Shown here: piece by piece, positions 1 through 64,000 of the stretch
Layout of the letters: each line of letters opens with the position of its first letter
Position numbering within the stretch: the first letter of the stretch is position 1
DNA from: Candidatus Poseidoniaceae archaeon
GTDB lineage: Archaea; Thermoplasmatota; Poseidoniia; Poseidoniales; Poseidoniaceae
Direction of reading: 5' to 3'
Assembly (NCBI GenBank): GCA_949373235.1
Contig: CASICQ010000003.1
Coordinates: 49,136-113,135 of the forward strand
Length of the DNA: 64,000 nucleotides
Notes under the pieces: generated by a model
Told to the model about the DNA's origin: nothing
The model's input: only the letters and a program-made list of their open reading frames with translations
Database searches by the model: none
Made by a program: the position numbers and the translations under genes

Positions 1-1
1 G

Positions 2-1024
2 GCTCTGTTCTCCAACGGGCTTCTTTTCGAAATCGGTGTAGATTTTTTCCATTGTGGTGTAGTACTTCACTAACTTTTTTGGATTTGGAGTGAGATCCGT
101 CATGGTCAACAGAGCATCGAACGCCTCTTGCATCTCTTGACGGGAGAGGTGGTCGAAAAAGTGGAACAAGGCATGAGCGACTCGTTTTGGGGCATGGCAG
201 ATGGCTCCATTGTCGATAAAAACAAACTTTCCATCGTTATCGATGATGCAGTTTCCAGGATGTAAATCGCCATGGAAGGTACCGATGCCAAACAAGTAGG
301 CACCGTGAATGCGGAAAAATTGCAGCAAAAATTCCCATGATAGGGCCTTTTCTTCTATGCCTTCTTCCAGCGACATGCCTTCTATGTACTCGGAAACCAA
401 GATGTCAGAGTTTGAGAGTTCTGAGTAATAGATTGGGAAGCGGAGCAAATCCATTTGGAATTGACCATCGAGGGATTCTTTGATTGCTTCCAGTTCGTCG
501 GCACCCTTGATTTCATTTCGAAGATCGAGTTCACGAAGGGTGTAATCCGCTACGTGATTAATCAAGGCCATTGGGTTGCCAACTTTGCGAAGTTTTGGAG
601 CAAACACAAGGAAGATTCGCAACCAGCGACGCATACGAACGACTTCTTTCTTGAATTCAACAGCGTTGGTTTGTTTGATGAACTTGATGACCACTTCTTC
701 TCCGGTCTTGAGCCGCCCACGGTGGACTTGACCAACTGAAGCGGCTGCAAGTGGTTCATCATCGACGGACTCGAAGGCGTCCATGAAGCCTGCAGGTGCT
801 TTGTTGGCAATGGTCTCATGAAGGTTTTCCGAGGCAATCGAAGCTGCGTGTTGATACAGTTGCTGAAGCTGCCTCGCTTTCTCTACACCAAGCAGGTCAG
901 GGCGCAGTGCGAAAATCTGCGCAAGCTTCACAGCGATGAGCCCTTGGCGTTGTATCCAATCCAAGTCTGCCGGTTTTTTGCGAAGAATTTGACGCATGAA
1001 GCGGAAAAACGTCAGCATTCGCAT
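2..1024 (-). CDS. ABC1/UbiB-family atypical protein kinase (N-terminal 340 aa; C-terminus beyond window start)
   Basis: Manual translation of the minus strand from ATG at 1024..1022 is open to position 2 and absent from the ORF track. It contains AAASVGQVHRGRLKTGEEVVIKF (ATP-binding Lys region) and FHGDLHPGNCIID (catalytic loop), both typical of the UbiB/ABC1/ADCK family. Confidence 0.8.
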   Translation of the reverse strand, partial: MRMLTFFRFMRQILRKKPADLDWIQRQGLIAVKLAQIFALRPDLLGVEKARQLQQLYQHAASIASENLHETIANKAPAGFMDAFESVDDEPLAAASVGQVHRGRLKTGEEVVIKFIKQTNAVEFKKEVVRMRRWLRIFLVFAPKLRKVGNPMALINHVADYTLRELDLRNEIKGADELEAIKESLDGQFQMDLLRFPIYYSELSNSDILVSEYIEGMSLEEGIEEKALSWEFLLQFFRIHGAYLFGIGTFHGDLHPGNCIIDNDGKFVFIDNGAICHAPKRVAHALFHFFDHLSRQEMQEAFDALLTMTDLTPNPKKLVKYYTTMEKIYTDFEKKPVGEQS

Positions 1025-1062
1025 GCCGGCTAATCTGCGGTTTTGCTTATCAAGAGATGTTT

Positions 1063-2454
1063 TCAATCAAGCAGATTTCCATCCGTTTCATCGATGAAAA
1101 CAAGGGTATATCGCCATGCCTCTTTCCCTTCGGCTTCCCTTCGGATTCGAACGTTTCCGTTTTCAGGGTAACGTGCAAGAAGTGCACCTTCGATGATTCC
1201 ATCATCAAGTTGCCAGAGTGGGAGCACGTCGTCATCTTGAGTTTCCGGATGAGCGAGGTTGACAATGATGTGGAAGAAGGGATCTGCGTTGTAATCCAGC
1301 TCGCCAAGACCTGCGTGTTCCCACCAATCCATAAGTTCGTTGAGGAATTCGACATGCCCTTCGATTTTTCTTAGGCTAAATGCGAGTTCTTCACCGATGC
1401 GTTGACCCACTTGTCGAAGCATGGTCCCCAAGTCAATGCCAAGTTCATGCAGGCTGCTCATACGACCTTCTTGCAGTGCAGCGCGGGCTTGATTGATTTC
1501 GCTGCTCGAAGCAAGGAACGATTCAGGGTTGAATGGAACGTCATCTTCTGGCAGATTTTCACTCACCTTGAGGGCGCCTCGGAATTGTTCCAAGAAGGAG
1601 CCTTGGCCGACTGTGAGACGGAGTGGATCCACAATCCGTTCCTCTGTGAATCGCTTTTTGGCCGCCTCAATGTCGATGGCCTTTGACCAAATCGCATTGA
1701 CGAAGTCGCTGTGAGAGCTAGCGAAGGCTTCCGAATTGACGACGAGCGCAGCATCGTCACGGCCTCGGCCAACGGGGTTTTCTTCTACATGCAAGAATTG
1801 AATGACGTTTCCTGTGTCTTGAAGCACACCCAGAGAACTCACTTCGTCCGAATGGCGAACCGATATTGAATCGTGCAATTGATCGTAAAACCGCACCGTG
1901 CGCCGATCGAGTTGGGCCAAAACGGTGACGATAACGCCCCGTTCGGCTGCGAGGTTGACTTCCTCAAGGCCCACGGAACGGCACAGATGGAGGATTCCAA
2001 ATCGACCAAGAAGGAGAACCAACCGTTCTTCAGCCTGAGCCGCAAATTCCCCAATTCGCTTGTGGATGTGCTCTCTTCCTTTGAGCACTGCAAACTTGGC
2101 GTTTGTGTCATCGGTATCTTCTTCAGAAGTTTCGTCGTATTCGGAGGTTGCCCCGGACATGATTGACTCGAAAGCCTTCGATGTACGCTCGATTCGCTCA
2201 CGCTGTTCATTCAGCAATCGCTTGAAAAGCACTGGAAGCGATGAACAAGAAAAGCGCATAGGACGGTCTGCGGTGACGGAAACCAGACCGATTTCAGTCA
2301 ACCGGGAGAGGGAATTGTAAGCATCAAGACGGTTTGTCCCCAGTTCTTTTGCCAATTCGCTGGCTTTCAACTCTTTTGAAGAAGAGAGTATGACCAGGGA
2401 GCGTGCTTCACGTTCAGAGAGGCCTGCGTCTTCGAACAATTCGAACCAATTCAT
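1063..2454 (-). CDS. TrmB-family transcriptional regulator (N-terminal wHTH plus C-terminal sensor domain)
   Basis: The N-terminus LSEREARSLVILSSSKELKASELAKELGTNRLDAYNSLSRLTEIGLV resembles a TrmB-type winged helix. A long C-terminal domain follows. There is a 4-nt start/stop overlap with the upstream bcp-like gene. Confidence 0.6.
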   Translation of the reverse strand: MNWFELFEDAGLSEREARSLVILSSSKELKASELAKELGTNRLDAYNSLSRLTEIGLVSVTADRPMRFSCSSLPVLFKRLLNEQRERIERTSKAFESIMSGATSEYDETSEEDTDDTNAKFAVLKGREHIHKRIGEFAAQAEERLVLLLGRFGILHLCRSVGLEEVNLAAERGVIVTVLAQLDRRTVRFYDQLHDSISVRHSDEVSSLGVLQDTGNVIQFLHVEENPVGRGRDDAALVVNSEAFASSHSDFVNAIWSKAIDIEAAKKRFTEERIVDPLRLTVGQGSFLEQFRGALKVSENLPEDDVPFNPESFLASSSEINQARAALQEGRMSSLHELGIDLGTMLRQVGQRIGEELAFSLRKIEGHVEFLNELMDWWEHAGLGELDYNADPFFHIIVNLAHPETQDDDVLPLWQLDDGIIEGALLARYPENGNVRIRREAEGKEAWRYTLVFIDETDGNLLD

Positions 2455-2930
2455 TGCATTGAGCCTCCCGATGAAAGTTCACTGAAGGCGTCAAGGATTC
2501 GAGCAACGTGACGGCGAGGACGGAACAACCAGTCGTAGCAGTAATGCACGGTTCGGTCTGGGCCGATGAGGAAAGAGGATTTTGCAGGGAAACGTCCCAA
2601 AAATACTGGCACTCCGAACGCATCGGCGACTTGACGATCTGGATCGCTTAGAAGGGGGAACGGGAGTTTCAGGTCTTCTTTGAACCGGCGATGGTCTTCG
2701 ATTGAATCTTGACTGATCCCAATCACTTCAACGGGGGGCGTCAATGATTGAAACAAGTCATATTGCTCCTTGAAGGTCAAGCATCCGCGCTTGCATGTAG
2801 GAGAACCATCCTTGGCGTAGAAGAACACAACCTTCCATTTGCCATCAAAGTCTGACAATGAGAAGGTCTCCCCGTTCGAGGTAGGTAGGGTAAACTCAGG
2901 GGCGGTTTTCCCCGACAACTCATTGGCCAT
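2451..2930 (-). CDS. bcp: Peroxiredoxin, Bcp/PrxQ type (thioredoxin fold)
   Basis: VVFFYAKDGSPTCKRGC matches the FYPKDxTPGCT peroxidatic-Cys motif of Bcp-family peroxiredoxins. Length is 159 aa. Confidence 0.75.
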   Translation of the reverse strand: MANELSGKTAPEFTLPTSNGETFSLSDFDGKWKVVFFYAKDGSPTCKRGCLTFKEQYDLFQSLTPPVEVIGISQDSIEDHRRFKEDLKLPFPLLSDPDRQVADAFGVPVFLGRFPAKSSFLIGPDRTVHYCYDWLFRPRRHVARILDAFSELSSGGSMQ

Positions 2931-2965
2931 GTATCTCCCTCAAACCCTGCGCTTATAACTTGAGG

Positions 2966-3619
2966 TTAAGCCTGTTCTGGAATCAAATGCCCCATTCGCT
3001 TCTGTTTTGTAGAGAGGTAGTGGTCGTTTGATTCACAACGTCCAGCGAGATGAGGCACACGCTCCTGTACGGTGATGCCGTTGATGCGCAGACCTCGGAT
3101 TTTGAGAGGATTGTTGGTCATCAATCGGACTTCGTTCACGCCAACCTTTTCCAGCATTTCGGCGCAGAAGGAGTAATCTCGTGCGTCGGCTGGTAAGTTG
3201 AGCGCCAGGTTGGCATCGAGGGTATCGAATCCAATATCTTGCAAGGCATAGGCTCGAATCTTTGCTTCAAGCCCGATTCCTCTTCCTTCTTGGCGCATGT
3301 AAAGTATAGCGCCGCTTCCTTCTTCTTGGATGCGAGCCATGGATGCTTTGAGTTGGGGGCCGCAGTCGCACTTCAACGAGCCGAATGCATCGCCGGTGAG
3401 GCATTCTGAATGGATCCTAACAATCGGCACGGAGGAGGAATCTTCGAGGCCCACTGAGAGCACCGAATGTTCGCCTCCTTGATCGTCGACGAAGACCCTC
3501 ATGCGGAAGTTTCCGTATTCGGTGGGAAGGTTAGCGTCTGCTTTGATGTCTGCGACGGGTACGTTTAGTTGAGGCATAGGCCGAAATGACAAGGATTGTA
3601 TTATAATATCCTGTTTCAA
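2966..3619 (-). CDS. ribA: GTP cyclohydrolase II
   Basis: The zinc-site motif [24 protein letters not shown] is present, together with [18 protein letters not shown] and RLMTNNPLK; all are RibA signatures. Confidence 0.9.
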
Positions 3620-3643
3620 ATCGTATAGGCTCGGAAACAGTCC

Positions 3644-3649
3644 TTTATA
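3644..3649 (+). promoter_or_regulatory. Putative archaeal TATA box (TTTATA) for the nudix-phr operon; leaderless transcript likely
   Basis: TTTATA lies about 25-28 nt upstream of ATG at 3674 (GTG at 3665), which matches archaeal BRE/TATA-to-TSS spacing. Confidence 0.4.
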
Positions 3650-3673
3650 CGCTTTTCAGCCAAAGTGGCTTCC

Positions 3674-4165
3674 ATGCACAACGTAGAATGTGATTTGGGT
3701 GTCGCAGCAATCGTGCGTCGCGCCCGCTCCATTTTGCTTGTTCGAGAACTTCACGGTCGCTACCAAGGAAGGTGGGGCCTACCTAAAGGGTATGTCGATG
3801 CTGGAGAATTACCGCGCAACGCAGCGCTCAGAGAACTGAGAGAAGAATGCGGCGTCGAGGGCAACGTCTTGGGCGTTCAATCGGTGCGAGAACGCCTTCT
3901 TGAAGGCACGCCCGCCATATTTATCGCTTACATGGTCGAGATTGCCAAAGATGCTCAGCCAATCCCTAACGAAGAAGTCTCAGAAGCTTTGTTCGTCCCA
4001 GTTGACCAATTTTCTAAGCTGGAGTGGATCAGCGATGCCATGCAAACGATGGCCGTTAACGCAGTCAATTCAAAACACCGCCTTTCCAGTGTGGACTACG
4101 AAGCCGCACGTGGCCATCCATACGTCCTTCACACCTTACCTGAATCACGCGGGGGCATTCTATGA
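3674..4165 (+). CDS. NUDIX hydrolase
   Basis: The Nudix box GLPKGYVDAGELPRNAALRELREECGVEG follows the Gx5Ex7REUxEExGU pattern. The ORF track starts at GTG 3665; ATG 3674 is favoured from the promoter spacing. Confidence 0.75.
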   Translation: MHNVECDLGVAAIVRRARSILLVRELHGRYQGRWGLPKGYVDAGELPRNAALRELREECGVEGNVLGVQSVRERLLEGTPAIFIAYMVEIAKDAQPIPNEEVSEALFVPVDQFSKLEWISDAMQTMAVNAVNSKHRLSSVDYEAARGHPYVLHTLPESRGGIL

Positions 4166-5658
4166 ACACAAAACTAGCAGATCGAGCAAGAGTCCTAAAC
4201 ACCAAACCACTCAACAGTGAAGGGAAATATGTCCTCTACTGGATGATCGCAAATCGAAGGTTCCACTGCAATGCGGCGTTGGAATACGCCGCACATGTAG
4301 CGCACCAGCAAAACGTGCCCTTGATTGTACTCGAAGAGATTTCAACTCGGCACGACTTTGCCAACGACCGAGTCACGGCTTTCGTTGTACAAGGCATGTT
4401 GGACAACATTCGAACCTTCAAAGAGAACAAGATTCGCTACATTCCATGGGTCGAAACACCACTTTCTGGGAAAACAGGGAAATTACACGAACTCGCAAAG
4501 GATGCTGTCATCATCATCAGCGATGAGTTCCCGACTTACTTCCCCCGCAAAGCGGCAGAGAGCGCAGCCAAATCGTTGCCTTACAGGTTCATGATCGTGG
4601 ACTCGAACGGTGTGTTCCCGATGTCTTGGACAGAACGACCATACCCCACGGCACACGGATTCCGCCGATTTGTGCACGAACGATTTGTTGAATGCATCGA
4701 GACCTGGCCATCTCACATGCCAGTTTCCAACGACCACGATCTGTGGATGGAAGATGAAGATTTCATACCGCTCGCTGAGCGCTCAAACCTTGGTGTGACT
4801 CCGTTTGAGTGGTTGTGGCGAGCAGGTGAGCAGGGCTCCGTCGGAAGGGATGCTCTTTCGACCCTCGATATCGATCACAGCGTGGAACCCGTCAAGAACG
4901 TCCGAGGCGGCAGGGACACTGCAGTTCGCATGCTCAGAGAATTCCTGTCCAATCGGCTTGGGCGTTATCATGAAGACAGAAACCAAGTAAAAAATCCGGC
5001 AACCAGTGGCCTTTCGCCTTGGTTCCACTTCGGCCATATTTCCACGGTTGAAGTCGTTCGCCGAATCATAGATTCAAACGGCTGGATGCCCGATTTGATC
5101 AACGCCTCTCGACGAGGGGCTCGAGCAGGTTGGTGGGGTCTACCAGAACCTGTCGAGGCTTTCCTCGACCAAATCATCACATGGCGTGAACTCGGATTCA
5201 ACAACGCATTCCACAACCCCAATCACAATGAATTCGAATCCCTGCCCAACTGGGCAAAAATTACCCTTTCGGAACACGCTGATGATGAACGAACAACATA
5301 CACCCTTGAGCAGATCAGGAACGCTGACACGCATGATGAGATTTGGAACGCTGCCCAGCGGCAACTCGTGAGAAAAGGCATCATCCACAATTATTTGCGC
5401 ATGCTGTGGGGCAAAAGAATCCTCGAATGGGCGGCTTCACCCGAACAAGCCGCAAAGTGGATGATCGAACTCAACGACACCTACGCACTGGATGGACGCG
5501 ACCCGAACTCCTACACAGGGATTTTCTGGGTGCTCGGCCGTCACGACCGCGCATGGGGTCCAGAACGTGCCATCTTCGGTAAAATTCGCTACATGTCATC
5601 TGAGAACACTCGACGCAAGTTTGACCTCAAACCTTACTTGCAAGAGTTTGGCCATTGA
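4162..5658 (+). CDS. phr: Deoxyribodipyrimidine photolyase, class II CPD type
   Basis: The N-terminus KYVLYWMIANRRFHCNAAL and C-terminus GRDPNSYTGIFWVLGRHDRAWGPERAIFGKIRYM match class II photolyases. ATGA overlaps with the Nudix gene and with the downstream gene. Confidence 0.85.
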   Translation: MNTKLADRARVLNTKPLNSEGKYVLYWMIANRRFHCNAALEYAAHVAHQQNVPLIVLEEISTRHDFANDRVTAFVVQGMLDNIRTFKENKIRYIPWVETPLSGKTGKLHELAKDAVIIISDEFPTYFPRKAAESAAKSLPYRFMIVDSNGVFPMSWTERPYPTAHGFRRFVHERFVECIETWPSHMPVSNDHDLWMEDEDFIPLAERSNLGVTPFEWLWRAGEQGSVGRDALSTLDIDHSVEPVKNVRGGRDTAVRMLREFLSNRLGRYHEDRNQVKNPATSGLSPWFHFGHISTVEVVRRIIDSNGWMPDLINASRRGARAGWWGLPEPVEAFLDQIITWRELGFNNAFHNPNHNEFESLPNWAKITLSEHADDERTTYTLEQIRNADTHDEIWNAAQRQLVRKGIIHNYLRMLWGKRILEWAASPEQAAKWMIELNDTYALDGRDPNSYTGIFWVLGRHDRAWGPERAIFGKIRYMSSENTRRKFDLKPYLQEFGH

Positions 5659-7055
5659 AAACAAGGGGCCTTGATATGCGTTACACTCACACCACCCACG
5701 TCGCTGCAGACGTGCAAACCACATTTGATTGGCATGAACGCAAAGGATCCTTCCGTAGGTTGATGCCGCCATGGGAAGAGGTCGAAGAAGTTCGTGCTGA
5801 CCCGACTTTGGAAGATGGTTCTGAACGAATTTTCAGATTCCCAATGGGCCCGATCAAACTTCAATGGATCGCCCGACATAAAGGGTACAATCCACCTCAT
5901 GCGTTTGAGGACGACATGATCAAGGGGCCATTCAAGTCATGGCACCACGTTCACGCGTTCGAAGCAAATGAAGACGGCACGAGCAGAGTCGAAGACACTG
6001 TGAACTTCAGCGTTCCTTTGGGTGGCCTTGGCATGTTGGTTGCAGGACGAAGCATCAACAAACGTATTGACCGTATGTTCACAGCACGGGGCAACAGGCT
6101 TTCCCGAGACATTGCTCGGCACAAGGAATTCGAACACATCGAAAGGAAAAAAATACTGATTGCCGGATCTTCAGGATTGATTGGCAGGCAACTCGTTGCT
6201 TTCCTTGACACTGGCGGCCACGAAGTGTGGCGGCTGGTGCGAAGAACACCGGCTGAAGGAGCACATGAAATTCAATGGGATCCAAAAAACGGAACCCTCG
6301 AGGCTTCGGCCCTCGAAGGTTTTGACGCTGTCATTCATCTCGGTGGTGCTGGCGTTGGTGACAAACGCTGGAGCAAGAAACGCATGGATCTCATCCGTAC
6401 AAGTCGAACCGAAAGCACCACCCTTCTGGCGACCACGCTCGCAGGCTTGGACCAGAAGCCAGAGGTCTTCATGGTGGCAAGCGCTATCGGCTATTACGGC
6501 AACAGAGGCGATGAAGAACTCACTGAAGCCTCCACATCTGGTGACGGTTATCTTCCTGAAACATGCATAGCTTGGGAAGCTTCTGCCCAGCCTGCAAAAG
6601 ATGCTGGCATCCGAACCATTCACGCTCGAACCGGTGGAATTGTGCTCGACGCTACCGGTGGCGGGCTAGGAAAGATGCTGCTGCCTGCAAAACTCGGCGC
6701 TGGCGGTCCAATCGGGCGGGGCAAGCAATGGCTATCATGGATTTCAATGGACGACGAGGTCTATGCAATGCACCACCTGCTCATGACTCAAGCCTGCGAT
6801 GGCGCCTACAACCTCGTGTCGCCTGACACCGTTCAACAGAAAACATTCGCAAAGGTGCTTGGAAAGGTTCTACGTCGCCCTGCTTTCATCCCAACACCGC
6901 CGTTCGGCGTCTGGATTCTATTTGGAAAAATGGGTGTGACATTGACAACCGATAGCGCAAGGGTCGTTCCGACCCGCCTGACTGAACTCGGCTACCGATT
7001 CGAACACACAACCCTCGAACCTGCCTTGCGGGACACGCTTGGTTTGTGGCGCTGA
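5655..7055 (+). CDS. SRPBCC (polyketide-cyclase-like) domain fused to a YfcH/TIGR01777-type NAD-dependent epimerase with a DUF1731-like C-terminal domain
   Basis: The N-terminal 150 aa resemble a START/SRPBCC fold. The Rossmann motif ILIAGSSGLIGRQL is followed by a C-terminal region similar to the YfcH-family DUF1731 tail. Confidence 0.65.
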   Translation: MKTRGLDMRYTHTTHVAADVQTTFDWHERKGSFRRLMPPWEEVEEVRADPTLEDGSERIFRFPMGPIKLQWIARHKGYNPPHAFEDDMIKGPFKSWHHVHAFEANEDGTSRVEDTVNFSVPLGGLGMLVAGRSINKRIDRMFTARGNRLSRDIARHKEFEHIERKKILIAGSSGLIGRQLVAFLDTGGHEVWRLVRRTPAEGAHEIQWDPKNGTLEASALEGFDAVIHLGGAGVGDKRWSKKRMDLIRTSRTESTTLLATTLAGLDQKPEVFMVASAIGYYGNRGDEELTEASTSGDGYLPETCIAWEASAQPAKDAGIRTIHARTGGIVLDATGGGLGKMLLPAKLGAGGPIGRGKQWLSWISMDDEVYAMHHLLMTQACDGAYNLVSPDTVQQKTFAKVLGKVLRRPAFIPTPPFGVWILFGKMGVTLTTDSARVVPTRLTELGYRFEHTTLEPALRDTLGLWR

Positions 7056-7070
7056 TTTGGACCCCGGGAT

Positions 7071-7160
7071 CCCTAAGGGGTAGCGAGTGTACTGGGGGAC
7101 TGAACACCCATTGCACTCTTCCATAATGTCTTGAGGGGTTTGAGAGAACCTTGAGATACG
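7071..7160 (+). repeat. Intergenic repeat element copy A (core ...GTGTACTGGGGGACTGAACACCCATTGCACTCTTCCATAATGTCTTGAGGGGTTTGAGAGAACC...)
   Basis: It is nearly identical to the reverse complement of copy D and similar to copies B and C. It lies immediately 3' of the stop at 7055. Confidence 0.8.
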
Positions 7161-7213
7161 GTGCGATTTGTTGGGACAAAAGAGGGCCCTCTCTTTACGA
7201 TTGAATAACAATA

Positions 7214-10200
7214 ATGTTACCTAATGGTTATATGCGTTCATTCGGACAGTATTACATGCGTATTCCTGTTCTTGTGATCCTTCTCCTTGCCTCAATGCAA
7301 CCAATGCTGGCTCAACCCTCGTTCGATGAGGGGGGAAACCCCCACTTTGCCGATGCCGGAAGCGTTGATGTCATTCAAGAAATTGAACCAAACAACCTCA
7401 ACACCACTGGCCAAGAAGTCTATCCGGGAGACGTGGTTCGAGGAGCAGTCGATATGTGGAGCGATGAATTGGATTACTTTGGTGTTTGGCTGGAGCCTGG
7501 CCAAACCCTCCTGTTGACCCTTTCACACGCCGCAGGCGATGGCGTGTCAATGTCAGTTTGGGACGAAGAAGGAACTCACCTAGGTGCGAGCAACCCTGGA
7601 AAAACCAGGGACACACTGTTCCTTGGGGAAGAGGAAACCGACTACGGTGGGCTCTACATCGTCTCTGTGAACGCAACCATGACCGAAGCTGGTGGTGGCG
7701 CCTATGTTCTTGAGATCGATGCAGGTTACCTCGTCCACTGGTACGCACCAGCTGTTGGCTGGAACGCAGCGACAGAGATGTTCGATGCAAAAGCCAACCT
7801 TTTGTACACTGAATCGCTTTCTTCCTATCAGTTCGCAAACTCAGCATCGTCCACAGCATCTTCTGCACCGGTGTGGACCACCGGTGATTTCTGGAATTTC
7901 ACAGTCACAATGCCAAGCATGATGGGCGCTGAATACAGCGAATATCACCAAATGACGGTAACAGGTACAGAAACAGTTTCTGGAAACGAATGCTACAGAG
8001 TCTCTTTAGAAGGAAAGATGACCTTCTCGATGAGTTTCTTTGGCATGACGACGACCACCACCGATGAAGAAACCGGGGTTGCATGTTATGCTACCTCCGA
8101 TCTTTCACTTGTCCACGAAAACATCACCTTCACCTCCAAAATGGAAACATCTGGCGGCATTGGTGCCATGAGCAGCGATGAAACTTCTGGACGAAGTTGC
8201 ACGACGTCCGATGGCGAACCGGATGAGGATTGTGATGGTGTTGAGGACTTTTTCGACGATTGTTCTGGCACTGCCCCTGGTGCGGAAGTTGACTTCTGGG
8301 GTTGTTCTGAAGCCCAAAACAACGGTGGAGGCAGCGGCGGTAACGACGGCGATAGCGACGGAGTTCCTGACACGGATGATGACTGTCCAAACACTGAGGC
8401 TGGCGCCTCGGTTGATCTGAACGGTTGTTCAGAAGCCCAAAACGGAGGCGGAAACGGCGACGGCGGTGACGGAAACGGTGGTAGCGATGCGACCGATACT
8501 GACGGTGATGGCGTTAACGACAATGACGACATGTGCCCAGATACGATGGCGGGAGCGACCGTCGATGTGATGGGATGTTCTGATGCTCAAAATGGCGGAG
8601 GCAACAACGGCGAAGATGATGGTTCTGGAAACGGAGGCAACGGTGGCTCTGGAAACGGTGGAGACGACGGCTCCGGTGGCAATGACCTTGGATTCGGTTG
8701 TGTTCCTGACATGAGCGACATGAGCACCACTACGGTGTTCCGCTCAGACCTCGTCTACGCTCAGGGCATGGACAACTTCCACTTCCCAATTGAGGAAGGA
8801 ACTGTTTGGAGTGAGGCTGCTGTGGGTGATGGTTCGATTTCGATGTCCTCAGAAATGGGTGGCTGCGAGTTGTTTTCAATCGATGTTCCTGCATCGGATG
8901 CACTGCCTTTGAACTACCGTCATCTTTCAACAAAAGACTTCACCGTAGGTAACGATACGGTAACAGCCAACGGAATCCAAGTCTTTGCCGGACGAGATGG
9001 CAACAATGACTGGGCGACACCTGATTTCACCTTATTACCAAGCGTTCCTGATGATGTAGCCAAGATGGGCCTACCGTTCGCAGCATGGGTGAATGTTGTT
9101 GGGTTTAACGAATTCAACGCACCCGTCAACATGAGTGCGAGCTTGAACGCAGAGAATGCGCCAATTATGTTTGATCAATACCAACTGACCATCGATGATG
9201 CAGGCACCGTGATTGTCGATACAATGAACCTCACCAGTGGAGAGTATCTGCTTACCGTGACAGGTTCTTCAAACGGAGGTGCTGAGCGTTCAATCACGAT
9301 TCCATTTACCGTTGACAACGACCCAGACTTCGAGATTCTCACCTTCGATCCATGGATTGTCTTACCACAAGGTGCAGAGTGGGTTGTACCTACGCCTATT
9401 TTTATCGAACCAGTGAATGGTTTCGGTGCTGATGTCAGCGTCAGTGTGACCGTGCCAGATGGCGTCACGGCTCAACTTGACTTTGCCCGTGGTTCCGCTC
9501 CGTTCATGTCAATCTTGACCCTCACTATCCCTTCTAACCTCACTGCTGGAGATTACACCGTGATCGTAACAGGTGCTGCAGGGAGCAACGTCCATTCTGA
9601 TGAACTCACCTTTACGCTGACGTCATTGCCTGAATTCTCCTTGGAAATTGAAGAGCGCGAACAAATCATCACCAACGGTGCTATGTCCATCAGCGGCGTC
9701 ATCAACGCACACAACGGACTCGACTTGGCGCTAGGTGGGGCTTTGGATATTTTCATTGAACCTTACAACCAGGCGCTGTTGGATTCAGCCGTCATTGAAT
9801 TTGGTGCCATGGATTCAAACGGTGATTTGCCCTTTACAGTGACCTTCACCGTGAGCGACACCACGGACAGAAACGAGTACACCGTGAATCTCAATGTGGT
9901 CGCCCTAGATGGTGGGATCGCTCACATGGCATCCGTTGCCTTTGTCACCGAATCCTCAACACTTGACGGAACAGCAGTTGCAGCAGATGCTTCCGCAGTT
10001 GTATCTGGCAACACCAGTCAGCACGATGGCACAGAAGAAGCAGCCCAAGCGATTGCGAATGGGGAGGAAGTCGAGCAAGAAGATCAGACAAAGGATGAGG
10101 ATGACAAGGGTGATGGCAGCAGCGAGGCTCAATCATCAAACACAGGTCTGATTGTAGGATCGACCATTGGAATTCTTGGCGTCGTTGTTGGCGTTGCAGT

Positions 10201-10630
10201 GGTTCTCATGCGCCGTCGTGACGATGGCGCAGGTAAGGATTTCAATCAACAACAATGGAATCAGGCACCTGCACAACCAATGCCCGCTCAAGCAGGTATG
10301 GCGCCCATGCCAGACTATGCAACAGTGCAACAACCTGTTCAGCCAGCACAACCTGTTCAACACGTGCAACCGGTTCAACCAGCGCAAGTTGCCGCACCAG
10401 TTGCTCCAGTACAGCCTGCAGCAGTTCCTGCACCAGCGCCTGTTGCTACCGCACCTCCACCGCCTGTTGCCACCGCACCTCCTCCACCAGCTCAACCAAC
10501 AACCGTGGCTGATTACACTGGTTTGCCACCTGGTGGCTCCTATGATCAGTCAACCGGACAAACGGTCTACATTCAAGCAGATGGTGTACGATGGCAAATG
10601 ATGGGCGATGGAAGTTTCAATCGACTGTGA
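7214..10630 (+). CDS. Large secreted surface protein (signal peptide, four thrombospondin-type-3-like Ca-binding repeats, C-terminal TM anchor and Pro-rich cytoplasmic tail)
   Basis: There is an N-terminal hydrophobic signal (MRIPVLVILLLASMQPMLAQP). The motif DxDxDGVxDxxDxCPxTxAGAxVDxxGCSEAQNGGG is repeated four times. A TM helix GLIVGSTIGILGVVVGVAVVLM is followed by RRRDD and a PAQPVQ-rich tail. Confidence 0.8.
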   Translation: MLPNGYMRSFGQYYMRIPVLVILLLASMQPMLAQPSFDEGGNPHFADAGSVDVIQEIEPNNLNTTGQEVYPGDVVRGAVDMWSDELDYFGVWLEPGQTLLLTLSHAAGDGVSMSVWDEEGTHLGASNPGKTRDTLFLGEEETDYGGLYIVSVNATMTEAGGGAYVLEIDAGYLVHWYAPAVGWNAATEMFDAKANLLYTESLSSYQFANSASSTASSAPVWTTGDFWNFTVTMPSMMGAEYSEYHQMTVTGTETVSGNECYRVSLEGKMTFSMSFFGMTTTTTDEETGVACYATSDLSLVHENITFTSKMETSGGIGAMSSDETSGRSCTTSDGEPDEDCDGVEDFFDDCSGTAPGAEVDFWGCSEAQNNGGGSGGNDGDSDGVPDTDDDCPNTEAGASVDLNGCSEAQNGGGNGDGGDGNGGSDATDTDGDGVNDNDDMCPDTMAGATVDVMGCSDAQNGGGNNGEDDGSGNGGNGGSGNGGDDGSGGNDLGFGCVPDMSDMSTTTVFRSDLVYAQGMDNFHFPIEEGTVWSEAAVGDGSISMSSEMGGCELFSIDVPASDALPLNYRHLSTKDFTVGNDTVTANGIQVFAGRDGNNDWATPDFTLLPSVPDDVAKMGLPFAAWVNVVGFNEFNAPVNMSASLNAENAPIMFDQYQLTIDDAGTVIVDTMNLTSGEYLLTVTGSSNGGAERSITIPFTVDNDPDFEILTFDPWIVLPQGAEWVVPTPIFIEPVNGFGADVSVSVTVPDGVTAQLDFARGSAPFMSILTLTIPSNLTAGDYTVIVTGAAGSNVHSDELTFTLTSLPEFSLEIEEREQIITNGAMSISGVINAHNGLDLALGGALDIFIEPYNQALLDSAVIEFGAMDSNGDLPFTVTFTVSDTTDRNEYTVNLNVVALDGGIAHMASVAFVTESSTLDGTAVAADASAVVSGNTSQHDGTEEAAQAIANGEEVEQEDQTKDEDDKGDGSSEAQSSNTGLIVGSTIGILGVVVGVAVVLMRRRDDGAGKDFNQQQWNQAPAQPMPAQAGMAPMPDYATVQQPVQPAQPVQHVQPVQPAQVAAPVAPVQPAAVPAPAPVATAPPPPVATAPPPPAQPTTVADYTGLPPGGSYDQSTGQTVYIQADGVRWQMMGDGSFNRL
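8190..8700 (+). repeat. Coding tandem repeats (TSP3-like calcium-binding motifs separated by Gly/Asp/Asn linkers) within the surface protein gene
   Basis: The amino-acid repeat occurs four times: EDCDGVEDFFDDCSGTAPGAEVDFWGCSEAQN, then DSDGVPDTDDDCPNTEAGASVDLNGCSEAQN, then DTDGDGVNDNDDMCPDTMAGATVDVMGCSDAQN, plus a partial fourth copy. Confidence 0.8.
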
Positions 10631-10699
10631 TTGTTTCCTCGACATTGAATATCTTCAACGTCAAGGCTGACGTCAATGAGTCGGGATTCAGCACATTCT

Positions 10700-10830
10700 C
10701 CCACTGTACACCCATTCATGAAATGCATGTTGAGGGTAGCGATCCGACAGACCCACTGAACACCCATTGTACTCCTCCATAATGTCTTGAGGGGTTTGAA
10801 AGAACCCTTGCGATTTCATGGGAATGATAT
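10700..10830 (+). repeat. Intergenic repeat element copy B (with a partial degenerate half-copy immediately upstream)
   Basis: ACTGAACACCCATTGTACTCCTCCATAATGTCTTGAGGGGTTTGAAAGAACCCTTGCGATTTCATGGGAATGAT lies directly 3' of the stop at 10630. CCACTGTACACCCATTCATGAAATGCATGTTGAGGG at 10701..10737 is a degenerate partial copy. Confidence 0.8.
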
Positions 10831-10855
10831 GTCGCTCACTGTATCCTGTTAAGAT

Positions 10856-11227
10856 TCAAAGTGATTTGTCTGCTCGATTTAGCACCCATTCAAACATCGA
10901 TTTAAGACTGGGGTGAAGTGATATTGCATCCTTGGTAAGCGTATATTCGACTGTAGCCGGAACGGTTGCATAAGCAGTACGAGTGACCAACCCATTGGCT
11001 TCAAGTTCGCCCAATCGTCTTGCAACAGTTGTTGAGGAAGAGTCAACCCTCTTTTTTATTTCAGAAAAACGCATTGGCGTAGGATCACAATTCATTATGT
11101 AGAGAATACTGAGCATCTTAGATTTTGAGAGTAAAACCAGTAAATCATCAACATGGCTTCGGGCCGATTCGCACATTGATTCAATGCGCAGTGATTGTAC
11201 TTGAGACATGGAGATCCTAAGTAACAT
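10856..11227 (-). CDS. HxlR-family winged-helix transcriptional regulator
   Basis: CDPTPMRFSEIKKRVDSSSTTVARRLGELEANGLVTRTAYATVPATVEYTLTKDAISL matches the HxlR signature (RFxEL ... LEANGLV ... VEYxLT). The true start may be the internal Met at about 11209. The gene is divergent from an MDR oxidoreductase gene, a common pairing. Confidence 0.75.
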   Translation of the reverse strand: MLLRISMSQVQSLRIESMCESARSHVDDLLVLLSKSKMLSILYIMNCDPTPMRFSEIKKRVDSSSTTVARRLGELEANGLVTRTAYATVPATVEYTLTKDAISLHPSLKSMFEWVLNRADKSL

Positions 11228-11316
11228 TTTGGTATTAAGGCACAGGTTACAACATTGTTACAAAAGAACACTTCTGCCACTTTTTGGTTTATGTACGGAA
11301 GTACTTAGCCGGGGTC

Positions 11317-12420
11317 ATGATGGCACATCCAAACGGCAAAACAATGAACAGCATCGGTTTCTCGAAATACGGCAAACCCGCCCAATTGAAGAAAACGGAG
11401 GTGCCTTATCCACATGGATTTGATGCATCTAAAAATGTAGTCATCAAGGTTCACGCATCTTCGGTTAATCCAGTGGACAAAATACTGCTGTCTGGAGATT
11501 TGAAACTTGTTTTCCCTGTTGCTGAATTCCCTCATGTCATCTCTTATGATGTCGCAGGAGTTGTGGAAAAAGCCGATAGCAAAGGAGTATTTTCGGTAGG
11601 ACAGCCTGTATTTGCTCGCGTATGGGGAGATGTAGATGATGACAAGAAGACACCGTGGTTCAGAGGTGCAATGGCCGAATTTTGTGTTGCACGTACATCT
11701 GATGTTGTCACTAAGCCAGACAGCATCAGTTTCGAGGAAGCCGCATCTATTCCACTCGCTGGAATGACTGCATTCCAGGTACTGAAAGAATCTGGGCTGA
11801 AAGAAGGTGACTCTGTCTTCATCTCCGGAGGGGCTGGTGGAGTTGGCACAATGGCCATTCAATTGGCAAAGCATGTATTCAAAGCAGGACTTGTAGTTAC
11901 CACAGCATCAAAAGGCGAAAAGATGGATTTGTGTAAGAGCCTTGGTGCAGATGAAGTCCTCGATTACAGATCAGAGAACTTTGTCACAGTATATGGAAAC
12001 GATGACAGTACGAAATTCGATGTTTGTTTTGATACAACTGCAGAAGGTCTTGAGATGGTCAAAGTCATCAAAGAAGGGGGACGAATTGTATCTATTGCAG
12101 GAACGCCTACTTTAGATGAAATTAGGAGAATCGGAGGAACTGCTTGGATTCTCAAGTTGTTTTTGAAGAGGAGAGAGAAGCGCAAGGAGTACAAAGCTGC
12201 TCAATCTAAGAACGCTAACTGGACCTACCTCTTCCTTTCACCAAGTCATGAAGATCTCTCAACGCTTGCAAATCATCTCGAAAGCGGTGCGATTAAGCCT
12301 GTGCTTGACGGTGTTTGGGACTTCCATTCAGAAGATCTCGAAGATGGTTGGCAGGGGGCGTTCAATCGCTCTTTTTCAGGTCGAGCAAAGGGGAAATGCG
12401 TTGTGAAAATTTCATCCTAA
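11317..12420 (+). CDS. Medium-chain dehydrogenase/reductase (zeta-crystallin/quinone-oxidoreductase-like)
   Basis: MNSIGFSKYGKPAQL is an MDR-type N-terminus and GGAGGVGTMAIQLAKH is a Rossmann motif. The ORF track starts at TTG 11284. ATG candidates are 11317 and 11344. Confidence 0.65.
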   Translation: MMAHPNGKTMNSIGFSKYGKPAQLKKTEVPYPHGFDASKNVVIKVHASSVNPVDKILLSGDLKLVFPVAEFPHVISYDVAGVVEKADSKGVFSVGQPVFARVWGDVDDDKKTPWFRGAMAEFCVARTSDVVTKPDSISFEEAASIPLAGMTAFQVLKESGLKEGDSVFISGGAGGVGTMAIQLAKHVFKAGLVVTTASKGEKMDLCKSLGADEVLDYRSENFVTVYGNDDSTKFDVCFDTTAEGLEMVKVIKEGGRIVSIAGTPTLDEIRRIGGTAWILKLFLKRREKRKEYKAAQSKNANWTYLFLSPSHEDLSTLANHLESGAIKPVLDGVWDFHSEDLEDGWQGAFNRSFSGRAKGKCVVKISS

Positions 12421-12485
12421 GCATGGTCTGAACGAATTGCGATACCCCTCTGTATACCCTTGCGACAAGCGTCTCACGCGTCGGT

Positions 12486-12562
12486 ACCTAAGGGTTCTTC
12501 CAAACTCCTCAAGACATTATGGAGAAGGACGCTGGGGTTTAATTTCCGAGTACACTGAAGGT
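12486..12562 (-). repeat. Intergenic repeat element copy C (diverged, reverse orientation)
   Basis: CCTCAAGACATTATGGAGAAGGACGCTGGGGTTTAATTTCCGAGTACACTG. The reverse complement shares the conserved CAGTGTACT ... CTCCATAATGTCTTGAGG(A/G)GTTTG(G/T)AAGAACCCT blocks. It lies between two plus-strand genes. Confidence 0.7.
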
Positions 12563-12620
12563 GAAGAACTTACAGAAGTGTTAGCGAGGTAAAATATACT
12601 TCATCGCATTGTTAAATTAC

Positions 12621-14624
12621 ATGGCGAAGAAAACTATACCTGTTGTGCTAATTGTATTACTGCTTGTTGGAGCGTCGGTTCTTGCCCTTCAACGCCACGG
12701 GGAGGCAGGAATCACTCAAGATGGGGAGAACTCTGACGGGTTGCCTCTCGTACCTCTCGTTGAGCGTACCACACAGGGCATTCAAGCCTCAGACGACCTT
12801 CGTATTGCTCTTCAAAATGAGGCATACATGAATCTTGAATTCTACCAAAACAATGCGTATGAATGCGGATTAAGCGGTGTGTACTCATTTATGGTGATGA
12901 ATCCAATCAACAGTGAAGCTGGAGATGAGGCGCCGCTTTGGGTTTACTTACATGGCGGGGGCTCAGGCTATTGGGCTGAAGATGGGACCTATTACGCCGT
13001 AGGTGCACAGACTCAGGACACATGGAACCATGAGGAAACATCCGAAGATCTTCTCGAAACGATTACACTTCGAATTGATTTCATCGGTGGGCAAGTGGAA
13101 GACAACACGTTGTCTCGACGCATCATGGAGGGGTATCGGCTGCTTGTGGTCTCTATGTGCGACCATGACCAATACCTCGGAATGGGGACCGCCATCCCAA
13201 ATCATCCATCAAATCCGAATGCTGAAGTGAACGGTTTACAAGCAACTATGGCGGCCATTGATTACACTGTAGCGAGTTATCCAACGACCAATGTGTTCGT
13301 GCACGGAACAAGTGCGGGTTCCGTTGGCGCCTATGCTGTTGGGTTGAGTTACGCTGCCGAAGGAACAGGTTTGACCGGTGTTGTATCCGATTCGATTCTC
13401 ACCTCACGCAACATCGTGATTCAAGATCTATTTGCTGGAACACCGGGTTTTCCTCAACAGGAAGGGTTTGAGACTTCAGGTGTTGATGCAAAGGTGGGCG
13501 TATGGAGAGACAGTGATAACCTGCTTTCACCGGAGGAAAGAATTGCTGCTGGTTTTGAGATGACGCCCATTCTCCAAATTGGCGGCACAATTGATTCTCA
13601 ATGTGCAGGTGATCGGGCTGCAATCCCCGAAGCCGTTGCGGAAGGATTCGACAACAATTGTAGGTGGCTGGCTCAGCCAATGAAAGACATCCTTAATCTA
13701 CAACCCAACAACCCACACGGGCTGGCATTAATCGAAGGCGAAAAACATGTTCCAACCATTAATGTCGGAGCTTCACATGACATCGTCGATTCATTCATTT
13801 CAGCATCCATTCAACGCTCAATTGCTTACCCGTTTGAAGAAGGAATAACCCTCGATAACGACTGGATGGCTGACCAATTGAGTCCTGACAATCATAACGT
13901 CCTCTACATTGGCCACAGTTTTGGAAATATTTTCGCAAAAACGCTTAGTAATCATGCAGAATTAGCAGGCATTACCAATCATTCACAATACAATGAGGTA
14001 AGTGGAGGGGCATCCGGAGCGCCTGATGCGCTGTGGGCTGATGAAGGGCACCGCGAGACCATCAAGGCTTACTTGGATACTGGTGAAGTCGATGTATTGA
14101 TCATGATTTGTTGCAGCATTGAGTTTATTGAAACCGGTCTCCAATCTGATGCGGCAATTTGGAATTTCACCTCCTATGCCATAGAAAAGAATCCTGATAC
14201 ACACATTGGTTTGGCCATGCCATGGAAAGATTTCCCAGCGGAATATGAGAACGGAACGGAGTACAGAAATCAATCAGATATTGCCTATGATGCCTGGGTG
14301 AATCTCTCCACAAACTTGAGTACTGATTTCCCATCTACTGATGTATTTACATTCAATCATGGGGCAGTCTTGTATGAACTCCGAGATATGTTTGAAGCAG
14401 GTGAACTGGATGGAGACGTTGACCAACTTACAGGACCGAAAGAAACCTCCATTTTCACCGATGCAAAAGGCCACGCAGGGCAAATCGCAATTGATACTGG
14501 TACGCTGGTATGGCTTCATGCCGTGTATGGTATTGAACCCACCAGTGTTCCAGAATTTGATCAATATGAAGTTGATATTCGACAGATTGCTCAGACTGTT
14601 ATTGATGAGCAAAATCAACAGTAG
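12621..14624 (+). CDS. Secreted alpha/beta-hydrolase-fold protein (esterase/lipase-like) with a large C-terminal extension
   Basis: A signal peptide KKTIPVVLIVLLLVGASVLAL is present. PLWVYLHGGGSG is an HGGG oxyanion-hole-like motif. VFVHGTSAGSVGAY is a GxSxG nucleophile elbow. The ORF track starts at TTG 12609; the first ATG is 12621. Confidence 0.5.
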   Translation: MAKKTIPVVLIVLLLVGASVLALQRHGEAGITQDGENSDGLPLVPLVERTTQGIQASDDLRIALQNEAYMNLEFYQNNAYECGLSGVYSFMVMNPINSEAGDEAPLWVYLHGGGSGYWAEDGTYYAVGAQTQDTWNHEETSEDLLETITLRIDFIGGQVEDNTLSRRIMEGYRLLVVSMCDHDQYLGMGTAIPNHPSNPNAEVNGLQATMAAIDYTVASYPTTNVFVHGTSAGSVGAYAVGLSYAAEGTGLTGVVSDSILTSRNIVIQDLFAGTPGFPQQEGFETSGVDAKVGVWRDSDNLLSPEERIAAGFEMTPILQIGGTIDSQCAGDRAAIPEAVAEGFDNNCRWLAQPMKDILNLQPNNPHGLALIEGEKHVPTINVGASHDIVDSFISASIQRSIAYPFEEGITLDNDWMADQLSPDNHNVLYIGHSFGNIFAKTLSNHAELAGITNHSQYNEVSGGASGAPDALWADEGHRETIKAYLDTGEVDVLIMICCSIEFIETGLQSDAAIWNFTSYAIEKNPDTHIGLAMPWKDFPAEYENGTEYRNQSDIAYDAWVNLSTNLSTDFPSTDVFTFNHGAVLYELRDMFEAGELDGDVDQLTGPKETSIFTDAKGHAGQIAIDTGTLVWLHAVYGIEPTSVPEFDQYEVDIRQIAQTVIDEQNQQ

Positions 14625-14629
14625 CGACA

Positions 14630-14725
14630 TATCATTTCCATGAAATCGCGAGGGTTCTTACAAACCCCTCAAGACATTATGGAGGAGTACAATGGGTGTT
14701 CAGTCCCCCAGTACACTGCCTAGCG
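14630..14725 (-). repeat. Intergenic repeat element copy D (reverse orientation; best match to copy A)
   Basis: The reverse complement is CGCTAGGCAGTGTACTGGGGGACTGAACACCCATTGTACTCCTCCATAATGTCTTGAGGGGTTTGTAAGAACCCTCGCGATTTCATGGAAATGAT. It sits between convergent genes ending at 14624 and 14745. Confidence 0.8.
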
Positions 14726-14744
14726 TCTGTATCGGCCCACTGAG

Positions 14745-15779
14745 TTAGTCGAGGCTCGGGGAAAAAAGCGTTGAAAGAGCAATTTGCATCTTTCTGTAAA
14801 AGTTTAGGGTAAGCCTTCGACTCAAAACATCCCCGTTCCGGCGTATCGCTTCTTTCAGAATGGCGTTGTAAGCCATGCACATCAAGCGAGGCGATCTGCG
14901 AGCGTCCTTGTCCAGCAGAGGCAGAAGCCCCAGAGCATTGTTTCGATTCGCAACGACATGGTCGATGTAGTGGCGCATGAAGTTTTGCCATGCTGGGCGT
15001 GTAGCGAGGGTAGGGTCGGTTAGATCATCGTGTGTAAGTCCGAACTTTGCAAGCTCTTCTGTTGGCAAGTATATGCGATTGCGCTCGAGGTCTTCCTGGA
15101 TATCTCTGAGCACGTTCACGAGTTGCAAAAACAATCCCATTTCGACGGCATGGCGCCGAGCGTTTGGGTCGGTGTAACCATAAATTTCGATTAAGCACAG
15201 GCCGACGGTGGATGCCACGCGGTAACAATAACGTCGTAGGTCTTCAAAACGAGCGTAATTTGTTTCAAACAAATCATCTTCCATGCCGTTGATGAGTTCT
15301 CGCAGGTGTTCCAAATCAATCGGATAGCGCTGAGCGGTATCTGCGAGTGCGATGAACATCGGTTCGTTCATTGATTCCCCACGTTCGATGCTGTCAAGTC
15401 GAGCCCTGAACATCATCAAGCCACGCAATCGCAATCGATGCTGTTCCGTTTCATAAATTGGATTTGCTTCTCGTTGATCAAGCAGCGTTGAGCGGCGTTC
15501 TTCTGTCGCCCCGTCAAAGCTGGATAGATCTCCTTCGGGGAGCCAGTCACCGTCGACGATGTCGTCAACCCGCCGGCAGAAGGCATACAACGCATTGACG
15601 GCTTTTCTCTTTGGTTCCGGCAAATGCCTGAACGAGCGGAAGAAGGAACTTGAAGCACCACGGGCAATGGATTCACAATCAATGTATGCCTGTTCAAGAC
15701 GTTCACTGGAAGTTGAACTTCCATCTTCAACCAACAAGAAACTCGATGTCATCTGTTCTTCACCTCCGGTAACAATCAA
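14745..15779 (-). CDS. crtB: Phytoene synthase (squalene/phytoene synthase family)
   Basis: YCYRVASTVGLCLIEIYG and VNVLRDIQEDLERNRIYLP correspond to the two Asp-rich/substrate motifs YCYxVAGTVG and NILRDVxEDxxRGRxYLP of CrtB. Confidence 0.8.
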   Translation of the reverse strand: MIVTGGEEQMTSSFLLVEDGSSTSSERLEQAYIDCESIARGASSSFFRSFRHLPEPKRKAVNALYAFCRRVDDIVDGDWLPEGDLSSFDGATEERRSTLLDQREANPIYETEQHRLRLRGLMMFRARLDSIERGESMNEPMFIALADTAQRYPIDLEHLRELINGMEDDLFETNYARFEDLRRYCYRVASTVGLCLIEIYGYTDPNARRHAVEMGLFLQLVNVLRDIQEDLERNRIYLPTEELAKFGLTHDDLTDPTLATRPAWQNFMRHYIDHVVANRNNALGLLPLLDKDARRSPRLMCMAYNAILKEAIRRNGDVLSRRLTLNFYRKMQIALSTLFSPSLD

Positions 15780-15841
15780 GATTCAACTATGTTCATATTT
15801 GAAGTGTGGTTTTTTTTCCGTCAAAGAAACAGAAAAAAACC
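15780..15841 (-). terminator. Putative intrinsic terminator/intergenic hairpin between the ALDH gene and crtB (minus-strand transcript GGTTTTTTT...AAAAAAAACC, inverted repeat plus U-tract)
   Basis: T8 and A7 runs form an inverted repeat directly after the ALDH stop codon. Archaeal termination commonly uses oligo-T tracts. Confidence 0.35.
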
Positions 15842-17470
15842 TCAAGCGAGTTGAGTCCAGTCAACGTCAGCTTCAGCCATCTCAACTTCCTCAACATCCA
15901 TTTGAGCCAGTTGCAATTTGCCTGAGAGTTCGTCGTTCACTGCATGCCAGTAAGAGTAGGCTTCAATGACCCAAATCCCAGATTCACGGGTTCCGTTGCC
16001 ACTGCCTTTTACACCACCAAACGGTAGGTGAGCTTCTGCACCAGTGGTTGAATTGTTGATGCCGGTCATACCAGCCTTAATCCCGGTCTTGTAGCGGTAG
16101 GCCTCAAGGCGGTCGTTGGTGTAGATCGCAGACGAGAGACCGTATGGGCTAGCGTTGGCCAAGTGAAGAGCGTGATCGAAATCCCGTGCCTTGCAAATGG
16201 TGATTGCAGGTCCAAACACTTCTTCGTGGAAGCATTCCATGTCTTCGGTGACATCGGTGAAAACGTGTGGCCACATGTAGACGCCATCTTCAGCAGTGCT
16301 GAGGAAGTTTGTTGGCTTGTTGTCGCTGGAGATGCGGCCTTTGCCGTGAATGAGGTTTGCACCAGATGCCTTGCACATTTCGACAGCGACTAAGAAGTCC
16401 TTGGCGTATTTCTCAGAAAGCATTGGACCGTAAAGCACGCCATCATGGACCAACGAATCGCCGATTCTTGTGGCTTCAACTTTCGCCATGAGTTTTGTCA
16501 TAAACTCGTCGTAAATATCTTCGTGAAGAATGAGGTTTCCAAGGGAAGTGCAGCGTTGTCCAGCCGTTCCAAAGCCGCCCCAATAAGCACCCTCAACAGC
16601 GTTGTCAAGGTTCGCCGATGGCATGACGACAAGGGGGTTCTTTCCGCCCAATTCAAGCGAACATGAAACCAAGTTGCGCCCACAGACTTCGCCGATCATC
16701 TTGCCGACTTCGGTTGAACCGGTAAAGGAGATTTTGTTGACTCGACCTTCATCGACTGCGTCGACCAAGTGCTGGCCAGCGCCGCTGCCTTTCCCGTGGA
16801 CGAGGTTAATCACACCGTTGGGCAGGCCTGCCTCGTGCATAATACGGGCAAGGGCAAACGAAAGCAAAGGTGCGTCTTGTGGACTCTTCCAAACGCAAGT
16901 GTTTCCGCACATGATGGCTGGAATCATCTTCCAGAAAGGTACGGCTGCAGGGAAGTTGCAGGCGTTGATGATGCCACAAACGCCAAGCGGGCGGCGGTAG
17001 GTGAACAGTTCCTTGTCAGGAAGTTCGGAATTGACGGTCTGACCGTACAAACGGCGGCCTTCAGACTGGAAGAACAAGCACGTGTCAATGGCTTCTTGAA
17101 CTGAACCTGCGGCTTCTTTCAGCGTCTTTCCAATTTCACGGGTTTCCAAAGCGACGATGGCATCTTTGTGATCCATGAGCAATCGACCCATGTTGCCAAT
17201 GATTTGGCCACGGGTTGGAGCGGGCGTTGCGGCCCATCCGGGGAAGGCTTCGTGTGCTGCATCCAATGCTGCGTTCACATCTGCTTTGGTCGACAATGGG
17301 AATTCTCCGAGGTGATCCTTGAGCAGAGCGGGATTCATCGAGGAAAAGGTTGCACCGTCACTGGCCAAGGTGAGTTGACCATTGATGATGTTGTAGCCAC
17401 GAACAGCCGGTTTTCCATTTGGATTTTCGTTGGCGAGGAACTCAAGACCAGTTTCTAAAACATGAACCAT
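15842..17470 (-). CDS. NAD(P)-dependent aldehyde dehydrogenase (possibly 1-pyrroline-5-carboxylate/glutamate-semialdehyde dehydrogenase subtype)
   Basis: FTGSTEVGKMI, LELGGKNP and catalytic-Cys context GQRCTS are ALDH superfamily motifs. The 542-aa length fits P5C dehydrogenases. The subtype assignment is inference. Confidence 0.75.
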   Translation of the reverse strand: MVHVLETGLEFLANENPNGKPAVRGYNIINGQLTLASDGATFSSMNPALLKDHLGEFPLSTKADVNAALDAAHEAFPGWAATPAPTRGQIIGNMGRLLMDHKDAIVALETREIGKTLKEAAGSVQEAIDTCLFFQSEGRRLYGQTVNSELPDKELFTYRRPLGVCGIINACNFPAAVPFWKMIPAIMCGNTCVWKSPQDAPLLSFALARIMHEAGLPNGVINLVHGKGSGAGQHLVDAVDEGRVNKISFTGSTEVGKMIGEVCGRNLVSCSLELGGKNPLVVMPSANLDNAVEGAYWGGFGTAGQRCTSLGNLILHEDIYDEFMTKLMAKVEATRIGDSLVHDGVLYGPMLSEKYAKDFLVAVEMCKASGANLIHGKGRISSDNKPTNFLSTAEDGVYMWPHVFTDVTEDMECFHEEVFGPAITICKARDFDHALHLANASPYGLSSAIYTNDRLEAYRYKTGIKAGMTGINNSTTGAEAHLPFGGVKGSGNGTRESGIWVIEAYSYWHAVNDELSGKLQLAQMDVEEVEMAEADVDWTQLA

Positions 17471-17608
17471 GGTTTGGCCAATAAAACGCCCCTCTTCAAA
17501 GTGATGGAGTCAGAGGGTCGAAGTTCGTGGACCTAAAATCATGAAAAATCGACATTAGGTTAAAAGGGGGTCGACTTGAACCGAAGAAGGAGAGGGGTTG
17601 CACCGAGG

Positions 17609-17615
17609 TTTAAAT
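17609..17615 (+). promoter_or_regulatory. Putative TATA box (TTTAAAT) upstream of cdc48
   Basis: It is located about 35 nt upstream of ATG 17650, in a 180-nt intergenic region. Confidence 0.35.
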
Positions 17616-17649
17616 GAACTCGACTACCTAACTCTTGGAAGTGAACAAT

Positions 17650-19878
17650 ATGGCTGGCGATGAAAACACAATGTCCCTGCGAGTAGCAAAAGCAATACCA
17701 TCCGATGTCGGCCATGGCCGTGCACGTATTTCGGGTGAGAACGACCTCGACTTGAAGCCTGGGGACATTGTAGAAATCAAGGGCGATAAGCGCTCCACTG
17801 CCGCTATTTACTGGCGAAGCCGTCCCGAAGACACGAAAATGGAAATCATTCGAGTCGACGGCATCATTCGGAAGAACGCGGGTGTCAGCCTTGGCGACCG
17901 TGTGACCGTATCCAAAGTTGAAGCCAAAGAATGCACAAAACTTGTGCTCTCGCCGGTCATGGCCAACAAACAGAAGGTCAAGTTCGGCCCGGGCATCGAA
18001 GGTTTTGCTCGACGAGGCCTCTCGAAGCGACCTGTTGTTCAAGGCGATCGTATTTTCATACCCGGCATGACCCTCTTTGCTGAGGCGTTGCCGTTCGCAG
18101 TTGTCAGCACCGTTCCAAAGGGCATTGTCAAGGTCACCAACGACACGGACATCGTCATCAAAGACGAAACGGTCGATGACGAAGACGCAGGTCAATCTGA
18201 AGGCATCACCTACGAAGACGTGGGCGGCATCGGGCAACAGTTGCAGAAGGTCAGAGAAATGATCGAACTGCCCCTGAAGCACCCAGAGTTGTTCCGTCGG
18301 CTGGGCATCGACCCGCCAAAGGGCGTTCTCCTCCACGGGCCACCGGGCACAGGGAAAACCATGATTGCCAAGGCTGTAGCCACTGAAGTGCAAGCGCACT
18401 TTAAGTCGATTAACGGGCCAGAAATTATTTCCAAGTACTACGGAGAATCCGAAAAGCAATTGCGTGAAATTTTCGACGAAGCTGCAGAAAATGCACCGGC
18501 GATTATCTTCATTGACGAAATTGATTCAATCTGCCCCAAGCGCGAAGACGTCAGCGGTGAAGTTGAGCGGCGGGTTGTTGCCCAGATGCTCACCCTCATG
18601 GATGGTATGCAAGGACGTGACAATGTCGTCGTCATCGGTGCAACCAACCGAAGGGACGCACTCGACCCTGCCTTGAGAAGGCCTGGCCGATTCGACCGAG
18701 AAATCGAAATTGGAGTCCCTGACCGCGATGGACGAAACGAAATCATGGACGTTCACACCCGCCAAATGCCAATTTCGGAAGACTTTGACATCAGTTGGGT
18801 CCTTGACAACACATATGGTTTCGTCGGCGCAGATCTTGCAGCACTCGTTCGTGAGGCTGCCATGAGGGCCCTCCGACGATACCTGCCTGAGATCGAACTG
18901 GAAGAGGAAACCATACCTCCGGAAGTTCTCGAAAAGATGGAAGTTCGCATGGATGACTTCAAGGAAGCAATCAAGGATGTTGAACCGTCTGCATTGCGTG
19001 AGATTTATGTTGAAATCCCCGAAGTTACATGGGAAGAAGTCGGTGGCCTAGAAGAAGTCAAAGACCGCTTGAAGGAATCTGTGGAATGGCCTCTTACTCA
19101 ACCTGAACTGTTCGAACATTTCGGCATTAAGCCACCACGAGGTATCGTGCTATTCGGTGCACCGGGGACAGGGAAAACCCTTCTGGCCAAAGCGATTGCT
19201 AACGAAGCCCAAGCCAATTTCATCAGCATCAAAGGACCTGAACTGATTTCAAAATGGGTTGGAGAATCGGAACGTGCAATCCGTGAGATTTTCAAGAAAG
19301 CCAAGCAATCCGCGCCCGCCATCATCTTCCTTGATGAGTTTGAATCGATTGCAAGCATGCGGTCATCAAATTCCGACGGATCGGGAAGCGATGTTTCGAA
19401 CCGTGTGGTCAACCAGTTGCTTGCCAGTATGGACGGTGTCGAATCGCTCGATGGTGTGATCATTGTTGCGGCGACAAATCGACCGGAAATGATTGACCCT
19501 GCCCTGTTAAGAAGCGGCCGATTCGAGCGTGTGCTCCACGTCCCACCACCGGACATTGGTGCGCGTGAAACAATCTTTGCGATTCACAGCGAAAGCATGC
19601 CGCTCTCCAAATTCTCAATCAAGGACATCATTGGCGGTCTTGACGGATTCACCGGTGCTGACATTGAAGCAGTTTGCCGAGAAGCAGCCCTCATTTGCAT
19701 GCGTGCAAAGAAAAAGAAGGTCACTAAGACACACTTCGAAGAAGCAATCAAGCGTGTTCGCCCGACGGTTACACCTGAAATGTTGGATTACTATCAGAAG
19801 ATGGAAACCCGTCTCACGAGTGGCTTATCCAACATTAAGCGCAACCGCGACACCAGCTTCGGCATGGAATCGATGTGA
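17650..19878 (+). CDS. cdc48: CDC48/VCP-like AAA+ ATPase (two AAA domains, N-terminal CDC48 domain)
   Basis: There are two Walker A motifs GPPGTGKT and GAPGTGKT and two Walker B motifs ([18 protein letters not shown]). SRH regions and an N-terminal double-psi barrel are present. The ORF track start 17635 is a TTG; the first ATG is at 17650. Confidence 0.92.
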
Positions 19879-19948
19879 GACCCTCATTGCAAGCGACGCA
19901 TTGATGTGACGAAACTCGTTCGCTAGGCCATCGAAGGAGGGACTGAAC

Positions 19949-20188
19949 ATGGCAATATTTGCGCGGGAAATCATTGGAAGGGACGTTGTCGATTCACACC
20001 TCGAGCGGCTGGGTGAACTGAAGGACCTCGTTTTCGACAGCCCAACAGGCACCGTCATCGCCCTAAAAGTGGCCATTGAAGGGGATATTGATCCATCAAA
20101 ACTTCCTTGGGAATTGTCGGATGGCTTCGTCCAAATCCCGATCGATGAGATTCATCGAGTCGCAGCAAAAATACACCTCAAACGATGA
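19949..20188 (+). CDS. PRC-barrel domain protein
   Basis: The 79-aa sequence REIIGRDVVDSHLERLGELKDLVFDSPTGTVIALKV matches the archaeal PRC-barrel pattern. Confidence 0.55.
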   Translation: MAIFAREIIGRDVVDSHLERLGELKDLVFDSPTGTVIALKVAIEGDIDPSKLPWELSDGFVQIPIDEIHRVAAKIHLKR

Positions 20189-20326
20189 TTTTGGGAGCCC
20201 TCTGACTGGTTTCCATCCCTCGATTGCAAGTGATTTTGTTGAGCATTTGTTTGACAACCAGTCACAACCTTCTAAACCGATGCGAGAGCGTCCTCATGTC
20301 GGAATCTCGCTCCACTTGGTGTTTTT

Positions 20327-21934
20327 ATGTTCGGCGACCGCAACTTCAACTACCGACGAATCGGCCTACAAGCCGCTTTTTGGTTTGTGATGTCGCTTCT
20401 CTTGCTCACGGTTTTACTCAATTTTGTCAACCTTTCAAACACCAATCAATTGTCTGCTTATGACGACGATTGGGACGACATGTCAGCGTTTAGAGCGGAC
20501 TTGAAGGACGCTGGGATCAAGACGAGTTCTCTGGTGAGCAGTCCACTTTTGCTCGCCGATATTGAAGACCCTCGCAACACAACTTACATCGTGGCCGGTG
20601 TAGAACGCGACACCCTTTCGCTGCCTCAATTTGACGAAGATGGGTTCATTACCATCGCCGCTGATGACGGCTACTCTCCGTCTGAAATTGACGCTATTGT
20701 GGAGTTTGTCGAGGCAGGCGGAACTGCGCTTGTTCTCGATGATTATGGGTTTGCTGGCACCATTGCAGAAGCCTTCGGGATACGATACACAGGATACCAG
20801 CTTTACGACACCACCTATGTGGCGGATTTAGATTACAACTTCATTTGGATGTGCGTCCAAGCCACTCCCTGCGGCATGAACGGAACCGAAATCGATGCAT
20901 CCACGGTATCCGTTCACAACCGCTGGAGCGGAAACTTGGGCGAAGGCGAACACCCTTGCAGCGTCCTTGACGGTCAAACCATGGCGCTTGAAGACGCAGG
21001 TTTGTGCGCTCAGCATTGGGCTGCTGGAGAAATTCAATACAACGCGACCTACCAAATGCTCCTCAACGACATCACTGCACTCGAACTCATTCCTGGAGCG
21101 ATCGGCGCTTTACCCGAGGTTTCTGTACGGGCCGTAACCAGCAATGAAGCCACCGTCGATGTCAACGGTGACGGCGAAATATGGGTTGGCAACGAACAAA
21201 ACTCAGAAACCCCAGATTTATGGGGGCAATTCAATCTCAGTTTCGAAGCCTGTGCACGCAGTACATGCGATCCAAATGATGGGGGTCGCATTGTGTTCAT
21301 GGCTGATGGATCTGCGCTCATCAACGCCATGTATGATTATGAAGCGTTCAACGAAGGAGAATACGGCCCAACCAACAAAACGATTCCAAAGAACGACAAT
21401 CGCAAATGGGCTATGGATTTCGTCGCCGAGGCGTTGATGTCAACCGACCCCGCTGAGGCAGGGCAACCTTCTGAAACCGCAATGGTGATCTTCGATGAAT
21501 CACGGCATCCGCAAAATGCACTCCTTGCCGATTCCTACAACACCGTCTATTTCCTTCTGGTTTACTTTACAGGTGAAGGGCTTGCTATGCTCTTGCTGTT
21601 CTTGGTCCTCTTCGTGACCTTCGAAGCGGTGCTGCTGAAAAAGCGGGACCCGGAACCATGGCGCCACGTATTCAGCATCATCTACTACGGATTCGGGGAC
21701 GCCAACAGGTACACTTACTACGCCAAGAGTGAGAAAATCCGACAGGTGTTTTTATCCAAGGTCCGCAACCAAAACGGCCTCACACGAGAGGAATTCCACG
21801 CCATGCCGGCCAAGGACCTCGTCGCCCTCATCAATGACCCCGTGCTTGCTAAATTTGCCATTGAACCAAGCAGGTATTCACTGGAACAGACCGTTGCGGT
21901 GGTTAAACGAATCAAAGCGTGGGGCAGAACCTGA
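20327..21934 (+). CDS. Membrane-anchored hypothetical protein (N-terminal TM, large external domain with GATase1-like segment, C-terminal TM); architecture reminiscent of DUF4350-type partners of DUF58
   Basis: An N-terminal helix AAFWFVMSLLLLTVLLNFV and a C-terminal helix LLVYFTGEGLAMLLLFLVLFV are present. The segment ITIAADDGYSPSEIDAIVEFVEAGGTALVLDDYGF resembles a class-I glutamine-amidotransferase-like fold. An SD-like GGTGA precedes the next gene. Confidence 0.45.
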   Translation: MFGDRNFNYRRIGLQAAFWFVMSLLLLTVLLNFVNLSNTNQLSAYDDDWDDMSAFRADLKDAGIKTSSLVSSPLLLADIEDPRNTTYIVAGVERDTLSLPQFDEDGFITIAADDGYSPSEIDAIVEFVEAGGTALVLDDYGFAGTIAEAFGIRYTGYQLYDTTYVADLDYNFIWMCVQATPCGMNGTEIDASTVSVHNRWSGNLGEGEHPCSVLDGQTMALEDAGLCAQHWAAGEIQYNATYQMLLNDITALELIPGAIGALPEVSVRAVTSNEATVDVNGDGEIWVGNEQNSETPDLWGQFNLSFEACARSTCDPNDGGRIVFMADGSALINAMYDYEAFNEGEYGPTNKTIPKNDNRKWAMDFVAEALMSTDPAEAGQPSETAMVIFDESRHPQNALLADSYNTVYFLLVYFTGEGLAMLLLFLVLFVTFEAVLLKKRDPEPWRHVFSIIYYGFGDANRYTYYAKSEKIRQVFLSKVRNQNGLTREEFHAMPAKDLVALINDPVLAKFAIEPSRYSLEQTVAVVKRIKAWGRT

Positions 21935-21943
21935 GGTGAGATC

Positions 21944-23197
21944 ATGTGGACGCGTAAGGCATCATTTACATTCACCGGTGGTATTGCACTGGTTCTCATC
22001 GGGATGATGATTTCCAATCTTCAAATGATGATTTTAGGGCTTACTTTTGTTGCCTTCATCGTGGTCAATTCATGGATTTCAGGCCATGGAGAGGTGGAAG
22101 TGCAACGAACCCTCTCAGCCGATAACCTGTACAAGGGGGACGACCTCTATGTCGAACTTCTTGTGACCAACCGATCCAACAGAAACACACAGTTGCTTGA
22201 AGTCTACGATAACATTCCACACGAAATGAAATTGCGGAGCGGTTTGAATCAAATGCGACTCAACCTAAAGCCGGGTGAAAGCGCCCGAATCCGCTATGTG
22301 TTGCGCTGCCCATTGCGCGGGCATTACTCGATTGGCCCAGTTTCCCTGCGTTCTCGCAACACCTTCAACCTCGGTGTCGATGAAATGTACGTCGACCACC
22401 ACAGTGACATCGTCATCTTCCCACAGATCAAGGAAGTCGAGGAAGCCTTCCTCCGCTCTCGCACACCCAAGATGTACACGGGGGCCACAACCCTGCGCAC
22501 ACCTGGCCAAGGTTCTGAATTCTATTCGCTAAGGGAGTATGTCCCCGGAGACCCGTTCAAAAACATCAACTGGAAAGCGTTTGCACGGACAGGCGAGCTC
22601 ATGGTCAACGAAAAATGCCGGGACGCTGTTACCGATCTCTACTTGCTGCTCGACAGTCGAGATATTGCCCGAATCGGAACGGTGCTCAAGAACCCGCTCG
22701 AGATGGGGACGGTTTCTGCTGCAAGCCTCGCAGCCTTCTTCCTTAAGCGACGTGACTCGGTTGCGCTTGCTATTTTTGATGAAAAATTGTCCTACTTGCC
22801 GCCCGATACGGGTGACAAGCAGTACTTCAAAATCCTCAGTGCTCTTGCTGGAGTGTCACCAAAAGGTGCCATGCCTTTGCAAGCGGTCACCAATTCCCTG
22901 AGTGGAAGGTTCAGCCGAGGAAGCCCTGTGTTCATCATCTCTTCATGCGAAGGAGACGGGACGGTTCCCGCCGCAGTTCGTGACCTTGTTGGTCGCGGCC
23001 ACGAGGTGACTGTGTTGTCACCCTCGAGCATCGACTTCGAACGCCTCGTCAGTCGAATTCCACGCATGTCGTATGAGGTGCTCAAGCTCGAGCGTCAAAA
23101 CCGCCTCACCACGCTTGCTGGCTCTGGGGCACAAGTCATCGATTGGATGCCGGACATGGATTTGTCCCAAGCGTTGATGCAGGTAAGGGGGTACTGA
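21944..23197 (+). CDS. DUF58-domain protein (vWA-like; normally partnered with MoxR AAA ATPases)
   Basis: GSEFYSLREYVPGDPFKNINWKAFARTGELMVNE matches the DUF58 signature (G.EF..LR.Y..GD..R.I.WK..AR...L.V.E). An N-terminal TM pair is present. Confidence 0.75.
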   Translation: MWTRKASFTFTGGIALVLIGMMISNLQMMILGLTFVAFIVVNSWISGHGEVEVQRTLSADNLYKGDDLYVELLVTNRSNRNTQLLEVYDNIPHEMKLRSGLNQMRLNLKPGESARIRYVLRCPLRGHYSIGPVSLRSRNTFNLGVDEMYVDHHSDIVIFPQIKEVEEAFLRSRTPKMYTGATTLRTPGQGSEFYSLREYVPGDPFKNINWKAFARTGELMVNEKCRDAVTDLYLLLDSRDIARIGTVLKNPLEMGTVSAASLAAFFLKRRDSVALAIFDEKLSYLPPDTGDKQYFKILSALAGVSPKGAMPLQAVTNSLSGRFSRGSPVFIISSCEGDGTVPAAVRDLVGRGHEVTVLSPSSIDFERLVSRIPRMSYEVLKLERQNRLTTLAGSGAQVIDWMPDMDLSQALMQVRGY

Positions 23198-23199
23198 GC

Positions 23200-24423
23200 A
23201 TGGCTGAAGATGTTGGACTCCAACGCGACGTCACCGTTGGTGGTGAGTACAGCCCGAGGACGCTTCACCTGAAGTTGCTGAGAAAGCAGTGGCAAATTAT
23301 TGCCCTCCAGGTGATTGCAACAGTGGCCCTGGTTGGCATGTACCTCGAAGTCGTCTCAACCTATGTTGTCGGCTCCATTGACCACACCATGCTTTTCGAT
23401 ACAATTGAAGTGCTGATTGGCCAACAACTTCCAATTGGTGATTTCCTCACTGGAGAAGGAAACACAGGACTCGGACGCTTTTCTGTGCCGTTGATCCTTG
23501 GGATGTCGCTTGGCGGGAGCATGGCGTTCTTGGCCTTCCAAACCCCTAAGACTCAACAGCGAATCAAACTCGGCTTCATCATCACACTCATCGTGGTCCT
23601 TGTCGGACGATTGATTGTTTCTTGGGGCTTCGGCATGCTCACATCGTTTGATTTGCGCCTGCCCGATCAAGGGGAATTAGCCACATTAGAATGGCCTCTT
23701 TTGATGATCATGTCGCTGATGATTTTGTTCATTTACCTCCTTCCCGTCATTATGGGCACACGTGGAATATGGGGGCTTTCAAGGAGGTCAATCGCATGGT
23801 CCATCGGGTTCACATTGTTGTTTTTGGGGATTCACGCAATCCTAGCATTCCCGCTCATCAACGGTCAACTTGGAACCTACGGCGAAGCGTTAGCGACGGT
23901 TGAAACCCAATTTACTGAACCAACCATCGGCCTTTTCGGATTAATGTTGGTCACTAAGGAGCAGTTTGCTTTGATCATGATCGCAGTCCTCATCATGGTG
24001 TTCCAAGAATCATCTTACGGGGTAATCCGCTACCTTGAGTACGCATACAGACTTCCAGAATCTTGTAAGAGGGACCCTGAGTATGTCCGCCAAATGGACA
24101 ACGTGCTGAACACTCACCTCAAGCACACCTTCGGGTTCTTGGGATTAACAGGCATTGCTACGATGGTTGCCCTTGGTTTCCACAGCGTGCTGTTGGGCAT
24201 TGTTGAGGGTTCAACCGGAAGTCAATGGGCTGGGCAAATCTCGGAATCGATTGAACTGTCCTTAACGTATGGATTGGTCATTTCAGCGCTGATGTTTTTG
24301 AGCATCATGGCCTTGCTCAGGTTCTTTGTTCCATGGGAGCGGGTTTGGGGACTTGTCAACTCCTTACGGGGTCAAACTCCCATTGCAGCGACCCCGATGA
24401 CGAAAGACATCGTGGACCTTTGA
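23200..24423 (+). CDS. Polytopic membrane protein, hypothetical (same operon as the DUF58 gene)
   Basis: There are at least eight predicted hydrophobic helices. ATG 23200 follows the stop at 23197 by 2 nt. The ORF-track start 23143 would overlap the upstream gene by 55 nt. Confidence 0.5.
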   Translation: MAEDVGLQRDVTVGGEYSPRTLHLKLLRKQWQIIALQVIATVALVGMYLEVVSTYVVGSIDHTMLFDTIEVLIGQQLPIGDFLTGEGNTGLGRFSVPLILGMSLGGSMAFLAFQTPKTQQRIKLGFIITLIVVLVGRLIVSWGFGMLTSFDLRLPDQGELATLEWPLLMIMSLMILFIYLLPVIMGTRGIWGLSRRSIAWSIGFTLLFLGIHAILAFPLINGQLGTYGEALATVETQFTEPTIGLFGLMLVTKEQFALIMIAVLIMVFQESSYGVIRYLEYAYRLPESCKRDPEYVRQMDNVLNTHLKHTFGFLGLTGIATMVALGFHSVLLGIVEGSTGSQWAGQISESIELSLTYGLVISALMFLSIMALLRFFVPWERVWGLVNSLRGQTPIAATPMTKDIVDL

Positions 24424-24426
24424 GAT

Positions 24427-24672
24427 TCAGTTCGAGATCAAACGCTGCATTACACGGCCGATCAATTCGGTCGTGAACATCAGCAAAATCGGTAAGCCAC
24501 ACCAACCTGCCAGAGCGGACAAAACCGTCGATTCAATGGGATCCATCACCATCGGTTGTACAAAGAAGAAGGCCACGATGGCCCCGAGAAACAACAAACG
24601 TTCAATGAACAATGGATAGGTACGGCCTTTCGATTCTTCGCGAGCCATCAATGTTGTGGGTTTTTCTTCCAT
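24427..24672 (-). CDS. Small membrane protein (2 TM), hypothetical
   Basis: The 81-aa ORF has two hydrophobic helices. It lies 9 nt downstream of the coiled-coil gene on the same strand. Confidence 0.4.
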   Translation of the reverse strand: MEEKPTTLMAREESKGRTYPLFIERLLFLGAIVAFFFVQPMVMDPIESTVLSALAGWCGLPILLMFTTELIGRVMQRLISN

Positions 24673-24681
24673 GAAACCACC

Positions 24682-27600
24682 TCAGAGGTCCAGTCCTGAA
24701 AGACGGGCTTCAAGTGCGGCGAGCGCAGGATCAGGTGCTGCTTCTGGAGCTGGCTCCTTGCGATGCTCCCAAGATGCGTCGAGTTGAGCAAGTTCGGCTT
24801 CCAGTGCCGCCCGTTCGTCGCTGCCGTCCAAATCCGAGGTTGGTTCGATCGATGGTGATTCGGGGGGGGTTTCATCCACAGAATTTGTGCCTGCATCCAC
24901 CGGAATGGGCATTTCCTCCCACCCCTGTTCGTCGGCAACAGCAACCTCGACCGCAGCGTCAAGGGACACTGGAACTTCCCCTGCGAGGGTGGATTCCATG
25001 GTTGCAATCATGTTCACTTCAACCGGGGTGCGTTGACTGGCAGGCACTGAATCCCTTTCGTATGGCAATAAGCCGTCGCGTTGGAATTCCCAAAGCATGC
25101 CGCGGGGCACACCATCGGCAAGACCTGAAGCGTCGAGTTGCGTGATTAATTCCTCAAGCACCCTAGCGGTGTCTTCCAAAGCCACAGCCTCCCCAGCATC
25201 CCTTTGATCAGCTTCCAAGTAGATATCATCAAGTGCAACTTGAATCAATTGGCGTGTGGATTTGGCAATGCTTGGGAGCGCTTCTGGCCGAGTGCAATTG
25301 TTGAGCAGGGCCTCCACCTCTTCAGGTGGGGCGCCGAGTCGAACAAGTTGCTCGAGTACATTTCTCAATCGACGCAACATGGTGATGGATCGGTCGTAGT
25401 CTTCCAGTAAGTGTTCAAGGTCCAAGACCACATGGCCTACTGTCTCACCGAGTTGGTGTTCAAGGCGTTGTTGAACCGACCATCGAGCGAGTCCTCGTAC
25501 CGCACCTGCTGTCTGAGGCACTTGGCGTTCAAGTAAGGTCATGACTTCGCTTGAAAGTAAATGCCGTGGAGTTGCTGCAACATGATCAACAGTGGATTGA
25601 ATCACCTGCAAACCGCGTTCCACCGCTCGGTCAAGAAGGGTGACGGAGTACCCAAGCGCACGGGCGTGTTCCAAGCGTTCCAGCACCGGTCCAAGTCCGT
25701 CAAAGGTTTGAGCGTCGTCAAGAAGGGCTTGTGCAAGCGGTTCTTCTGCCAAACGTGCACGCAGGCGCTCAGCTTCCTGGATGTCGGCCACTGCAGCTTC
25801 GTGGGCTTCGGACAACGCCTCCGCTCGTTCGATGAGCGAAGCAAGTTCTGCTTCTGCGTGGCCTCTTCGAGCACCAAGGTCCCCTAACTCCCGCAAAATA
25901 TGCCTGCGTTCGTCCATTAGTTCGCGAAGTTCAGCCTGAACTTGGGCTTGGCGTGCCTCATCGGTGGCAAGTCGGTTTCGATCCTCTTCTGAACGACGTC
26001 GGCTGGCCTTGGCTTCCGATTCAATGGCGGACAACTCAGAGGTGTTGGTCTTGATTTTCTCATCCAACAGGAGGACTTCTGCTTGGGCCCGAGCGTGGCG
26101 TTCTCGTGTTGCTGCCACTTGTTCTTGCAGCACCTGCAGTCGACGTTCGTCGTCCTCGCTTTGTTGACGAATGGAGGAAAGTTGTTGGCTGTGGGTGTTG
26201 AGTTCAGCGTTCAAAGCCGCTTCTTTCAGCGACATGTCTTCAATTGCGGTTCGCAATGTTTCACTCGACGAGGCATCGCCGAGTGCTTTCGCTAATTCTG
26301 CGGCACGTTGGGAAACTTGGTGTTCAAGTTCATTGACTCGACGCACAAGACGCTCAGCTCGGTTCTCTGCTTGTTCAGAAGAAGCCTTAGATTGGGCCAA
26401 TTCAACTTGCATTGTGTTGTGCTTTGAATGAGCTTCTTCAAGCGAAGTTGTTGATTCCGCCCGAGTTTCTTTCGCTTCTCTGGCGACAATTTGTGCAGCG
26501 GTGGCTGCTGCATTCGCTTCATTCAATCTGTTCTCAACTGTTGCTTTTTCTTTCTCAAGTTCATCAATTCGATGGTCTGCGGCTTCCAGCCGACGGCGCA
26601 GGCCAGCGTCAACAGCAAGGGGTTGTGATGCTTCACCGCCCAAACCACCGCTTACCACTGCCACAGTTTCTGTGAACGAGGCTCCAGCGCGTTGGGTTCT
26701 GAGGTGTTCCATGCCTGTCTCAAAGCCATACAGTTCGTTTAATTTTGAAGTTAAATTCGCCCGACGGCTTTCCGAACGAGTTCGTAAAGTCACAAGGAGA
26801 TCTTGGAAATGATCAAGCGTGAATCCTTCGATGGTTCCGGAGTCCCTCGAAACAATGCTACCAGATGGCAATCGATGCAATTTCAAGACTCGAGTGGAAT
26901 CGGTAAAGGTCAGCATGGCTTCCTCCATGGTTCCACTTTGAGGGGCAGAAACACCCACTGGGATACCACGCGCTAAGACCACGGAAACAGCGGTTGAAGA
27001 TTGGCCAGACTGGAGGTGACCCGTGACTTCCTCATGCATTGCGGCAGAAAGCATGGACAGAATGGCGTCAGGTCCGCCTCGGCCTTCCCTCAAGACGAAT
27101 CCATCAGGGATGGGGCCCCCGGATGCACCGATTGCACCAAACTCTCCGTCCAAAATGCCAGCAACTGCAGAAATAATCCGAGCATGATCTGCATTTGCCT
27201 CTGTCCAAACACCGAGGGATGCATCACCGGATTGGGCGAGTAAAAGAGCACCGTCTTCGTGGTGCATGGTCCAGTGCGATGCCGAGGGGTCAATCCCTTC
27301 ATCCATCACTGAAATGGCCATGGCGCTCAAAGAGCCATGGATCTCACGGGCGAGTGTCTCTGCATCATTGGGTAAATCACCAACGCTGTCAATTAACAAG
27401 CCTTGATCGATGGCAACTGCTCCTCGGACCGTATCACGGCCCACAAGCACTTGCAATACGGAAGATAAATCACGGGACATGAGGCGTTGCAATGCATCCC
27501 CGCGCGGCAACAGCCCTTGGCGATCAGCTGGATGTTCAAACGCTTCAGGGAGAACTTCAGCGACGCTACCTAATCCAGCGAGGGAGTAGGATTGAGCAAT

Positions 27601-27852
27601 GAAGCGTGAAGCACCTTCGGCTTCAATTGAAAGCAAACGATCTTTCGCTGCTGTGCCTGCGAGGAGGGTTTTACCCTTTCCAGATTCTGCAAGCCAACCG
27701 ACAATCCTTCCAGCACGGACCAGTCGATGGCCAGCAGGGGTTTTCCTACGTCCAATCCAGGTGCTGATTACGCCGTGGTCAAAAGGCTGAATTATTCCGT
27801 CATCAACCGAAATGGCTTCTTCGATTGGGGTTCCTTGTGGTAGGTTAAACAT
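24682..27852 (-). CDS. Giant coiled-coil protein with N-terminal Roadblock/LC7-like segments and an acidic Pro/Ala-rich C-terminus
   Basis: The N-terminal region has VRGAVAIDQGLLIDSVGDLPNDAETLAREI (Roadblock-like) and a P-loop-like AESGKGKT. About 500 aa of heptad-rich sequence follows (ELEKEKATVENRLNEANAAATAAQ...). The C-terminus is rich in E/D/P/A. Confidence 0.6.
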   Translation of the reverse strand: MFNLPQGTPIEEAISVDDGIIQPFDHGVISTWIGRRKTPAGHRLVRAGRIVGWLAESGKGKTLLAGTAAKDRLLSIEAEGASRFIAQSYSLAGLGSVAEVLPEAFEHPADRQGLLPRGDALQRLMSRDLSSVLQVLVGRDTVRGAVAIDQGLLIDSVGDLPNDAETLAREIHGSLSAMAISVMDEGIDPSASHWTMHHEDGALLLAQSGDASLGVWTEANADHARIISAVAGILDGEFGAIGASGGPIPDGFVLREGRGGPDAILSMLSAAMHEEVTGHLQSGQSSTAVSVVLARGIPVGVSAPQSGTMEEAMLTFTDSTRVLKLHRLPSGSIVSRDSGTIEGFTLDHFQDLLVTLRTRSESRRANLTSKLNELYGFETGMEHLRTQRAGASFTETVAVVSGGLGGEASQPLAVDAGLRRRLEAADHRIDELEKEKATVENRLNEANAAATAAQIVAREAKETRAESTTSLEEAHSKHNTMQVELAQSKASSEQAENRAERLVRRVNELEHQVSQRAAELAKALGDASSSETLRTAIEDMSLKEAALNAELNTHSQQLSSIRQQSEDDERRLQVLQEQVAATRERHARAQAEVLLLDEKIKTNTSELSAIESEAKASRRRSEEDRNRLATDEARQAQVQAELRELMDERRHILRELGDLGARRGHAEAELASLIERAEALSEAHEAAVADIQEAERLRARLAEEPLAQALLDDAQTFDGLGPVLERLEHARALGYSVTLLDRAVERGLQVIQSTVDHVAATPRHLLSSEVMTLLERQVPQTAGAVRGLARWSVQQRLEHQLGETVGHVVLDLEHLLEDYDRSITMLRRLRNVLEQLVRLGAPPEEVEALLNNCTRPEALPSIAKSTRQLIQVALDDIYLEADQRDAGEAVALEDTARVLEELITQLDASGLADGVPRGMLWEFQRDGLLPYERDSVPASQRTPVEVNMIATMESTLAGEVPVSLDAAVEVAVADEQGWEEMPIPVDAGTNSVDETPPESPSIEPTSDLDGSDERAALEAELAQLDASWEHRKEPAPEAAPDPALAALEARLSGLDL

Positions 27853-27861
27853 ATCATCAAC

Positions 27862-28200
27862 TCACTGGGGGGTGGTGGCCAAAATTTTCCGATCGCGATC
27901 AAGAGCGTGACGCCATCGGGCCAGGCGACCTCCATTGCCTGACAGAGCGACGATTCGCGTTGGCGAAGCAACGTCGATCATCATCCGGTTTTCACCTTCA
28001 CACCATGCTTCGTACACCGCCCCCAATCCGAGGGCATCGGCTGATTCCAAAGCAGCAGAAATCACATCGACTGCGTGTTCAAATGGGGGGATTAGCCCTT
28101 CATCGCCTACGCTTGCCAACAAGGTCCCACTGTCGTCGATCAACATAGCGTGTTGAACGCCATCAAGGCGATACAATCCGGCCAGCGTGCGTTGCAACAT
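27862..28200 (-). CDS. Roadblock/LC7 (MglB-like) domain protein
   Basis: LYRLDGVQHAMLIDDSGTLLASVGDEG...ALGLGAVYEAWCEGENRMMIDVASPTRIVALSGNGG fits the Roadblock/LC7 pattern in a 112-aa protein. It lies 9 nt upstream of the coiled-coil gene. Confidence 0.65.
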   Translation of the reverse strand: MLQRTLAGLYRLDGVQHAMLIDDSGTLLASVGDEGLIPPFEHAVDVISAALESADALGLGAVYEAWCEGENRMMIDVASPTRIVALSGNGGRLARWRHALDRDRKILATTPQ

Positions 28201-28540
28201 GGATGCTCAAACCTTTCGTCAGCGTTGTGGGCTTCAAGAAGTTTTGTGCTGCCATCCCCCTAAAGGGGGATTTGAAGACCAAAATCAATTTCCCAACTGG
28301 ATTTCGATAAAACAAGGTCGCGGAAGCCCTTTCTTTGCCTCTTTTCCGCGCATATATTTGCCCCCTGAAACCTGAATATTTCATGGAATCTGGACCCCAG
28401 ATCGCATATTTCACTGCTCATTCGTCAATTGAAAAATTAAATCTTCAATTGGGAATTTCTACTTACTCAAACCAGCAAAACCAGCCGATGGTTGCATCGC
28501 GAAGCGGGGAGTTCAAACCTAAGCCGCACCCCGCAAGGGT

Positions 28541-29533
28541 ATGGCAGAGGAGTCGGAGCAGGGGTTTAGCATCCCTCAATGCGACAGTTGTTCCCGGCCA
28601 GCCGTGCTTGAACAGGCGTATTCTGGACGGATTTTGTGCAACGAGCACATGGCCAAATCGGTAAGGAAAAAAATCGCAAAGGAACTTCGCCAACAACTGG
28701 TGTTGCCGAAAGACAAAAACACGACAATTTTCGTTGCCATCTCAGGTGGCAAGGATTCTGCGGTTCTGCTTGACAGCCTCGTCGACTTAATCGGAGAACG
28801 CCCCGATGTACGAATTGTTGCAGGAACCGTCGACGAGGGCATCGAAGGGTACCGTCCACCATCGCTTGACTGCGCTCAAGAACTCTGCGACCGATTGGGT
28901 GTTGAATTCATCACTGTTTCTTACCCTGAACTGAGTTTCAAGGAAATGGACGAAGTGGCTCGGCGGATACCTGGTTTGTTGGAAACCAACCCAAGTGCGC
29001 CTCGCCTACCATGCTCGTACTGCGGTGTGTTCAGGCGCCAAGGCATCAACCACTTAGCCGATCGAATTGACGCTGACATCATTGCCCTTGGCCACAACCT
29101 CGACGACATGGCTCAAACGGTCTTGATGAACATGACCAACGGCGATCTTGACCGAACCTTGCGCCTCGCCCCTCATACCTCAACCGTTGTTGAAGGGATG
29201 GCCCCGCGAATTGTCCCCCTTCGATGGATCCCCGAACAAGAAGTCCACCTTTACGCCCTCCACCGAGAACTACCCCTTCATCACGAGGAGTGCCCTCATG
29301 CCGAAGGTGCTCTGCGTTGGCGTCACCGGGAGATGGTGGCTCAAATGGAAGCCGATTCGCCAGGCACGAGGCATGGCTTGCTTCGAATGGCAGACAACAT
29401 CAAAGCGTTGAGGCATCGATCCCCCGAGGAAGGCTCGAAGATTGCCCCCCCGACCCCATGCCCTGCATGCGGCGCGATGACATCTGGAACACAATGCAAA
29501 GCATGTGACTTCAGAGCGCTGTTAAACGACTGA
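28541..29533 (+). CDS. ncsA: tRNA thiolation PP-loop ATPase, Ncs6/NcsA/TtcA family
   Basis: An N-terminal zinc ribbon (CDSC...CNEH) precedes the PP-loop AISGGKDSAV. CSYCGVFRR and a C-terminal CPACG...CKAC zinc finger are also present. Confidence 0.8.
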   Translation: MAEESEQGFSIPQCDSCSRPAVLEQAYSGRILCNEHMAKSVRKKIAKELRQQLVLPKDKNTTIFVAISGGKDSAVLLDSLVDLIGERPDVRIVAGTVDEGIEGYRPPSLDCAQELCDRLGVEFITVSYPELSFKEMDEVARRIPGLLETNPSAPRLPCSYCGVFRRQGINHLADRIDADIIALGHNLDDMAQTVLMNMTNGDLDRTLRLAPHTSTVVEGMAPRIVPLRWIPEQEVHLYALHRELPLHHEECPHAEGALRWRHREMVAQMEADSPGTRHGLLRMADNIKALRHRSPEEGSKIAPPTPCPACGAMTSGTQCKACDFRALLND

Positions 29534-30010
29534 TCAAAGTGCATTCTTGACCAATTCGTCAAGATCCTGCGGTCTGCCACAATAATGGCAGCGGAGGTGC
29601 AACGGATCTCGGCTGACGACCCGCAACCTGTGAGGTTGAGGTTCTCGGGCGTTGGTGGTGATGCAGTTTGAAAAGGTGCAACGAACGACATTGACAACCT
29701 CGTCACCGAGGTTAATGGACAACTTTTCAGCAACCACATAGGCACGAATGATGGCCACGTGAGCATCTGGTGCGACAAGAGCGAGGCGATCTAATTCCCC
29801 TTGGGTAAGTTCACGGTCTTCGACCTTGATGATGTCCTTTGATCCGAGTTTCTTGGAAGGGACGTTCATCACGAGGGACACTGGGACCGAAGTCTCGCCT
29901 GCAATACCAAGCATTTCGAGGACTCGGAGTGCTTGACCAGATGGTACGTGGTCGATGACGGTCCCGTTGCGGATTGCAGTTACACGGCGCATGCTCTGTT
30001 CGTTGGACAT
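29534..30010 (-). CDS. pyrI: Aspartate carbamoyltransferase regulatory subunit
   Basis: RVTAIRNGTVIDHVP plus the C-terminal zinc domain CTFSNCITTN...CHYCGR are present. The gene lies directly downstream of pyrB with a 1-nt overlap. Confidence 0.9.
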   Translation of the reverse strand: MSNEQSMRRVTAIRNGTVIDHVPSGQALRVLEMLGIAGETSVPVSLVMNVPSKKLGSKDIIKVEDRELTQGELDRLALVAPDAHVAIIRAYVVAEKLSINLGDEVVNVVRCTFSNCITTNAREPQPHRLRVVSRDPLHLRCHYCGRPQDLDELVKNAL

Positions 30011-30996
30011 TACAACACCCTCCCTGCCGATGCGACGTCTTCAGGAACCGGAACGCCAAGTAATTTGCAAAGCAGCGCCATTCGGGCTACAACGCCATTG
30101 AACGCTTGTTCGAAGTACCGTGCATGCCTTGTGACGTCAACCGACGGGTCAATCTCATCGACACGTGGCAGAGGGTGCATGATGATCATGTCCCCTTTCA
30201 CATCCCCAAGGTGCTTGGCGTGAAGCTTGTAAGCGCCCGCACATCGAGCGTATTCATCTTCATCAGCAAATCGCTCTTTTTGGATTCGCGTCATGTAGAT
30301 GACATCGGCATCGTTGATGCAGCCGTAAAGGTCCTCTGTTTCGACTACATTGGACCCGTGTTCTCGCAAATCTGAAACGATTTCTGCAGGCATTCGCAAA
30401 AGCGATGGGCTTGCAAAAATCAATTCACAGCCAAAACGAGTCAAAGCATGCGAGAGGGAATGGACGGTTCGCCCGTAGCGGAGATCGCCTGCCAGGACCA
30501 CCTTGAGGCCGTCAAGACGACCGTGTGCTTGTCGGATGGTAAACAGATCAAGCATCGTTTGTGTAGGATGGTTACCAGCGCCGTCTCCGCCGTTGAGAAT
30601 GGGGACTCTCGCTGCGTCCTGTGCGTATTGAGCCGCTCCCTGGCGTGGATGGCGCATGGCAATAATGTCAGTGTATCCGTCGACCATTTGAATCGTGTCA
30701 AACAGGGTCTCGCCCTTGACAACTGATGAAGTCTTGACGTCGCCAAGGTTGACCACACCGCCACCGAGGCGCTTCATTGCGGTCTCGAAGGACATGCGGG
30801 TTCGGGTGCTTGGTTCAAAAAACAAGTTCCCCATAATGCGTCCTTGCAACAAAGGGAGGTGCATTTCACCTCGGGCCACTGGCAGGAGGCGTTCTGCATC
30901 GTCCAAAATGCTGAGGATTTCCTCATTCGTCAAGTCGTCCATTGTGATGAGACCGGTCATTGATACTCCTCTTCCTTCCAAGCGGGTGAATGACAC
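30010..30996 (-). CDS. pyrB: Aspartate carbamoyltransferase catalytic subunit
   Basis: STRTR (carbamoyl-phosphate binding), HPTQ and HPLP motifs are present. Confidence 0.92.
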   Translation of the reverse strand: MSFTRLEGRGVSMTGLITMDDLTNEEILSILDDAERLLPVARGEMHLPLLQGRIMGNLFFEPSTRTRMSFETAMKRLGGGVVNLGDVKTSSVVKGETLFDTIQMVDGYTDIIAMRHPRQGAAQYAQDAARVPILNGGDGAGNHPTQTMLDLFTIRQAHGRLDGLKVVLAGDLRYGRTVHSLSHALTRFGCELIFASPSLLRMPAEIVSDLREHGSNVVETEDLYGCINDADVIYMTRIQKERFADEDEYARCAGAYKLHAKHLGDVKGDMIIMHPLPRVDEIDPSVDVTRHARYFEQAFNGVVARMALLCKLLGVPVPEDVASAGRVL

Positions 30997-31109
30997 TCAT
31001 GAACATTCCCGTCATGCCGGTTGAAGTTTGCATAGGGTTTGGAACCTACTTTCCCCGAAGGAGCACCGACTTTTCAGAATCATAACAGCGGAGTGATTAT
31101 GACCATTGT

Positions 31110-32888
31110 GTGGAAGTCGAATGCATGGTGGACGCTTGGGCTGATGTTGAAACGGCTATTGAGTCCGCTATCAAGCAACGTCAACAACGGCTCGAACGAT
31201 TGACATCCACCTCGGCCCTGCTGCTCCTGAGTGGAGCGCTATGGCTGATGTGGCCAAACCTCAACGCCGCAATACTCGGGGAATCTGGATTGCTCAAGGG
31301 CCTTGGTTTCCCACTCCTGATCATTGTATGGGGCCTCATCATCCAAGACTTAGCAGTCGATGATGCCCGGGCAAGAACCCGTGTCGGTTCTGCAGCAAGC
31401 GTTCTTTGGCCTGTGCTTCTTATCATTGCGGCCCAAGCCCTCGATGTTTCCAACCTCAGCATGGTTGCAGGGAGCGTTCTGCTCACAGGGGTTGCCTTTT
31501 CATGCCTCAGCGCTTCTAAATCAATCCTTCAGGGAGGGTTGGATGTTCTGCGATGGCGGGCCATTATGACTGGGCTCGGCACGGTTATTGCGATCTCGCT
31601 CTTCGCTGGCAACACGCCTGAATCGATGACCAATGAATGGCTGGCCTGTATCGTCACTATGGCGTTTGGCGTTGGCTTGACCGGCTATGTTTGGTTCGTC
31701 GGTGACGACCAGCGTGCAAATCGAAAGAAATTCAGCCGACGATTGGACTCACTGGAGGTTCAACTTTTGGAACTCAAAGCAAACGGTGCAGCGGTGGACC
31801 AAGCTTCCAGTTTGATCATGACGGCCCGCGAAGAAGGCCACGTGGAACCCCTTCACGGCATGGAACTCCTCAATCAAGCAGAAGATGAAATGGAACGTGC
31901 GCTCTCCCTTTCTGGTGACGTTGAAGCAATCCGCGATGATGCAAGGGCCAGCATGGAGCAGGCTGAAGCCATCGCTCCAACAGCAAAACGGCCACGGAAA
32001 TCCTTCGACATGGGTGAAAGGGAAGTCAAACTTGGTTCGTTACGAGAGGGCGAACTCCTCTTCCGACAATCAAAAAAATACGCTCATGAAATCATTGAGT
32101 GGTGGGGGGTTGCTGAGAAAGCAATCGCCGAAGCGAGCCGTCAACTTCAACAAAAAGAAGGTGAAGGTGTTGAACATTTGAAGGAAATGCTTGCGGACGC
32201 CCGCAAGAAGTTGGCATCAGAAGCACCAAAGAAAGCCTACGAATTTGCTGTTGTGATTCCAGTTCAACTCGCTGCGGATGACGATGCATTAGGCAAAGCA
32301 GCCTTGTCGCTCAAAGAAGCAAATAGACAGTTAAAGCAAACTGATGGTTTAGACACCAGTGCAATGACACAACGCCTCGCACAAGCTGAAGAAGCACTCG
32401 AAGCCGGCAACGCAGGACAAGCCATCGGGTTGGCCGACGGTGTGGTACGTTCCATCGTTCAAGAACGTGAGGCAATGGACAATGTTCAGCGGGCGCTGCG
32501 CCAGCGAAAAAAGCTCATTTCTCAATATCAAGACCGAGACGATGAGACCGATTGGACAGAACGCCTAACGGCGATTGAACAAGCGGCGGATGCACGAAAG
32601 TGGAGCGAAGCCTCTGATTTGTTGAGCGCTATGAACCAAGACCTCGACAAAGAAGGCAAGGCGAGCGAAGAAGCGCTCGAACTGTACGACTTTGTTATGG
32701 ATGAATGGCGGATTCTTCGCAACCAGAGTGAAGCGATTGGAATCAAGGTCGAGGATGACGATCGCAGATTGACCGAGCAAGCCATTGCAGAAGCTGGAGA
32801 CGCATTGAGCGTTGGTCGCATCGAGGATTGTTTAGAGCACCTCGGTTCTGCAGACGCCTCTATGGAACGGTTGCGCCGGCGTATTTGA
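31110..32888 (+). CDS. Membrane protein with 5-6 N-terminal TM helices and a long alpha-helical/coiled-coil cytoplasmic domain, hypothetical
   Basis: Hydrophobic helices span residues about 30-210. A charged helical region with heptad character follows. The track start is a GTG; the first ATG is at 31125. Confidence 0.45.
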   Translation: MEVECMVDAWADVETAIESAIKQRQQRLERLTSTSALLLLSGALWLMWPNLNAAILGESGLLKGLGFPLLIIVWGLIIQDLAVDDARARTRVGSAASVLWPVLLIIAAQALDVSNLSMVAGSVLLTGVAFSCLSASKSILQGGLDVLRWRAIMTGLGTVIAISLFAGNTPESMTNEWLACIVTMAFGVGLTGYVWFVGDDQRANRKKFSRRLDSLEVQLLELKANGAAVDQASSLIMTAREEGHVEPLHGMELLNQAEDEMERALSLSGDVEAIRDDARASMEQAEAIAPTAKRPRKSFDMGEREVKLGSLREGELLFRQSKKYAHEIIEWWGVAEKAIAEASRQLQQKEGEGVEHLKEMLADARKKLASEAPKKAYEFAVVIPVQLAADDDALGKAALSLKEANRQLKQTDGLDTSAMTQRLAQAEEALEAGNAGQAIGLADGVVRSIVQEREAMDNVQRALRQRKKLISQYQDRDDETDWTERLTAIEQAADARKWSEASDLLSAMNQDLDKEGKASEEALELYDFVMDEWRILRNQSEAIGIKVEDDDRRLTEQAIAEAGDALSVGRIEDCLEHLGSADASMERLRRRI

Positions 32889-32894
32889 TGCGTC

Positions 32895-35447
32895 TTAGAG
32901 ATCGATGAGCCCTTTGGCCTTGATCGACTGGAAATCCATTCCGCCTGGGAAACCGAGGTCGACAGGCATACCACCAACCGTGACGATGATGCCAGTGAGA
33001 TGAAGATGAAGACCAACTGGGAAGGTTGAGGGATCGACCTTGGACAACATCTTCCATCCGTTCTGCCCTTTTTTAGAGGCGATGGTAAGTTGATTCGAAT
33101 CACCATGGAGGAACCAAGCATTCGCCCTCCAAGCATGTTGTTTAAGCCCCTTTTTGTGGAAGGCTGGAGGGGGCGCTACGACGTGGACTTTGCTCCAATA
33201 CTCATCGATGCTCTGCTCGGATTCTGTAATCCATTCCAATTCGGTTAATTCGCTTGGGCAAACTGGAGTCAAGCCCATTCGGGACAAATGGCCAAACAAA
33301 GCCCTCAGGTGCGGATGTCGGCCATGTTCGGCCAGCATGGTTTCCGCTGTTGCCACTGCGGTGTTCACTCGACCTGCATCAAGGTGCAACAAGCATCGAA
33401 CGACTTCCCCGTGAACCCATAAATCAATTTCGTTCGTTTTAATGAAACGCTCAAGCAAATCAAGAGCATCTTCGCTTTCTCTCGCCAAGCGCATTCGGGC
33501 GATATCGCCCAGCAAAAAGAGCCGCCCTGCTGGAGAGTCGACGTACTTCAGATCGCTTCTGCTTGTACCCGTTTGAAACCGCTTGACAAGGTCTATGTTT
33601 CGGCGCATGATGCTGTCCATAGACAACTGAGGCTTGAAACGGTCATCGAGTGGTTTTAATTTCGTGCTGAACAACGAAGCAGCCCATTTAATTCGGACGG
33701 TCTCGATGTTATCATCAGGCAGCAGTGGCAGTCGAGGCCTCGCTTCTGCAAAATCTCGTTGTGCCAAACTTGCGGCTGCAAGAATCAATCGGGCCAATTC
33801 TGCTTGCTTGCCCCCCTGGTATGCAATCAGTGAAATAGCGTTTTCTTCGGCATCGTTCCATCGGCTGAAACCAGCGTACAGCGTCATAACCGCAGCCGTT
33901 TTACGACCGAGGCTGACGGCGTCGAGATCCTTACCGTGACCCTGCAGGACTGTATCGAGTTGTTTCAGGGCTTTGACCCATTCATCTTGAGCCACCAAAG
34001 TGGTAAGTGGTTGCTGCTTGAGGTAGATGATATCTTCCATTTCGGTGAACTGTTGCCGTTCTTCTCCAACAGCAGCATCAAAGGTAATGTCTTCAATCTT
34101 AGAGCCGACTCGAAGCGAACTTACCCAGATGGCTAGGAAGGCAATTTGACCACCCGAAGCCAACATCCACGTTAATTCTTCAAGTCCTTCTTTTGTGAGC
34201 ACACTGCAAACTGTCGATTCCCATGTGCCGCATTGAGTGGTTTGAGGAAGAAAACTTGAATCCCAAAATGTAATCATGGCAAGCGCCAAGAGAAGCATGG
34301 ATTGACCGGCGAAGCCAGTGAAGCAAAAATTCAGAACCTTTGCTTGTTGGGAGCGTTCAGCCCTAAGCAAGCGGCTGTCTGCCAATTTAATTCCACCCTT
34401 CCCCGATACATCCTGCACGTTCAAGAACAGGATGTGTGCAACTTCGGAGACAAAGAGAAAACCGATGATGGCCACGTTGAGCAAGAGGAACAGAAGCACC
34501 ATAGAAACAATTGGGACCCGAATGCCATCGATTGGAATGTAAGAAAAGAGCTCGATTAAACCGAAACCAAGCAAACCACCTTCCTCCATGAAGGTTTCTT
34601 GAGGCCTATACTCTGGAAGGTTGAGCACGCGGTCTGAGTGAACCAATAAGTTCGAATCCACCAACAACACAAGGAGGGAAAGCAATGTGTTGAGCGCAAC
34701 AAAGGGCATAATGATAAGGTTGAAATTAACAAATTGTGCTAAGATTTGCTGTCGAGCGTTTGGAGCGTGATTATGGAAAGGTGAAATTTCCCCAATGGCG
34801 GTCTTTTTTGATGATTGGCGAAGGGCTTGCCATGATGACCCGAGGATACGTCCGTAGGCGAGCGCCGAAGGGGAAAATAGCGTTAAAGAAGCAATGCTGA
34901 ACCGTCTAGAATCGGATACGCCGGCATGGCCTAAAGCCATGTAAAGACCACACACAACGGCCAACCAAAACAAAAGCAGGTAGACATAATTGTAAGTGCG
35001 CGCCAAACTTGAACTTTGAAGGGTGGCTCGATCTTGTCGAATTGGTTTCAGAACTTGCGTTCCCAAGGAAGATGCACTCGACACAAGGGCGGGCAAAGCG
35101 ATGAACATCAAGGCAACAGAAAGCGAAGGTGTGTGGTACCCAGAAGAAATATCAAATTGAGTGAGAACGAACTCAAACAAGAGGATCAAAACCCCAACAA
35201 GGGCGAAGAGGTATGTTATGACTCCGAACTTCATGCCTGGAGCGCGCAGCAATTCACGAGCATCGGTCACTGTGTGCGTCACCTGATGGACTTCGTAGGA
35301 TAATTCTCCTGTTTCAAAAGCGACTTGCAATCCACGCAACTGGCGGGGAACAATTTTGGCCCAAAACATCCATGCCGTCAATCCTGCCAGCAAGAGAGGG
35401 ATGATGGCAACAGAAGGAAATCCGTCGATGATAGGGGGTGCTGCCAT
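32895..35447 (-). CDS. Large polytopic integral membrane protein (850 aa), hypothetical
   Basis: There are more than 12 hydrophobic segments. No recognisable catalytic motif was seen. Confidence 0.45.
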   Translation of the reverse strand: MAAPPIIDGFPSVAIIPLLLAGLTAWMFWAKIVPRQLRGLQVAFETGELSYEVHQVTHTVTDARELLRAPGMKFGVITYLFALVGVLILLFEFVLTQFDISSGYHTPSLSVALMFIALPALVSSASSLGTQVLKPIRQDRATLQSSSLARTYNYVYLLLFWLAVVCGLYMALGHAGVSDSRRFSIASLTLFSPSALAYGRILGSSWQALRQSSKKTAIGEISPFHNHAPNARQQILAQFVNFNLIIMPFVALNTLLSLLVLLVDSNLLVHSDRVLNLPEYRPQETFMEEGGLLGFGLIELFSYIPIDGIRVPIVSMVLLFLLLNVAIIGFLFVSEVAHILFLNVQDVSGKGGIKLADSRLLRAERSQQAKVLNFCFTGFAGQSMLLLALAMITFWDSSFLPQTTQCGTWESTVCSVLTKEGLEELTWMLASGGQIAFLAIWVSSLRVGSKIEDITFDAAVGEERQQFTEMEDIIYLKQQPLTTLVAQDEWVKALKQLDTVLQGHGKDLDAVSLGRKTAAVMTLYAGFSRWNDAEENAISLIAYQGGKQAELARLILAAASLAQRDFAEARPRLPLLPDDNIETVRIKWAASLFSTKLKPLDDRFKPQLSMDSIMRRNIDLVKRFQTGTSRSDLKYVDSPAGRLFLLGDIARMRLARESEDALDLLERFIKTNEIDLWVHGEVVRCLLHLDAGRVNTAVATAETMLAEHGRHPHLRALFGHLSRMGLTPVCPSELTELEWITESEQSIDEYWSKVHVVAPPPAFHKKGLKQHAWRANAWFLHGDSNQLTIASKKGQNGWKMLSKVDPSTFPVGLHLHLTGIIVTVGGMPVDLGFPGGMDFQSIKAKGLIDL

Positions 35448-35460
35448 GGTGATTCCTCGT

Positions 35461-37488
35461 TCAATTTTCGGGTTCTACGACAACAAGCGACGGCTGTGCA
35501 GCCTTCATCTTAATTTCATCCACCAAGGCGTGAACGAATTCGTCGAGTCCCATGCCACTGATTTGATCGCCATTTCGGGCTCGAAGGCTCACAGTTCGCC
35601 CTTCTGCTTCACCGTCACCAACGATCACCATGTAGGCAGGTTGTAATTTCCGATGGTTTCGGATTTTCTTGCCGATGGTATCATCGCCATCATCGACTTC
35701 GACCCGAATTTCACGTGATCTGAGGGCTTGTGCCACTTCCTCTGCGTACGCCTTGTGTTTCTCAGAGATGGTAATGATGTGGACCTGAGTTGGCGTCAAC
35801 CATGTTGGGAATTTACCTGCAAAGTGTTCGATGAGGACACCACAGAACCGTTCCATGGACCCGAACGGGGCGCGGTGGATGACCACCGGACGATGGATTT
35901 CCCCATCGTTCCCTTTGTACTCTAAGCCAAACCGTTCAGGGAGGTTGTAATCCACTTGAACCGTACCAAGTTGCCATTCTCGCCCGATAACATCCTTGAC
36001 CACAAAGTCAATTTTAGGCCCATAAAACGCTGCTTCACCTTCTTCTTCTGACCAATTGACTCCGAGGGATTTTGCGGCTGCTCTGCACGCTTCTTCGGCT
36101 TTATCCCAACGCTCTGGTTCACCAACATACTTGTCAGAATCTGAGTCGCGTAACCCGACTCGGACGCGGTAATCGGTCATCCCTAACTTCTCAAAGATGA
36201 TTTGAACAAGCTCGATGCAACCAAGCACTTCACCAGCAATTTGATCTTCTGTGACAAACAGATGGGCGTCGTCTTGAGTAAAGCCCCGGACGCGAGTTAA
36301 ACCTGAAATTTCACCCGATTGTTCCCAGCGGTAAACGGTTCCAAATTCAGCAAGCCGAAGGGGAAGGTCTCGATAGGAACGTTGTTGGGAGGCGTAAATT
36401 TTGATGTGATGAGGGCAATTCATTGGTTTGAGCATGTACCCGTCGATGTCACCCGATTTCATGAGGTTGGCAAGTTCCCCGCACGTGCATCCTTCATCAG
36501 CCAGTTTCTTCATCAAATCCCGTTCCACAAGGGGCGGGTATTGAGAGTCTTGGTAGTATGGGAAGTGGCCAGAGGTGCGGTAAAGATCGAGTTTACCAAC
36601 GTGGGGCGTGAAGACTTGCGAGTACCCTTGTCGGCGCAGGTGGAAGGAGATGAAATCCTGCAACTCTTGGCGAATAATGGCGCCCCTAGGAGTCCACAAA
36701 ATCAAGCCTTGGCCAACTTCTTCATCGATATGAAACAACTGCAGGTCCTTGCCAAGTTTCCGGTGATCTCGCTTTTTAGCTTCCTCAAGGCGCGTCAAGG
36801 TCGCCCTGAGGGCTTCCTTCGAAGGCTCAACAATGCCGTAAATTCGAACGAGTTGTTCACGGTCTTGATCGCCACGCCAGTAAGCGGAAGAAACACTGGT
36901 CAATTTGACATTCATCAACCTCGAAGTGTTGGGAACGTGGGGGCCCAAGCACAAATCGTACCATTCATCTTGTTTGTAAATCGTGGAGCCGCCCCCGTCT
37001 TCGATCTTATCGTTGATGATTTCCAACTTGTAGGGGTTGTCTGCGAAGTGGTCTTGCAATTCTGCTTCTGAAAGTTCGACGCGCTCGACTGTGAAGTTTT
37101 TGCGAGCCAATTCTTGCATTTTCTTTTGAATTGGCTTGAGGTCCGATTCGGTGATGGCTTCCATTGCAAAGTCGTAGTAGAACCCACGGTCAATCGCTGG
37201 GCCAATGGTTGGTTTGGCACCGGGATAGAGGGCCATCACGGCTTGGGCCAGCAAGTGGGCTGCGCTGTGCCTCAAGATATGGATGCCATCGTTGGAATCT
37301 GTGAGGATTCCTTCGACATTACAATCCGAATCGATGAGGGTTGACAAGTCGCAATCAACACCGTCAATTCGTGCAGCAAGGCACCCGTGCTTGCGGCCCA
37401 GTGCATCGGTAATGACCTCTGCGCAGGTGATGCCTGCAGCGTACTCGTTAACCGTTCCATCGGGCAGAGTGACGTGAATGAGTGCCAT
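35461..37488 (-). CDS. thrS: Threonyl-tRNA synthetase (bacterial-type, N-terminal TGS and editing domains)
   Basis: The TGS domain starts MALIHVTLPDGT. The editing-domain HxxxH region is HSAAHLL. Class II motifs and a C-terminal anticodon-binding domain are present. Confidence 0.92.
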   Translation of the reverse strand: MALIHVTLPDGTVNEYAAGITCAEVITDALGRKHGCLAARIDGVDCDLSTLIDSDCNVEGILTDSNDGIHILRHSAAHLLAQAVMALYPGAKPTIGPAIDRGFYYDFAMEAITESDLKPIQKKMQELARKNFTVERVELSEAELQDHFADNPYKLEIINDKIEDGGGSTIYKQDEWYDLCLGPHVPNTSRLMNVKLTSVSSAYWRGDQDREQLVRIYGIVEPSKEALRATLTRLEEAKKRDHRKLGKDLQLFHIDEEVGQGLILWTPRGAIIRQELQDFISFHLRRQGYSQVFTPHVGKLDLYRTSGHFPYYQDSQYPPLVERDLMKKLADEGCTCGELANLMKSGDIDGYMLKPMNCPHHIKIYASQQRSYRDLPLRLAEFGTVYRWEQSGEISGLTRVRGFTQDDAHLFVTEDQIAGEVLGCIELVQIIFEKLGMTDYRVRVGLRDSDSDKYVGEPERWDKAEEACRAAAKSLGVNWSEEEGEAAFYGPKIDFVVKDVIGREWQLGTVQVDYNLPERFGLEYKGNDGEIHRPVVIHRAPFGSMERFCGVLIEHFAGKFPTWLTPTQVHIITISEKHKAYAEEVAQALRSREIRVEVDDGDDTIGKKIRNHRKLQPAYMVIVGDGEAEGRTVSLRARNGDQISGMGLDEFVHALVDEIKMKAAQPSLVVVEPEN

Positions 37489-37589
37489 GGTGCTTACTCC
37501 TCAACCCCTATGGGGTTGCTTCTCCCTCATCAAACCACCACTCTTTCCATGTCCAAAAAGGGCTTCGTGAGCGTGGAAGGACGCAGCCA

Positions 37590-38162
37590 TCACCAAGGGA
37601 ATTTGAGGTTCCAATAAATTCCATCGAAAAGAATGCATTGGATGCCGAGTAAAATCGACCCGATGAGCATGGCTCTCCCACCTTGGACACCGTCTCGGTA
37701 GGCGGAATAGGCAAGCAAACCCATCAAAATGTTTCCAATGCAGGCCAGCATTAAGATGCCGATCACCAAAAATGGGGTCCAGCTGTAATCGTGGTCAATG
37801 TGGTAAATTGTAGCTTCCAGCCACAGTGCGCTTGGGATGACCAACAGTGCAAACGCCAACAACAACCGCCCCCCACCGTGACCGTTTGATTCGCCCCATG
37901 GCCATCGCAAGTCAGCGATGACGCTGGCCTCGTTTTGGTACAAAATAATCCACCAGTACATCAGGAAACCGAACGCTGCAAGGAACATGAAGGGAACGAT
38001 AAATTGCGCCTGAGACCATGCGATTCCACCCCAGAGTGCAGCTGTATCGGAGGCATGAGAGACGCCGTAACCGTATGAGACAAGCACCATTGTGCCAAAG
38101 ATGAAAATGAAGAGACGTAAGAAACGACGGGAGACTTCCATACCTTTCGCAGGTGGACTCAA
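37590..38162 (-). CDS. Small polytopic membrane protein (about 5 TM), hypothetical
   Basis: Evidence is hydrophobicity pattern only. Confidence 0.4.
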   Translation of the reverse strand: MSPPAKGMEVSRRFLRLFIFIFGTMVLVSYGYGVSHASDTAALWGGIAWSQAQFIVPFMFLAAFGFLMYWWIILYQNEASVIADLRWPWGESNGHGGGRLLLAFALLVIPSALWLEATIYHIDHDYSWTPFLVIGILMLACIGNILMGLLAYSAYRDGVQGGRAMLIGSILLGIQCILFDGIYWNLKFPW

Positions 38163-38556
38163 TTGATAAGCACCTGTATGGATCTTACCAGTCTACGTCG
38201 AAATCATCGCCAATTGAGCTCGATGCTTCATCGACAACCTCAACGCCCGCTGATGATTCCTTGGGGGTTTTGGGGGTGCTTTGGTTCGATTGTACCGGTG
38301 TGTTTACGACAAATTCAGCTCGATCTTCGACAGCCTCAAATTTTTGATTGTACAGAATCGGTTGTTGTGCTGGAACTGCTTCTTGTGACGGCAGTGGTGT
38401 TTCATTCTCTGGATTTTTTATGTTGGCTTCCCCAACCTTCAGTTCAGAAAACCCTGTTTTCAAAGCGTCTTCAAGGGAAGGAACCTTGCTGTGATGCTTG
38501 CTCATATTGCATGGAAAGCAGACCATGCACATCAATGCTCGGGCTAAAAGGGCGGC

Positions 38557-39303
38557 TTATTCCTCGTTTTCTGGCGGTGGTTCTGGTGTTCCAAACGAAA
38601 CTTCTGGCAGGAAGGAAAGAATGGTGCCCAATATTCCCGCAACGAGCACATATTCCCATGCCGCACCGGTGTTGATTGCGGGTTCAAGCGCTTCAGTGCA
38701 AAAAGCAAGCATATCGGAAGCTGAAGCATTGTACGCGTCCCAATCGAAATCGTCGCCCCAAACTGAAATTTGGGTGGTGATCATTTTGAACAACCCGACT
38801 GCTGCGCTCACAGCAGCCCCGAGCCGCATCCAAAGGATCCGCTTAAACGATGGGAAGTTCCACCAAATTCGTGCTGATACCAAGGTGACGAGGAGGCACC
38901 AATAGACGCCGTTGTAGAAGATATCCATAGCGTAGTGCCCGTGCATCGGACCGTCAGTGTCCCATGGTACGGTCCCAATTCGAATGCATGAAAAAGCGCC
39001 AATTAATCCCGGGAAAACAGCCAGATGGTTCAGCCCATGCCACACGTTTCCATGGTTGCCAGCGCTGATGTGGTTCATGTTCATAACGTGGAGTTCCATG
39101 ACGATCCAAAACACCAAAAATCCACTCACAAACGTACCCACAGTGAAAATGGTATCTCCTGGTTCGTACAAATCGAAGTCTGAGATGTAAGGGAGCCAAG
39201 CCCGGCATCCGTTCATCAACCAAGTGCCGTAACCAAGGCAAAGCCACAAGCTTGTCGCACCAACCATCGAAAGGATAGCCAATCGGCGACGCCCGACATG
39301 CTC
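38557..39303 (-). CDS. Polytopic membrane protein, hypothetical
   Basis: The ORF-track N-terminus (to 39453) would overlap the divergent gene starting at 39395. The internal Met (MEHVGRRRLAI...) at 39303 is preferred. Confidence 0.4.
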   Translation of the reverse strand, partial: EHVGRRRLAILSMVGATSLWLCLGYGTWLMNGCRAWLPYISDFDLYEPGDTIFTVGTFVSGFLVFWIVMELHVMNMNHISAGNHGNVWHGLNHLAVFPGLIGAFSCIRIGTVPWDTDGPMHGHYAMDIFYNGVYWCLLVTLVSARIWWNFPSFKRILWMRLGAAVSAAVGLFKMITTQISVWGDDFDWDAYNASASDMLAFCTEALEPAINTGAAWEYVLVAGILGTILSFLPEVSFGTPEPPPENEE

Positions 39304-39394
39304 CATGATTGACGGTCGAGATTCGGCTTTTTGAGGGCATCGATGGACCACAACCCGCACAGGCCTTCTTGAAGGAGAACCTCGTGGTTGCGTC

Positions 39395-40591
39395 ATGCGC
39401 ATCGGCTTGGTGGTAAATCCCGACGCCGGCCTTGGCGGTCGGCTCGGTTTCAAAGGCAGCGATGGCCGTGCAGCTGAGGCGAGGGCTGCAGGTGCAGAAG
39501 ACCGAGCAGGCCCCCGAATGGCACAGAGTCTTCAATCACTTTCCACCCTCTTGTCGGGCTCCCTCAACAGGACAGAAACCAAAGTGGTCTTGGTCGGATG
39601 GGAAGGAAGAATGGGTGGTTCATGGGCACCTCAATCATCCGGACGCTTAGAATTCGAGGCGATTGGTACAACTCCAGAAACGACATCTGATGCAGATACA
39701 CTTGCACTGGTTACCAGTTTGGTCGAAGAAGGAGTCGAAGCGATCGTTTACGCTGGAGGCGACGGAACCACGCGCGACATCGTAAAAGCGCTGGAAACCA
39801 TGGGTGAGGCCGCTCAAGAGATTCCGCTTGTAGGGGTGCCTGGGGGCGTTAAAATGCATTCTGGCTGCTTTGCAACAACCCCAAAAGCGGCTGCAGAAGT
39901 TGTGCTTGCCTTCATCTTAGGCGATCTGCGCTGCGCCATCACGGAAGTTATGGATCTCGACGAAGACGTCTATCAAGAAGGCGTCTGGAAGGTAAGGATG
40001 TACGGTGAAGCATGGACACCGTCAAGCCCGAGGTTCATGCAAGGTGCCAAGGAACAAGTCGAACGCTCAAGTGAAGTTGACACCATTGAAGGGTTGGCCC
40101 ATCACGTCCAAACCCTGCTTGAAGACCAACCGGATTTGATGATCATTTGGGGCAGTGGGGGTACACTGCGACGGATGGGCGAGCATGTGGACCTAGAATT
40201 AACGCTTCTTGGAATCGATATTCAAGGACCATCAGAAGATGGAGATCGCCCTTTTTATGCCGATTTAAACGAACAGCAGTTGTTGGAAATTTTGTCAGAG
40301 CATGTGGATGAACACGGCAAAGAACGGCCGAGGTTATTGCTGCTTTCACCCATGGGTGGGCAAGGATTTTTGATTGGAAGAGGAAACTTGCAACTCTCCC
40401 CAGCCGTGCTGCGAACCATTGGTTTTGACAGCATCTTAGGCGTTGCCACACCTGCCAAACTCATCGGATTAAATGCAGTACGAATCGACACCGGTGAGGG
40501 CCTATTGGACGAACTTTTCCACGCCAAGCGGTTCATCAAAATCCTACAAGGTTTCAGAACAACGCGATTGCTGAGAATTGCTGAGGCCTAA
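39395..40591 (+). CDS. ATP-NAD kinase/diacylglycerol-kinase-like protein (GGDGT family)
   Basis: MRIGLVVNP is a NAD-kinase-like N-terminus. The GGDGT motif (IVYAGGDGTTRD) is present. It is longer (398 aa) than canonical NadK. Confidence 0.5.
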   Translation: MRIGLVVNPDAGLGGRLGFKGSDGRAAEARAAGAEDRAGPRMAQSLQSLSTLLSGSLNRTETKVVLVGWEGRMGGSWAPQSSGRLEFEAIGTTPETTSDADTLALVTSLVEEGVEAIVYAGGDGTTRDIVKALETMGEAAQEIPLVGVPGGVKMHSGCFATTPKAAAEVVLAFILGDLRCAITEVMDLDEDVYQEGVWKVRMYGEAWTPSSPRFMQGAKEQVERSSEVDTIEGLAHHVQTLLEDQPDLMIIWGSGGTLRRMGEHVDLELTLLGIDIQGPSEDGDRPFYADLNEQQLLEILSEHVDEHGKERPRLLLLSPMGGQGFLIGRGNLQLSPAVLRTIGFDSILGVATPAKLIGLNAVRIDTGEGLLDELFHAKRFIKILQGFRTTRLLRIAEA

Positions 40592-40624
40592 CACCTTGAA
40601 ATAGGCTGAAGCCAAGATAGGGCT

Positions 40625-41338
40625 GTGACCGAAAAACGAATCGTTGTGCTGACGGGAGCGGGCATTTCTGCAGAATCAGGTGTCCGTACATTCCGTGACA
40701 ACAACGGACTGTGGGAGGAGCACGCCGTTGAGGACGTTGCAACGCCACGGGCATGGCTTAGGGATGCTGGAGTCGTCTGGCGCTTTTACCAAGCCCGCAG
40801 ACGACAACTGTTGGAAGTTGAGCCAAACGGCGCCCATGTGGCGCTTGCCAACCTCCAATCAAAGTTCGAACACGTAACCCTTGTGACCCAAAACGTCGAT
40901 GACTTACATGAACGAGGTGGAAGCACCGAAGTGATCCATATGCATGGTGAATTGAGAACCTTACGTTGTGAGGCCAGTGGGCGAAATGAGGTTCGCATGC
41001 AAACACAAGATTTGGCAGATGATTTTCTGTTCTGCACCTGCTGTGAACTGCCTTCTCGGCTCCGACCCGACATTGTCTGGTTTGGCGAAGTGCCCATGCA
41101 AATGAGCGAGATTTACAACGCTGTGGAATCCTGTGACCTGTTCATCGTTGTTGGCAGTTCAGGCCATGTCTATCCCGCAGCAAACCTCGTTCATGCCGCA
41201 AATCAAAACGGCGCCCACACCGTACTCGTCAATCTAGAACATCCAATCAACGCTGATGCGTTCAAAGAAATCCACATTGGCAAAGCAGGTGAATTGTTGC
41301 CAAGGTTGGTTGAAGAATGGACTTCCAACCGCAGCTAA
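40625..41338 (+). CDS. cobB: NAD-dependent protein deacylase, Sir2 family
   Basis: GAGISAESGVRTFRD, TQNVDDLHERGG and Zn-ribbon cysteines (CEASG...CTCC) are present. The start is GTG. Confidence 0.88.
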   Translation: MTEKRIVVLTGAGISAESGVRTFRDNNGLWEEHAVEDVATPRAWLRDAGVVWRFYQARRRQLLEVEPNGAHVALANLQSKFEHVTLVTQNVDDLHERGGSTEVIHMHGELRTLRCEASGRNEVRMQTQDLADDFLFCTCCELPSRLRPDIVWFGEVPMQMSEIYNAVESCDLFIVVGSSGHVYPAANLVHAANQNGAHTVLVNLEHPINADAFKEIHIGKAGELLPRLVEEWTSNRS

Positions 41339-41344
41339 CCTTGC

Positions 41345-42976
41345 TCAGGTGTTGAGAACGGACGCCTCGAGCAAACCAAGGAACGGTGGGCTTGGACGCC
41401 CTGGCCGACTCTTGAATTCAGGATGATACTGAACGCCGACATAGTACGGGTGGCCTTCCAGTTCAAAGATTTCGCAACGTTGCCCTGTCTCGTCTTTCCC
41501 AACATAGATGAGCCCTGCTGCTTCGATGCGTTCGATCAAATCAGGGTTGACCTCGTAGCGGTGACGGTGACGTTCATCGACAGCATCACCTTCACCGTAC
41601 AACCGCTTGATGGCGCAATCCTCCACTTGCCAAAGGGTGGGCCTCGCGCCAAGGCGCATGGTGCCGCCGAGGTGTGTTTTGGAAATCTCCGGCATAAAAA
41701 TCACAGCCGCTGTTGGGGCATTCTCGTCGAACTCTGTGGAATTAGCGCCCTCAAGACCGAGCACATTTCGGCAGAACTCGATGGTTGCAACTTGAAGGCC
41801 AAGGCAAATCCCGAGGTACGGGGTGTTGCTGGTTCGAGCGTAATGAGCGGCCAGAATTTTTCCTTCGACGCCTCGGTCTCCAAAGCCACCGGGAACGAGA
41901 ACCCCTTGAGCTTGTTTGAGCAGTTCCCAGGCTGTGGATTTCTCGGCTTCATCAGCCCAATCGGTTTCAAGATGACTCGCTTCGATCCAATCGATGATGA
42001 GTTTTCGGTCAACGGCCATAGCAGCGTGTTGAAGACTTTTGATCACCGAAAGGTAAGCGTCGGACAGGTTGGTGTACTTCCCGACCATTGCGATGTGGAT
42101 TTCTTCAGTGAGCGTGTCAAGGTGGTGGGCCATGACCTTCCAGTCTTTGAGAAGGTTCGTTGAATGGCAGTCGACGCCTAGAATGTCGCACAAGCCTTGT
42201 TCTTGCAACATGAGCGGCACGTGGTAGATGTTTGGCACATCGTGTGTCGACATGACGGCCTGAGGTGAGACATGACAGAAAGCTGCCAACTTTTCTCTGG
42301 TCTCTTTGGTCAAAGGAGCGGTTGAGCGGCAAACAAGGATATCGGGCGTAATCCCTAGTCCGCGCAACTCTTTCACGGTGTGTTGTGTTGGTTTGGTTTT
42401 TTGTTCACCAACCGGTCCCATCACAGGAACAAGAGAGACATGAACAAAAGTTACGTTCTCCCTTCCGACGCGAAACTGGAATTGCCTCAGCGCTTCGATG
42501 TAGGGGGACGATTCGATGTCACCAACCGTGCCACCAAGTTCGATGATGCATGCATCTGGGATTTCACCGCTGCCATCTGCTGGTTGGTGGGCGACGTCCT
42601 CAATCCACTCTTGGACTGCATCGGTCACATGTGGGATCACTTGGACGGTTTTGCCAAGGTAATCGCCTCGCCGTTCAGCCTCGATCACCTTGGAGTAAAT
42701 TTTGCCCGTGGTGAGGTTGTTGTCCTTGCCCAAATTGATGTCGAGGAAACGCTCGTAGTTGCCGAGGTCCAAATCCACTTCGCCGCCGTCGTCCAAAACG
42801 AAAACTTCGCCGTGTTCAAACGGCGACATGGTTCCAGCATCGCTGTTAAGATACGGGTCGATTTTAATCGAGGTGACTCTCAGTCCAGCGCTTTTCAGCA
42901 AAACGCCGATGCTGCTTGCCGTAACTCCTTTGCCCAATCCGGACAGGACGCCCCCGCTAACAACAACGTACTTCAT
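41345..42976 (-). CDS. pyrG: CTP synthase
   Basis: [17 protein letters not shown] is the N-terminal synthetase domain. The C-terminal GATase triad context ([15 protein letters not shown]) is present. The start is set at MKYVVV rather than the upstream in-frame Met of the ORF track. Confidence 0.92.
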
Positions 42977-43106
42977 GCACATCAACGGGCTTTTAGGCCG
43001 TCGCGCCTCCCATATCAACATACCTCAAGGAACGCGTGTTTGGCATGTTGTCAAGGTGAGCGAAGGATGAAAAGGTGGCTGCGCTGAACTCTGGGGGAGG
43101 GAGAGC

Positions 43107-44159
43107 ATGGGCACCATTCCGAACACCATGATGGCTTGGACCAAAACCCTCGACGAGACCGGCGGTTTCACTCAAGAACAGCACCCTGTGCCATCGCCTG
43201 CCCAGGGAGAAGTGCTCGTTAAGACGCATTCAACCTCCGTCTGCGGCACAGACATCCACATTTGGAAATGGGACCAATGGAGCAAGGAAAACGTGCCGCT
43301 CGGCACCATCACAGGCCACGAAACTTGCGGTGAGGTTGTTGCTGTTGGCGAGGGTGTCAGCGAACCCTCGGTTGGAGATTTTGTCGCCATTGAATGCCAT
43401 TTCGCATGTTGGAACTGCCCTCGCTGCGATGAAGGCAATGCACACATCTGTGAGAATGGCTCGATCTTTGGCGTTCACATCAATGGGGCATTTGGGCCTT
43501 ACTTCGTAGCACCCGCCGTTAACGCTCGAAGAATTCCTAAGGGACTCGATCCCGGTCACGCTTCCATCCAAGACCCGCTTGGCAACGCAATCCATACGCT
43601 TACTGGTGGGCCTGTTGAGGGGGCAACGGTGGCGATCCACGGCCTTGGGCCAATTGGGTTGTTTGCCGTAAACGCAGCCAAGGCCATGGGGGCACGGATG
43701 ATCATCGCCATCGATTGGGACAATGAATACAGAATGGAACTGGCGAAGGAACTCGGTGCTGACCTGGTGCTCGGTAAGGACCACGATGTCATCGCTGAGA
43801 TTCTGAACGCAACGGAGGGCCGTGGCGTGGACAATTCGTGTGAATTTTCAGGATCTGCACAGGCCCTTGCCAACACGATTCACAGCACCCGTATGGGAGG
43901 TTATGTCAATGTGCTTTCCGTGTACGGGAACCCAACACCAGAAGTCCCGATGAACGACCTTGTGTTCCGCTACTTGCACCTTAAGGGCATCAACGGCAGG
44001 AAGATGTGGTCAACTTGGGACACCATGCATGCGCTGTTGGAACAGGGTGCTATTGACGTTGAACGGGTGCTCACCCATCGGATGAGCATCGATGAGTTCC
44101 CCGAAGCGGTCAAATTGGCCATCGGCGGGAAGTGCGGCAAAGTGGTCTTGGACTTTTGA
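43107..44159 (+). CDS. tdh: L-threonine 3-dehydrogenase (Zn-dependent MDR)
   Basis: VCGTDIHIWKWDQW matches Tdh ICGTDVHIYNWDEW. The structural-zinc Cys cluster CHFACWNCPRCDEGNAHIC and the GHETCG motif are present. The start may be Met at 43131. Confidence 0.8.
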   Translation: MGTIPNTMMAWTKTLDETGGFTQEQHPVPSPAQGEVLVKTHSTSVCGTDIHIWKWDQWSKENVPLGTITGHETCGEVVAVGEGVSEPSVGDFVAIECHFACWNCPRCDEGNAHICENGSIFGVHINGAFGPYFVAPAVNARRIPKGLDPGHASIQDPLGNAIHTLTGGPVEGATVAIHGLGPIGLFAVNAAKAMGARMIIAIDWDNEYRMELAKELGADLVLGKDHDVIAEILNATEGRGVDNSCEFSGSAQALANTIHSTRMGGYVNVLSVYGNPTPEVPMNDLVFRYLHLKGINGRKMWSTWDTMHALLEQGAIDVERVLTHRMSIDEFPEAVKLAIGGKCGKVVLDF

Positions 44160-44161
44160 AC

Positions 44162-45733
44162 TCAAGCACTGATCCATCGGTAACGGCGGGCGCCCTCTTG
44201 GACACCCTCTTCCCCGATTTCAACCAAGGCGAACTCACCTTGTGGTGTGACGACGCTTTCATCCTGCAATCCCTTGTGCAGGTTTTCATAGGTCACATGG
44301 TCAATCGCCATGCGTCCTGCAAGGCGTTCAAAGAGATGCCAGCGAGAAACTACTTCTCGCCATCGAGGACTCACTTTGCCTTCAAACACCTTGGCTTTGG
44401 CGCCTGAACCATAGCCACACAGTCCGAACAAGGTGTTGTCAAGGTTGCAATTCTCTTCCAAATCCGACTCAAAAGTCGACATGAGGGCGAGGAAAATAGA
44501 GCCCGTGTATTGATTGCCAATCAAGCTGCTCGCCCGCTGGCCCTTTTCAATTCGGCTTTCGTGGAACGCAAGGTATTCTGGAGTTTTGGAGATTGCGCGC
44601 CGATAACCGTCCATTGCTTTTTCCCAGATTTCAATGATTTGAGGGTCTTCCGAATTGTGTTCTGCTGGCATTGGTCCAAGTTGTTCTGCCATGTGTTCCC
44701 ACATCTCGGTTTTTTCTCTGTCGTGACGAAAAATATCAGGGAACATGCGCTTGGCTTGGAAGGCATAGGGGAGGTGCATGATGATCCTCGACCATTGTTC
44801 GGTCAGCCTCTCGTCCTCAGCATGCGTGTAACGGCCTTGCCGTTCTGCTTTCTCTGCAAAGTTGTGGAAGGCTTGACGGACTGCAGATTGGTAGCAGCGG
44901 TTGGAATACTGCCCATCGAAAATAGGCTCGTCTCGGTGGACGCTAACGCTGGTTTCACCGTGAGAGAAAATACCGAGTTTGCGGACGGTTGATTCCGGCA
45001 AATGTCGTATCATGCGTTCAACAAGACCTTTCTTCATCGTTTGACCCGTTTCTTGTGCCAGTTGGAGAACATTTGTGATCACTGAACGAAGGGTCACTTC
45101 ACGCCGAGGCTTGAAGAAATCGTGGACTGGGGTTGTTGAAACACCAATGCAATCAGGTATTTCCAGCAACCGAGGGTTGCGGCGAATGAGCAACGCTCCG
45201 CCACCTGCACCCTGGGTGTATTCTCCGGAAGATTCGAGAGCGTATTTTGCGTTGTCTGAAAAAATGACAATGCCAACTCGCTCGTCGTGTTCGGTCGAAC
45301 GAGCAACCCAGTCTAAGGTCGTGTGAAGCGCATCGACTGCCCCAATGCAAGCAAACGTCATGTCGACCACGTCGCAGTTCCTGAAGCAGGCCGAGCCATA
45401 TCGCTCTTCATAGCGCTGTGTGAGCATATCGACGATGTAGGTTGCAGTTGGTTTGGCACCGTCTAAAGCAGACTCGGTTCCGAGGTACATTCGTCCAACG
45501 GTGTTTGGGTCCAATCCGTTGCGATCAATGATTTGCATAACCGCCATTGCCCCCATAGTGGCTGTGTCTTCGTGAACATCGGGAATGGCCATGGCTTCAA
45601 GACCAAGTCCTTTGTTGAGTTTTCCAAAATCTGCACCCCGCAGTTCAGCGAAATCCCTCATGTCCATGTAGAGACGCGGGAAATGAATTGCAATGTCGTC
45701 GATACCAACGCAAATATCCTTGTCGGTTCCCAT
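44162..45733 (-). CDS. hmgB: Hydroxymethylglutaryl-CoA synthase (eukaryote/haloarchaeal-like long form)
   Basis: VGIDDIAIHFP, GTESALDGAKP, the catalytic-Cys context DMTFACIGAV and a C-terminal YGSGAKA segment parallel HMGCS motifs. Confidence 0.75.
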   Translation of the reverse strand: MGTDKDICVGIDDIAIHFPRLYMDMRDFAELRGADFGKLNKGLGLEAMAIPDVHEDTATMGAMAVMQIIDRNGLDPNTVGRMYLGTESALDGAKPTATYIVDMLTQRYEERYGSACFRNCDVVDMTFACIGAVDALHTTLDWVARSTEHDERVGIVIFSDNAKYALESSGEYTQGAGGGALLIRRNPRLLEIPDCIGVSTTPVHDFFKPRREVTLRSVITNVLQLAQETGQTMKKGLVERMIRHLPESTVRKLGIFSHGETSVSVHRDEPIFDGQYSNRCYQSAVRQAFHNFAEKAERQGRYTHAEDERLTEQWSRIIMHLPYAFQAKRMFPDIFRHDREKTEMWEHMAEQLGPMPAEHNSEDPQIIEIWEKAMDGYRRAISKTPEYLAFHESRIEKGQRASSLIGNQYTGSIFLALMSTFESDLEENCNLDNTLFGLCGYGSGAKAKVFEGKVSPRWREVVSRWHLFERLAGRMAIDHVTYENLHKGLQDESVVTPQGEFALVEIGEEGVQEGARRYRWISA

Positions 45734-45805
45734 CAGCAGGAGGTTTCGACCCCCCCTATTTGAACAACCATCCTGTCAAGAGGCGCTTCAATTGGTTTTG
45801 AAGGG

Positions 45806-47398
45806 TCATCCCATATCGGGGACATCGGCCATTACAGGGTCCTGCTTGGCCCAGAGCACATCGTCAATGCGCAGAACTGAAATTGCTGCTTCTGTTGCAC
45901 CTGCAATGCCTTGATCGAGGATCAGAAGCGGTTCAAGAACCCCCATTTCAATCATGTTGGTCGGTCGACGCCCAAGCACATCAAGGCCAATGCTGTCTGC
46001 TGTTTCAGCGCTTGCGTTGGCTTGTGCAGCCACAAGGGTGAGGAGGGTATCAATCGGGTCAAGGCCAGCGTTTTCAGCCAGCACTCGGGGAATCACTTCA
46101 AGAGCATCAGCGAAAGCTTCCACGCCCAGTTGTTCTCGACCGGGGATGGATTCAGCGTATCGGCGCAAACGTCGAGCGAGGGCGACTTGTGTAGCACCGC
46201 CTCCAGGGATGAGGTGAGCGTCTTCAACAAGTTGGCAAGCAACACCAAGAGCGTCTGCAAAACAACGTTCGACTTCACCCAAGACCGCTTCCGTACTGCC
46301 TCGAGCGATGAAAGTGGCGCCACCGGCTTCTGTTTCAACAATCCAGTGGACCGTATTGCCCCAAGTCTCATTTTTGCTGGAAATAAAGGCACCTAAATCG
46401 GCAACAGAGGCCCGACTCACATCGTGTACAAGCCTCGCTCCACACCCTCTTGCTAAGAGGTCCAGATCGGAACGAGCGACCCTTCGGAACGCTTTGATGC
46501 CCGCTTTGGTTAACATCATTCGAGCATCGTCGTCGATGCCCTCCTTGCAGGCTAAGAGATCAACACCGAGCGCTTTCAGTTGAGCCACCTGCTCCCCGAG
46601 CAATGCTGTTTCTTTTTCTCTAAAAGCATCCAAAACGCCGGTCGAGGTGACGTTTAGTTTTACGCTCCCCATCATAGCCCTGCGTTCAATACCGCCATCG
46701 ATCAACAGAATCTTTCCGCCTTTGATGTGCCGTGGCATGTCGTCGTGAATTCGGTTTTTAGCAAGCACAAGCCCGGTCACAAGTTTACTGTCCCCAATGG
46801 TGCCTCCTGATTGAGAGAGTACCTTGACGCGTGTTGGATCGGCTTGGATGCCTTGTTCATCTTCCACAAGAATGGCTTCTGCTGCGTCTAAAGCCAGTTG
46901 CGCAAGCAGCGTTTGCATGCTTTCATGCCCCTTACCGGTCAAGCAAGTTTTGGTCGCCAAAATCCGATGGGAGCGTTTGGAAGCAAATGAAAGCGAGCGA
47001 AGTTCCGTACGAGCGTGGTCTTCCGCCATTCGAAAACCCCGAGCAATGATGGCTGGATGGACGCCTTGTGTGACAAGGTGCCAAGCATTTTGTAGCATTT
47101 CCGCACTCAGTAAAACGGTTGATGTGGTGCCGTCCCTTGCAATTTTATCCTGCACTGAGGAGGCGTTGATGATCATCCGAGCAACAGGGTGTTCAACCTT
47201 GGCAGACTCCAAAACGGTCACACCGTCATTGGTCACCATGGTTCGCCCGTCATCATCGATGAGCAACTTGTCGAGGCCTCTTGGACCGAGGGTTGAGCGA
47301 ACAGCTCCAGCAAGCGCAAGCGCTGCTTGTATGTTCTTCTGGAGCGCACCGCGGCCAGTTGACCGGTCGGTGTCCTTCAGGATTGGAACATCGCTCAT
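45806..47398 (-). CDS. ths: Thermosome (group II chaperonin) subunit
   Basis: RSTLGPRGLDKLL, NDGVTVLE and the ATP-binding GDGTTS region are present. Length is 530 aa. Confidence 0.92.
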   Translation of the reverse strand: MSDVPILKDTDRSTGRGALQKNIQAALALAGAVRSTLGPRGLDKLLIDDDGRTMVTNDGVTVLESAKVEHPVARMIINASSVQDKIARDGTTSTVLLSAEMLQNAWHLVTQGVHPAIIARGFRMAEDHARTELRSLSFASKRSHRILATKTCLTGKGHESMQTLLAQLALDAAEAILVEDEQGIQADPTRVKVLSQSGGTIGDSKLVTGLVLAKNRIHDDMPRHIKGGKILLIDGGIERRAMMGSVKLNVTSTGVLDAFREKETALLGEQVAQLKALGVDLLACKEGIDDDARMMLTKAGIKAFRRVARSDLDLLARGCGARLVHDVSRASVADLGAFISSKNETWGNTVHWIVETEAGGATFIARGSTEAVLGEVERCFADALGVACQLVEDAHLIPGGGATQVALARRLRRYAESIPGREQLGVEAFADALEVIPRVLAENAGLDPIDTLLTLVAAQANASAETADSIGLDVLGRRPTNMIEMGVLEPLLILDQGIAGATEAAISVLRIDDVLWAKQDPVMADVPDMG

Positions 47399-47460
47399 GG
47401 TCGGCCCACCGGACTTCTCGCCATAAGGTCAACTCTTGTCATAAACCGGTGCGGTTTGAC

Positions 47461-49353
47461 TCAATCTTCGTCTTCGTCAACAACTTCGAAGTCGGCATCG
47501 ACCACGTCATCGCCGCCTACGTCGATGTCGCCATCTTCTCCAGAGCCGTCTTGCTCAGCCATCTCTGCTGCTGCAGCTTCGTACAATTTTGCAGACACAC
47601 CGTGCATGGCTTCTTCGACTTCCTTGACCTTGGCCTGAATCGCTGCGTCATCGATGGCATCGATTTCCAACGGCTTACCGTCTTCGTCTTGCACCATCTT
47701 TTCGAGTTCATCGAGGTGTGCTTTCACCGGATCGGTTTCAGCATCGTCAAGTTTGTCAGCGGATTCATCAAGGGTACGACGGGTTTGGTAAACAACCTGA
47801 TCTGCCATGTTTCGAAGTTCGACCTTAGCTTTGCGCATTTGATCTTCTTCGGCGAATTTTTCTGCTTCAGCGATCTTCGATTGAATGTCGTCTTCCGAGA
47901 GGGAGGTCTGGGCTTCGATTTTGACCGATTGTTCCTTGCCAGTCCCCATGTCTTTTGCACTGACATCGACAATTCCGTTTGCATCAATGTCGAAGGTGAC
48001 TTCGATTTGAGGCGTTCCGCGCGGGGCGGCAGGAATCCCCATGAGGGTAAATTCTCCCAAGGTGACGTTGTCTTTGGCAAAGTTCCGCTCGCCTTGAAGC
48101 ACGTGAATGGTCACAGCTGGCTGGTTGTCGCTCGCTGTCGAGTAGATCTCCGACCGTCGGGCAGGGATGGTTGTGTTGCGTTCAATCATGGTCGTCATGA
48201 CGCCACCGAGGGTTTCGATGCCGAGGGTGAGTGGTGTTACATCGAGCAAAAGAATGTCAGACACACCTTCGTCACCAGCAATGATTCCTGCTTGAAGTGC
48301 GGCGCCCATGGCAACCGCTTCATCAGGGTTGATGCCTTTGTATGGGGCTTTCCCTGCTTCTTTTTCAACGGCTTCTTGAACCGCAGGAACACGGGTAGAA
48401 CCACCGACAAGAATGACCTTATCGACATCACCCTTCTTGAGGTTGGCATCCTTCATGGCTTGCCGGGTTGGACCCATTGTGGCTTCCACGAGTTTGGAGA
48501 TGAGGTCTTCGAACTTGGCTCGGCTCAGCGTCATGTCCATGTGTTCAGGTTGACCGTCGCGCATGGTGATGAACGGGAGGTTGATTTGAGTTTGTTGAGT
48601 CCCAGAGAGTTCGATTTTGGCCTTCTCTGCTGCTTCCTTGAGCCTGGACATGGCTTGAGCGTCTTTGCTGAGATCGATACCAGTGTCGCGCTTGAATTCA
48701 GCAACCATCCAATCAATGACCAAATCGTCGAAATCGTCGCCACCGAGTTTGTTGTTTCCAGCTGTTGCTTTGACTTCAATTTGAGGCTGGCCGTCGACTT
48801 GATAGATTTCCAAGACGGATACGTCGAAGGTTCCACCACCGAGATCGTAGACGAGGATGGTTTGGTCTTCGCCTTTGTCCACGCCGTAAGCCAGAGCCGC
48901 AGCGGTTGGTTCGTTGATGATTCGCAGCACTTCTAAGCCTGCAATTCGTCCTGCATCCTTGGTTGCGGTTCGTTGAGCGTCGGTGAAGTAAGCAGGACAG
49001 GTGATGACCGCTTGCTTGACTTCGTGACCGAGGTATGCCTCTGCATCCGCCTTCAACTTTTGAAGGATGAACGCTGAAATTTCTTGTGGCGTGTAATCGG
49101 TTCCGTCAACGTTTGTGTTCCAATCGGTTCCCATGTGACGCTTCACAGAGATCATTGTACGATCGATGTTAGTGACGGCTTGCCGCTTTGCGGTGACGCC
49201 AATCATGCGTTCGCTTCCGTCTTTGGCAAAAGCCACGACTGAAGGGGTCGTTCGTGCGCCTTCTGCGTTTGCGATGACAACGGGCTCTCCGTTCTCAATC
49301 GTTGCAACACAGCTGTTTGTCGTTCCTAGGTCAATTCCAATCACTTTGCTCAT
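47461..49353 (-). CDS. dnaK: Molecular chaperone DnaK (Hsp70)
   Basis: [13 protein letters not shown] and [12 protein letters not shown] are present. Length is 630 aa. Confidence 0.95.
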
Positions 49354-49371
49354 TTATGTTCACTTCCTTTT

Positions 49372-50079
49372 TCAAAAGATGGGGATACCACCGTCGTCGT
49401 CTTCATCGTCGTCGTTATCGTCGTTGTCACCAAGGTCAATGCTGACCTCAGGGGGCGCTGGACTGGCATCGTCCTCAGGGACGGCCGAGCCTTGCGGAGT
49501 GAGTTTTAGGGTGATGTCGAGGATGCCGTTGTTCAACGACCAGTCGACCAGTTCCTCGCATTGGTGAGGTAAGTCAATTTGAGCCAGTGGCTCAGGGAGT
49601 GTGTCTTTGATGACTTCGATGCGTTGGCCTTGACGGACGAGAGCCAGTTCAAGTTCGCTCTCTTCGACTTCGCCACGAAGGGTGAAATCGACGGTAACAG
49701 CCATGTTCCAGCCTTCAAGATAAACATCGTTTGCAGGAATATTGATGATTTCATCGAGCGAAATGTCCACGTCTGGGGCCTTAATTTCTACCGCGTTTGC
49801 ATCGACTTGGAGATCCATGCCGATGTTGGCCAAGATGTCCTCCATCGATTTACCAGATTGAAACATCTTAGCGAGTTGGGACAAATCAAAGTTGAAGTTG
49901 ACGTCGCCTTTTGCGAGTTTCTCTGCGTCCAATCCCATGTTTTCGAATTGTGAACGGAACTGTTCCATCATGCCTCGGATTTGCTCCTTATCCATGTTCA
50001 TGCCCATGTTTCGGAACATTTCCACGAGTTGCTCAACCAGTTTTTCTTCCCAATCGTCTGCTCCAGTCATCATCTCCAC
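49372..50079 (-). CDS. Hsp20/alpha-crystallin-like domain protein with Met-rich N-terminus and poly-acidic C-terminus (occupies the position where grpE is usually found)
   Basis: The C-terminal block WSLNNGILDITLKL resembles the Hsp20 motif A-x-x-x-NGVL-x-I-x-LPK. The N-terminus is MEMMTGADDWEE...MGMNMDKEQIRGMM. It is not clearly GrpE. Confidence 0.35.
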   Translation of the reverse strand: MEMMTGADDWEEKLVEQLVEMFRNMGMNMDKEQIRGMMEQFRSQFENMGLDAEKLAKGDVNFNFDLSQLAKMFQSGKSMEDILANIGMDLQVDANAVEIKAPDVDISLDEIINIPANDVYLEGWNMAVTVDFTLRGEVEESELELALVRQGQRIEVIKDTLPEPLAQIDLPHQCEELVDWSLNNGILDITLKLTPQGSAVPEDDASPAPPEVSIDLGDNDDNDDDEDDDGGIPIF

Positions 50080-50230
50080 CTTCCATTACTGAACCATCGG
50101 TTACATAGTGGCGTGGAAGTCACCCTATATCAAGTTCACCAAATGAGCCCACTGCTCTCGAGAAACATGGTATCCCCTGAGAAGCGAACCCATAAGAGGG
50201 GGCAACGATGCCAACAGAACAGGGAGCAAC

Positions 50231-51634
50231 ATGACTTACTCACTGCGTGCCTTTGGCCTGATTGCTTTGATGCTCATGGCGCCGCTTGCCGGATGCTTTG
50301 GTGAAGCGGAAGAAGGAAATGGAGGCGATCAAAACGCCCTCATGATTGATTTTGTACCGGCGCGGGAAGCCTCGCTCAGTGCGGGCGAGTGGCACACCTT
50401 CACCCTTGAAGGCGAAGGAACACGGTTGGTGGTCCCAGAAGACGTTCTGCTGTTCGTCAATGACAGCATCGTACCGCTTGGCGTCATTCAAGTTCAAAAC
50501 AGTGATTTGCTCAATGGGAAGATCCTCACCACCCCATACGTCAGTTCAACCACGCTGACGGTTGTTCACAGCGATGGCACAGCATCAGAGATTGACCTGA
50601 TGGTTGAAAATGGCACACCAATCGTCAACGGGGAAGAATGGTTGGACAAAATGAAATTCATCCTCAATGTGTGCACCGATTCAACCGAATGCGGTGGCTA
50701 CATCAACCGATGGATGGGAAGTCCAAACCCTGCATTTGAACGGGCGGCAAGCTTCTTTCACGGGCACTTCGAAGGTTTGGGGTATGAAACTCACATTATG
50801 CGCGTAACCGACCACCTCAACCCATCGCAACCTGAATCACTCAACATCATCGCTTGGAAGGACGGTCGTTCAGATGCTTGCGTTCAAGGGATGGGTGCTC
50901 ACATGGACATTGCACCACCGGCTTCGCCACCTGCGGGAGGCACCTACGAAGGAGCCTACGACAACACAGCAGGGACGGTGGCGATGATGCTCTTCGCCAA
51001 GGCGTTCGTGGATGTGGAATTCGAATGTGACACCTTCCTAGCACTCTGGTCTTCTGAAGAAGAAGGGTTGCGCGGCTCCAACGCGTTTGCCAACAATGAT
51101 TGCGATTATTGCCTTCCCCAGGACAAAGAACTGCGGTTCTACATCAACATGGACATGATGGGCATCTCTTGGCCTGCGTTGAAGGATACCGGCGACCCGT
51201 TCCCTTACCACGCCTGGTCAGGGCCGGACAACGACCCCGAAATCGATGAATTAGCAATTACCGGCGTGATGGACCATGTGCATCGAAACATCCTGAAGGC
51301 GCCAATGGACCTGCGAATTGAGGGATCCTACGGGGCTGGATGCGACATGCATTGGGATGACCATTACAACCTTGTAATGGATGTTCACGAGGACACCTTC
51401 GGGCGTTCTGACCATGTCACGTTCCGCGACAAAGGCGCTCAAACAATCTTCCACCTCGGCGCCTATGACGACGATTACAGCGCTTACCACTCCCCTCAAG
51501 ACACCCTGGACAACATGATCACCTCAGTGGGCGGTGAAGCCGAACTTCAGAAGTCAATACAATTCGTGATGTGGGCTGCAATGCTCGAATTCTTGATTGC
51601 TGACCAGACCCCGGAAGTTCGGAATCTTGAATGA
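50231..51634 (+). CDS. M28-family metallopeptidase (aminopeptidase), probable lipoprotein
   Basis: A lipobox LAGC follows an N-terminal hydrophobic stretch. The Zn ligand motifs GAHMDIA...GAYDNTAGTVAMM and SSEEEGLRGS are present. Confidence 0.8.
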   Translation: MTYSLRAFGLIALMLMAPLAGCFGEAEEGNGGDQNALMIDFVPAREASLSAGEWHTFTLEGEGTRLVVPEDVLLFVNDSIVPLGVIQVQNSDLLNGKILTTPYVSSTTLTVVHSDGTASEIDLMVENGTPIVNGEEWLDKMKFILNVCTDSTECGGYINRWMGSPNPAFERAASFFHGHFEGLGYETHIMRVTDHLNPSQPESLNIIAWKDGRSDACVQGMGAHMDIAPPASPPAGGTYEGAYDNTAGTVAMMLFAKAFVDVEFECDTFLALWSSEEEGLRGSNAFANNDCDYCLPQDKELRFYINMDMMGISWPALKDTGDPFPYHAWSGPDNDPEIDELAITGVMDHVHRNILKAPMDLRIEGSYGAGCDMHWDDHYNLVMDVHEDTFGRSDHVTFRDKGAQTIFHLGAYDDDYSAYHSPQDTLDNMITSVGGEAELQKSIQFVMWAAMLEFLIADQTPEVRNLE

Positions 51635-51679
51635 TTGTCCAAAACATCACTTCAAAAGCAAGTCCCCTAATCTCCACTC

Positions 51680-52126
51680 GTGTCAGAGGTCGCATTGGAA
51701 GTTGAAACAAACCCCCTCAAATCCCTCTGGAAGGTCATTGCGGGCTCCACATTGATCGCCTCGATGTGTTGCCTACCCTCTGTGGTTTTGGTGATGCTAG
51801 GGCTTGCAACCGTCTCGACTGGAGCCGCTCTTTCCGACACCCTCTACTGGGGCGGCGATGGATACGGTTGGTTTCGTCCGCTGATGGGCGTTGTGGCCGC
51901 AATCAGCGTTGTTATTGGATTGACCGTGTACTTCAGAAACCAGGGCATATGCACCCTCGACCAAGCAAAACAATCCCGTCGAAAAATAATCAACACCTCG
52001 TTGCTGGTGTTGACCGTCACCTACCTGACATACTTGTTGTTTAACTACGTCATCCTCACTGAGATTGGCATCCAATTCGGATTGCCTTGGGAATCAAGCC
52101 GTGATTCCTACATGTTTTGGCGATGA
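51680..52126 (+). CDS. Small membrane protein (4 TM), hypothetical
   Basis: Evidence is hydrophobicity pattern only. It is convergent with the PPTase gene. Confidence 0.35.
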   Translation: MSEVALEVETNPLKSLWKVIAGSTLIASMCCLPSVVLVMLGLATVSTGAALSDTLYWGGDGYGWFRPLMGVVAAISVVIGLTVYFRNQGICTLDQAKQSRRKIINTSLLVLTVTYLTYLLFNYVILTEIGIQFGLPWESSRDSYMFWR

Positions 52127-52882
52127 TCAGGCATTGCCCCGGGTGGTCTTGCAACCAACGCCCCATTCGCTTTCAGTCATTGCTTTCCTTGTCGCTTCGA
52201 GCAGCGCATCCTCCGGGGTTGGAACAGCGCGGATCCCCGCTGTAAAGGCGATGGCCATACTGGCCTCCTTGTGAGCCCACTTTACCAATTGAATTTTTGA
52301 TTTTTCAATTGATAAGTATGACCGTTCTACTCCAATTGGAATTTCAATTTTCCTCGGGTTCAGGTGCATGCCTAGGCCAAGGGATTTTTGGATTGCTTCT
52401 TTGGAAACCCACGCTTCGATGGCGCAAGAAGGGTGAGCGAGTAAAAACTCCAGTTCTGCTCCTTTGGCCATCATGGAAAAGGCGTTTGGTTGGATGCCTC
52501 GGTCGCTCGGCTCTCCGTCCAAACCAACGCACCATTCAGGCTCGGCAATGGCCACATAAGCCCACCCGCCGCTGTGACAGAGGCTGATCGAAGGCAGCGG
52601 CGTGTTCTTCCAAACGCCTGCGATGTAGGCGAGGTAAGGAGCTCGATGTTTCGTACGTTCAACGCTCACCAGCGTGGCATCAATGCCCCACAGGGCGAGG
52701 GCTTCTTGCAACAACCAGCGGCCTGTGAGGTGCTCATCGCATCGCTTCTGAACGACAAACGTAGCCACTTCATCAGCATCAGCCAAAACCACATGTTCAG
52801 GTTCATGCGTTTGGACTGGACTGCGTAAAACCAAGCAGGTTGGCAAATCATCCCCGGGTGGTTGGAGATGTTCAATTGTCAT
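52127..52882 (-). CDS. 4'-phosphopantetheinyl transferase, Sfp/PfaE type
   Basis: SISLCHSGGWAYVAI (SxSHS-like), CVGLDGEP (Mg-binding GxDxE-like) and WVSKEAIQKSLG (WxxKEAxxK) are present. It lies 12 nt downstream of the megasynthase. Confidence 0.7.
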   Translation of the reverse strand: MTIEHLQPPGDDLPTCLVLRSPVQTHEPEHVVLADADEVATFVVQKRCDEHLTGRWLLQEALALWGIDATLVSVERTKHRAPYLAYIAGVWKNTPLPSISLCHSGGWAYVAIAEPEWCVGLDGEPSDRGIQPNAFSMMAKGAELEFLLAHPSCAIEAWVSKEAIQKSLGLGMHLNPRKIEIPIGVERSYLSIEKSKIQLVKWAHKEASMAIAFTAGIRAVPTPEDALLEATRKAMTESEWGVGCKTTRGNA

Positions 52883-52894
52883 TTTTAGGCCTCA

Positions 52895-54712
52895 TCAACG
52901 CTCAAGCGTGAAGGCTTCTTCATCCGAAACCGGAGCCATGCCCTTGAGGCGTAGACCCTTGAGCGCCAAAACAGGTGCGTCATCTTCTCCGACAATCACC
53001 ACATCATGCACCGTAACACCGGCCTCTTCAACCGAAGTTCGGAGGCTCCGCATACGAAGCAGTTCATCTCGTTCTGGCACCCGAAGCATGGAAGACCATT
53101 CGATGCCTACGGGGAGGGACGAGAAACCTTCGCTCTCCATAGCCACCAATCCCGCATTTTGGAACCCTGCCTCGATGAGCATGGGAAGCGCTTCAAGCAA
53201 GACTGTTTCACCTTCTGATTCATGCGCAAACTGGTCGGTTGCAGGCAATTGATGCCGCATCAAAGCAATGCCGTCTGCCCCTGGCATCGATTCGTCACCG
53301 ACGCCACGCAGAACACCTCCATGCGACTGGAATCGAGGCCCGTGGAAGTACCTGTCATAGATGAAGGAAGGTTGTTCCGCAAGTTCACCAGGCGCGGGAA
53401 TTCCAAGATTCGGGAGCGCTTCCACTTCCGCTTGCAAGAACGGCCAAAGGTCGTCGCCTTTTTCCACGAGGCGTACTGAAGCCTTGTGGTGCTCTCGTTC
53501 ACCAAACACCTCGCCTTTAGAATTCGTAAGATCTGACACGAGGGTGCATTTCACCCATGTGAGGTCGTTTTCCGTCCGATCAAACTCAGCGGTGACTCGC
53601 ACGGTCATCGGTCCTTTGAGCAACTTCACAGGCAAACCGAATTCGACGGATTCAAATCCAGCTAAACAGGTCGAAGGACGCATCAACAACGCCACTTCAG
53701 CGAACATTTCCAACGCCATAACCCCGGGGTGGTACGGAACGCCCTCAATCGCGTGGTCGATCAGGAAGGGGTGGTCCTCTTCCGACAAGGTTGATTGTAC
53801 AGTCAGTGATTGATCTTCTCGGCAGGCAAGCACTTTGTCGATGAAAGGAAAACGTTGTGGGTCGGCAATGATGCTTGCCATTTCAGCAGGTAGACGGAGG
53901 GGGGCTTCTCTAAAGGCATCGAAATGATCCATCTCTCCTAGGGATCCACATCCAATGACGCGACGCTTGCCTCCTGCAAGGGCTTCATCCACAAAGATGT
54001 TCACGCCTTCATCCACTGAAAGGGTGTCAATTCCTGCGGCTTCAAAGACCGCTTCAATTGAGCCTCTTGTCGCCATACCAACGTCCCGCCACCCAGTCCA
54101 ACCAATGGCTACAGCACGGCAGGTTCCAGAAGCGGTGAGCCGTGCCATTTCAGCATCGAGAACACTGTTTGCTGCTGCATAGTCTGTTTGCCCTCCGTTG
54201 CCGAACCGTCCGGCAACGCTGGTGAAGCATGCTGCGAAACGAGGGCTTTCGGCTCCTGAGGCCAAGCATGCGGCAAGCATGCACTGCCAACCATCCACCT
54301 TGACTCGAACCACCTTGTCGAACACATCGTAGTCCTTGTCCGCAACAAGTTTCGAATCCTCTAAACCAGCACCGTGAATCAAGCCCGTAATCGGACGATT
54401 GAGGCTTTCTCCGACCGCTTGCATTGCTTCACGGTCCATGACGTCGACGGGGTGGTATGAGGCAGAGTTGCCCGTGGACTCAATTGAGTTGAGGGTATCA
54501 TACACATCTCGACTGCGAGTGAACTTTTGCCAAGCCTTGTTCCACTCAACCATGGTGACCTTGCCTGATTCGCTTGCCGCAGCAAGACGTTCGCGCAAAG
54601 CCATCCGTTCAACCTCAAGTTCTGGTTCGCCCCAAGTGATCCATGTTTTGGTTTGTTCAATGAGGTGAGAGCGACCAAGAAGGGCGAAATGAGCTCCTGC
54701 ATTGAATGACAT
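52895..54712 (-). CDS. C-terminal fragment of the type I FAS/PKS megasynthase: catalytic ketoreductase subdomain plus PKS-type dehydratase
   Basis: The KR subdomain (about 53918..54712) shows the HGAG...KVDGW...YAAANSVLD catalytic Tyr/Asn region. The DH domain (about 52913..53860) carries the HxxxGxxxxP motif LIDHAIEGVPYHPGV. The reading frame is contiguous with the upstream 2364-aa ORF if one base is removed at the C5 run 54721..54725. Confidence 0.8.
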   Translation of the reverse strand: MSFNAGAHFALLGRSHLIEQTKTWITWGEPELEVERMALRERLAAASESGKVTMVEWNKAWQKFTRSRDVYDTLNSIESTGNSASYHPVDVMDREAMQAVGESLNRPITGLIHGAGLEDSKLVADKDYDVFDKVVRVKVDGWQCMLAACLASGAESPRFAACFTSVAGRFGNGGQTDYAAANSVLDAEMARLTASGTCRAVAIGWTGWRDVGMATRGSIEAVFEAAGIDTLSVDEGVNIFVDEALAGGKRRVIGCGSLGEMDHFDAFREAPLRLPAEMASIIADPQRFPFIDKVLACREDQSLTVQSTLSEEDHPFLIDHAIEGVPYHPGVMALEMFAEVALLMRPSTCLAGFESVEFGLPVKLLKGPMTVRVTAEFDRTENDLTWVKCTLVSDLTNSKGEVFGEREHHKASVRLVEKGDDLWPFLQAEVEALPNLGIPAPGELAEQPSFIYDRYFHGPRFQSHGGVLRGVGDESMPGADGIALMRHQLPATDQFAHESEGETVLLEALPMLIEAGFQNAGLVAMESEGFSSLPVGIEWSSMLRVPERDELLRMRSLRTSVEEAGVTVHDVVIVGEDDAPVLALKGLRLKGMAPVSDEEAFTLER

Positions 54713-57700
54713 TTCTGCTACCCCCGATCACCGATGCAGCCGTGACGCCAGATCCGCCGCCTGAAACCAACCAAGTGTCGTCGGATTGCAAGGGCGTACG
54801 TTCTTCAACCAAATCTTCAGCAAATGCCACAAGCGCCCACCGGCGTTCGTCTCGGTCAAGGCCAATTTCAACCTCGCCCGCAATGTTGAACACGTCATGA
54901 TGAATCAAAGCGGCTGCTTGTGCAGGATCTAGAATGAGTTCAGGATGAACATCAAGGGCACGGCAGCGGAGGTGCGGTTGTTCAAATGCATAGGATTTCG
55001 TCACACCGGAGGCAGCGCATTGAACCGCATTGAACCGCTCACCAATGTTTCCATGTCGTCCATCTAAGGCGGTAATAGAGGCTACAATTCCAGCATCGAG
55101 GTTTGAAAGCTGTGCGTCGAGGCCTTGCAGCAAGGAAAAGTATCCTTGTGCGGCCAGAGCAATCTGAGATGAAGGATGCCCATCTTCCGCCCACGAAGCG
55201 CTGGCCAACTTGAGCGGCGACATGTGAATCAAGGCAGAGATGTTGTGTCCGTTCAAGGCTTGACTCACCGCAGCGATGTGTTCGGGGTTACCGGGATCTG
55301 CACGGTAGACGACTCTCTTGCCTTCTTGCTGGACAGACATGTCCCGAATGTTGCTCTCGAAACCGATGCGAATCGCATCCATGCCGTCCGCTTCAAGGAG
55401 TTGACAGAATACCTCTGCGATGCCCCAACCGTCGTCTGTAACAACGGCTGTTCCCTTCAAAGACATGGGGGCATCTCGACCCGGTGCTGCTTCAACTTCA
55501 ATTTGCCAGCGTCGTGATTCAACGGTTGTGGTCGTTGAAACCAAAGAGGGAGCGGTTGATGCCTCCGTTTGGCTTGGAGGGGCGGGTGAACCAGTGGATG
55601 CATCGCCCTTCATGCGGAGGATGTAGGCAGTAAAATGGTTCAGCGTAGGATGATCAGACAAGACGAAGTCTTCGTCCAATGGAAGGTCGAACACCTCTCG
55701 TACATCACCCATAATTTCGGCTTGCTTCACGGTGTCTATGCCCAATTCTCCCTCGAGGTCTTGATCCATTTCAATGAAATCAGCTGGGTAACCCGTGTGC
55801 TTAACGACAATCTCAACCAATTGGTCATCAACTGTGCCGTCTGTTGCCACACCTTTCGGTTTTGAGGTTGTTGGCTCACTTGGGGCAGGTGCTACCGGGG
55901 CAGGTGCTACCGGTGCTGGTGGAGAGGGCGCCGGTGCTGCCTTGGCTGGGCTCGATGGTGCTTCGCCTCCTTGCATGCGATGGATGTAGGCAATCATGTG
56001 ATTCAAGGTTGGATAATCGGATAGAACAAAATCTTCATCAAGCGGTAAACCAAATCGATCGCGTATGTCCGCCATAATTTCGGCTTGCTTCACCGTGTCA
56101 ATCCCCAATTCACCTTCGAGGTCCTGGTCGAGTTCAATGAAATCAGCCGGATAACCGGTGTGAGTCACGACAACTTCGACCACAGTGGCCCGCAAATGCT
56201 CTTCATCAACCGGGGAGGCTGGAGGGTGTGGGGCTGGGGAAGCAAGAGGTTGCGATTCAGCGACTGGCTGTGGTGCTTCCTCAGAAGGCAGTTGGGTCGG
56301 TGCAGCAGGTGCTGGAACGGGAGCAGTGGTTCCACCGCTCATTCGTTGAATGTAGCCAATCATGTGATTCAAGGTCGGATAATCAGAGAGCACAAATTCT
56401 TCATCCACAGGGAGGTTGAACCGTTCACGAATATCAGCCATGATCTCGGCCTGCTTGACCGTATCAATGCCCAACTCACCCTCTAGGTCCTGATCCAATT
56501 CAACAAAATCAGCTGGGTAGCCCGTGTGATTGACAACCACATCGATGACTACGGTGACGGCATCGCCTTCAGCGACAGCCGACGGGCTGAGTGATTGTAC
56601 TGAAGCCGGTGCTGGTGTTGGAGCAGGGAGGCTCGGCTGAGGAGCGGGGACTGAAACTGGTGGAGGAACGGGGGTTGGGACTGGGTTTGGCACAACCGAG
56701 GGTTTGCCTTCAAAAGGCGCTGTGATGGGCCAAGGATCCCCTTGAACGCCGCCATGAAGGTTGTTCTCACCGTCCACATAAGCAACCAACTTCTGATCCA
56801 GCAAACGCATGACTACGTCTTCATTGCCCGCTAAGCGACGGTTCCATGCCAGGAATTTCGCCCCGTCAATCCGTTCACCAACAACGGGCCAGCGGCGAAC
56901 AAGTGAAAGCGCCATTTGAGACCCAAATCCAGCAGCGAACCGAAGGCCGTACTTGAGGTTTGGATAATCGCCACCTTTTGAGAGGTTGAGGTTACCCAAC
57001 TCAGGGTCGACTTCCTTGTGGTTTGCAATCGGAGGTATCCTTCCAGTTTTCATGCCGTGGAACATGCTGGCGTCTTCAATTCCAACTGCCATTGGATGAC
57101 CAGTGAAGCCTTTTGTGTTCGCAATGACAAGTTTGTCCGTGCTGTGTGTGAAGGTGTCTCGCAACGCCCGAACTTCGGATTGCGCCGACCCACCCCGAGC
57201 AGGGGTGTAGGTCTCATGGGAGAAAAACACGGTGTCAGAAGCGATTTCATGGCGGTCGATGCCCCATTGTTGTTCCATGGAGGTGACGAAGTTGTCCACC
57301 GTTTCAGCAACGTGATCAACATCAAGGCGAGTGCCGTGGAAGGCGGAATTGGCGGTGGTCGCACCGAGCAATTCTGCAATTGGTTGAACACCACGCTCTT
57401 CCGCTTCTGAATTGCGTTCAACAACGAAGGCTGCTGCGCCCATGCCGAGGATCAATCCATTGCGCCTCCGGTCGAATGGCAATGCTGTTTCTTCGACCAC
57501 GTTGTGGGTTGCAGCAGCTCCTGATGCGGCGAAGCCCCCACCAATCCATTCCCACATGTCATCGCCCGTTACGTCATCCGCCGAGATGATAACAACACGA
57601 TCGACGCGATCGGCGTTGAGCCAATCTTCCGCAACGCCAAACGCTGCTGTGGCCGATGCACACGCTAGATTGATGATTGTGTTTGGACCTCGAATACCAG

Positions 57701-60700
57701 AGTATTGAGCGAATTGTGAATGGCCCATTGCTAGAGTTTGGAACAGGTACCGTCGATCAAAGCGCCCCTCACCGTCGTCGCCGTTTGCTTTCGCATGTTT
57801 CAGGGCCATTTGGAAGCCAGGGAAACACGAAGCGAAGACGATTCCTGTTCGATCCCGGGTGTGCTGAGGGACTTGCCAGTTTCGAATCAAGCGCAATCCG
57901 CCCTTGCCGATTTGTTCAACGGGAGTCAATGGAATCGCTGCATCTCTTAGGGCAAGGAGCCCAGCGGCCATGCCGAGTTGTGTCGTTATGTCCCAAGCCA
58001 GTATGACCTTTGGATCAATGCCAAATTCTTCTGCAAGATCAAAAGCACCTTTCACGCCTGCGAGTTGGGGCACGTCGCCAAACGCTGTGGCTTGGTCCAT
58101 GTTCACTGAACCATCTCGCCCTTTGATCAAGCGAACCAGATTCTTGTCCAGTAAGCGTTGCTTGTAATCATCGGTGACTTCTGAGATGCAAGTTTCACCG
58201 CGAACAAGGCGCTCAAAAGTATCTTCATTGAACACACTCTCCCCGCCAGGAAGTCCAAGCGACACGCCCGTTACGACAAACGGATCTGCACGGCGCCGGC
58301 TCATTGGGTCATGGCCTGTTGCAGGGGCATGACCTGCAGAAGAAGGAGCGGCCATTCGAGTCATTGAGGACTTCGGTGACCAACCAGCAGGAGGTGTTGC
58401 AATCCAACGGGCTACGTCCGCAACCGTTTTGGCGCCGCTAACGTCCACTTCCGGGTCGGTTTTCGCCTCGGAAACCACAGTTTGGAACAGAGAGGCAATG
58501 CTTGCTTCCGACATGCCAAGGCCAAGGCGTAAATCGACCATTCCGTGGCAGAAACGAGCGGGATAATTCGTAAGGGAAGCAATCCGGTCTCCAAGGTAAG
58601 CATCCTTGGCTTTTTGAGCGGCAATCTCCGGATCGAGGTTCGGGGAGCTCGAGGCTTGCTGAACATGCACCACTTGAGGTGTTCCAGTTCCAGCAGCAGA
58701 AGGCAACGGGCGGGCTCGCGTGCGCAAATCTTCACCCGATGAGGTGGCTCGATGTGCTTCAATTGGCCCGGCACGGAACGCTTCGGTCAGTGCGGCTGAT
58801 GTTGGCGCCGGCCAATTCATCGGACGTCCTGCGAGCGCCATCGTAGCGAGGGCGGTCAAAAAGGATGCGATTCCACCTTGTTTGGGGTGGTTTGTCATGA
58901 CTGGCAAGTGAGGCTGATCTTCAAGAATCTGAACCGCAAACATGCTCAGAGCGCGCTTGGGCCCGACTTCGATGAACGCTCGTGCTCCGGCTTCATACAT
59001 GGTTTGAATTTGAGCGGTCCATTCAACTGAGGAAGCCATTTGCAAGGCTAACTTGCTGAGAACTGCGGATTTCGAAGCCTCCAAATCCTCGCTGTCTGAA
59101 GGGTTCATTGGGTAGAATTCCCCGTCGACATTGGCCGTGATTGGGATGGTGGGCCAACGAATATCAAGCCCTTCTAAGAACCTGCGAAGAGGTTCGTTGG
59201 CTGGTGCGACAATCCTCGAATGGAAAGCGTGGGAGGTGGCCAATGGCATCGATTGGAATCCTTTGGCTTCAAACTCAGCCATTGCGGCCTTCACCGGTTC
59301 TGTTTCACCAGCGATGACGGTCATCTTTGGAGAATTTTTATTCGCTGCGATGACGTAACCGTCGACAGCGTTGATGATTGTTTCAACCTCTGAATATGGC
59401 GCACTAACGCTTGCCATGAGCCCTTTATCGTCAATTTCTACAGCGCCCATTTCAGTTCCGCGAGCAGCTGCTGCACGAAGTGCTCCGTCCATATCCAAAA
59501 TCCCTGCAGCCATCAAGGCAGCGTATTCGCCGAGCGAATGGCCAGCGACCATATCGGGGTGAATGCCGTGATCGTTGAGCGCTCGCTCGATGGCCAGGTC
59601 AGCGGTCAACATGGCAGGCTGAGTGTATTCTGTCTGCTTTAGTTTGTGTTCAGCCTCTGCCTGTTCTTCTTTCGAGAGGTTTGACCGAAGTACGAAACTT
59701 GACAGGGTTTCACCTTCAAGCACCTCGATCATGGTCTCATCGGCCTTGGCCCAAACCTGCTGAACCGCAGTGTAGCGTTGATGCAGATCATGGGTCATAC
59801 CGACGTATTGACTGCCTTGTCCAGGGTACATGTGCGCAACCTTGGCTTTAGCATGAAGCGGAGCGTCTTTGGTGATCAAAACGCCTTGGGCTTGTAGGAA
59901 GCCCCACTTGTCTTCATCGTCCATGGCCTTGAGAGCCAATTCAACTCGCTTGTTGAACTCGGCCCAATTGGTGGCAATAACGGCCATCCGCATTGAAGCG
60001 CTTGAATCAAAGGAACTTGATGCAGCATAGAGAGCATAAGACAGACGGATTCCTTTCGGGTCTTCATCGAAGGTGGCTCCTTCGAAGGAAGTTGTCGTGA
60101 GGGCCTGCCTTAGGCCTTCGAGGGATTCGGCAGAGAGCAGAAGCATGCCACCTTCAACCGCTTTGAGTTGTTCGTGAGTCATGCTTGGTGCCGCAGAACC
60201 ATCGAGAATGGACGGGGCGGAAGGGGTTGTTGAAGAAGAGGTTTCAATCGCAGCATAGGCTTGCCATCGAAGATCCCATTCGCGCGCCAACGGAGCGTGA
60301 TATTCTGGCTCATAGCCCTCAAGAGCGATGTGGAAGTTCGTACCGCCGAAGCCAAAGGCGGAAATGCCTGCCCGTCGCGGGTGGTGTTCAGGTCGAGGCC
60401 AATCGCGGGCTTCGGTTGGAACAAAGAAGGGAATCTCACTCCATTCAACGGTCGGGTTTGGCGTTTCAAACCCTGCGGATGGGGGAATGGTGCGGTGGTG
60501 AAGCGCCATAACGGTCTTCATGATTCCTGCAATACCAGCAGCGGCTTTGAGATGGCCAATCTGAGATTTTATCGAGCCGACAGCAACATGGTCTCCACTT
60601 GGGAACCCGTCCCAAAGCAAAGATAACGTCGACAATTCGGTCGCATCTCCCACCTTTGTCGAGGTGCCGTGGGCTTCCACGAGTTCCACTGTGCTTGCAG

Positions 60701-61751
60701 GATACCCCGCTTGATTGTACGCTCGGGCGATGGCCTGAACTTGGCCCCGCTGGCTTGGTGCAGTGATGCCCTTGCCGCGCCCATCGGAGGAACCACCTAT
60801 GCCACGGATGACTGCGTGAACCTCATCGCCATCTGCCAAAGCATCGCTCAGGCGTTTCAACAGCAACACACCAGCCCCCTCACCCATCACAAAGCCGTTT
60901 GCTCGGGCATCAAATGGGGTTGAATGAGTCGGTGATAAAGCGCCAATGGCACTGAACTTCGAAAATGTGGCCGGATCCATCGTACGGTCTGTAGCCCCTG
61001 CGAGCATGAGGTCCACCTGACGGGTTTGCAGCAATCGGCAAGCATCCAAAACAGCCGCCATGGAAGACGCACAGGCGGCGTCCATTGCGTGGTTGGGGCC
61101 TTGTAAATCGAGTAGGTTTGCGACTCGGCCTGAAACCACATTGGCCAATTCCCCAGGCATTGTGTCTTCATCGATTCGTGGCGTACCCTCAACCAACTCT
61201 TCGGTGAACGCTTCGATGTTCTGTTCTGCAAGCCCATGCTTCTTAGCCAGCTCTTTGGTGTGGTTGGACCACACGCGAATGTTGGAAAGGTTGCGGTTCT
61301 CACCGCCGAGCGCATTTGCGAAAACAACGCCACATCGAGTGCGATCGATGTCTTTTGTTTCGCCATCATAGCCGGCTTGCTCGATGGCATCTGCTGCTAC
61401 AGAAACCGCCCAAAGTTGGCATGGATCAATTTGCGGGAGGGTGCCTGGTGGCTGCCTCCATCGACGCCAGTCGAATTCGAACCCTTCGACAAGAGCTCCG
61501 ATTTTGGCGTAGGTGAACCCTTCTTTGCTGTCGCCAGGCCCACCTTCTCGATAGAAATGGTTGATTGGACCCGGCCATCGGCCTTCCTGTATCTCTCGAA
61601 TACTGACTTTGGAATCGATGATGTTCTGCCAGAAGGCTTCGATGCTTGGCGCGTCAGGCATCAGGGCTGCCAAACCGATGACTGCAATCGGTTCGAACGG
61701 TCCTTGATCAAGCCCTTCGCAGGGTTTGCCATTTGCTGTTGTGATCGTCAT
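54657..61751 (-). CDS. Type I FAS/PKS megasynthase, PfaA-like: KS - malonyl-AT - second KS - 3 tandem ACP-like domains - KR structural subdomain and start of the KR Rossmann fold
   Basis: KS1 (about 60327..61694) has GPNHAMDAACASS, EAHGTSTKVGD and KSQIGHLKAAAG. AT (about 58947..59834) has GQGSQY, GHSLGE and the malonyl-type SHAFHS. KS2 (about 56892..58289) has NLACASATAAF, FHGTRLD and GFTGHPMAVG. Three repeats of HTGYPADF(V/I)E(L/M)DQDLEGELGIDTVKQAEIM are PfaA-style ACPs with Thr at the Ser position. The ORF ends within the KR GGGSG loop because of a frameshift. Confidence 0.85.
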   Translation of the reverse strand: MTITTANGKPCEGLDQGPFEPIAVIGLAALMPDAPSIEAFWQNIIDSKVSIREIQEGRWPGPINHFYREGGPGDSKEGFTYAKIGALVEGFEFDWRRWRQPPGTLPQIDPCQLWAVSVAADAIEQAGYDGETKDIDRTRCGVVFANALGGENRNLSNIRVWSNHTKELAKKHGLAEQNIEAFTEELVEGTPRIDEDTMPGELANVVSGRVANLLDLQGPNHAMDAACASSMAAVLDACRLLQTRQVDLMLAGATDRTMDPATFSKFSAIGALSPTHSTPFDARANGFVMGEGAGVLLLKRLSDALADGDEVHAVIRGIGGSSDGRGKGITAPSQRGQVQAIARAYNQAGYPASTVELVEAHGTSTKVGDATELSTLSLLWDGFPSGDHVAVGSIKSQIGHLKAAAGIAGIMKTVMALHHRTIPPSAGFETPNPTVEWSEIPFFVPTEARDWPRPEHHPRRAGISAFGFGGTNFHIALEGYEPEYHAPLAREWDLRWQAYAAIETSSSTTPSAPSILDGSAAPSMTHEQLKAVEGGMLLLSAESLEGLRQALTTTSFEGATFDEDPKGIRLSYALYAASSSFDSSASMRMAVIATNWAEFNKRVELALKAMDDEDKWGFLQAQGVLITKDAPLHAKAKVAHMYPGQGSQYVGMTHDLHQRYTAVQQVWAKADETMIEVLEGETLSSFVLRSNLSKEEQAEAEHKLKQTEYTQPAMLTADLAIERALNDHGIHPDMVAGHSLGEYAALMAAGILDMDGALRAAAARGTEMGAVEIDDKGLMASVSAPYSEVETIINAVDGYVIAANKNSPKMTVIAGETEPVKAAMAEFEAKGFQSMPLATSHAFHSRIVAPANEPLRRFLEGLDIRWPTIPITANVDGEFYPMNPSDSEDLEASKSAVLSKLALQMASSVEWTAQIQTMYEAGARAFIEVGPKRALSMFAVQILEDQPHLPVMTNHPKQGGIASFLTALATMALAGRPMNWPAPTSAALTEAFRAGPIEAHRATSSGEDLRTRARPLPSAAGTGTPQVVHVQQASSSPNLDPEIAAQKAKDAYLGDRIASLTNYPARFCHGMVDLRLGLGMSEASIASLFQTVVSEAKTDPEVDVSGAKTVADVARWIATPPAGWSPKSSMTRMAAPSSAGHAPATGHDPMSRRRADPFVVTGVSLGLPGGESVFNEDTFERLVRGETCISEVTDDYKQRLLDKNLVRLIKGRDGSVNMDQATAFGDVPQLAGVKGAFDLAEEFGIDPKVILAWDITTQLGMAAGLLALRDAAIPLTPVEQIGKGGLRLIRNWQVPQHTRDRTGIVFASCFPGFQMALKHAKANGDDGEGRFDRRYLFQTLAMGHSQFAQYSGIRGPNTIINLACASATAAFGVAEDWLNADRVDRVVIISADDVTGDDMWEWIGGGFAASGAAATHNVVEETALPFDRRRNGLILGMGAAAFVVERNSEAEERGVQPIAELLGATTANSAFHGTRLDVDHVAETVDNFVTSMEQQWGIDRHEIASDTVFFSHETYTPARGGSAQSEVRALRDTFTHSTDKLVIANTKGFTGHPMAVGIEDASMFHGMKTGRIPPIANHKEVDPELGNLNLSKGGDYPNLKYGLRFAAGFGSQMALSLVRRWPVVGERIDGAKFLAWNRRLAGNEDVVMRLLDQKLVAYVDGENNLHGGVQGDPWPITAPFEGKPSVVPNPVPTPVPPPVSVPAPQPSLPAPTPAPASVQSLSPSAVAEGDAVTVVIDVVVNHTGYPADFVELDQDLEGELGIDTVKQAEIMADIRERFNLPVDEEFVLSDYPTLNHMIGYIQRMSGGTTAPVPAPAAPTQLPSEEAPQPVAESQPLASPAPHPPASPVDEEHLRATVVEVVVTHTGYPADFIELDQDLEGELGIDTVKQAEIMADIRDRFGLPLDEDFVLSDYPTLNHMIAYIHRMQGGEAPSSPAKAAPAPSPPAPVAPAPVAPAPSEPTTSKPKGVATDGTVDDQLVEIVVKHTGYPADFIEMDQDLEGELGIDTVKQAEIMGDVREVFDLPLDEDFVLSDHPTLNHFTAYILRMKGDASTGSPAPPSQTEASTAPSLVSTTTTVESRRWQIEVEAAPGRDAPMSLKGTAVVTDDGWGIAEVFCQLLEADGMDAIRIGFESNIRDMSVQQEGKRVVYRADPGNPEHIAAVSQALNGHNISALIHMSPLKLASASWAEDGHPSSQIALAAQGYFSLLQGLDAQLSNLDAGIVASITALDGRHGNIGERFNAVQCAASGVTKSYAFEQPHLRCRALDVHPELILDPAQAAALIHHDVFNIAGEVEIGLDRDERRWALVAFAEDLVEERTPLQSDDTWLVSGGGSGVTAASVIGGSRNVIQCRSSFRPSWSLSPH
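55608..56579 (-). repeat. Three tandem coding repeats (363-366 nt period) encoding ACP-like carrier domains joined by Pro/Ala-rich linkers
   Basis: The repeat units are about 70-aa identical-motif blocks separated by PAP-rich linkers. The copies are diverged at synonymous sites. The 'Ser-position' codons are CGT/CGT/GGT on the plus strand, which read ACG/ACG/ACC (Thr) on the coding strand, at 56460..56462, 56094..56096 and 55731..55733. Confidence 0.85.
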
Positions 61752-61760
61752 GCGCTCACT

Positions 61761-62555
61761 TCACTGATCCATGATGCTCTGAGGCACCATGGTGATCGAA
61801 TAACCGCCATCGACGTATATGCACTGGCCTGTAACGCCGCTTGCGAGAGGGCTTGCAAGCCAAAGCGTTGCTCCCGCTACATCGTTTTGATTGACGTTAC
61901 GGCGCAATGGTGCATTGGCTTCGACGTGGTCAAGGATTTTGTCAAAACCCGGAATGCCACCTGCGGCAATGGTGCGTATGGGGCCGGAAGAGATGGCGTT
62001 GACGCGATGACCTTCCGGACCGAGGTGGCACGCAAGTTCCCTCGTCCAGCATTCCAATGCAGCCTTAGCCATCGACATGATGCCATAATTAGGAACATAT
62101 CGGGTCGAAGCGGCGTAGGTTAGCGTGATGGTGGACGAACCAGGGTTGAGGTAAGGCAGCGCATGCTTCAAGCAACGTTGCAGCGAATTTGCTGAAATGG
62201 TCATGGCCGTGTTGATATCAGCATCTTCGACGAAGAGAATGGGGCGATCAAAGCAACTTCGAGGCGCAAAGCCGATCGCATGAATGAGAATATCAGCCTT
62301 GAGCCCTGGATGTTCTGCTGCAAAGGCGTCGAAAAATTCCTTTGTTGTTGCGTCCTCTGCCACATCAAGCGGGTAGAATCCGCCAATTTGTGGTAATTTG
62401 TCTTTGAGTTGGAAAATTCGGCTCATGAATCGCTTCTGATACCCGAGGTAAAGCGTCACACCAGCGGCCGCCAACTGTTGACAAATCGCCCAAGCGATGG
62501 AATCCTCGCTCGCCACACCAAACACGAAGGCGGTCTTTCCTTGCAATTGTAGCAT
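61761..62555 (-). CDS. fabI: Enoyl-[acyl-carrier-protein] reductase, FabI-like (SDR family)
   Basis: LQGKTAFVFGVASEDSIAWAICQQLAAAGVTL parallels the FabI N-terminus [21 protein letters not shown]. The FabI-type Tyr/Lys catalytic spacing (YxxMxxxK region AASTRYVPNYGIMSMAKAALE) is present. It lies 9 nt upstream of the megasynthase. Confidence 0.8.
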   Translation of the reverse strand: MLQLQGKTAFVFGVASEDSIAWAICQQLAAAGVTLYLGYQKRFMSRIFQLKDKLPQIGGFYPLDVAEDATTKEFFDAFAAEHPGLKADILIHAIGFAPRSCFDRPILFVEDADINTAMTISANSLQRCLKHALPYLNPGSSTITLTYAASTRYVPNYGIMSMAKAALECWTRELACHLGPEGHRVNAISSGPIRTIAAGGIPGFDKILDHVEANAPLRRNVNQNDVAGATLWLASPLASGVTGQCIYVDGGYSITMVPQSIMDQ

Positions 62556-62670
62556 AACAGTACCTCCTCAATGGATAGGTGTTGGCCAGCACACCTAACC
62601 TATGACTGTTGCCTATGTCACGACCTATGAAACCGCATATCTGCGACCCATTTTGTTTCGCCGAAGAGGC
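62556..62670 (-). promoter_or_regulatory. Leader/promoter region of the fabI-megasynthase-PPTase operon with three direct CATAGG repeats, a 7-bp-arm palindrome and a strong SD-like GAGGAGGT
   Basis: The transcribed-strand sequence is ...TTTCATAGGTCGTGACATAGGCAACAGTCATAGGTTAGGTGTGCTGGCCAACACCTATCCATTGAGGAGGTACTGTTATG. CATAGG occurs three times at 12-13 nt spacing. TAGGTGT...ACACCTA is an inverted repeat around the palindromic TGGCCA. GAGGAGGT sits 8 nt before ATG. Confidence 0.4.
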
Positions 62671-63804
62671 TTACAAATCATCGAACATATCGTCGAATTC
62701 GTCGGCCTTTGAAGGACCGTCGAGGTCTGAAAAGAAATCGTCTAAATCGTCATCCAAAGCTGGCGATTCAACTGAAGCGGGATATTCGGGAAGATCGATG
62801 GCGACAGGCACCTGAATCGCTGAAGCGGCTGCAGTGCCCCGAGAGGAGCGCTTGGTGGCTTTTGCTAAAACCACGACCAAAAGCAGAACGAGGATGACCC
62901 CTCCTGCGATTGCAGCGTATTGAAGCACCTGATCCTTGTCTATTTCCTCAAGGTTACCGCCAAGCGAACTTGATTGACCGGGAGCAACGACGTTGAGTTG
63001 AACTGTAATTTCGCTCGACGCTGCGCTGCTGTCAACGCTGCTTTCGGCTTGGAAAAGCACAGGGAGGCGGATGTCTTCAGCGAGATCCGAAGGTGAGCGT
63101 ACCGTCAAGGTTCGGAGGCTCGAAGTGCCTTGGTAGGCCACTTCTTCGCTCACAAATGTGCCTGCTGGGAACGAGAAGCCTGCGGCAACCAAGTCCGCTT
63201 CATTGGCGATACGAATCACAATGTTATCGTCATCGTTGCCTTTGTTGGTGAATTGGAAGGTGAAATCGACTTCTTCTGATGTAGAGAGTTCACGGGTGGT
63301 TTTGTCGGACATGATCAATTCAACCATTCCATAGGAAGCAATTGAGAAATCACCAAGATAGGATTGGTTGACCACCCATGGGCCATCCGGAAGTTCCCCG
63401 TATGGAAGGCCGTTCCAAGAGGTCACTTTGGCTTCGATTTCAAATTCATGAGTGAGGGAAGCTGGGAGTCTTGTTTGGCCCGAGAACACGATGTTGAAAC
63501 TCTCTTCATCGCCGGCAGCAAGAGTAAATTCATCTTCACTGAGCGTCATTTCTACGTTGACGCCATCCCATTCGATTTTATCGACCTTGACGACTTCACT
63601 TGCCGAGGTTGGGTTGGTGACCGTGCAGACAAGGACAGCATCCTCGTAGAAGTTTGGATGAACGTTCATCACCGGGTCTGAGCCACAGTCCAACTCGACC
63701 GCAGGAAGCGGTGAGCCTTGTGCTGCGGCGCCAGTTGAGAGCGCAGGCAAGACGAATAAGGTCAACACGAGCAACGCGGTGAATGCCCTACCAAATCGTG
63801 CCAT
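62671..63804 (-). CDS. Secreted surface protein with C-terminal TM anchor and poly-acidic cytoplasmic tail, hypothetical
   Basis: A signal peptide FTALLVLTLFVLPALSTGAAAQG is present. The C-terminal helix AIAGGVILVLLLVVVLA is followed by KATKRSSRG and a DDDLDDFFSDLD...DEFDDMFDDL tail. Confidence 0.55.
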   Translation of the reverse strand: MARFGRAFTALLVLTLFVLPALSTGAAAQGSPLPAVELDCGSDPVMNVHPNFYEDAVLVCTVTNPTSASEVVKVDKIEWDGVNVEMTLSEDEFTLAAGDEESFNIVFSGQTRLPASLTHEFEIEAKVTSWNGLPYGELPDGPWVVNQSYLGDFSIASYGMVELIMSDKTTRELSTSEEVDFTFQFTNKGNDDDNIVIRIANEADLVAAGFSFPAGTFVSEEVAYQGTSSLRTLTVRSPSDLAEDIRLPVLFQAESSVDSSAASSEITVQLNVVAPGQSSSLGGNLEEIDKDQVLQYAAIAGGVILVLLLVVVLAKATKRSSRGTAAASAIQVPVAIDLPEYPASVESPALDDDLDDFFSDLDGPSKADEFDDMFDDL

Positions 63805-63882
63805 GAGCCACCGGTGACGGCGCTAACTCATCAATGTGGTGGCGGATGGTACCCCTCAAAGTGGGCTCTTTGGGCCTGTTCC

Positions 63883-64000
63883 TCATGGTGAAGGGCCATA
63901 GAGGTAATCGGGCAGTTCCTGATGCGCTTTCCACAGAAATTCTTCATCGAGGCCTGCTTCGAGCAACTGGTTGGTTCTTTTTGGGACGGTTTTAGGGCCG
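63883..64000 (-). CDS. C-terminal 38 codons of an unidentified gene entering from beyond the window end
   Basis: The minus strand has an open frame from the window edge to TGA at 63883..63885 (...GPKTVPKRTNQLLEAGLDEEFLWKAHQELPDYLYGPSP*). It is absent from the ORF track. Confidence 0.3.
   Translation of the reverse strand, partial: GPKTVPKRTNQLLEAGLDEEFLWKAHQELPDYLYGPSP

Follow-up and report, generated by a model that had tools for sequence, protein, structure and literature searches.

A probable member of the bacterial Type R synthase family in Marine Group II archaea, with two predicted condensing domains on one carrier array

Here, we report three minus-strand genes (fabI, a megasynthase, and a 4'-phosphopantetheinyl transferase [PPTase]) from a Poseidoniales (Marine Group II, MGII) archaeon, located in a 64-kb stretch of DNA that was analysed as a whole (the window). 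Taken together, the evidence makes it probable that they form a single operon, that this operon represents, in an archaeon, the bacterial "Type R" secondary-lipid/FAS-like synthase family, and that the synthase works by the mechanism proposed below. Computation established which domains are present and in what order, their catalytic residues and fold, and the conservation, synteny, and distribution of the family; the features are collected in Table 1.

Table 1. Features of the operon (window coordinates; residues numbered on the megasynthase)
Feature	Coordinates	Strand	Details
FabI-type enoyl-ACP reductase	61761..62555	(-)	Y-x6-K; 9 nt upstream of megasynthase start
Whole megasynthase gene as it should read	52895..61751	(-)	KS1-AT-pseudoACP-KS2-ACP x3-psiKR/KR-DH; 2,951 aa, one G removed
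KS1, PfaA/type I PKS-type ketosynthase	60282..61694	(-)	res 20-490; Cys227, His361, His400
Acyltransferase (AT)	58833..59831	(-)	res 641-973; GHSLGE (Ser739), HAFH motif
Degenerate ACP-fold domain, AT-KS2 linker	58386..58589	(-)	res about 1055-1122; Glu at attachment position
KS2, divergent FabF-like ketosynthase	56892..58289	(-)	res 1155-1620; Cys1364, His1512, Lys1547, His1552
Three tandem ACP domains	55587..56549	(-)	res about 1735-2055; Thr1764, Thr1886, Thr2007 at phosphopantetheine-attachment position (ELGIDTVKQAEIM)
Structural psi-KR and catalytic KR	54071..55574	(-)	GGGSGVTAA; Tyr2524; broken by frameshift
G5 run (minus strand) with one extra base (frameshift)	54721..54725	(-)	ends ORF 54657..61751; absent from relatives L033, L014, L002
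PKS-type dehydratase (DH)	52898..53953	(-)	HxxxGxxxxP, His2666
Sfp-type PPTase	52127..52882	(-)	ISLCH, GLDGE, WVSKEAIQK; 12 nt downstream of megasynthase stop

A sequence-only reading of this DNA had proposed two apparently active KS domains flanking one AT, and that arrangement stands, at the residues given in Table 1. KS1 was matched by Pfam ketoacyl-synt N and C and KAsynt_C_assoc, aligned to positions 8-466 of the PfaA model TIGR02813 (369 bits), and scored 252 bits against PDB 6riw ("ORF10"), which we take to be the PfaC KS-CLF. The HAFH motif of the AT presumably marks malonyl specificity. The upstream gene matched Pfam adh_short_C2 (236 bits) and its best NCBIfam FabI model (223.5 bits; cut-off, 391), all 60 of the PDB matches listed were enoyl-ACP reductases, and Y-x6-K is present; this FabI-type gene is likely a trans-acting enoyl reductase (ER). 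Rfam and tRNA scans of the window gave no matches. The window holds no PfaC- or PfaD-like gene, a PfaB partner is likewise absent nearby, and no release enzyme, acetyl-CoA carboxylase (ACC), or acyl-acceptor gene adjoins the archaeal operon.

KS2 carries a full catalytic set: Cys1364 in NLACAS, His1512 in SHETYT, and Lys1547 and His1552 in TKGFTGH fall on the catalytic C/H/K/H of FabF (HMMER), the alignment with E. coli FabF concurs, and all four residues show no variation among 96/96 homologues, nor among the 19/19 sequences aligned with FabF. The AlphaFold model of the domain (pLDDT, 88; pTM, 0.92) was matched by FabF structures (TM, 0.88; E, 2e-29). The sequence-only reading had expected a ketosynthase that folds as such, keeps its catalytic residues on careful alignment, and is no CLF-type pseudo-KS, and each expectation is borne out. 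A CLF has the KS fold without the active-site Cys, and KS2 retains that Cys throughout the family.

Resemblance to FabF is distant, with 122 bits against the FabF/KAS II model TIGR03150 (below the 494-bit equivalog cut-off) and about 21% identity; identity to KS1 is 24%. Among curated models, KS2 matched those of FabF type alone, weakly, and none for PfaA or PKS; its best 60 PDB matches include no PfaC-type chain. With KS1 being PfaA/type I PKS-like and KS2 of FabF type only, the suggestion of a PfaC-PfaA fusion is not supported. KS2 carries HETYT, A311, and GFGS where FabF has HGTxT, D311, and GFGG, and its family-invariant changes (FabF numbering) are G304E, adjoining the first His, D311A, D265A, G402S, and I108F; G304, D311, and the gating-loop residues D265, G402, and N404, the last of which is also changed in KS2, are conserved in E. 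coli FabF, FabB, and all KS1 domains. These substitutions, close to the active site and within gating loops, could reflect altered chemistry. Among the catalytic domains KS2 is also the best conserved (49% identical to bacterial homologues, where KS1 reaches 42% and KR and DH about 30%), and together with the ACPs it makes up the most conserved part of the protein (98 to 99% identity to the relatives L001 and L002; 49 to 50% to bacteria). The family shows the published label "CLF" to be wrong for KS2, a conserved third kind of predicted condensing domain.

Since KS2 is not of CLF type and is the best conserved, the most economical reading is that of two predicted condensation activities, KS1 and KS2, sharing one carrier array. 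Two elongating KSs with different chain-length ranges on one ACP pool are an established principle (FabB/FabF, KasA/KasB). We think it rather unlikely that KS2 is active but stands outside routine elongation, serving in decarboxylative priming (supplying KS1 with acetyl-ACP derived from malonyl-ACP), in the earliest short-chain rounds only, or in terminal transfer or condensation. The Cys-His-His triad, as in decarboxylating KSs, and an operon without a separate loading domain or FabH would suit such a role, as would the invariant Phe aligned with FabF Ile108; I108F in FabF, the mutant of PDB 4ls6, presumably narrows the acyl pocket. The idea hangs, however, on a single alignment column between sequences about 21% identical, and the sequence does not tell it from ordinary elongation. 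In dedicated priming KSs (KSQ), the Cys is normally replaced by Gln.

Less probable still is a CLF-like KS2, that is, a non-condensing partner that forms a pseudo-heterodimer with KS1 and sets chain length. It has behind it the Type R formula in print, KS-MAT-CLF-ACP-KR (PMC3098273), the low identity to KS1, and the unusual invariant substitutions; the invariant Cys, both His, and Lys, the rank of KS2 in conservation, and the want of a PfaC KS-CLF chain among its best 60 PDB matches argue against it. The KS of pfaB is likewise described as being without the active-site Cys (Shulse & Allen 2011, PMC3098273).

In the window as read, the gene is split. ORF 54657..61751(-), 2,364 aa, holds KS1, AT, the second KS-like domain, and three PP-binding domains and stops (54657-54659) 20 codons past the KR motif GGGSGVTAA because of one extra G in 54721-54725; the remainder of KR and the DH lie in the next ORF, 52895..54712. 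Of the order KS-AT-KS-ACP3-KR-DH once assigned to the first ORF, KS1-AT-KS2-ACP3 is found there, and most of KR and the whole DH belong to the second. Deleting one G gives a continuous protein of 2,951 aa. The gene is an intact single ORF of 2,876 to 3,095 aa in 29 of the 30 Poseidoniales loci that hold it whole (relatives, ~2,940 aa), the sole exception being L027, which ends at 2,270 aa, and the KR-DH codons downstream of the frameshift are fully open, with 81 to 89% identity to L001. Programmed frameshifting was rejected, since the extra base is missing from L033, L014, and L002, which align at the site, and the complete Poseidoniales copies are uninterrupted but for the one. The explanation that we favour as a whole, and hold probable, treats the stop as an error of one base in a homopolymer, or else as a lesion of very recent date. 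There is only a small chance that the frameshift is real and the megasynthase a pseudogene in this genome, a synthase without a working KR-DH: the stop is there as read and splits KR after its nucleotide-binding motif, but one surplus G in a run of five is a typical sequencing or assembly error, the codons beyond it have stayed open and similar to those of L001, and L027 is alone among whole-gene loci in being shortened.

An ACP-like domain occupies the AT-KS2 linker (Table 1), contrary to the earlier statement that no ACP lies there; what holds of that statement is that the domain is degenerate, Glu replacing the attachment residue. It aligned with the ACP repeats in hhalign (probability, 90.8%; E, 1.2e-6), and nearly all of the fold matches listed for its model were ACPs; Pfam gave no match on the linker, and the likeness is seen only by profile-profile and fold comparison. 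Most bacterial homologues have between the KSs a linker of ~80 aa without ACP similarity, and one, L043, has an intact ACP with LGIDTVK. That the megasynthase is a relic two-module assembly line (KS1-AT-ACP and KS2-ACPn-KR-DH, sharing the AT), as the degenerate domain in Poseidoniales and the intact one in L043 might hint, is very unlikely given the plain linker of most bacterial homologues, the attachment residue lost in the archaea, and the very short product that two modules alone would give, so that iteration would still be needed.

Under the reading of two condensing activities on one array, the AT would load malonyl units onto tandem carriers previously activated by the operon's own PPTase, and KS1 and KS2 would both catalyse decarboxylative condensation on this shared array, probably splitting the work by chain length or stage. 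The beta-keto groups would be reduced by KR and DH in cis and by FabI in trans, giving a largely saturated long acyl chain. We infer that the whole synthase is most likely iterative and FAS-like, with one ACP array common to its two condensing domains. No thioesterase is present, so release would fall to some other partner.

All three tandem ACPs depart from the canonical carrier, which has Ser in GxDS(L/I), in having Thr at the aligned position. Thr occupies the attachment site in 201/201 tandem ACPs over 80 loci and in 325 of 347 ACPs (about 94%) from 145 family representatives; Ser occurs there occasionally, in an otherwise identical motif, as in the Ser-type family member L083. Because Thr replaces the canonical Ser, activation of the ACPs is assumed in the scheme above, and phosphopantetheine would be Thr-linked. 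Our literature search found no report of Thr-linked phosphopantetheine or Thr-type ACPs, and the near-universal Thr calls into question whether Ser is the invariable carrier of phosphopantetheine.

The gene was found in at least 41 Poseidoniales species genomes, with fabI upstream and the PPTase downstream in every Poseidoniales locus that has enough flanking DNA. This count leaves out L042, a 1.7-kb "Poseidoniales" contig (52% identity) that groups with bacterial hits by identity and is probably a binning contaminant. KS2-type domains formed 533 clusters (50% identity) at E<=1e-30, nearly all of them within megasynthases; in most, KS2 spans roughly residues 1,200-1,700 of a protein 2,500-4,000 aa long. 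The search for homologous architectures that the sequence-only reading had called for found KS1-AT-KS2-ACP(1-5)-KR-DH in almost all complete loci, archaeal and bacterial, as well as Type R in the literature; the exceptions are L043, without KR-DH, and the shortened L077 and L027. P0123 (KS2-ACP2-KR-DH; 1,886 aa) was rejected as a split-gene variant, because it opens, right at the edge of its contig, with the tail of an AT. Bacterial loci have an acyl-CoA-dehydrogenase-like gene in the fabI slot, often with ETF genes, and usually a single-chain ACC downstream; in Acidobacteria, ETF alpha/beta and an Fe-S CCG protein accompany the upstream gene, and the ACC lies between synthase and PPTase. The dehydrogenase-like gene is consistent with a role of this slot in enoyl reduction in trans. 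Neighbour-joining trees for the two KS domains, in which E. coli FabF and FabB served as the only references (placement otherwise drew on curated-model scores and PDB sequence matches), were congruent, and Poseidoniales were monophyletic in both, meaning that the unit was acquired in one piece. We propose that KS2 is a deep-branching FabF-like clade.

According to a recent preprint, archaea seem to be without a complete FAS I or FAS II, ACP and ACP synthase being missing from nearly all of them, and a 2026 paper counts only a handful of secondary lipids identified so far. MGII has been singled out in the literature for bacterial-type lipid genes; "polyketide" and "acyl carrier protein" are unmentioned in the main text of the main MGII comparative-genomics papers, and a literature search for MGII or Poseidoniales with PKS, FAS, PfaA, or ACP yielded no report of this architecture. 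MGII are among the most abundant planktonic archaea. The set of KS, AT, ACP, KR, DH, ER, and PPTase is complete in one conserved operon across the species genomes counted above, so that fatty-acyl synthesis by archaea can be put to a direct test in a heterologous host. Only tentatively do we suggest that MGII archaea make fatty-acyl chains de novo by a horizontally acquired, ACP-dependent type I synthase whose carriers are phosphopantetheinylated on Thr by a dedicated PPTase. If true, this would entail a carrier chemistry for which we found no report and would tie the mixed "bacterial-type" lipids proposed for MGII to a concrete set of enzymes.

The KS-AT-KS-ACPn-KR layout is not new, having been described from bacteria in 2011 under the name Type R, a single pfaA homologue of the order KS-MAT-CLF-ACP(3-6)-KR with a PPTase gene after it, in Koribacter, Solibacter, Elusimicrobium, and Roseiflexus (Shulse & Allen 2011, PLoS One 6:e20146, PMC3098273). 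The claim that the architecture matches none of the known ones therefore falls: Type R fits, with KS2 labelled "CLF" there (PMC3098273). That paper is silent on a C-terminal DH, the Cys kept in the "CLF", and Thr in the ACPs (PMC3098273); it was the only report of the architecture that we found, with none in archaea, and no later characterisation of Type R or its product was found in the literature. The same architecture occurs at 48 to 50% identity in Korobacteraceae and Bryobacteraceae MAGs (L056, L068, L070, L073), the comparison with Type R hosts covering these MAGs. Koribacter and Solibacter belong, we take it, to these two families.

Among better-known systems, the synthase shares with PfaA (TIGR02813) the backbone of KS1-MAT, tandem ACPs, and KR-DH, but the first ORF scores 728 bits against that model, below its 1010 cut-off, and it differs in the second KS within the megasynthase, the lack of PfaB, PfaC, and PfaD nearby, and the lack of a FabA-type DH or PfaD-type ER. 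Like PfaC, HglC, and the KS-CLF pairs of type II PKSs, it has two KS-fold domains in one synthase; in those pairs the two stand side by side and the catalytic Cys is missing from the CLF, whereas here an AT and linker separate KS1 and KS2, both with a full catalytic set. KS2 shares the fold and the Cys-His-His-Lys site of FabF (KAS II) and differs from it in being embedded in a megasynthase, in scoring 122 bits, far under the 494-bit cut-off, and in G304E, D311A, and the altered gating-loop residues. From Type R the operon differs in its archaeal host, in fabI in place of upstream acyl-CoA-dehydrogenase/ETF genes, in having no adjoining ACC, and in the extra degenerate ACP between AT and KS2. 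It resembles Type R, as do the family's Acidobacteria loci with an ACC between synthase and PPTase, in the pfaA-like order KS-MAT-second KS-ACP(3-6)-KR, here KS1-AT-KS2-ACP3-KR(-DH), and in the downstream PPTase with a P1b' (hShxH) motif, here ISLCH, 12 nt past the synthase stop.

The ORF at 54657..61751 (minus strand) encodes 2,364 aa, and Pfam confirmed within it the two ketosynthases, the acyltransferase (AT), and the three carrier domains named by the sequence-only reading. The KR and DH, which that reading also placed there, lie mostly in the next ORF, split by an extra G: the longer ORF ends 20 codons past the KR nucleotide-binding motif GGGSGVTAA, and in a three-frame reading the KR resumes in the +1 frame past a run of five Gs (54721-54725). 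Removal of one G gives an open protein of 2,951 aa (whose residue numbers are used here), and BLASTN against each of three relatives (L033, L014, and L002) leaves a one-base gap at this run. A single ORF of 2,876 to 3,095 aa is present in 29 of the 30 Poseidoniales loci holding the whole gene; the sole exception, L027, stops at 2,270 aa. On these three grounds, the stop inside the KR was treated as a homopolymer error (probably of sequencing or assembly) or a very recent lesion, and the true megasynthase gene is 52895..61751. Tyr2524 (YAAAN) is present in the KR and HxxxGxxxxP, with His2666, in the DH; the AT has GHSLGE and HAFH, the latter being the malonyl-specific signature of the PKS literature.

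Features of the megasynthase (nucleotides are window positions)
Feature	Position	Strand	Remarks
KS1	residues 20-490	minus	Pfam; complete KS, including KS C-terminal extension
AT	residues 641-973	minus	Pfam
Degenerate ACP-fold domain	58386-58589		Between AT and KS2 in Poseidoniales; Glu at attachment position
KS2	residues ~1155-1620	minus	Pfam; second, weaker ketoacyl-synt match
PP-binding domains (n = 3)	ORF 54657..61751	minus	Pfam
Thr1764	56460-56462		Attachment-position codon; motif LG[IV]DTVK
Thr1886	56094-56096		Attachment-position codon; motif LG[IV]DTVK
Thr2007	55731-55733		Attachment-position codon; motif LG[IV]DTVK
KR (Pfam positions 37-180) and PKS_DH_N	ORF 52895..54712	minus	Pfam

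KS1 matched the PfaA model TIGR02813 (positions 8-466; 369 bits), with type I PKS models next, and its PDB sequence matches were PKS ketosynthases and 6riw "ORF10" (252 bits), which we take as a PUFA-synthase KS-CLF (PfaC). KS2, scanned separately, gave a full-length Pfam match to the N-terminal ketoacyl-synt half (51 bits) and a weak match to the C-terminal half. In curated-model scoring it matched FabF-type models only, far under cut-offs (122 versus 494 bits), and at E ≤ 1e-5 the PfaA and PKS models gave no match; its top 60 PDB sequence matches were FabF, KasA, FabB, and a few type II PKS KSs. The two domains are 24% identical, and in a distance tree each is nearer to E. coli FabF than to the other. 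Model scores, PDB matches, identity, and tree thus reject KS2 both as a recent KS1 duplicate and as PfaC-like, and the suggested fusion of PfaC and PfaA functions finds no support.

A HMMER alignment pairs the active-site Cys of S. aureus FabF with NLACAS of KS2, its first His with SHETYT, and its Lys and second His with TKGFTGH; the four KS2 residues are invariant in 96/96 homologues covering the domain. The AlphaFold2 model (38 input sequences; mean pLDDT, 88; pTM, 0.92) has FabF structures as its top PDB fold matches (TM, ~0.88 on target; E, 2e-29). As first proposed, KS2 is therefore not a pseudo-KS, whether judged by residues or by fold. In E. coli FabF numbering (reference from NC_000913.3), it retains C163, H303, T305, T307, E314, K335, H340, and F400 and carries the family-invariant changes G304E, D311A, D265A, T270R, G402S, N404(I/M/V), and I108F; KS1 is canonical at these altered positions apart from T270, where it has Gly, and I108, where it has Met or Leu. 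KS2 thus looks competent for decarboxylative condensation, yet it is a lineage of its own, in which residues of the gating loop and near the active site are remodelled. A structural, CLF-like KS2 might be read from the remodelling, set against the invariant catalytic residues; a priming or other special role for KS2 is another, less likely reading.

Pfam found no domain between AT and KS2, where the sequence-only reading saw no ACP. A Poseidoniales linker profile nevertheless aligns to the ACP repeats of the synthase family (hhalign probability, 90.8%; E, 1.2e-6), pairing TNYPARF with TGYPADF and LGLGMSEAS with LGIDTVKQA, which sets Glu at the attachment position. For a model of residues 1035-1150 (pLDDT 73), nearly all listed PDB matches were ACPs, at weak E values (0.03-0.3) and TM of 0.6-0.78 on target. 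A degenerate ACP-fold domain is thus there, and the claim is right in part. Bacterial homologues mostly have a linker of ~80 aa without ACP similarity; in one bacterial locus, L043, this place is taken by an intact ACP (ORF residues 1226-1298). A relic bimodular logic might explain such carriers, less readily the linkers without them.

All three window ACPs carry the motif ELGIDTVKQAEIM; in alignments, its Thr falls where PigH and PDB type II ACPs have the phosphopantetheinylated Ser. Thr occupies this position in 201/201 tandem ACPs of 80 loci (L001-L080) and, among 145 diverse family representatives (P0121-P0265), in 325 of 347 ACP domains, with Ser in 18. The Ser-type ACPs fall in eight representatives, mostly with the same motif, reading LGIDSVKQAEI; one of these proteins, a relative of archaeal type, has a PPTase of its own downstream. 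The exchange of Ser and Thr in a motif that is otherwise constant, and the constant linkage to an Sfp-type PPTase with intact catalytic motifs, suggest that Thr is the phosphopantetheine attachment site. In the literature searched by motif and phrase, no report of Thr-linked phosphopantetheine was found. E. coli ACP Ser-to-Thr mutants are reportedly not modified by AcpS; if so, the putative modification of a Thr carrier would be unusual chemistry.

Wherever a Poseidoniales locus includes sufficient flanking DNA, a gene of FabI type (79-96% identical) ends directly 5' of the synthase and a PPTase gene (40-67% identical) follows it; the window gaps are 9 and 12 nt, respectively. The FabI-like protein has Y-x6-K, and 60/60 listed PDB matches were enoyl-ACP reductases. 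Just 5' of fabI lies a 377-aa "choice-of-anchor T" family protein (62671-63804, minus strand; NCBIfam NF041740, 92 bits), whose place is kept in most Poseidoniales loci and whose sequence diverges fast (21-80% identity). In about 30 bacterial loci, a ~555-aa acyl-CoA-dehydrogenase-like gene abuts the synthase start, in the place of archaeal fabI, preceded in Acidobacteria and Verrucomicrobia by genes for ETF alpha, ETF beta, and an Fe-S CCG-domain protein. In L076 the dehydrogenase is seemingly fused to the synthase. About 17 bacterial loci have a single-chain BC-BCCP-central-CT acetyl-CoA carboxylase (ACC; ~1,850-1,900 aa) after the synthase, then the PPTase; this ~1,900-aa form is eukaryote-like. 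With these CCG/ETF/dehydrogenase and ACC genes, bacterial clusters of Type R, a published secondary-lipid synthase class (L044-L080, e.g., L057:1301-6926 and L057:15556-21258), exceed their published extent. Since the synthase has KR and DH and no ER, we infer that both upstream genes provide enoyl reduction in trans, by non-orthologous displacement; the direction of the dehydrogenase/ETF reaction is assumed. With enoyl reduction so supplied, the locus would amount to a self-contained machine of the FAS kind.

The nearest KS2 homologues are proteins of MAGs named Thermoplasmatota or Euryarchaeota. When one genome per GTDB species was scanned, at least 594 stretches matched; the best 41 (69-98% identity) all belong to Ca. 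Poseidoniales, Poseidoniaceae, Poseidonia, or equivalently named MAGs, and the next best (47-53%) to bacteria (Acidobacteriota, Myxococcota, Acidimicrobiia, Chloroflexota, Calditrichota, Verrucomicrobiota, and others). L042 was not counted as archaeal: it is labelled Poseidoniales, yet 52% identity on a 1.7-kb contig looks bacterial. The window's CDC48, TrmB, Cpn60/TCP-1 chaperonin, ThrRS, CTP synthase, and HMG-CoA synthase genes fit an archaeal chromosome. The last (44162-45733, minus strand), with N- and C-terminal Pfam domains, adjoins chaperonin and DnaK genes; its 523 aa seems long for an archaeal HMGS. Six large ORFs of 498-1,138 aa (7214-10630, 24682-27852, 32895-35447, 31110-32888, 12609-14624, and 4162-5658) drew no match from Pfam at E ≤ 1e-5.

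Searched exhaustively, 1.84 billion cluster representatives yielded 533 proteins matching KS2 at E ≤ 1e-30, mostly megasynthases of 2,500-4,000 aa with KS2 at residue ~1,200-1,700; nearly all complete loci share KS1-AT-KS2-ACP(1-5)-KR-DH. KS1 and KS2 subtrees are congruent, with Poseidoniales monophyletic in each (distance tree), which is consistent with the entire gene having been acquired once. Compared with its closest relatives (L001/L002), the synthase is 98-99% identical in KS2 and 90-96% in KS1; identity to bacterial homologues is 50% for ACP, 49% for KS2, 45% for AT, 42% for KS1, and ~30% for KR and DH. This pattern argues for function. A megasynthase pseudogenised in this genome, to which the stop inside the KR might point, is a less likely reading. 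Linkers, ACP-linker region, and psi-KR of the 52895-61751 protein are 65-78% identical to L001/L002, and DNA identity to L002 near the KR start is ~71%; such unevenness is probably differing selective constraint, although it may be recombination.

Judged from sequence, an iterative FAS-like synthase of Type R is the best-supported reading. The malonyl-AT would feed the tandem carriers, and KS1 and KS2, predicted to be competent and of different ancestry, would use one carrier array, probably dividing the work by chain length or stage. Such a division recalls FabB/FabF and, reportedly, KS-A/KS-C of PUFA synthases (Hayashi et al.). With KR and DH acting in cis and FabI in trans, the chain would come out largely saturated.

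The KS-AT-KS-ACP-KR order itself is already known. Shulse & Allen 2011 (PMC3098273) sorted pfa-like clusters into 20 types, of which Type R (KS-MAT-"CLF"-ACP(3-6)-KR with a downstream PPTase) occurs in Koribacter, Solibacter, Elusimicrobium, and Roseiflexus, its product uncharacterised. A literature search found no later characterisation of Type R, and a 2026 paper counts only a handful of secondary lipids identified so far. Because KS2 retains its Cys, the "CLF" label is, on sequence, wrong by that paper's own criterion (PMC3098273). What makes the locus worth following up is its archaeal host, its wrongly labelled "CLF," and its Thr carriers. The window agrees with the Type R definition in every feature, with ISLCH as the hShxH motif of its PPTase, and the first impression that the order matches no known architecture was therefore wrong. 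The synthase-ACC-PPTase order of Koribacter Type R (PMC3098273) recurs in the retrieved acidobacterial homologues.

Follow-up and report, generated by a model that had tools for sequence, protein, structure and literature searches.

A very large synthase gene in a Marine Group II archaeon (Candidatus Poseidoniales) is interrupted by what looks like a single extra base, which raises the question of whether the gene is truly broken or only appears so in one assembly. In the window, the 64,000-nucleotide stretch of a Candidatus Poseidoniaceae archaeon that was analysed, the gene is read as two overlapping ORFs. A previous reading of this DNA, made from the letters and their translations (the sequence-only reading), proposed a homopolymer error of sequencing or assembly as most likely, with an inactivating mutation or an authentic enzyme of two polypeptides as the other options.

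The window genes discussed here are encoded on the reverse strand. ORF1 (54657..61751) codes for 2364 aa, with the C-terminal end LVSGGGSGVTAASVIGGSRNVIQCRSSFRPSWSLSPH just before a premature stop codon (54657..54659), and ORF2 (52895..54712) codes for 605 aa starting with MSFNAGAHFALLGRS. They overlap by 56 nt, ORF2 being in the +1 frame relative to ORF1, as had already been described for the 2364-aa ORF and its neighbour in another frame. The change of frame has to lie between a TGA in the frame of ORF2 (54728..54730), which sets the upstream limit, and the stop of ORF1. Within this interval the coding strand has a GGGGG run (54721..54725; CCCCC on the forward strand), the site of the one-base insertion, where sister strains have GGGG and read ATC GGG GTA GCA (I G V A). 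Deletion of one G opens the frame through GVTAASVIGVAEMSFNAGAHFALLGRS, and the repaired gene (52895..61751) encodes a PfaA-like type I synthase of 2951 aa that is identical to protein P0129 at 2951/2951 residues. This bears out the suggested single-base frameshift at the run and the continuous product of its repair, the size of which had been put at about 2970 aa and is corrected here. Given such a match between aligned proteins, the restored frame is not a chance effect. The intact gene of the population has 8856 nt and a 2951-aa product; past the break, ORF1 continues for 24 out-of-frame residues (GSRNVIQCRSSF) until the premature stop.

The domain order of the repaired synthase is KS-AT-KS2-ACPx3-(structural KR + KR)-DH. 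The KS, the AT, the second, FabF-like KS, the three ACPs, the structural KR subdomain, and strand beta1 and the Gly-rich loop of the KR are all in ORF1. ORF2 covers the KR from the end of helix alphaA onwards, its S...YAAAN catalytic motif included, and a PKS-type dehydratase showing an HxxxGxxxxP motif. A phmmer search against solved structures aligned only the part of the KR that follows its insertion, which leaves the Gly loop uncovered and the break unplaced, and the position of the break was taken from an AlphaFold model (mean pLDDT 83.3) of a homologue with 83% identity. According to this model, the break is located in helix alphaA of the KR (model residues 366-378). In the Rossmann fold, that helix comes after the Gly-rich loop and is flanked by strands beta1 (357-361) and beta2 (385-390). 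The sequence-only reading was therefore right about the Rossmann fold of the KR, but the break falls in helix alphaA of the modelled structure and not in the nucleotide-binding loop. The cut is not at a domain boundary: beta1 and the Gly loop end up on one side and the remainder of the same Rossmann domain on the other, with no docking elements present. If the fifth G is real, the glycine loop of the KR is split from its catalytic residues and from the dehydratase, so that loss of function is likely and the enzyme, judging from its domain layout, would likely be inactive.

Close relatives carry the gene in one piece. P0129 is recorded on nine other contigs from metaSPAdes, MEGAHIT, TARA, and Logan assemblies, including one of the neighbouring run ERR10946523. 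At the DNA level, identity to the window is 99.77-99.92% for five sister loci; each has GGGG and aligns to the window with a single gap, consistent with a run-length difference of one G. JGI/TARA contigs were also scanned, the TARA scaffolds being retrieved by a pattern that allowed either four or five G, and both scaffolds that matched have GGGG. This gives 7/7 near-identical loci (five contigs with P0129 and two TARA scaffolds) with the shorter run and an intact gene. The Logan assembly of ERR10946523 has GGGG in the same local sequence context. Across the order, a protein-based scan of GTDB found the junction continuous in 80/80 of the listed species-representative Poseidoniales genomes. 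The exact DNA pattern had 0 matches in the GTDB species representatives, which means that the window genome is not one of them, and in the nearest species representative the site reads ATC GGT GTG GCA, without any run. The ATG of ORF2 corresponds to an internal Met codon in the sister strains (VAEMSF) and is not conserved in other species (VAQASP, VSESSF, and similar).

The longer run was found only in the window and in the Logan assembly of run ERR10946522. The Logan contig (10,856 nt) deviates from the window at one position, a common synonymous polymorphism; a C/T polymorphism is located at 58245. A literature search with the accessions ERR10946522 and ERR10946523 gave no paper. The two assemblies have in common a window-private synonymous SNP at 53891 (A on the coding strand, G in five sister loci), and thus represent the same strain. 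They agree on five G, and since their read sets are possibly identical, this agreement excludes an assembler error and not a systematic read-level one. The assembly is otherwise clean. The extra G is the sole window-private indel in about 49 kb compared with the sister strains, and the alignments to most sister contigs, spanning 14.7-54.2 kb, contain no gaps. Read together with the gap-free alignments, 122/122 homopolymers of at least 5 nt, including a G8, a T8, and two C7, match the sister strains in length. No other split genes were seen among the ORFs that were scanned against Pfam or compared with the gene calls of sister contigs. Two window ORFs starting with GTG or TTG had no exact protein match, probably because other start codons are chosen in public gene calls. 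The many indels, concentrated in the longest homopolymers, that are expected of an artefact-prone assembly are absent from the window.

Sister alleles differ from the window at 4-20 nucleotides, all synonymous (0 nonsynonymous), in a set that is biased towards this result, having been retrieved by exact protein identity; in an unbiased set, covering the last 1265 nt, four sister comparisons add up to 9 synonymous and 2 nonsynonymous differences. Together with the conservation of the gene in 80/80 species representatives, the counts show purifying selection on the gene, so that the lesion, if real, would be a loss and not neutral drift in a gene already dead. The part downstream of the shift has no further decay and is identical to the intact alleles at the protein level, from which it follows that the event, if real, would be very recent.

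Could the organism simply have four G and an intact gene, the fifth being a systematic read-level or consensus error of the data set behind this contig? The restriction of five G to one sample, when all other near-identical loci including that of the neighbouring run have four, is what such an error would produce. Yet the longer run was recovered by an algorithmically independent assembly from run ERR10946522 alone, and Logan unitigs are built from k-mers seen at least twice. The gene is often frameshifted in error-prone public assemblies, and in two long-read contigs polished with pilon the orthologue is broken into three ORFs; against this, the window has only the one private indel described above, although a lone indel in about 49 kb also fits the residual error of a polished long-read assembly and to that extent counts against a genuine insertion. 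The wild-type run has only 4 nt, while 122 runs of 5-8 nt are correct, the reverse of what homopolymer errors that increase with length would give. A GATC directly adjoins the run, and bases in this context may be systematically miscalled by certain long-read platforms; the neighbouring run, with identical local context, gives four G, which speaks against a context-driven error if the platform was the same. The exact equality of the repaired protein with a known intact protein and the lack of decay after the shift also suit an artefact, and an artefact would look just like a genuine insertion in giving a frameshift in one sample only, within a gene under strong purifying selection. On balance, the second assembly, the solitary indel, and the agreeing homopolymers do not support the rank of most likely explanation that the sequence-only reading gave to a homopolymer error, and we consider an error a possible but rather doubtful origin of the extra G, a real mutation now being somewhat more likely.

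Other explanations accept the fifth G and let the enzyme survive, or be switched. One is improbable in our view: translation of ORF2 would begin independently at the ATG (54712) that follows the Shine-Dalgarno-like GGTGATCGGGGGT, and its product would associate with that of ORF1, or else ribosomes would slip by +1 on GGG-G. The start context, GGTGATC GGGGG T AGCAGAA ATG (54710..54732, with the ATG at 54710..54712), has purine-rich motifs resembling Shine-Dalgarno sequences at 7 and 13 nt before the ATG, and GAGG/GGAGG-type motifs occur at similar spacing in many genes of the window, so that we infer that translation may start there; however, the Met codon is lineage-specific, and the cut lies within helix alphaA of a Rossmann beta-alpha-beta unit, away from any domain boundary and without docking elements. 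In such a slip, tRNA-Gly could move from GGG onto the overlapping GGG with formally perfect pairing, and the slip would regenerate the wild-type I-G-V-A and hence some full-length protein. Nonetheless, the 128 nt downstream of the run fold with an MFE of -27.9 kcal/mol (z = +1.39), 184/200 shuffles folding at least as well, which confirms the initial impression that no frameshift-stimulating structure is present there, and a run of five G is too short for efficient transcriptional slippage. The abundance of the strain, sufficient for assembly into a 268-kb contig, counts in favour of a working enzyme. The comparison with orthologous loci speaks against a functional split, since neither a split nor a frameshift is found at this position in the species representatives (0/80) or the sister loci (0/7); the authentic two-polypeptide enzyme and, the relatives being all single-frame and the downstream structure lacking, programmed ribosomal frameshifting were both rejected. 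Very long contigs also yielded homologues of 563-671 aa (P0068, P0070-72, P0075, P0078, P0090) that looked like candidates for a conserved split. The loci of P0071 and P0068 turned out to be 'contig_N_pilon' long-read assemblies with the synthase in three ORFs and breaks elsewhere, and give no evidence for a real split; in one of them the neighbouring TatD gene is also fragmented. Least credible of all is phase variation, where slipped-strand mispairing in the G run, acting as a contingency tract, would turn the synthase on or off. A change in homopolymer length and two states, four and five G, in one population are what it would look like, but the tract has only 4-5 nt, known phase-variable tracts usually having at least 7 nt, the off state is confined to one sample, and the run is missing from the nearest species representative; we rejected phase variation for the shortness of the tract and its absence from that species.

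We thus favour a genuine and very recent insertion of one G over a sequencing artefact, and think it probable that the extra base, whose presence in the DNA we infer from the assemblies, is real. The lesion is private to one sample, is reproduced in two assemblies, and faces an intact gene everywhere else. The population normally has a single intact synthase gene, flanked by genes for a FabI-like enoyl reductase and a PPTase-like protein. In the strain dominating one sample (run ERR10946522), the run of four G would have gained one, most plausibly by replication slippage. Translation would then leave the frame in helix alphaA of the KR and stop 24 codons on. The main product would be the 2364-aa protein, which would keep the glycine loop and lack the catalytic residues of the KR as well as the dehydratase. 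The elongation cycle would be left without its beta-keto processing part, and the gene would be a natural knock-out or a nascent pseudogene.

This has consequences for how the locus is annotated and used. ORF1 and ORF2 are best annotated as a single disrupted gene, with a repaired product of 2951 aa, and not as two enzymes, and a working synthase should be credited to the genome only after a check of the reads. If the insertion is real, a strain without an otherwise strongly conserved bacterial-type acyl-chain synthase can dominate a Marine Group II sample, a small natural experiment on the dispensability of this synthase. A thriving strain with five G would imply either that the PfaA-like synthase is dispensable in nature, as in a natural knock-out, or, far less probably, that the enzyme still works as two polypeptides or through +1 slippage.

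The affected system resembles, in part, the polyketide-type PUFA synthases of Bacteria. The best NCBIfam match of the repaired synthase is PfaA (TIGR02813), at 877.2 bits and thus below the family cut-off of 1010.1. Like PfaA, it has KS-AT ... tandem ACPs-KR-PKS-type DH in a single polypeptide, and the locus further resembles PfaA systems in the adjacent gene for a 4'-phosphopantetheinyl-transferase (PPTase)-like protein. This gene (52127..52882) is directly downstream, intact, and a conserved neighbour; its assignment is weak, with Pfam matches below the gathering score in the window copy. Unlike PfaA, the synthase has an additional FabF-like KS, which sits after the AT and ahead of the ACPs and keeps its Cys/His/His triad, carries three ACPs, and is found in an archaeon; unlike PfaA systems, it lies next to a gene for a FabI-like enoyl-ACP reductase (61761..62555), directly upstream, intact, and also a conserved neighbour. 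No ORFs of pfaB, pfaC, or pfaD type were seen among the scanned ORFs of the window, and a literature search for polyketide, PUFA, or fatty-acid synthases described in Marine Group II/Poseidoniales found nothing relevant in the library searched, where a preprint that was consulted dealt with alkB alone.

The break itself can be set beside several known kinds of interruption. It is like the 'contig_N_pilon' records ERZ28548060 and ERZ28548065 in that the same gene family is cut into overlapping ORFs, but these records have several breaks per gene, in one case with a broken neighbour, whereas the window has one break in 64 kb. With the +1 frameshifting of the prfB (RF2) type it has in common the +1 relation of the frames and a Shine-Dalgarno-like element just upstream of a re-pairable codon; in contrast to that type, the site in the window is not conserved, has no slow or stop codon at the shift, and lacks a stimulatory structure. 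The window gene has no secondary decay yet, so that the sequence alone does not tell a frameshift allele from an artefact. The closest likeness is to an ordinary frameshift allele or nascent pseudogene, in which one base alters the length of a mononucleotide run, the closest relatives keep intact in-frame alleles, and repair restores the full-length protein exactly. The lesion is an ordinary private frameshift, and involves no new mechanism.

The PfaA-like synthase gene is carried on the minus strand as two pieces, ORF1 (54657..61751; 2364 aa, with the C-terminus ...SGGGSGVTAASVIGGSRNVIQCRSSFRPSWSLSPH*) and ORF2 (52895..54712; 605 aa, with the N-terminus MSFNAGAHFALLGRS), which overlap by 56 nt, the frame of ORF2 being +1 relative to that of ORF1. 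Because the ORF2 frame is closed upstream by a TGA at 54728..54730 and the ORF1 stop lies at 54657..54659, the frame must change within 54660..54727, an interval that contains the GGGGG run of the coding strand (54721..54725, minus). Deletion of one G gives a single frame of 2951 codons (...GVTAASVIGVAEMSFNAGAHFALLGRS...), whose product is identical to a protein record, P0129, at 2951 of 2951 positions. This bears out the proposal of the sequence-only reading that a single-base frameshift at a G/C run separates two ORFs of one gene; the continuous protein that it expected was found, at 2951 aa and not at about 2970 aa. ORF1 and ORF2 should be annotated as a single disrupted gene.

Intact alleles are present in the same population. 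Clustering at 90% identity groups ORF1 with many full-length proteins (2951-2956 aa), and P0129 is encoded by nine contigs. We inspected five of these sister loci (a metaSPAdes contig, a TARA scaffold, a MEGAHIT contig, and the Logan assemblies of SRR4131958 and ERR10946523), each of which is 99.77-99.92% identical to the DNA of the window, with exactly one gap, and has GGGG at the run (5/5). GGGG is likewise present in both of two further scaffolds retrieved from JGI/TARA metagenome contigs with a pattern tolerant of both run lengths. Apart from the window, the five-G allele was seen in a single record, a Logan contig of run ERR10946522.

A junction-spanning segment of 383 aa, searched against one genome per GTDB species, retrieved 167 relatives, of which the best 80, the original MG-II chromosome CM001443.1 among them, are nearly all titled as Poseidoniales-type MAGs. 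The frame is open across the junction in all 80, over at least 465 aa upstream and at least 613 aa downstream. The start Met of ORF2 is an internal codon confined to this lineage (other species have VAQASP, VSESSF and similar), and the G-run is absent from the nearest species representative, which reads ATC GGT GTG GCA there. With the frame continuous in these relatives and GGGG in the sister loci, none of these loci is split at the junction, and we rejected the natural two-subunit arrangement that had been offered as one option. Candidate counter-examples were several homologues of 563-671 aa that begin near the ketoreductase (KR) domain, on contigs of 0.3-1.2 Mb. The two inspected are pilon-polished long-read contigs with breaks elsewhere, which we attribute to assembly errors: the orthologous synthase lies in three ORFs in ERZ28548060 contig_20442_pilon (1856, 340 and 631 aa, next to a TatD gene that is also fragmented) and again in ERZ28548065 contig_16895_pilon (646, 1638 and 644 aa). 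Proteins of such contigs enter the database as apparent stand-alone ketoreductase-dehydratases and can mimic a conserved split. Two GTDB representatives with bacterial titles ('Verrucomicrobiales bacterium ARS100' and 'uncultured Rhodobiaceae bacterium') include contigs, NZEQ01000014.1 and CALDQY010000187.1 respectively, with a KR segment 72-74% identical to the Poseidoniales gene; these contigs are likely archaeal and mis-binned.

The extra G is probably a genuine recent insertion. The Logan contig was assembled from ERR10946522 alone (10,856 nt); it has the five-G run and a synonymous SNP at 53891 that is otherwise private to the window, from which it differs by one base, at 58245. This position is a synonymous C/T polymorphism (GGC/GGT) in the synthase gene that segregates among sister contigs, with C in the window and T in the Logan contig; as it is the only difference between the two, either the sample is polymorphic there or the read sets differ. 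Two different assemblers thus arrived at the five-G run for one strain, so that it cannot be the product of an assembler alone. An error already present in the reads is the rival explanation, and we hold it to be less likely. Both assemblies may share the same reads, a GATC motif directly adjoins the run, and one indel per ~49 kb would also be compatible with a polished long-read assembly; however, the neighbouring run ERR10946523 gives four Gs in the same local context, which counts against a context-driven error if the platform was the same. When the window was compared with sister contigs retrieved through unrelated proteins, there were zero gaps against most of them in 14.7-54.2 kb, and the extra G was the sole gap in 49.9-64 kb. 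Also against a read error, all 122 homopolymers of at least 5 nt in 14.7-64 kb, including G8, T8, and two C7, match the sister contigs in length, while the affected run has only 4 nt in the wild type. No second split gene was seen among the window ORFs scanned, which have full-length Pfam matches or gene lengths equal to those of the sisters. Private SNPs of the strain number only about four in the ~45 kb compared, a background against which a single private indel is not excessive.

Relative to the window, sister alleles show 4-20 differences in 8856 nt, all of them synonymous, in a set biased by its retrieval through exact protein identity; in an unbiased set, which covers the last 1265 nt, four sister comparisons together give 9 synonymous differences and 2 nonsynonymous ones. 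By these substitution patterns, the synthase gene is under purifying selection. There is no decay downstream of the shift, and the event, if real, is therefore very recent.

The break was located with a structure prediction for P0001, a homologue with 83% identity, made from 39 aligned sequences (mean pLDDT 83.3). In this model, WLVSG forms a strand (residues 357-361), GGGS a loop, residues 366-378 a helix, and HFALLG the following strand (385-390). The frame change is thereby predicted to map to helix alphaA of the Rossmann beta-alpha-beta unit, directly after the glycine-rich loop; the break had rightly been placed in the KR Rossmann fold, but in the nucleotide-binding loop itself. Strand beta1 and the glycine-rich loop remain on ORF1. 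ORF2 retains S...YAAAN and HxxxGxxxxP, which we take, from established knowledge of polyketide synthase domains, to be the KR catalytic motif and the dehydratase motif. Should the insertion be genuine, neither the KR catalytic residues nor the dehydratase would be part of the main product, the ORF1 polypeptide, which presumably could not support the reductive steps of elongation.

Functional readings of the five-G allele, of whatever kind, seem very improbable to us. It is conceivable that ORF2 is translated separately from its own ATG, which is preceded by GGTGATCGGGGGT, and many window genes have GAGG/GGAGG-like motifs at similar spacing; nothing else supports this, and ORF2 would need to rebuild a Rossmann fold severed within its first beta-alpha-beta unit. 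Also conceivable, but unsupported, is a +1 slip of tRNA-Gly on GGG-G, which would restore the wild-type peptide exactly, but the slip site is not conserved and downstream RNA folding is no better than in shuffled sequence (z = +1.39), in agreement with the earlier remark that no stimulatory structure is obvious. The run is neither a programmed frameshift site nor a phase-variable tract, as the defining features of both were looked for and not found. The lesion is a frameshift of the ordinary kind, by one base in a short homopolymer of an otherwise conserved gene.

Other parts of the window vary between strains. Between an epimerase/DUF1731 gene (5655..7055) and a squalene/phytoene-synthase gene (14745..15779), an island at ~7200..14720 encodes ORFs of 1138, 378, and 671 aa, where sister contigs (>99.8% identical elsewhere) have other genes, among them those for a resolvase, large proteins of the WD40/TSP_3 type (1124-1302 aa), an aldo-keto reductase, and HxlR regulators. 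The 1138-aa ORF (7214..10630, plus) has no Pfam match, nor has a 1056-aa ORF (24682..27852, minus) that holds the longest G/C run of the examined region, GGGGGGGG at 24862, constant in length in all sisters. The length of a small ORF (51680..52126) adjoining the PPTase-like gene is 148 aa in the window and some sisters, 143 aa in L003 and L006, but 120 aa in L004. Both L001 and L005, two independent Logan contigs, terminate at 51701, which together with the size variation suggests that the assembly graph is strain-variable or repeated at this spot.

The gene cluster hosting the lesion is more noteworthy than the frameshift itself. Pfam domains on ORF1 are ketosynthase (KS), acyltransferase (AT), a second KS stretch, and three PP-binding carrier domains (ACP), and those on ORF2 are KR, starting at profile position 37, and a PKS-type dehydratase (DH), so that the intact protein reads KS-AT-KS2-ACPx3-KR-DH. 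Both KS domains retain Cys/His/His, and the second is FabF-like. The gene is flanked by a FabI-like enoyl-ACP reductase gene (61761..62555, minus) and a weakly matching PPTase-like gene (52127..52882, minus), a three-gene set (52127..62555, minus) present at all loci whose gene tables were inspected. Upstream of the FabI-like gene, a 377-aa ORF (62671..63804, minus) without a Pfam match hits NCBIfam NF041740, 'choice-of-anchor T family protein', above the cut-off (92.5 bits, cut-off 70), and is a conserved neighbour in sister contigs. Elsewhere the window has archaeal housekeeping genes, among them those for thermosome, HMG-CoA synthase, and CDC48; the named homologues are labelled as Candidatus Poseidoniales, Poseidoniaceae, or Thermoplasmatota archaea, i.e. 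Marine Group II, and the KR segment across the junction occurs in at least 80 species-representative genomes of this group (L025-L104). It is notable to find a widespread acyl-chain megasynthase of bacterial type, with its gene under purifying selection, in an order of archaea; no description of it turned up in the literature searched, which does not prove that it is undescribed. Its best NCBIfam match is PfaA, subunit A of the polyunsaturated fatty acid (PUFA) synthase (TIGR02813), from which it nevertheless stands apart, its 877 bits falling below the curated cut-off of 1010.

What the first reader, a model, noticed from the sequence alone, without database searches (positions are those of the whole stretch)
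55608..56579. All three tandem carrier domains have threonine at the invariant phosphopantetheine-attachment serine position
Each repeat reads ...HTGYPADF(V/I)E(L/M)DQDLEGELGIDTVKQAEIM... . This aligns with PfaA ACPs (TGYP...DLGIDSIKRVEIL), in which the Ser of GxDS carries the 4'-phosphopantetheine arm.

Here the residue is Thr in all three copies. The Thr codons on the coding strand are ACG, ACG and ACC, at 56460..56462, 56094..56096 and 55731..55733. The repeats differ at synonymous sites (ATT GAT ACG GTC, ATT GAC ACG GTG, ATA GAC ACC GTG). Thr is therefore maintained by selection and is not a recent duplication artefact or a single sequencing error.

No natural carrier protein using Thr is known to me. 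Possible explanations are:
- O-phosphopantetheinylation of Thr by the co-encoded, divergent PPTase;
- carrier-like domains with a structural, non-covalent role, with a stand-alone ACP encoded elsewhere;
- a different covalent modification.

Any of these would be novel.
Basis: seen in the sequence. Interest (0 to 1): 0.85.

Follow-up and report, generated by a model that had tools for sequence, protein, structure and literature searches.

The report
Carrier domains with threonine attachment site
A giant fatty-acid/polyketide synthase in a marine archaeon, and its whole family in archaea and bacteria, has threonine where every characterised acyl carrier protein I know of has the serine that holds the phosphopantetheine arm, so this family probably uses an undescribed threonine-linked cofactor attachment.

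Summary
All three tandem PP-binding (PF00550) domains read LGIDTVKQAE, with Thr (ACG, ACG, ACC) aligned to the phosphopantetheine-bearing Ser of solved ACPs. In an AlphaFold model this Thr is the first residue of helix II.

The trait is not peculiar to this genome.
- The window is from a Marine Group II archaeon (Ca. Poseidoniales).
- The locus is FabI-like reductase | KS-AT-KS-ACP3-KR-DH | Sfp-type PPTase. This is the "Type R secondary lipid synthase" architecture (Shulse & Allen 2011), whose product is unknown.
- In a search seeded independently of the ACP motif, 505 of 505 ACP domains in 120 family members carry Thr.
- In a full HMMER scan, 103 of the best 150 representatives are all-Thr. 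PfaA-type relatives are all-Ser.
- Two lineages nested inside the Thr clade have reverted to Ser in every tandem copy.
- A catalytically intact PPTase was adjacent in seven of the eight family loci inspected.

Best reading (about 0.65): Thr is the 4'-phosphopantetheine attachment site and is primed by the co-encoded PPTase. Ten literature searches found no report of this.

The window's gene carries a one-base frameshift in a G5 run. A 91%-identical relative has an intact 2953-aa ORF.

The parts
61761..62555 (-). FabI-like enoyl-ACP reductase (264 aa), directly upstream. Probable trans-acting ER of the synthase.
   Evidence: Pfam adh_short_C2 at 4.2e-70. NCBIfam FabI models at about 1e-66 but below their cut-offs. 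The same position is conserved in L001, L004 and L006.
54657..61751 (-). Megasynthase ORF, part 1 (2364 aa): KS1-AT-pseudoACP-KS2-ACP1-ACP2-ACP3 and the N-terminus of KR (GGGSGVTAA Rossmann motif).
   Evidence: The best NCBIfam model is TIGR02813 PfaA at 728 bits, below its cut-off of 1010.
60282..61694 (-). KS1 domain, with active-site Cys in DAACASS.
   Evidence: Pfam ketoacyl-synt, Ketoacyl-synt_C and KAsynt_C_assoc, aa 20-490. Cys motif.
58833..59831 (-). Acyltransferase (malonyl-CoA:ACP transacylase-like) domain with GHSLG.
   Evidence: Pfam Acyl_transf_1 at 9e-36, aa 641-973. FabD TIGR00128 at 2.7e-58. GHSLG.
58398..58601 (-). Degenerate ACP-like segment (..NYPARF..LGLGMSEASI..) between AT and KS2. 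Seen only in the archaeal clade, with no conserved hydroxyl residue at the attachment position.
   Evidence: Alignment with P0243 (LGLDQMRL) and P0247 (LGLNESSI). Absent from bacterial members. No Pfam hit.
56886..58283 (-). KS2 domain. Shulse & Allen call it 'CLF', but here it keeps the active-site Cys (NLACASA).
   Evidence: Second ketoacyl-synt stretch. Cys motif at aa 1363.
56331..56561 (-). ACP1. Thr codon ACG at 56460-56462.
   Evidence: PF00550 at 36.2 bits. Codon.
55965..56198 (-). ACP2. Thr codon ACG at 56094-56096.
   Evidence: PF00550 at 42.2 bits. AF2 pLDDT 92.6 with Thr at the start of helix II. PDB alignments.
55602..55832 (-). ACP3. Thr codon ACC at 55731-55733.
   Evidence: PF00550 at 34.7 bits. 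Codon.
54721..54725 (-). G5 run on the coding strand carrying one extra base. This frameshift splits the KR domain between two ORFs.
   Evidence: Deleting one G gives a single 2951-aa ORF. L004, 91% identical over 10.4 kb, reads ATCGGTG-TGGCAG here and has an intact 2953-aa ORF. L006 has an intact 3278-aa ORF.
52895..54712 (-). Megasynthase, part 2 (605 aa as called): the rest of KR, then a PKS-type dehydratase.
   Evidence: Pfam KR at 4.9e-24 starting at profile position 37, PKS_DH_N at 2.1e-8, PS-DH.
52127..52882 (-). Sfp-type 4'-phosphopantetheinyl transferase (251 aa), immediately downstream.
   Evidence: The single sequence scores below the Pfam cut-offs (22 v 25 bits). The family profile hits human AASDHPPT at 3.7e-10 and Sfp at 1.9e-8, with GxDxE and WxxKExxxK aligned. 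Residues K46 R47 G54 R55 H103 S104 D122 E124 E162 K166 are invariant or nearly so. AF2 pLDDT is 89 and the top 30 PDB fold hits are all Sfp-type PPTases.

Best explanation
**What it is.** The three domains are working acyl carrier domains of an iterative, PUFA-synthase-like type I fatty-acid/polyketide synthase. Its order is KS1-AT-KS2-ACP3-KR-DH, with a FabI-like reductase acting in trans. It sits in a Marine Group II archaeon.

**Proposed mechanism.** The hydroxyl that receives 4'-phosphopantetheine from CoA is the side chain of Thr at the N-terminus of helix II, in place of the canonical Ser. The Sfp-type PPTase encoded directly downstream carries out the transfer. It has the normal Mg2+/CoA catalytic residues. 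I infer that it has co-adapted to the secondary alcohol of Thr.

**Evolution.** Thr was probably fixed once at the base of this ('Type R'-like) clade and has been kept by selection since. It travels with Val at +1 and Gln at +3 (DTVKQ), against DSIK(R/K) in PfaA-type relatives.

**Shown here:**
- the register, fold and conservation of the Thr;
- the clade-wide distribution;
- linkage to the PPTase and the integrity of its catalytic motifs;
- Ser reversions inside the clade.

**Inferred:**
- that Thr is actually pantetheinylated;
- that the PPTase is Thr-adapted;
- that the product is a fatty acyl chain.

**Speculative benefits of Thr:**
- orthogonality to housekeeping AcpS or ACP hydrolases;
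- greater resistance of the phosphodiester to beta-elimination.
For: 1. The Thr aligns to the modified Ser of solved ACPs. It is the first residue of helix II in a confident model, and the fold hits are ACPs.
2. These are the only carrier domains in the synthase. The extra ACP-like stretch is degenerate and clade-restricted.
3. LGIDTVKQAE is invariant across 52 aligned homologues down to about 43% identity.
4. In a search seeded by a 2891-aa bacterial member, and so not biased by the ACP motif, 505 of 505 ACPs in 120 proteins carry Thr.
5. In an index-free HMMER scan of 1.84 billion representatives, 103 of the best 150 are all-Thr and 43 are all-Ser.
6. Ser is one transversion away (ACN to TCN). 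The window's copies are synonymously saturated yet all Thr. Thr is therefore selected.
7. Two Ser-Val lineages are nested within the Thr clade on a KR-DH tree. These are P0324 (LGVDSVKQAEIM x2) and P0321 (x5). Clade support is 200/200 and 199/200. P0324 keeps the same architecture and a homologous PPTase at 38% identity. A hydroxyl at this exact position is thus the conserved requirement.
8. A PPTase lies immediately downstream in the window, L001, L003, L004, L005, L006 and L008. Its catalytic motifs are intact and its fold is Sfp-type.
9. Tandem ACP arrays of 3-6 copies match those of PUFA synthases. From my own knowledge, copy number there scales throughput.
Against: - There is no biochemical evidence here or in the searched literature that any PPTase modifies Thr.
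- From my own recollection, the S36T mutant of E. coli ACP is not modified by AcpS (Keating et al. 1995). I did not verify this with the tools.
- One bacterial locus (L007) shows no PPTase within 6 kb.
- The window's own gene is frameshifted, so this particular copy might be non-functional.
- The Thr-Val v Ser-Ile covariation is confounded by phylogeny.
- The bipartition separating all Ser-Ile proteins from the rest has only 109/200 bootstrap support.
Confidence: 0.65

Rival explanations
1. The Thr domains are carrier-like but never pantetheinylated. They act as scaffolds or docking domains, and intermediates travel on CoA or on a separate Ser-type ACP encoded elsewhere.
For: Ser is otherwise near-universal at this site. 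From my own recollection of Lombard et al. 2012 (not checked here), archaea are proposed to make fatty acids without ACP. The window's own PPTase scores below Pfam cut-offs as a single sequence. L007 lacks an adjacent PPTase.
Against: - The same Thr domains occur in bacteria that surely possess ACP systems.
- A catalytically intact Sfp-type PPTase is adjacent in 7 of 8 family loci inspected.
- Archaea rarely carry a PPTase without a substrate, and no other carrier is encoded in the locus.
- The attachment-site motif is the most conserved part of the domain. A non-catalytic scaffold would be expected to drift at exactly this position.
- The site has twice reverted to Ser rather than drifting to other residues.
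- Only 2 of 621 aligned domain sites carry a non-hydroxyl residue, one Ala and one Asp.
Confidence: 0.12
2. Thr carries a different covalent group. Candidates are a different CoA-derived prosthetic group, or direct O-acyl (oxoester) tethering of intermediates.
For: Thr is chemically distinct from Ser. The +1 and +3 positions co-vary (DTVKQ v DSIKR), which suggests an altered recognition surface. Other prosthetic groups on ACP-like proteins exist; from my own knowledge, citrate lyase and malonate decarboxylase ACPs use 2'-(5''-phosphoribosyl)-3'-dephospho-CoA.
Against: - The linked enzyme is a PPTase with standard Sfp-type catalytic residues. It is not a CitX/MdcG-type transferase.
- KS, AT, KR and DH are ordinary thioester-handling domains with intact Cys and Ser nucleophiles.
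- From established KS chemistry, oxoester malonyl units are poor substrates for decarboxylative Claisen condensation.
Confidence: 0.1
3. The pantetheine is attached elsewhere, to another Ser, Thr or Tyr in the domain such as the Ser of VLSDYPT. On this view the helix-II Thr is incidental.
For: The window's copies do contain a Ser in VLSD(Y/H)PT.
Against: - That Ser is Ala in L001 and Arg in most bacterial members.
- The other conserved hydroxyl residues (T of TGYP, T of YPTL) are equally present in Ser-type PfaA-like ACPs, so they are not a replacement.
- Sequence and structural alignments put the Thr at the canonical site.
Confidence: 0.03
4. The finding is an artefact, or decay in a dead gene. 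The ORF is frameshifted, so the Thr could be pseudogene drift or assembly error.
For: There is a one-base insertion in a G5 run at 54721-54725. Many homologues in MAGs are fragmented at the repeats.
Against: - Thr is present in hundreds of independent assemblies, including intact 2953-aa and 3278-aa ORFs.
- Among the repeats, dN is far below the saturated synonymous divergence.
- The frameshift is a single indel in a homopolymer relative to a 91%-identical intact relative. That is typical of an assembly error or a very recent event.
Confidence: 0.02

Closest known systems
'Type R' secondary lipid synthase gene clusters (Shulse & Allen 2011, PLoS One 6:e20146; PMC3098273)
   Same: One pfaA-like gene with KS-MAT-CLF-ACP(3-6)-KR, followed by a PPTase gene and sometimes linked to acetyl-CoA carboxylase. 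Reported in Acidobacteria, Chloroflexi (Roseiflexus) and Elusimicrobium. The window and its homologues have this architecture. Named homologues fall in the same phyla.
   Different: That paper mentions neither threonine nor archaea, and the product is unknown. Here the second KS keeps its catalytic Cys. A DH follows KR. The archaeal loci use a FabI-like ER where the bacterial loci have ACAD/ETF genes. I did not compare sequences directly with the named Type R genomes.
PfaA of bacterial PUFA synthases (TIGR02813) and its tandem ACPs
   Same: KS-AT-ACPn-KR-DH backbone. Tandem ACPs share the TGYP...DLE.DLGID(S/T)(I/V)K motif. A dedicated Sfp-type PPTase (PfaE) is present. PfaA-type proteins were retrieved by the ACP query.
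   Different: PfaA ACPs have Ser-Ile (LGIDSIKRVEIL). The window scores 728 bits on TIGR02813 against a cut-off of 1010. It has an extra KS between AT and the ACPs. No PfaB, PfaC or PfaD partners are in the locus.
Canonical carrier proteins (PF00550), such as E. coli AcpP, AcpM and PigH ACPs
   Same: Four-helix fold. The Asp-hydroxyl residue motif sits at the N-terminus of helix II. Pfam scores are above threshold.
   Different: Thr replaces the invariant Ser.
Sfp-type (group II) PPTases: Sfp, human AASDHPPT, PptT, PcpS
   Same: Two-lobed fold and catalytic motifs GxDxE and WxxKExxxK.
   Different: About 16% identity. The window protein alone falls below the Pfam gathering scores. The archaeal clade has a conserved C-terminal extension, TPED.LLE.TR.AM...WGVGCKTTR. 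The presumed substrate hydroxyl is on Thr.

Membership tests
Carrier protein / PP-binding (PF00550) | Sequence match above the Pfam gathering score | tested here: met
   36.2, 42.2 and 34.7 bits against a cut-off of 20.8.
Carrier protein / PP-binding (PF00550) | Small helical-bundle fold with the attachment residue at the N-terminus of helix II | tested here: met
   AF2 pLDDT 92.6 with helix II starting at residue 40, the Thr. Foldseek top hits are ACPs with TM up to 0.86.
Carrier protein / PP-binding (PF00550) | Conserved Ser in the (D/G)xDS motif as the phosphopantetheine acceptor | tested here: not met
   Thr in all three copies and in 505 of 505 domains of 120 family members.
Carrier protein / PP-binding (PF00550) | Post-translational 4'-phosphopantetheinylation | not testable with these tools
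   Needs mass spectrometry of the expressed domain with its PPTase.
Type R secondary lipid synthase (Shulse & Allen 2011) | Single pfaA homologue with KS-MAT-CLF-ACP(3-6)-KR | tested here: met
   KS-AT-KS-ACP3-KR(-DH). Homologues have 3-6 ACPs. Definition.
Type R secondary lipid synthase (Shulse & Allen 2011) | PPTase gene downstream | tested here: met
   52127-52882, and likewise in L001, L003, L004, L005, L006 and L008.
Type R secondary lipid synthase (Shulse & Allen 2011) | KS-domain phylogeny clustering with the named Type R members (Roseiflexus, Koribacter, Solibacter, Elusimicrobium) | not tested
Only same-phylum homologues were seen: Chloroflexi and Terriglobales.
PfaA, omega-3 PUFA synthase subunit (TIGR02813) | Score above the NCBIfam cut-off | tested here: not met
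   728.1 bits against a cut-off of 1010.1.
PfaA, omega-3 PUFA synthase subunit (TIGR02813) | Partner genes pfaB, pfaC and pfaD in the cluster | tested here: not met
   Neighbours are a FabI-like ER, a PPTase, an M28 peptidase and chaperones.
Sfp-type PPTase | Catalytic motifs: H of the SHS-like motif, GxDxE, (W/F)xxKExxxK | tested here: met
   H103/S104, G120-D122-E124 and W158-K161-E162-K166 are conserved and align to Sfp and AASDHPPT.
Sfp-type PPTase | Pseudo-dimeric two-lobe fold | tested here: met
   AF2 pLDDT 89.2. The top 30 PDB matches are all Sfp-type PPTases, with E down to 1.2e-9.
Sfp-type PPTase | Pfam ACPS (PF01648) above the gathering score | tested here: inconclusive
   The window protein scores 22.0 bits against a cut-off of 25. 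Most close homologues carry a precomputed PF01648 hit.

The most novel reading that the evidence does not exclude
This family uses an obligate threonine-linked 4'-phosphopantetheine, the first natural O-phosphopantetheinyl-threonine. It is installed by a co-evolved, Thr-adapted PPTase, which makes the ACP/PPTase pair naturally orthogonal. In Marine Group II archaea the synthase is conserved across the order. According to Rinke et al. 2019, these archaea lack G1P dehydrogenase but have G3P dehydrogenase. On this reading the synthase is the source of fatty acyl chains for bacterial-type or mixed membrane lipids.
Probability: 0.3. Interest if true: 0.9.

Novelty: new variant of a known kind. Interest (0 to 1): 0.78.

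Why it matters
The Ser acceptor of 4'-phosphopantetheine is treated as invariant in fatty-acid, polyketide and non-ribosomal peptide biochemistry. It is used as such to call domains active or inactive in genome mining.

**Consequences of a clade-wide Thr acceptor**
- A large, phylogenetically broad clade with invariant, selected Thr would extend the chemistry of this modification.
- It would correct automated "inactive ACP" calls.
- It could provide an orthogonal ACP/PPTase pair for engineering and protein labelling.

**Relevance to archaeal lipids**
- The locus places a complete type I FAS-like machine, with ACPs and a PPTase, in the most abundant surface-ocean archaea.
- As I recall the literature, archaea as a group are thought to lack ACP-dependent fatty-acid synthesis.
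- The membrane lipid composition of Marine Group II archaea is an open "lipid divide" question (Rinke et al. 2019).

Both points can be tested directly with one small expression experiment.

Tried and rejected
**Biased or unproductive searches**
- The first homologue search with an ACP domain uses a word index that favours GIDTV-containing hits. I therefore did not use it as evidence of conservation. I repeated the survey with an index-free HMMER scan and with a full-length bacterial query.
The named Type R genomes could not be fetched as a result.
- The listing of cluster members gave no organism names for the short fragments.

**Short hits explained**
- The many 60-150-aa "stand-alone ACP" hits are gene-calling fragments of the megasynthase in error-prone assemblies. 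They are not free-standing ACPs.

**Structural and sequence checks**
- phmmer of the window PPTase against PDB sequences found nothing. A family profile and a fold search were needed.
I redid it without them.
- I considered whether the ACP-like stretch between AT and KS2 could be the real carrier. I rejected this because it is degenerate, has no conserved hydroxyl and is absent from bacterial members.
- I considered recent duplication or gene conversion as the reason all copies share Thr. I rejected this because synonymous sites are saturated.

**Literature**
- Ten full-text searches found no report of Thr-type carrier proteins, and none of a PKS/FAS in Marine Group II archaea.
- The PPTase review by Beld et al. 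was not available.
Full report
**1. The observation**

The minus-strand ORF 54657..61751 encodes 2364 aa. Pfam finds KS (aa 20-490), AT (641-973), a second KS, and three PP-binding domains. Scanned alone, the three repeats score 36.2, 42.2 and 34.7 bits on PF00550, against a gathering score of 20.8.

Each repeat contains LGIDTVKQAE.

Three checks confirm the register:
- phmmer alignments to solved ACPs (PigH, AcpM, S. coelicolor ACP) put this Thr on the Ser of the D-S-(L/I/V) motif.
- An AlphaFold2 model of ACP2 has mean pLDDT 92.6, and helix II begins at the Thr.
- The best structural matches in the PDB are all ACPs.

The three copies are 72-74% identical in DNA. Synonymous differences are saturated and dN is 0.11-0.18. 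They are therefore old duplicates under purifying selection, not a recent duplication carrying one error.

**2. Context**

The window comes from an archaeon. It encodes a thermosome, CDC48, a TrmB regulator and HMG-CoA synthase. The closest homologues are from Candidatus Poseidoniales (Marine Group II) MAGs.

The locus reads as follows:
- a FabI-like enoyl reductase (61761-62555);
- the megasynthase;
- a 251-aa PPTase (52127-52882);
- then an M28 peptidase.

The same synteny is found in L001, L004 and L006.

The ORF stops inside the KR Rossmann fold, and the next ORF (52895-54712) continues KR and adds a PKS-type DH. Removing one G from a G5 run at 54721-54725 fuses them into a single 2951-aa protein. 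L004 is 91% identical over 10.4 kb, has one base fewer there, and carries an intact 2953-aa ORF. L006 has an intact 3278-aa ORF. The break is a single homopolymer indel, either an assembly error or a very recent lesion.

**3. Thr is a family trait**

The first ACP search returned only Thr sequences, but its word index is biased towards the query motif. Two surveys avoid that bias.

*Index-free HMMER scan.* I scanned 1.84 billion representatives with ACP2. Among the best 150 proteins:
- 103 are all-Thr;
- 43 are all-Ser, of the PfaA-type LGIDSIKRVEIL and LGIDSIKKAQLF kinds;
- 4 carry one deviant domain.

*Full-length bacterial query.* A search with a 2891-aa bacterial member returned 120 megasynthases of the same architecture. 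All 505 of their ACP domains carry Thr. Named sources include Myxococcales/Polyangiaceae, Chloroflexi (Ca. Chloroploca, Kouleothrix, Ca. Oscillochloris fontis), Terriglobales and Leptospiraceae.

The neighbouring residue co-varies with the site:

| Site and +1 residue | Domains |
|---|---|
| Thr-Val | 393 |
| Ser-Ile | 208 |
| Thr-Ile | 10 |
| Ser-Val | 7 |

I built a neighbour-joining tree on the KR-DH region, which is independent of the ACPs. The two Ser-Val proteins fall inside the Thr clade:
- P0324 sits within the archaeal group (200/200 bootstraps for the group of four).
- P0321 sits within a bacterial subgroup (199/200).

In both proteins every tandem copy is Ser. P0324 keeps the same architecture and a homologous downstream PPTase.

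The conserved requirement is therefore a hydroxyl side chain at this exact position. Thr is strongly preferred in this clade, even though Ser is only one transversion away.

**4. The PPTase**

As a single sequence the PPTase falls just below Pfam thresholds and finds nothing in PDB sequences. The family evidence is clearer:
- More than 1000 homologues exist, mostly from Poseidoniales.
- The Sfp-type catalytic residues are conserved.
- A family profile matches human AASDHPPT (3.7e-10) and Sfp (1.9e-8), with GxDxE and WxxKExxxK aligned.
- The AF2 model has pLDDT 89, and its top 30 PDB fold matches are all Sfp-type PPTases.

The PPTase lies immediately downstream of the synthase in seven of the eight family loci inspected. 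The exception is L007, where a multidomain acetyl-CoA carboxylase follows instead.

**5. Interpretation**

The best-supported explanation is that these are functional carrier domains whose phosphopantetheine is attached to Thr by the co-encoded PPTase. The synthase would then work as an iterative type I FAS/PKS:
- AT loads malonyl units.
- Two Cys-containing KS domains, KR, DH and the trans FabI-like ER carry out the chain-extension cycle.

Pantetheinylation of Thr, adaptation of the PPTase to Thr, and the nature of the product are all inferences.

Rivals and why each is less likely:
- **Unmodified scaffold domains.** This is disfavoured by the PPTase linkage, by the extreme conservation of the site, and by the reversions to Ser.
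- **A different prosthetic group or oxoester chemistry.** This is disfavoured because the linked transferase and all catalytic domains are ordinary.
- **Attachment at another residue.** This is disfavoured because the VLSD Ser is not conserved, and the other conserved hydroxyl residues are shared with Ser-type ACPs.
- **Artefact.** This is excluded for the Thr itself.

**6. Comparison with what is known**

The architecture matches the "Type R secondary lipid synthase" of Shulse & Allen 2011. That type is KS-MAT-CLF-ACP(3-6)-KR plus a downstream PPTase, sometimes with ACC, in Acidobacteria, Roseiflexus and Elusimicrobium, and its product is unknown. The paper mentions neither threonine nor archaea.

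The window is not a PfaA by NCBIfam's criterion (728 bits against a cut-off of 1010), and it lacks pfaB, pfaC and pfaD.

Rinke et al. 2019 report that Poseidoniales lack G1P dehydrogenase but have G3P dehydrogenase, and they discuss mixed membranes. They do not mention this synthase.

Ten full-text searches found no report of a Thr-type carrier protein or of this synthase in Marine Group II archaea. The library excludes most subscription journals, so prior description cannot be ruled out.

**7. Verdict**

The gene-cluster type is already catalogued. The Thr acceptor, its co-variation with the +1 residue, and its presence in abundant marine archaea appear to be unreported. I rate it a new variant of a known kind, with high interest, and it can be tested with a simple co-expression and mass-spectrometry experiment.

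Noticed in passing
window 54721-54725 (- strand G5 run): A one-base insertion splits the megasynthase inside the KR domain into ORFs 54657-61751 and 52895-54712. The 91%-identical relative L004 and the more distant L006 have single intact ORFs of 2953 and 3278 aa.
   Followed up: yes
window 58398-58601 (-): A degenerate ACP-like segment (NYPARF...LGLGMSEASI) lies between AT and KS2. It is present only in the archaeal clade (P0243 has LGLDQMRL, P0247 has LGLNESSI) and has no conserved hydroxyl at the attachment position. It may be a relic carrier or a docking domain.
   Followed up: partly
window 52130-52222 (-), C-terminus of the PPTase: The Marine Group II PPTases share a conserved C-terminal extension, TPED.LLE.TR.AM....WGVGCKTTR, that is absent from the bacterial PPTases L003 and L008 and from L006. 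It is a helix at aa 223-237 followed by a low-confidence tail with an invariant Cys. Function unknown.
   Followed up: partly
ACP helix II, window 56457-56459, 56091-56093, 55728-55730 (Val after Thr): There is strong covariation of the attachment residue with its +1 neighbour across 621 domains: Thr-Val 393, Ser-Ile 208, Thr-Ile 10, Ser-Val 7. Gln at +3 goes with Thr, against Arg/Lys with Ser. This may be steric compensation or a changed PPTase recognition surface, but it is confounded by phylogeny.
   Followed up: partly
L002, L003, L007, L008 (bacterial-type loci): The bacterial Thr-type synthases are preceded by a 540-560-aa acyl-CoA dehydrogenase. It is often accompanied by ETF alpha/beta and an Fe-S/CCG oxidoreductase, and is often linked to acetyl-CoA carboxylase genes. 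The archaeal loci have a FabI-like reductase instead. This suggests a different enoyl-reduction solution.
   Followed up: no
window 56886-58283 (-): The second KS is called a chain-length factor in the Type R description, yet it retains the active-site Cys (NLACASA) and downstream HGT / GH motifs. It may therefore be a catalytically active second ketosynthase.
   Followed up: partly
window 7214-10630 (+), 12609-14624 (+), 24682-27852 (-), 32895-35447 (-): Four large ORFs (1138, 671, 1056 and 850 aa) have no Pfam match at E<=0.001.
   Followed up: no
window 44162-45733 (-): The HMG-CoA synthase homologue is 523 aa, which from memory seems longer than typical archaeal HMG-CoA synthases. It matches the N- and C-terminal HMG_CoA_synt Pfam domains only moderately (2.4e-20 and 1.6e-14).
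   Followed up: no
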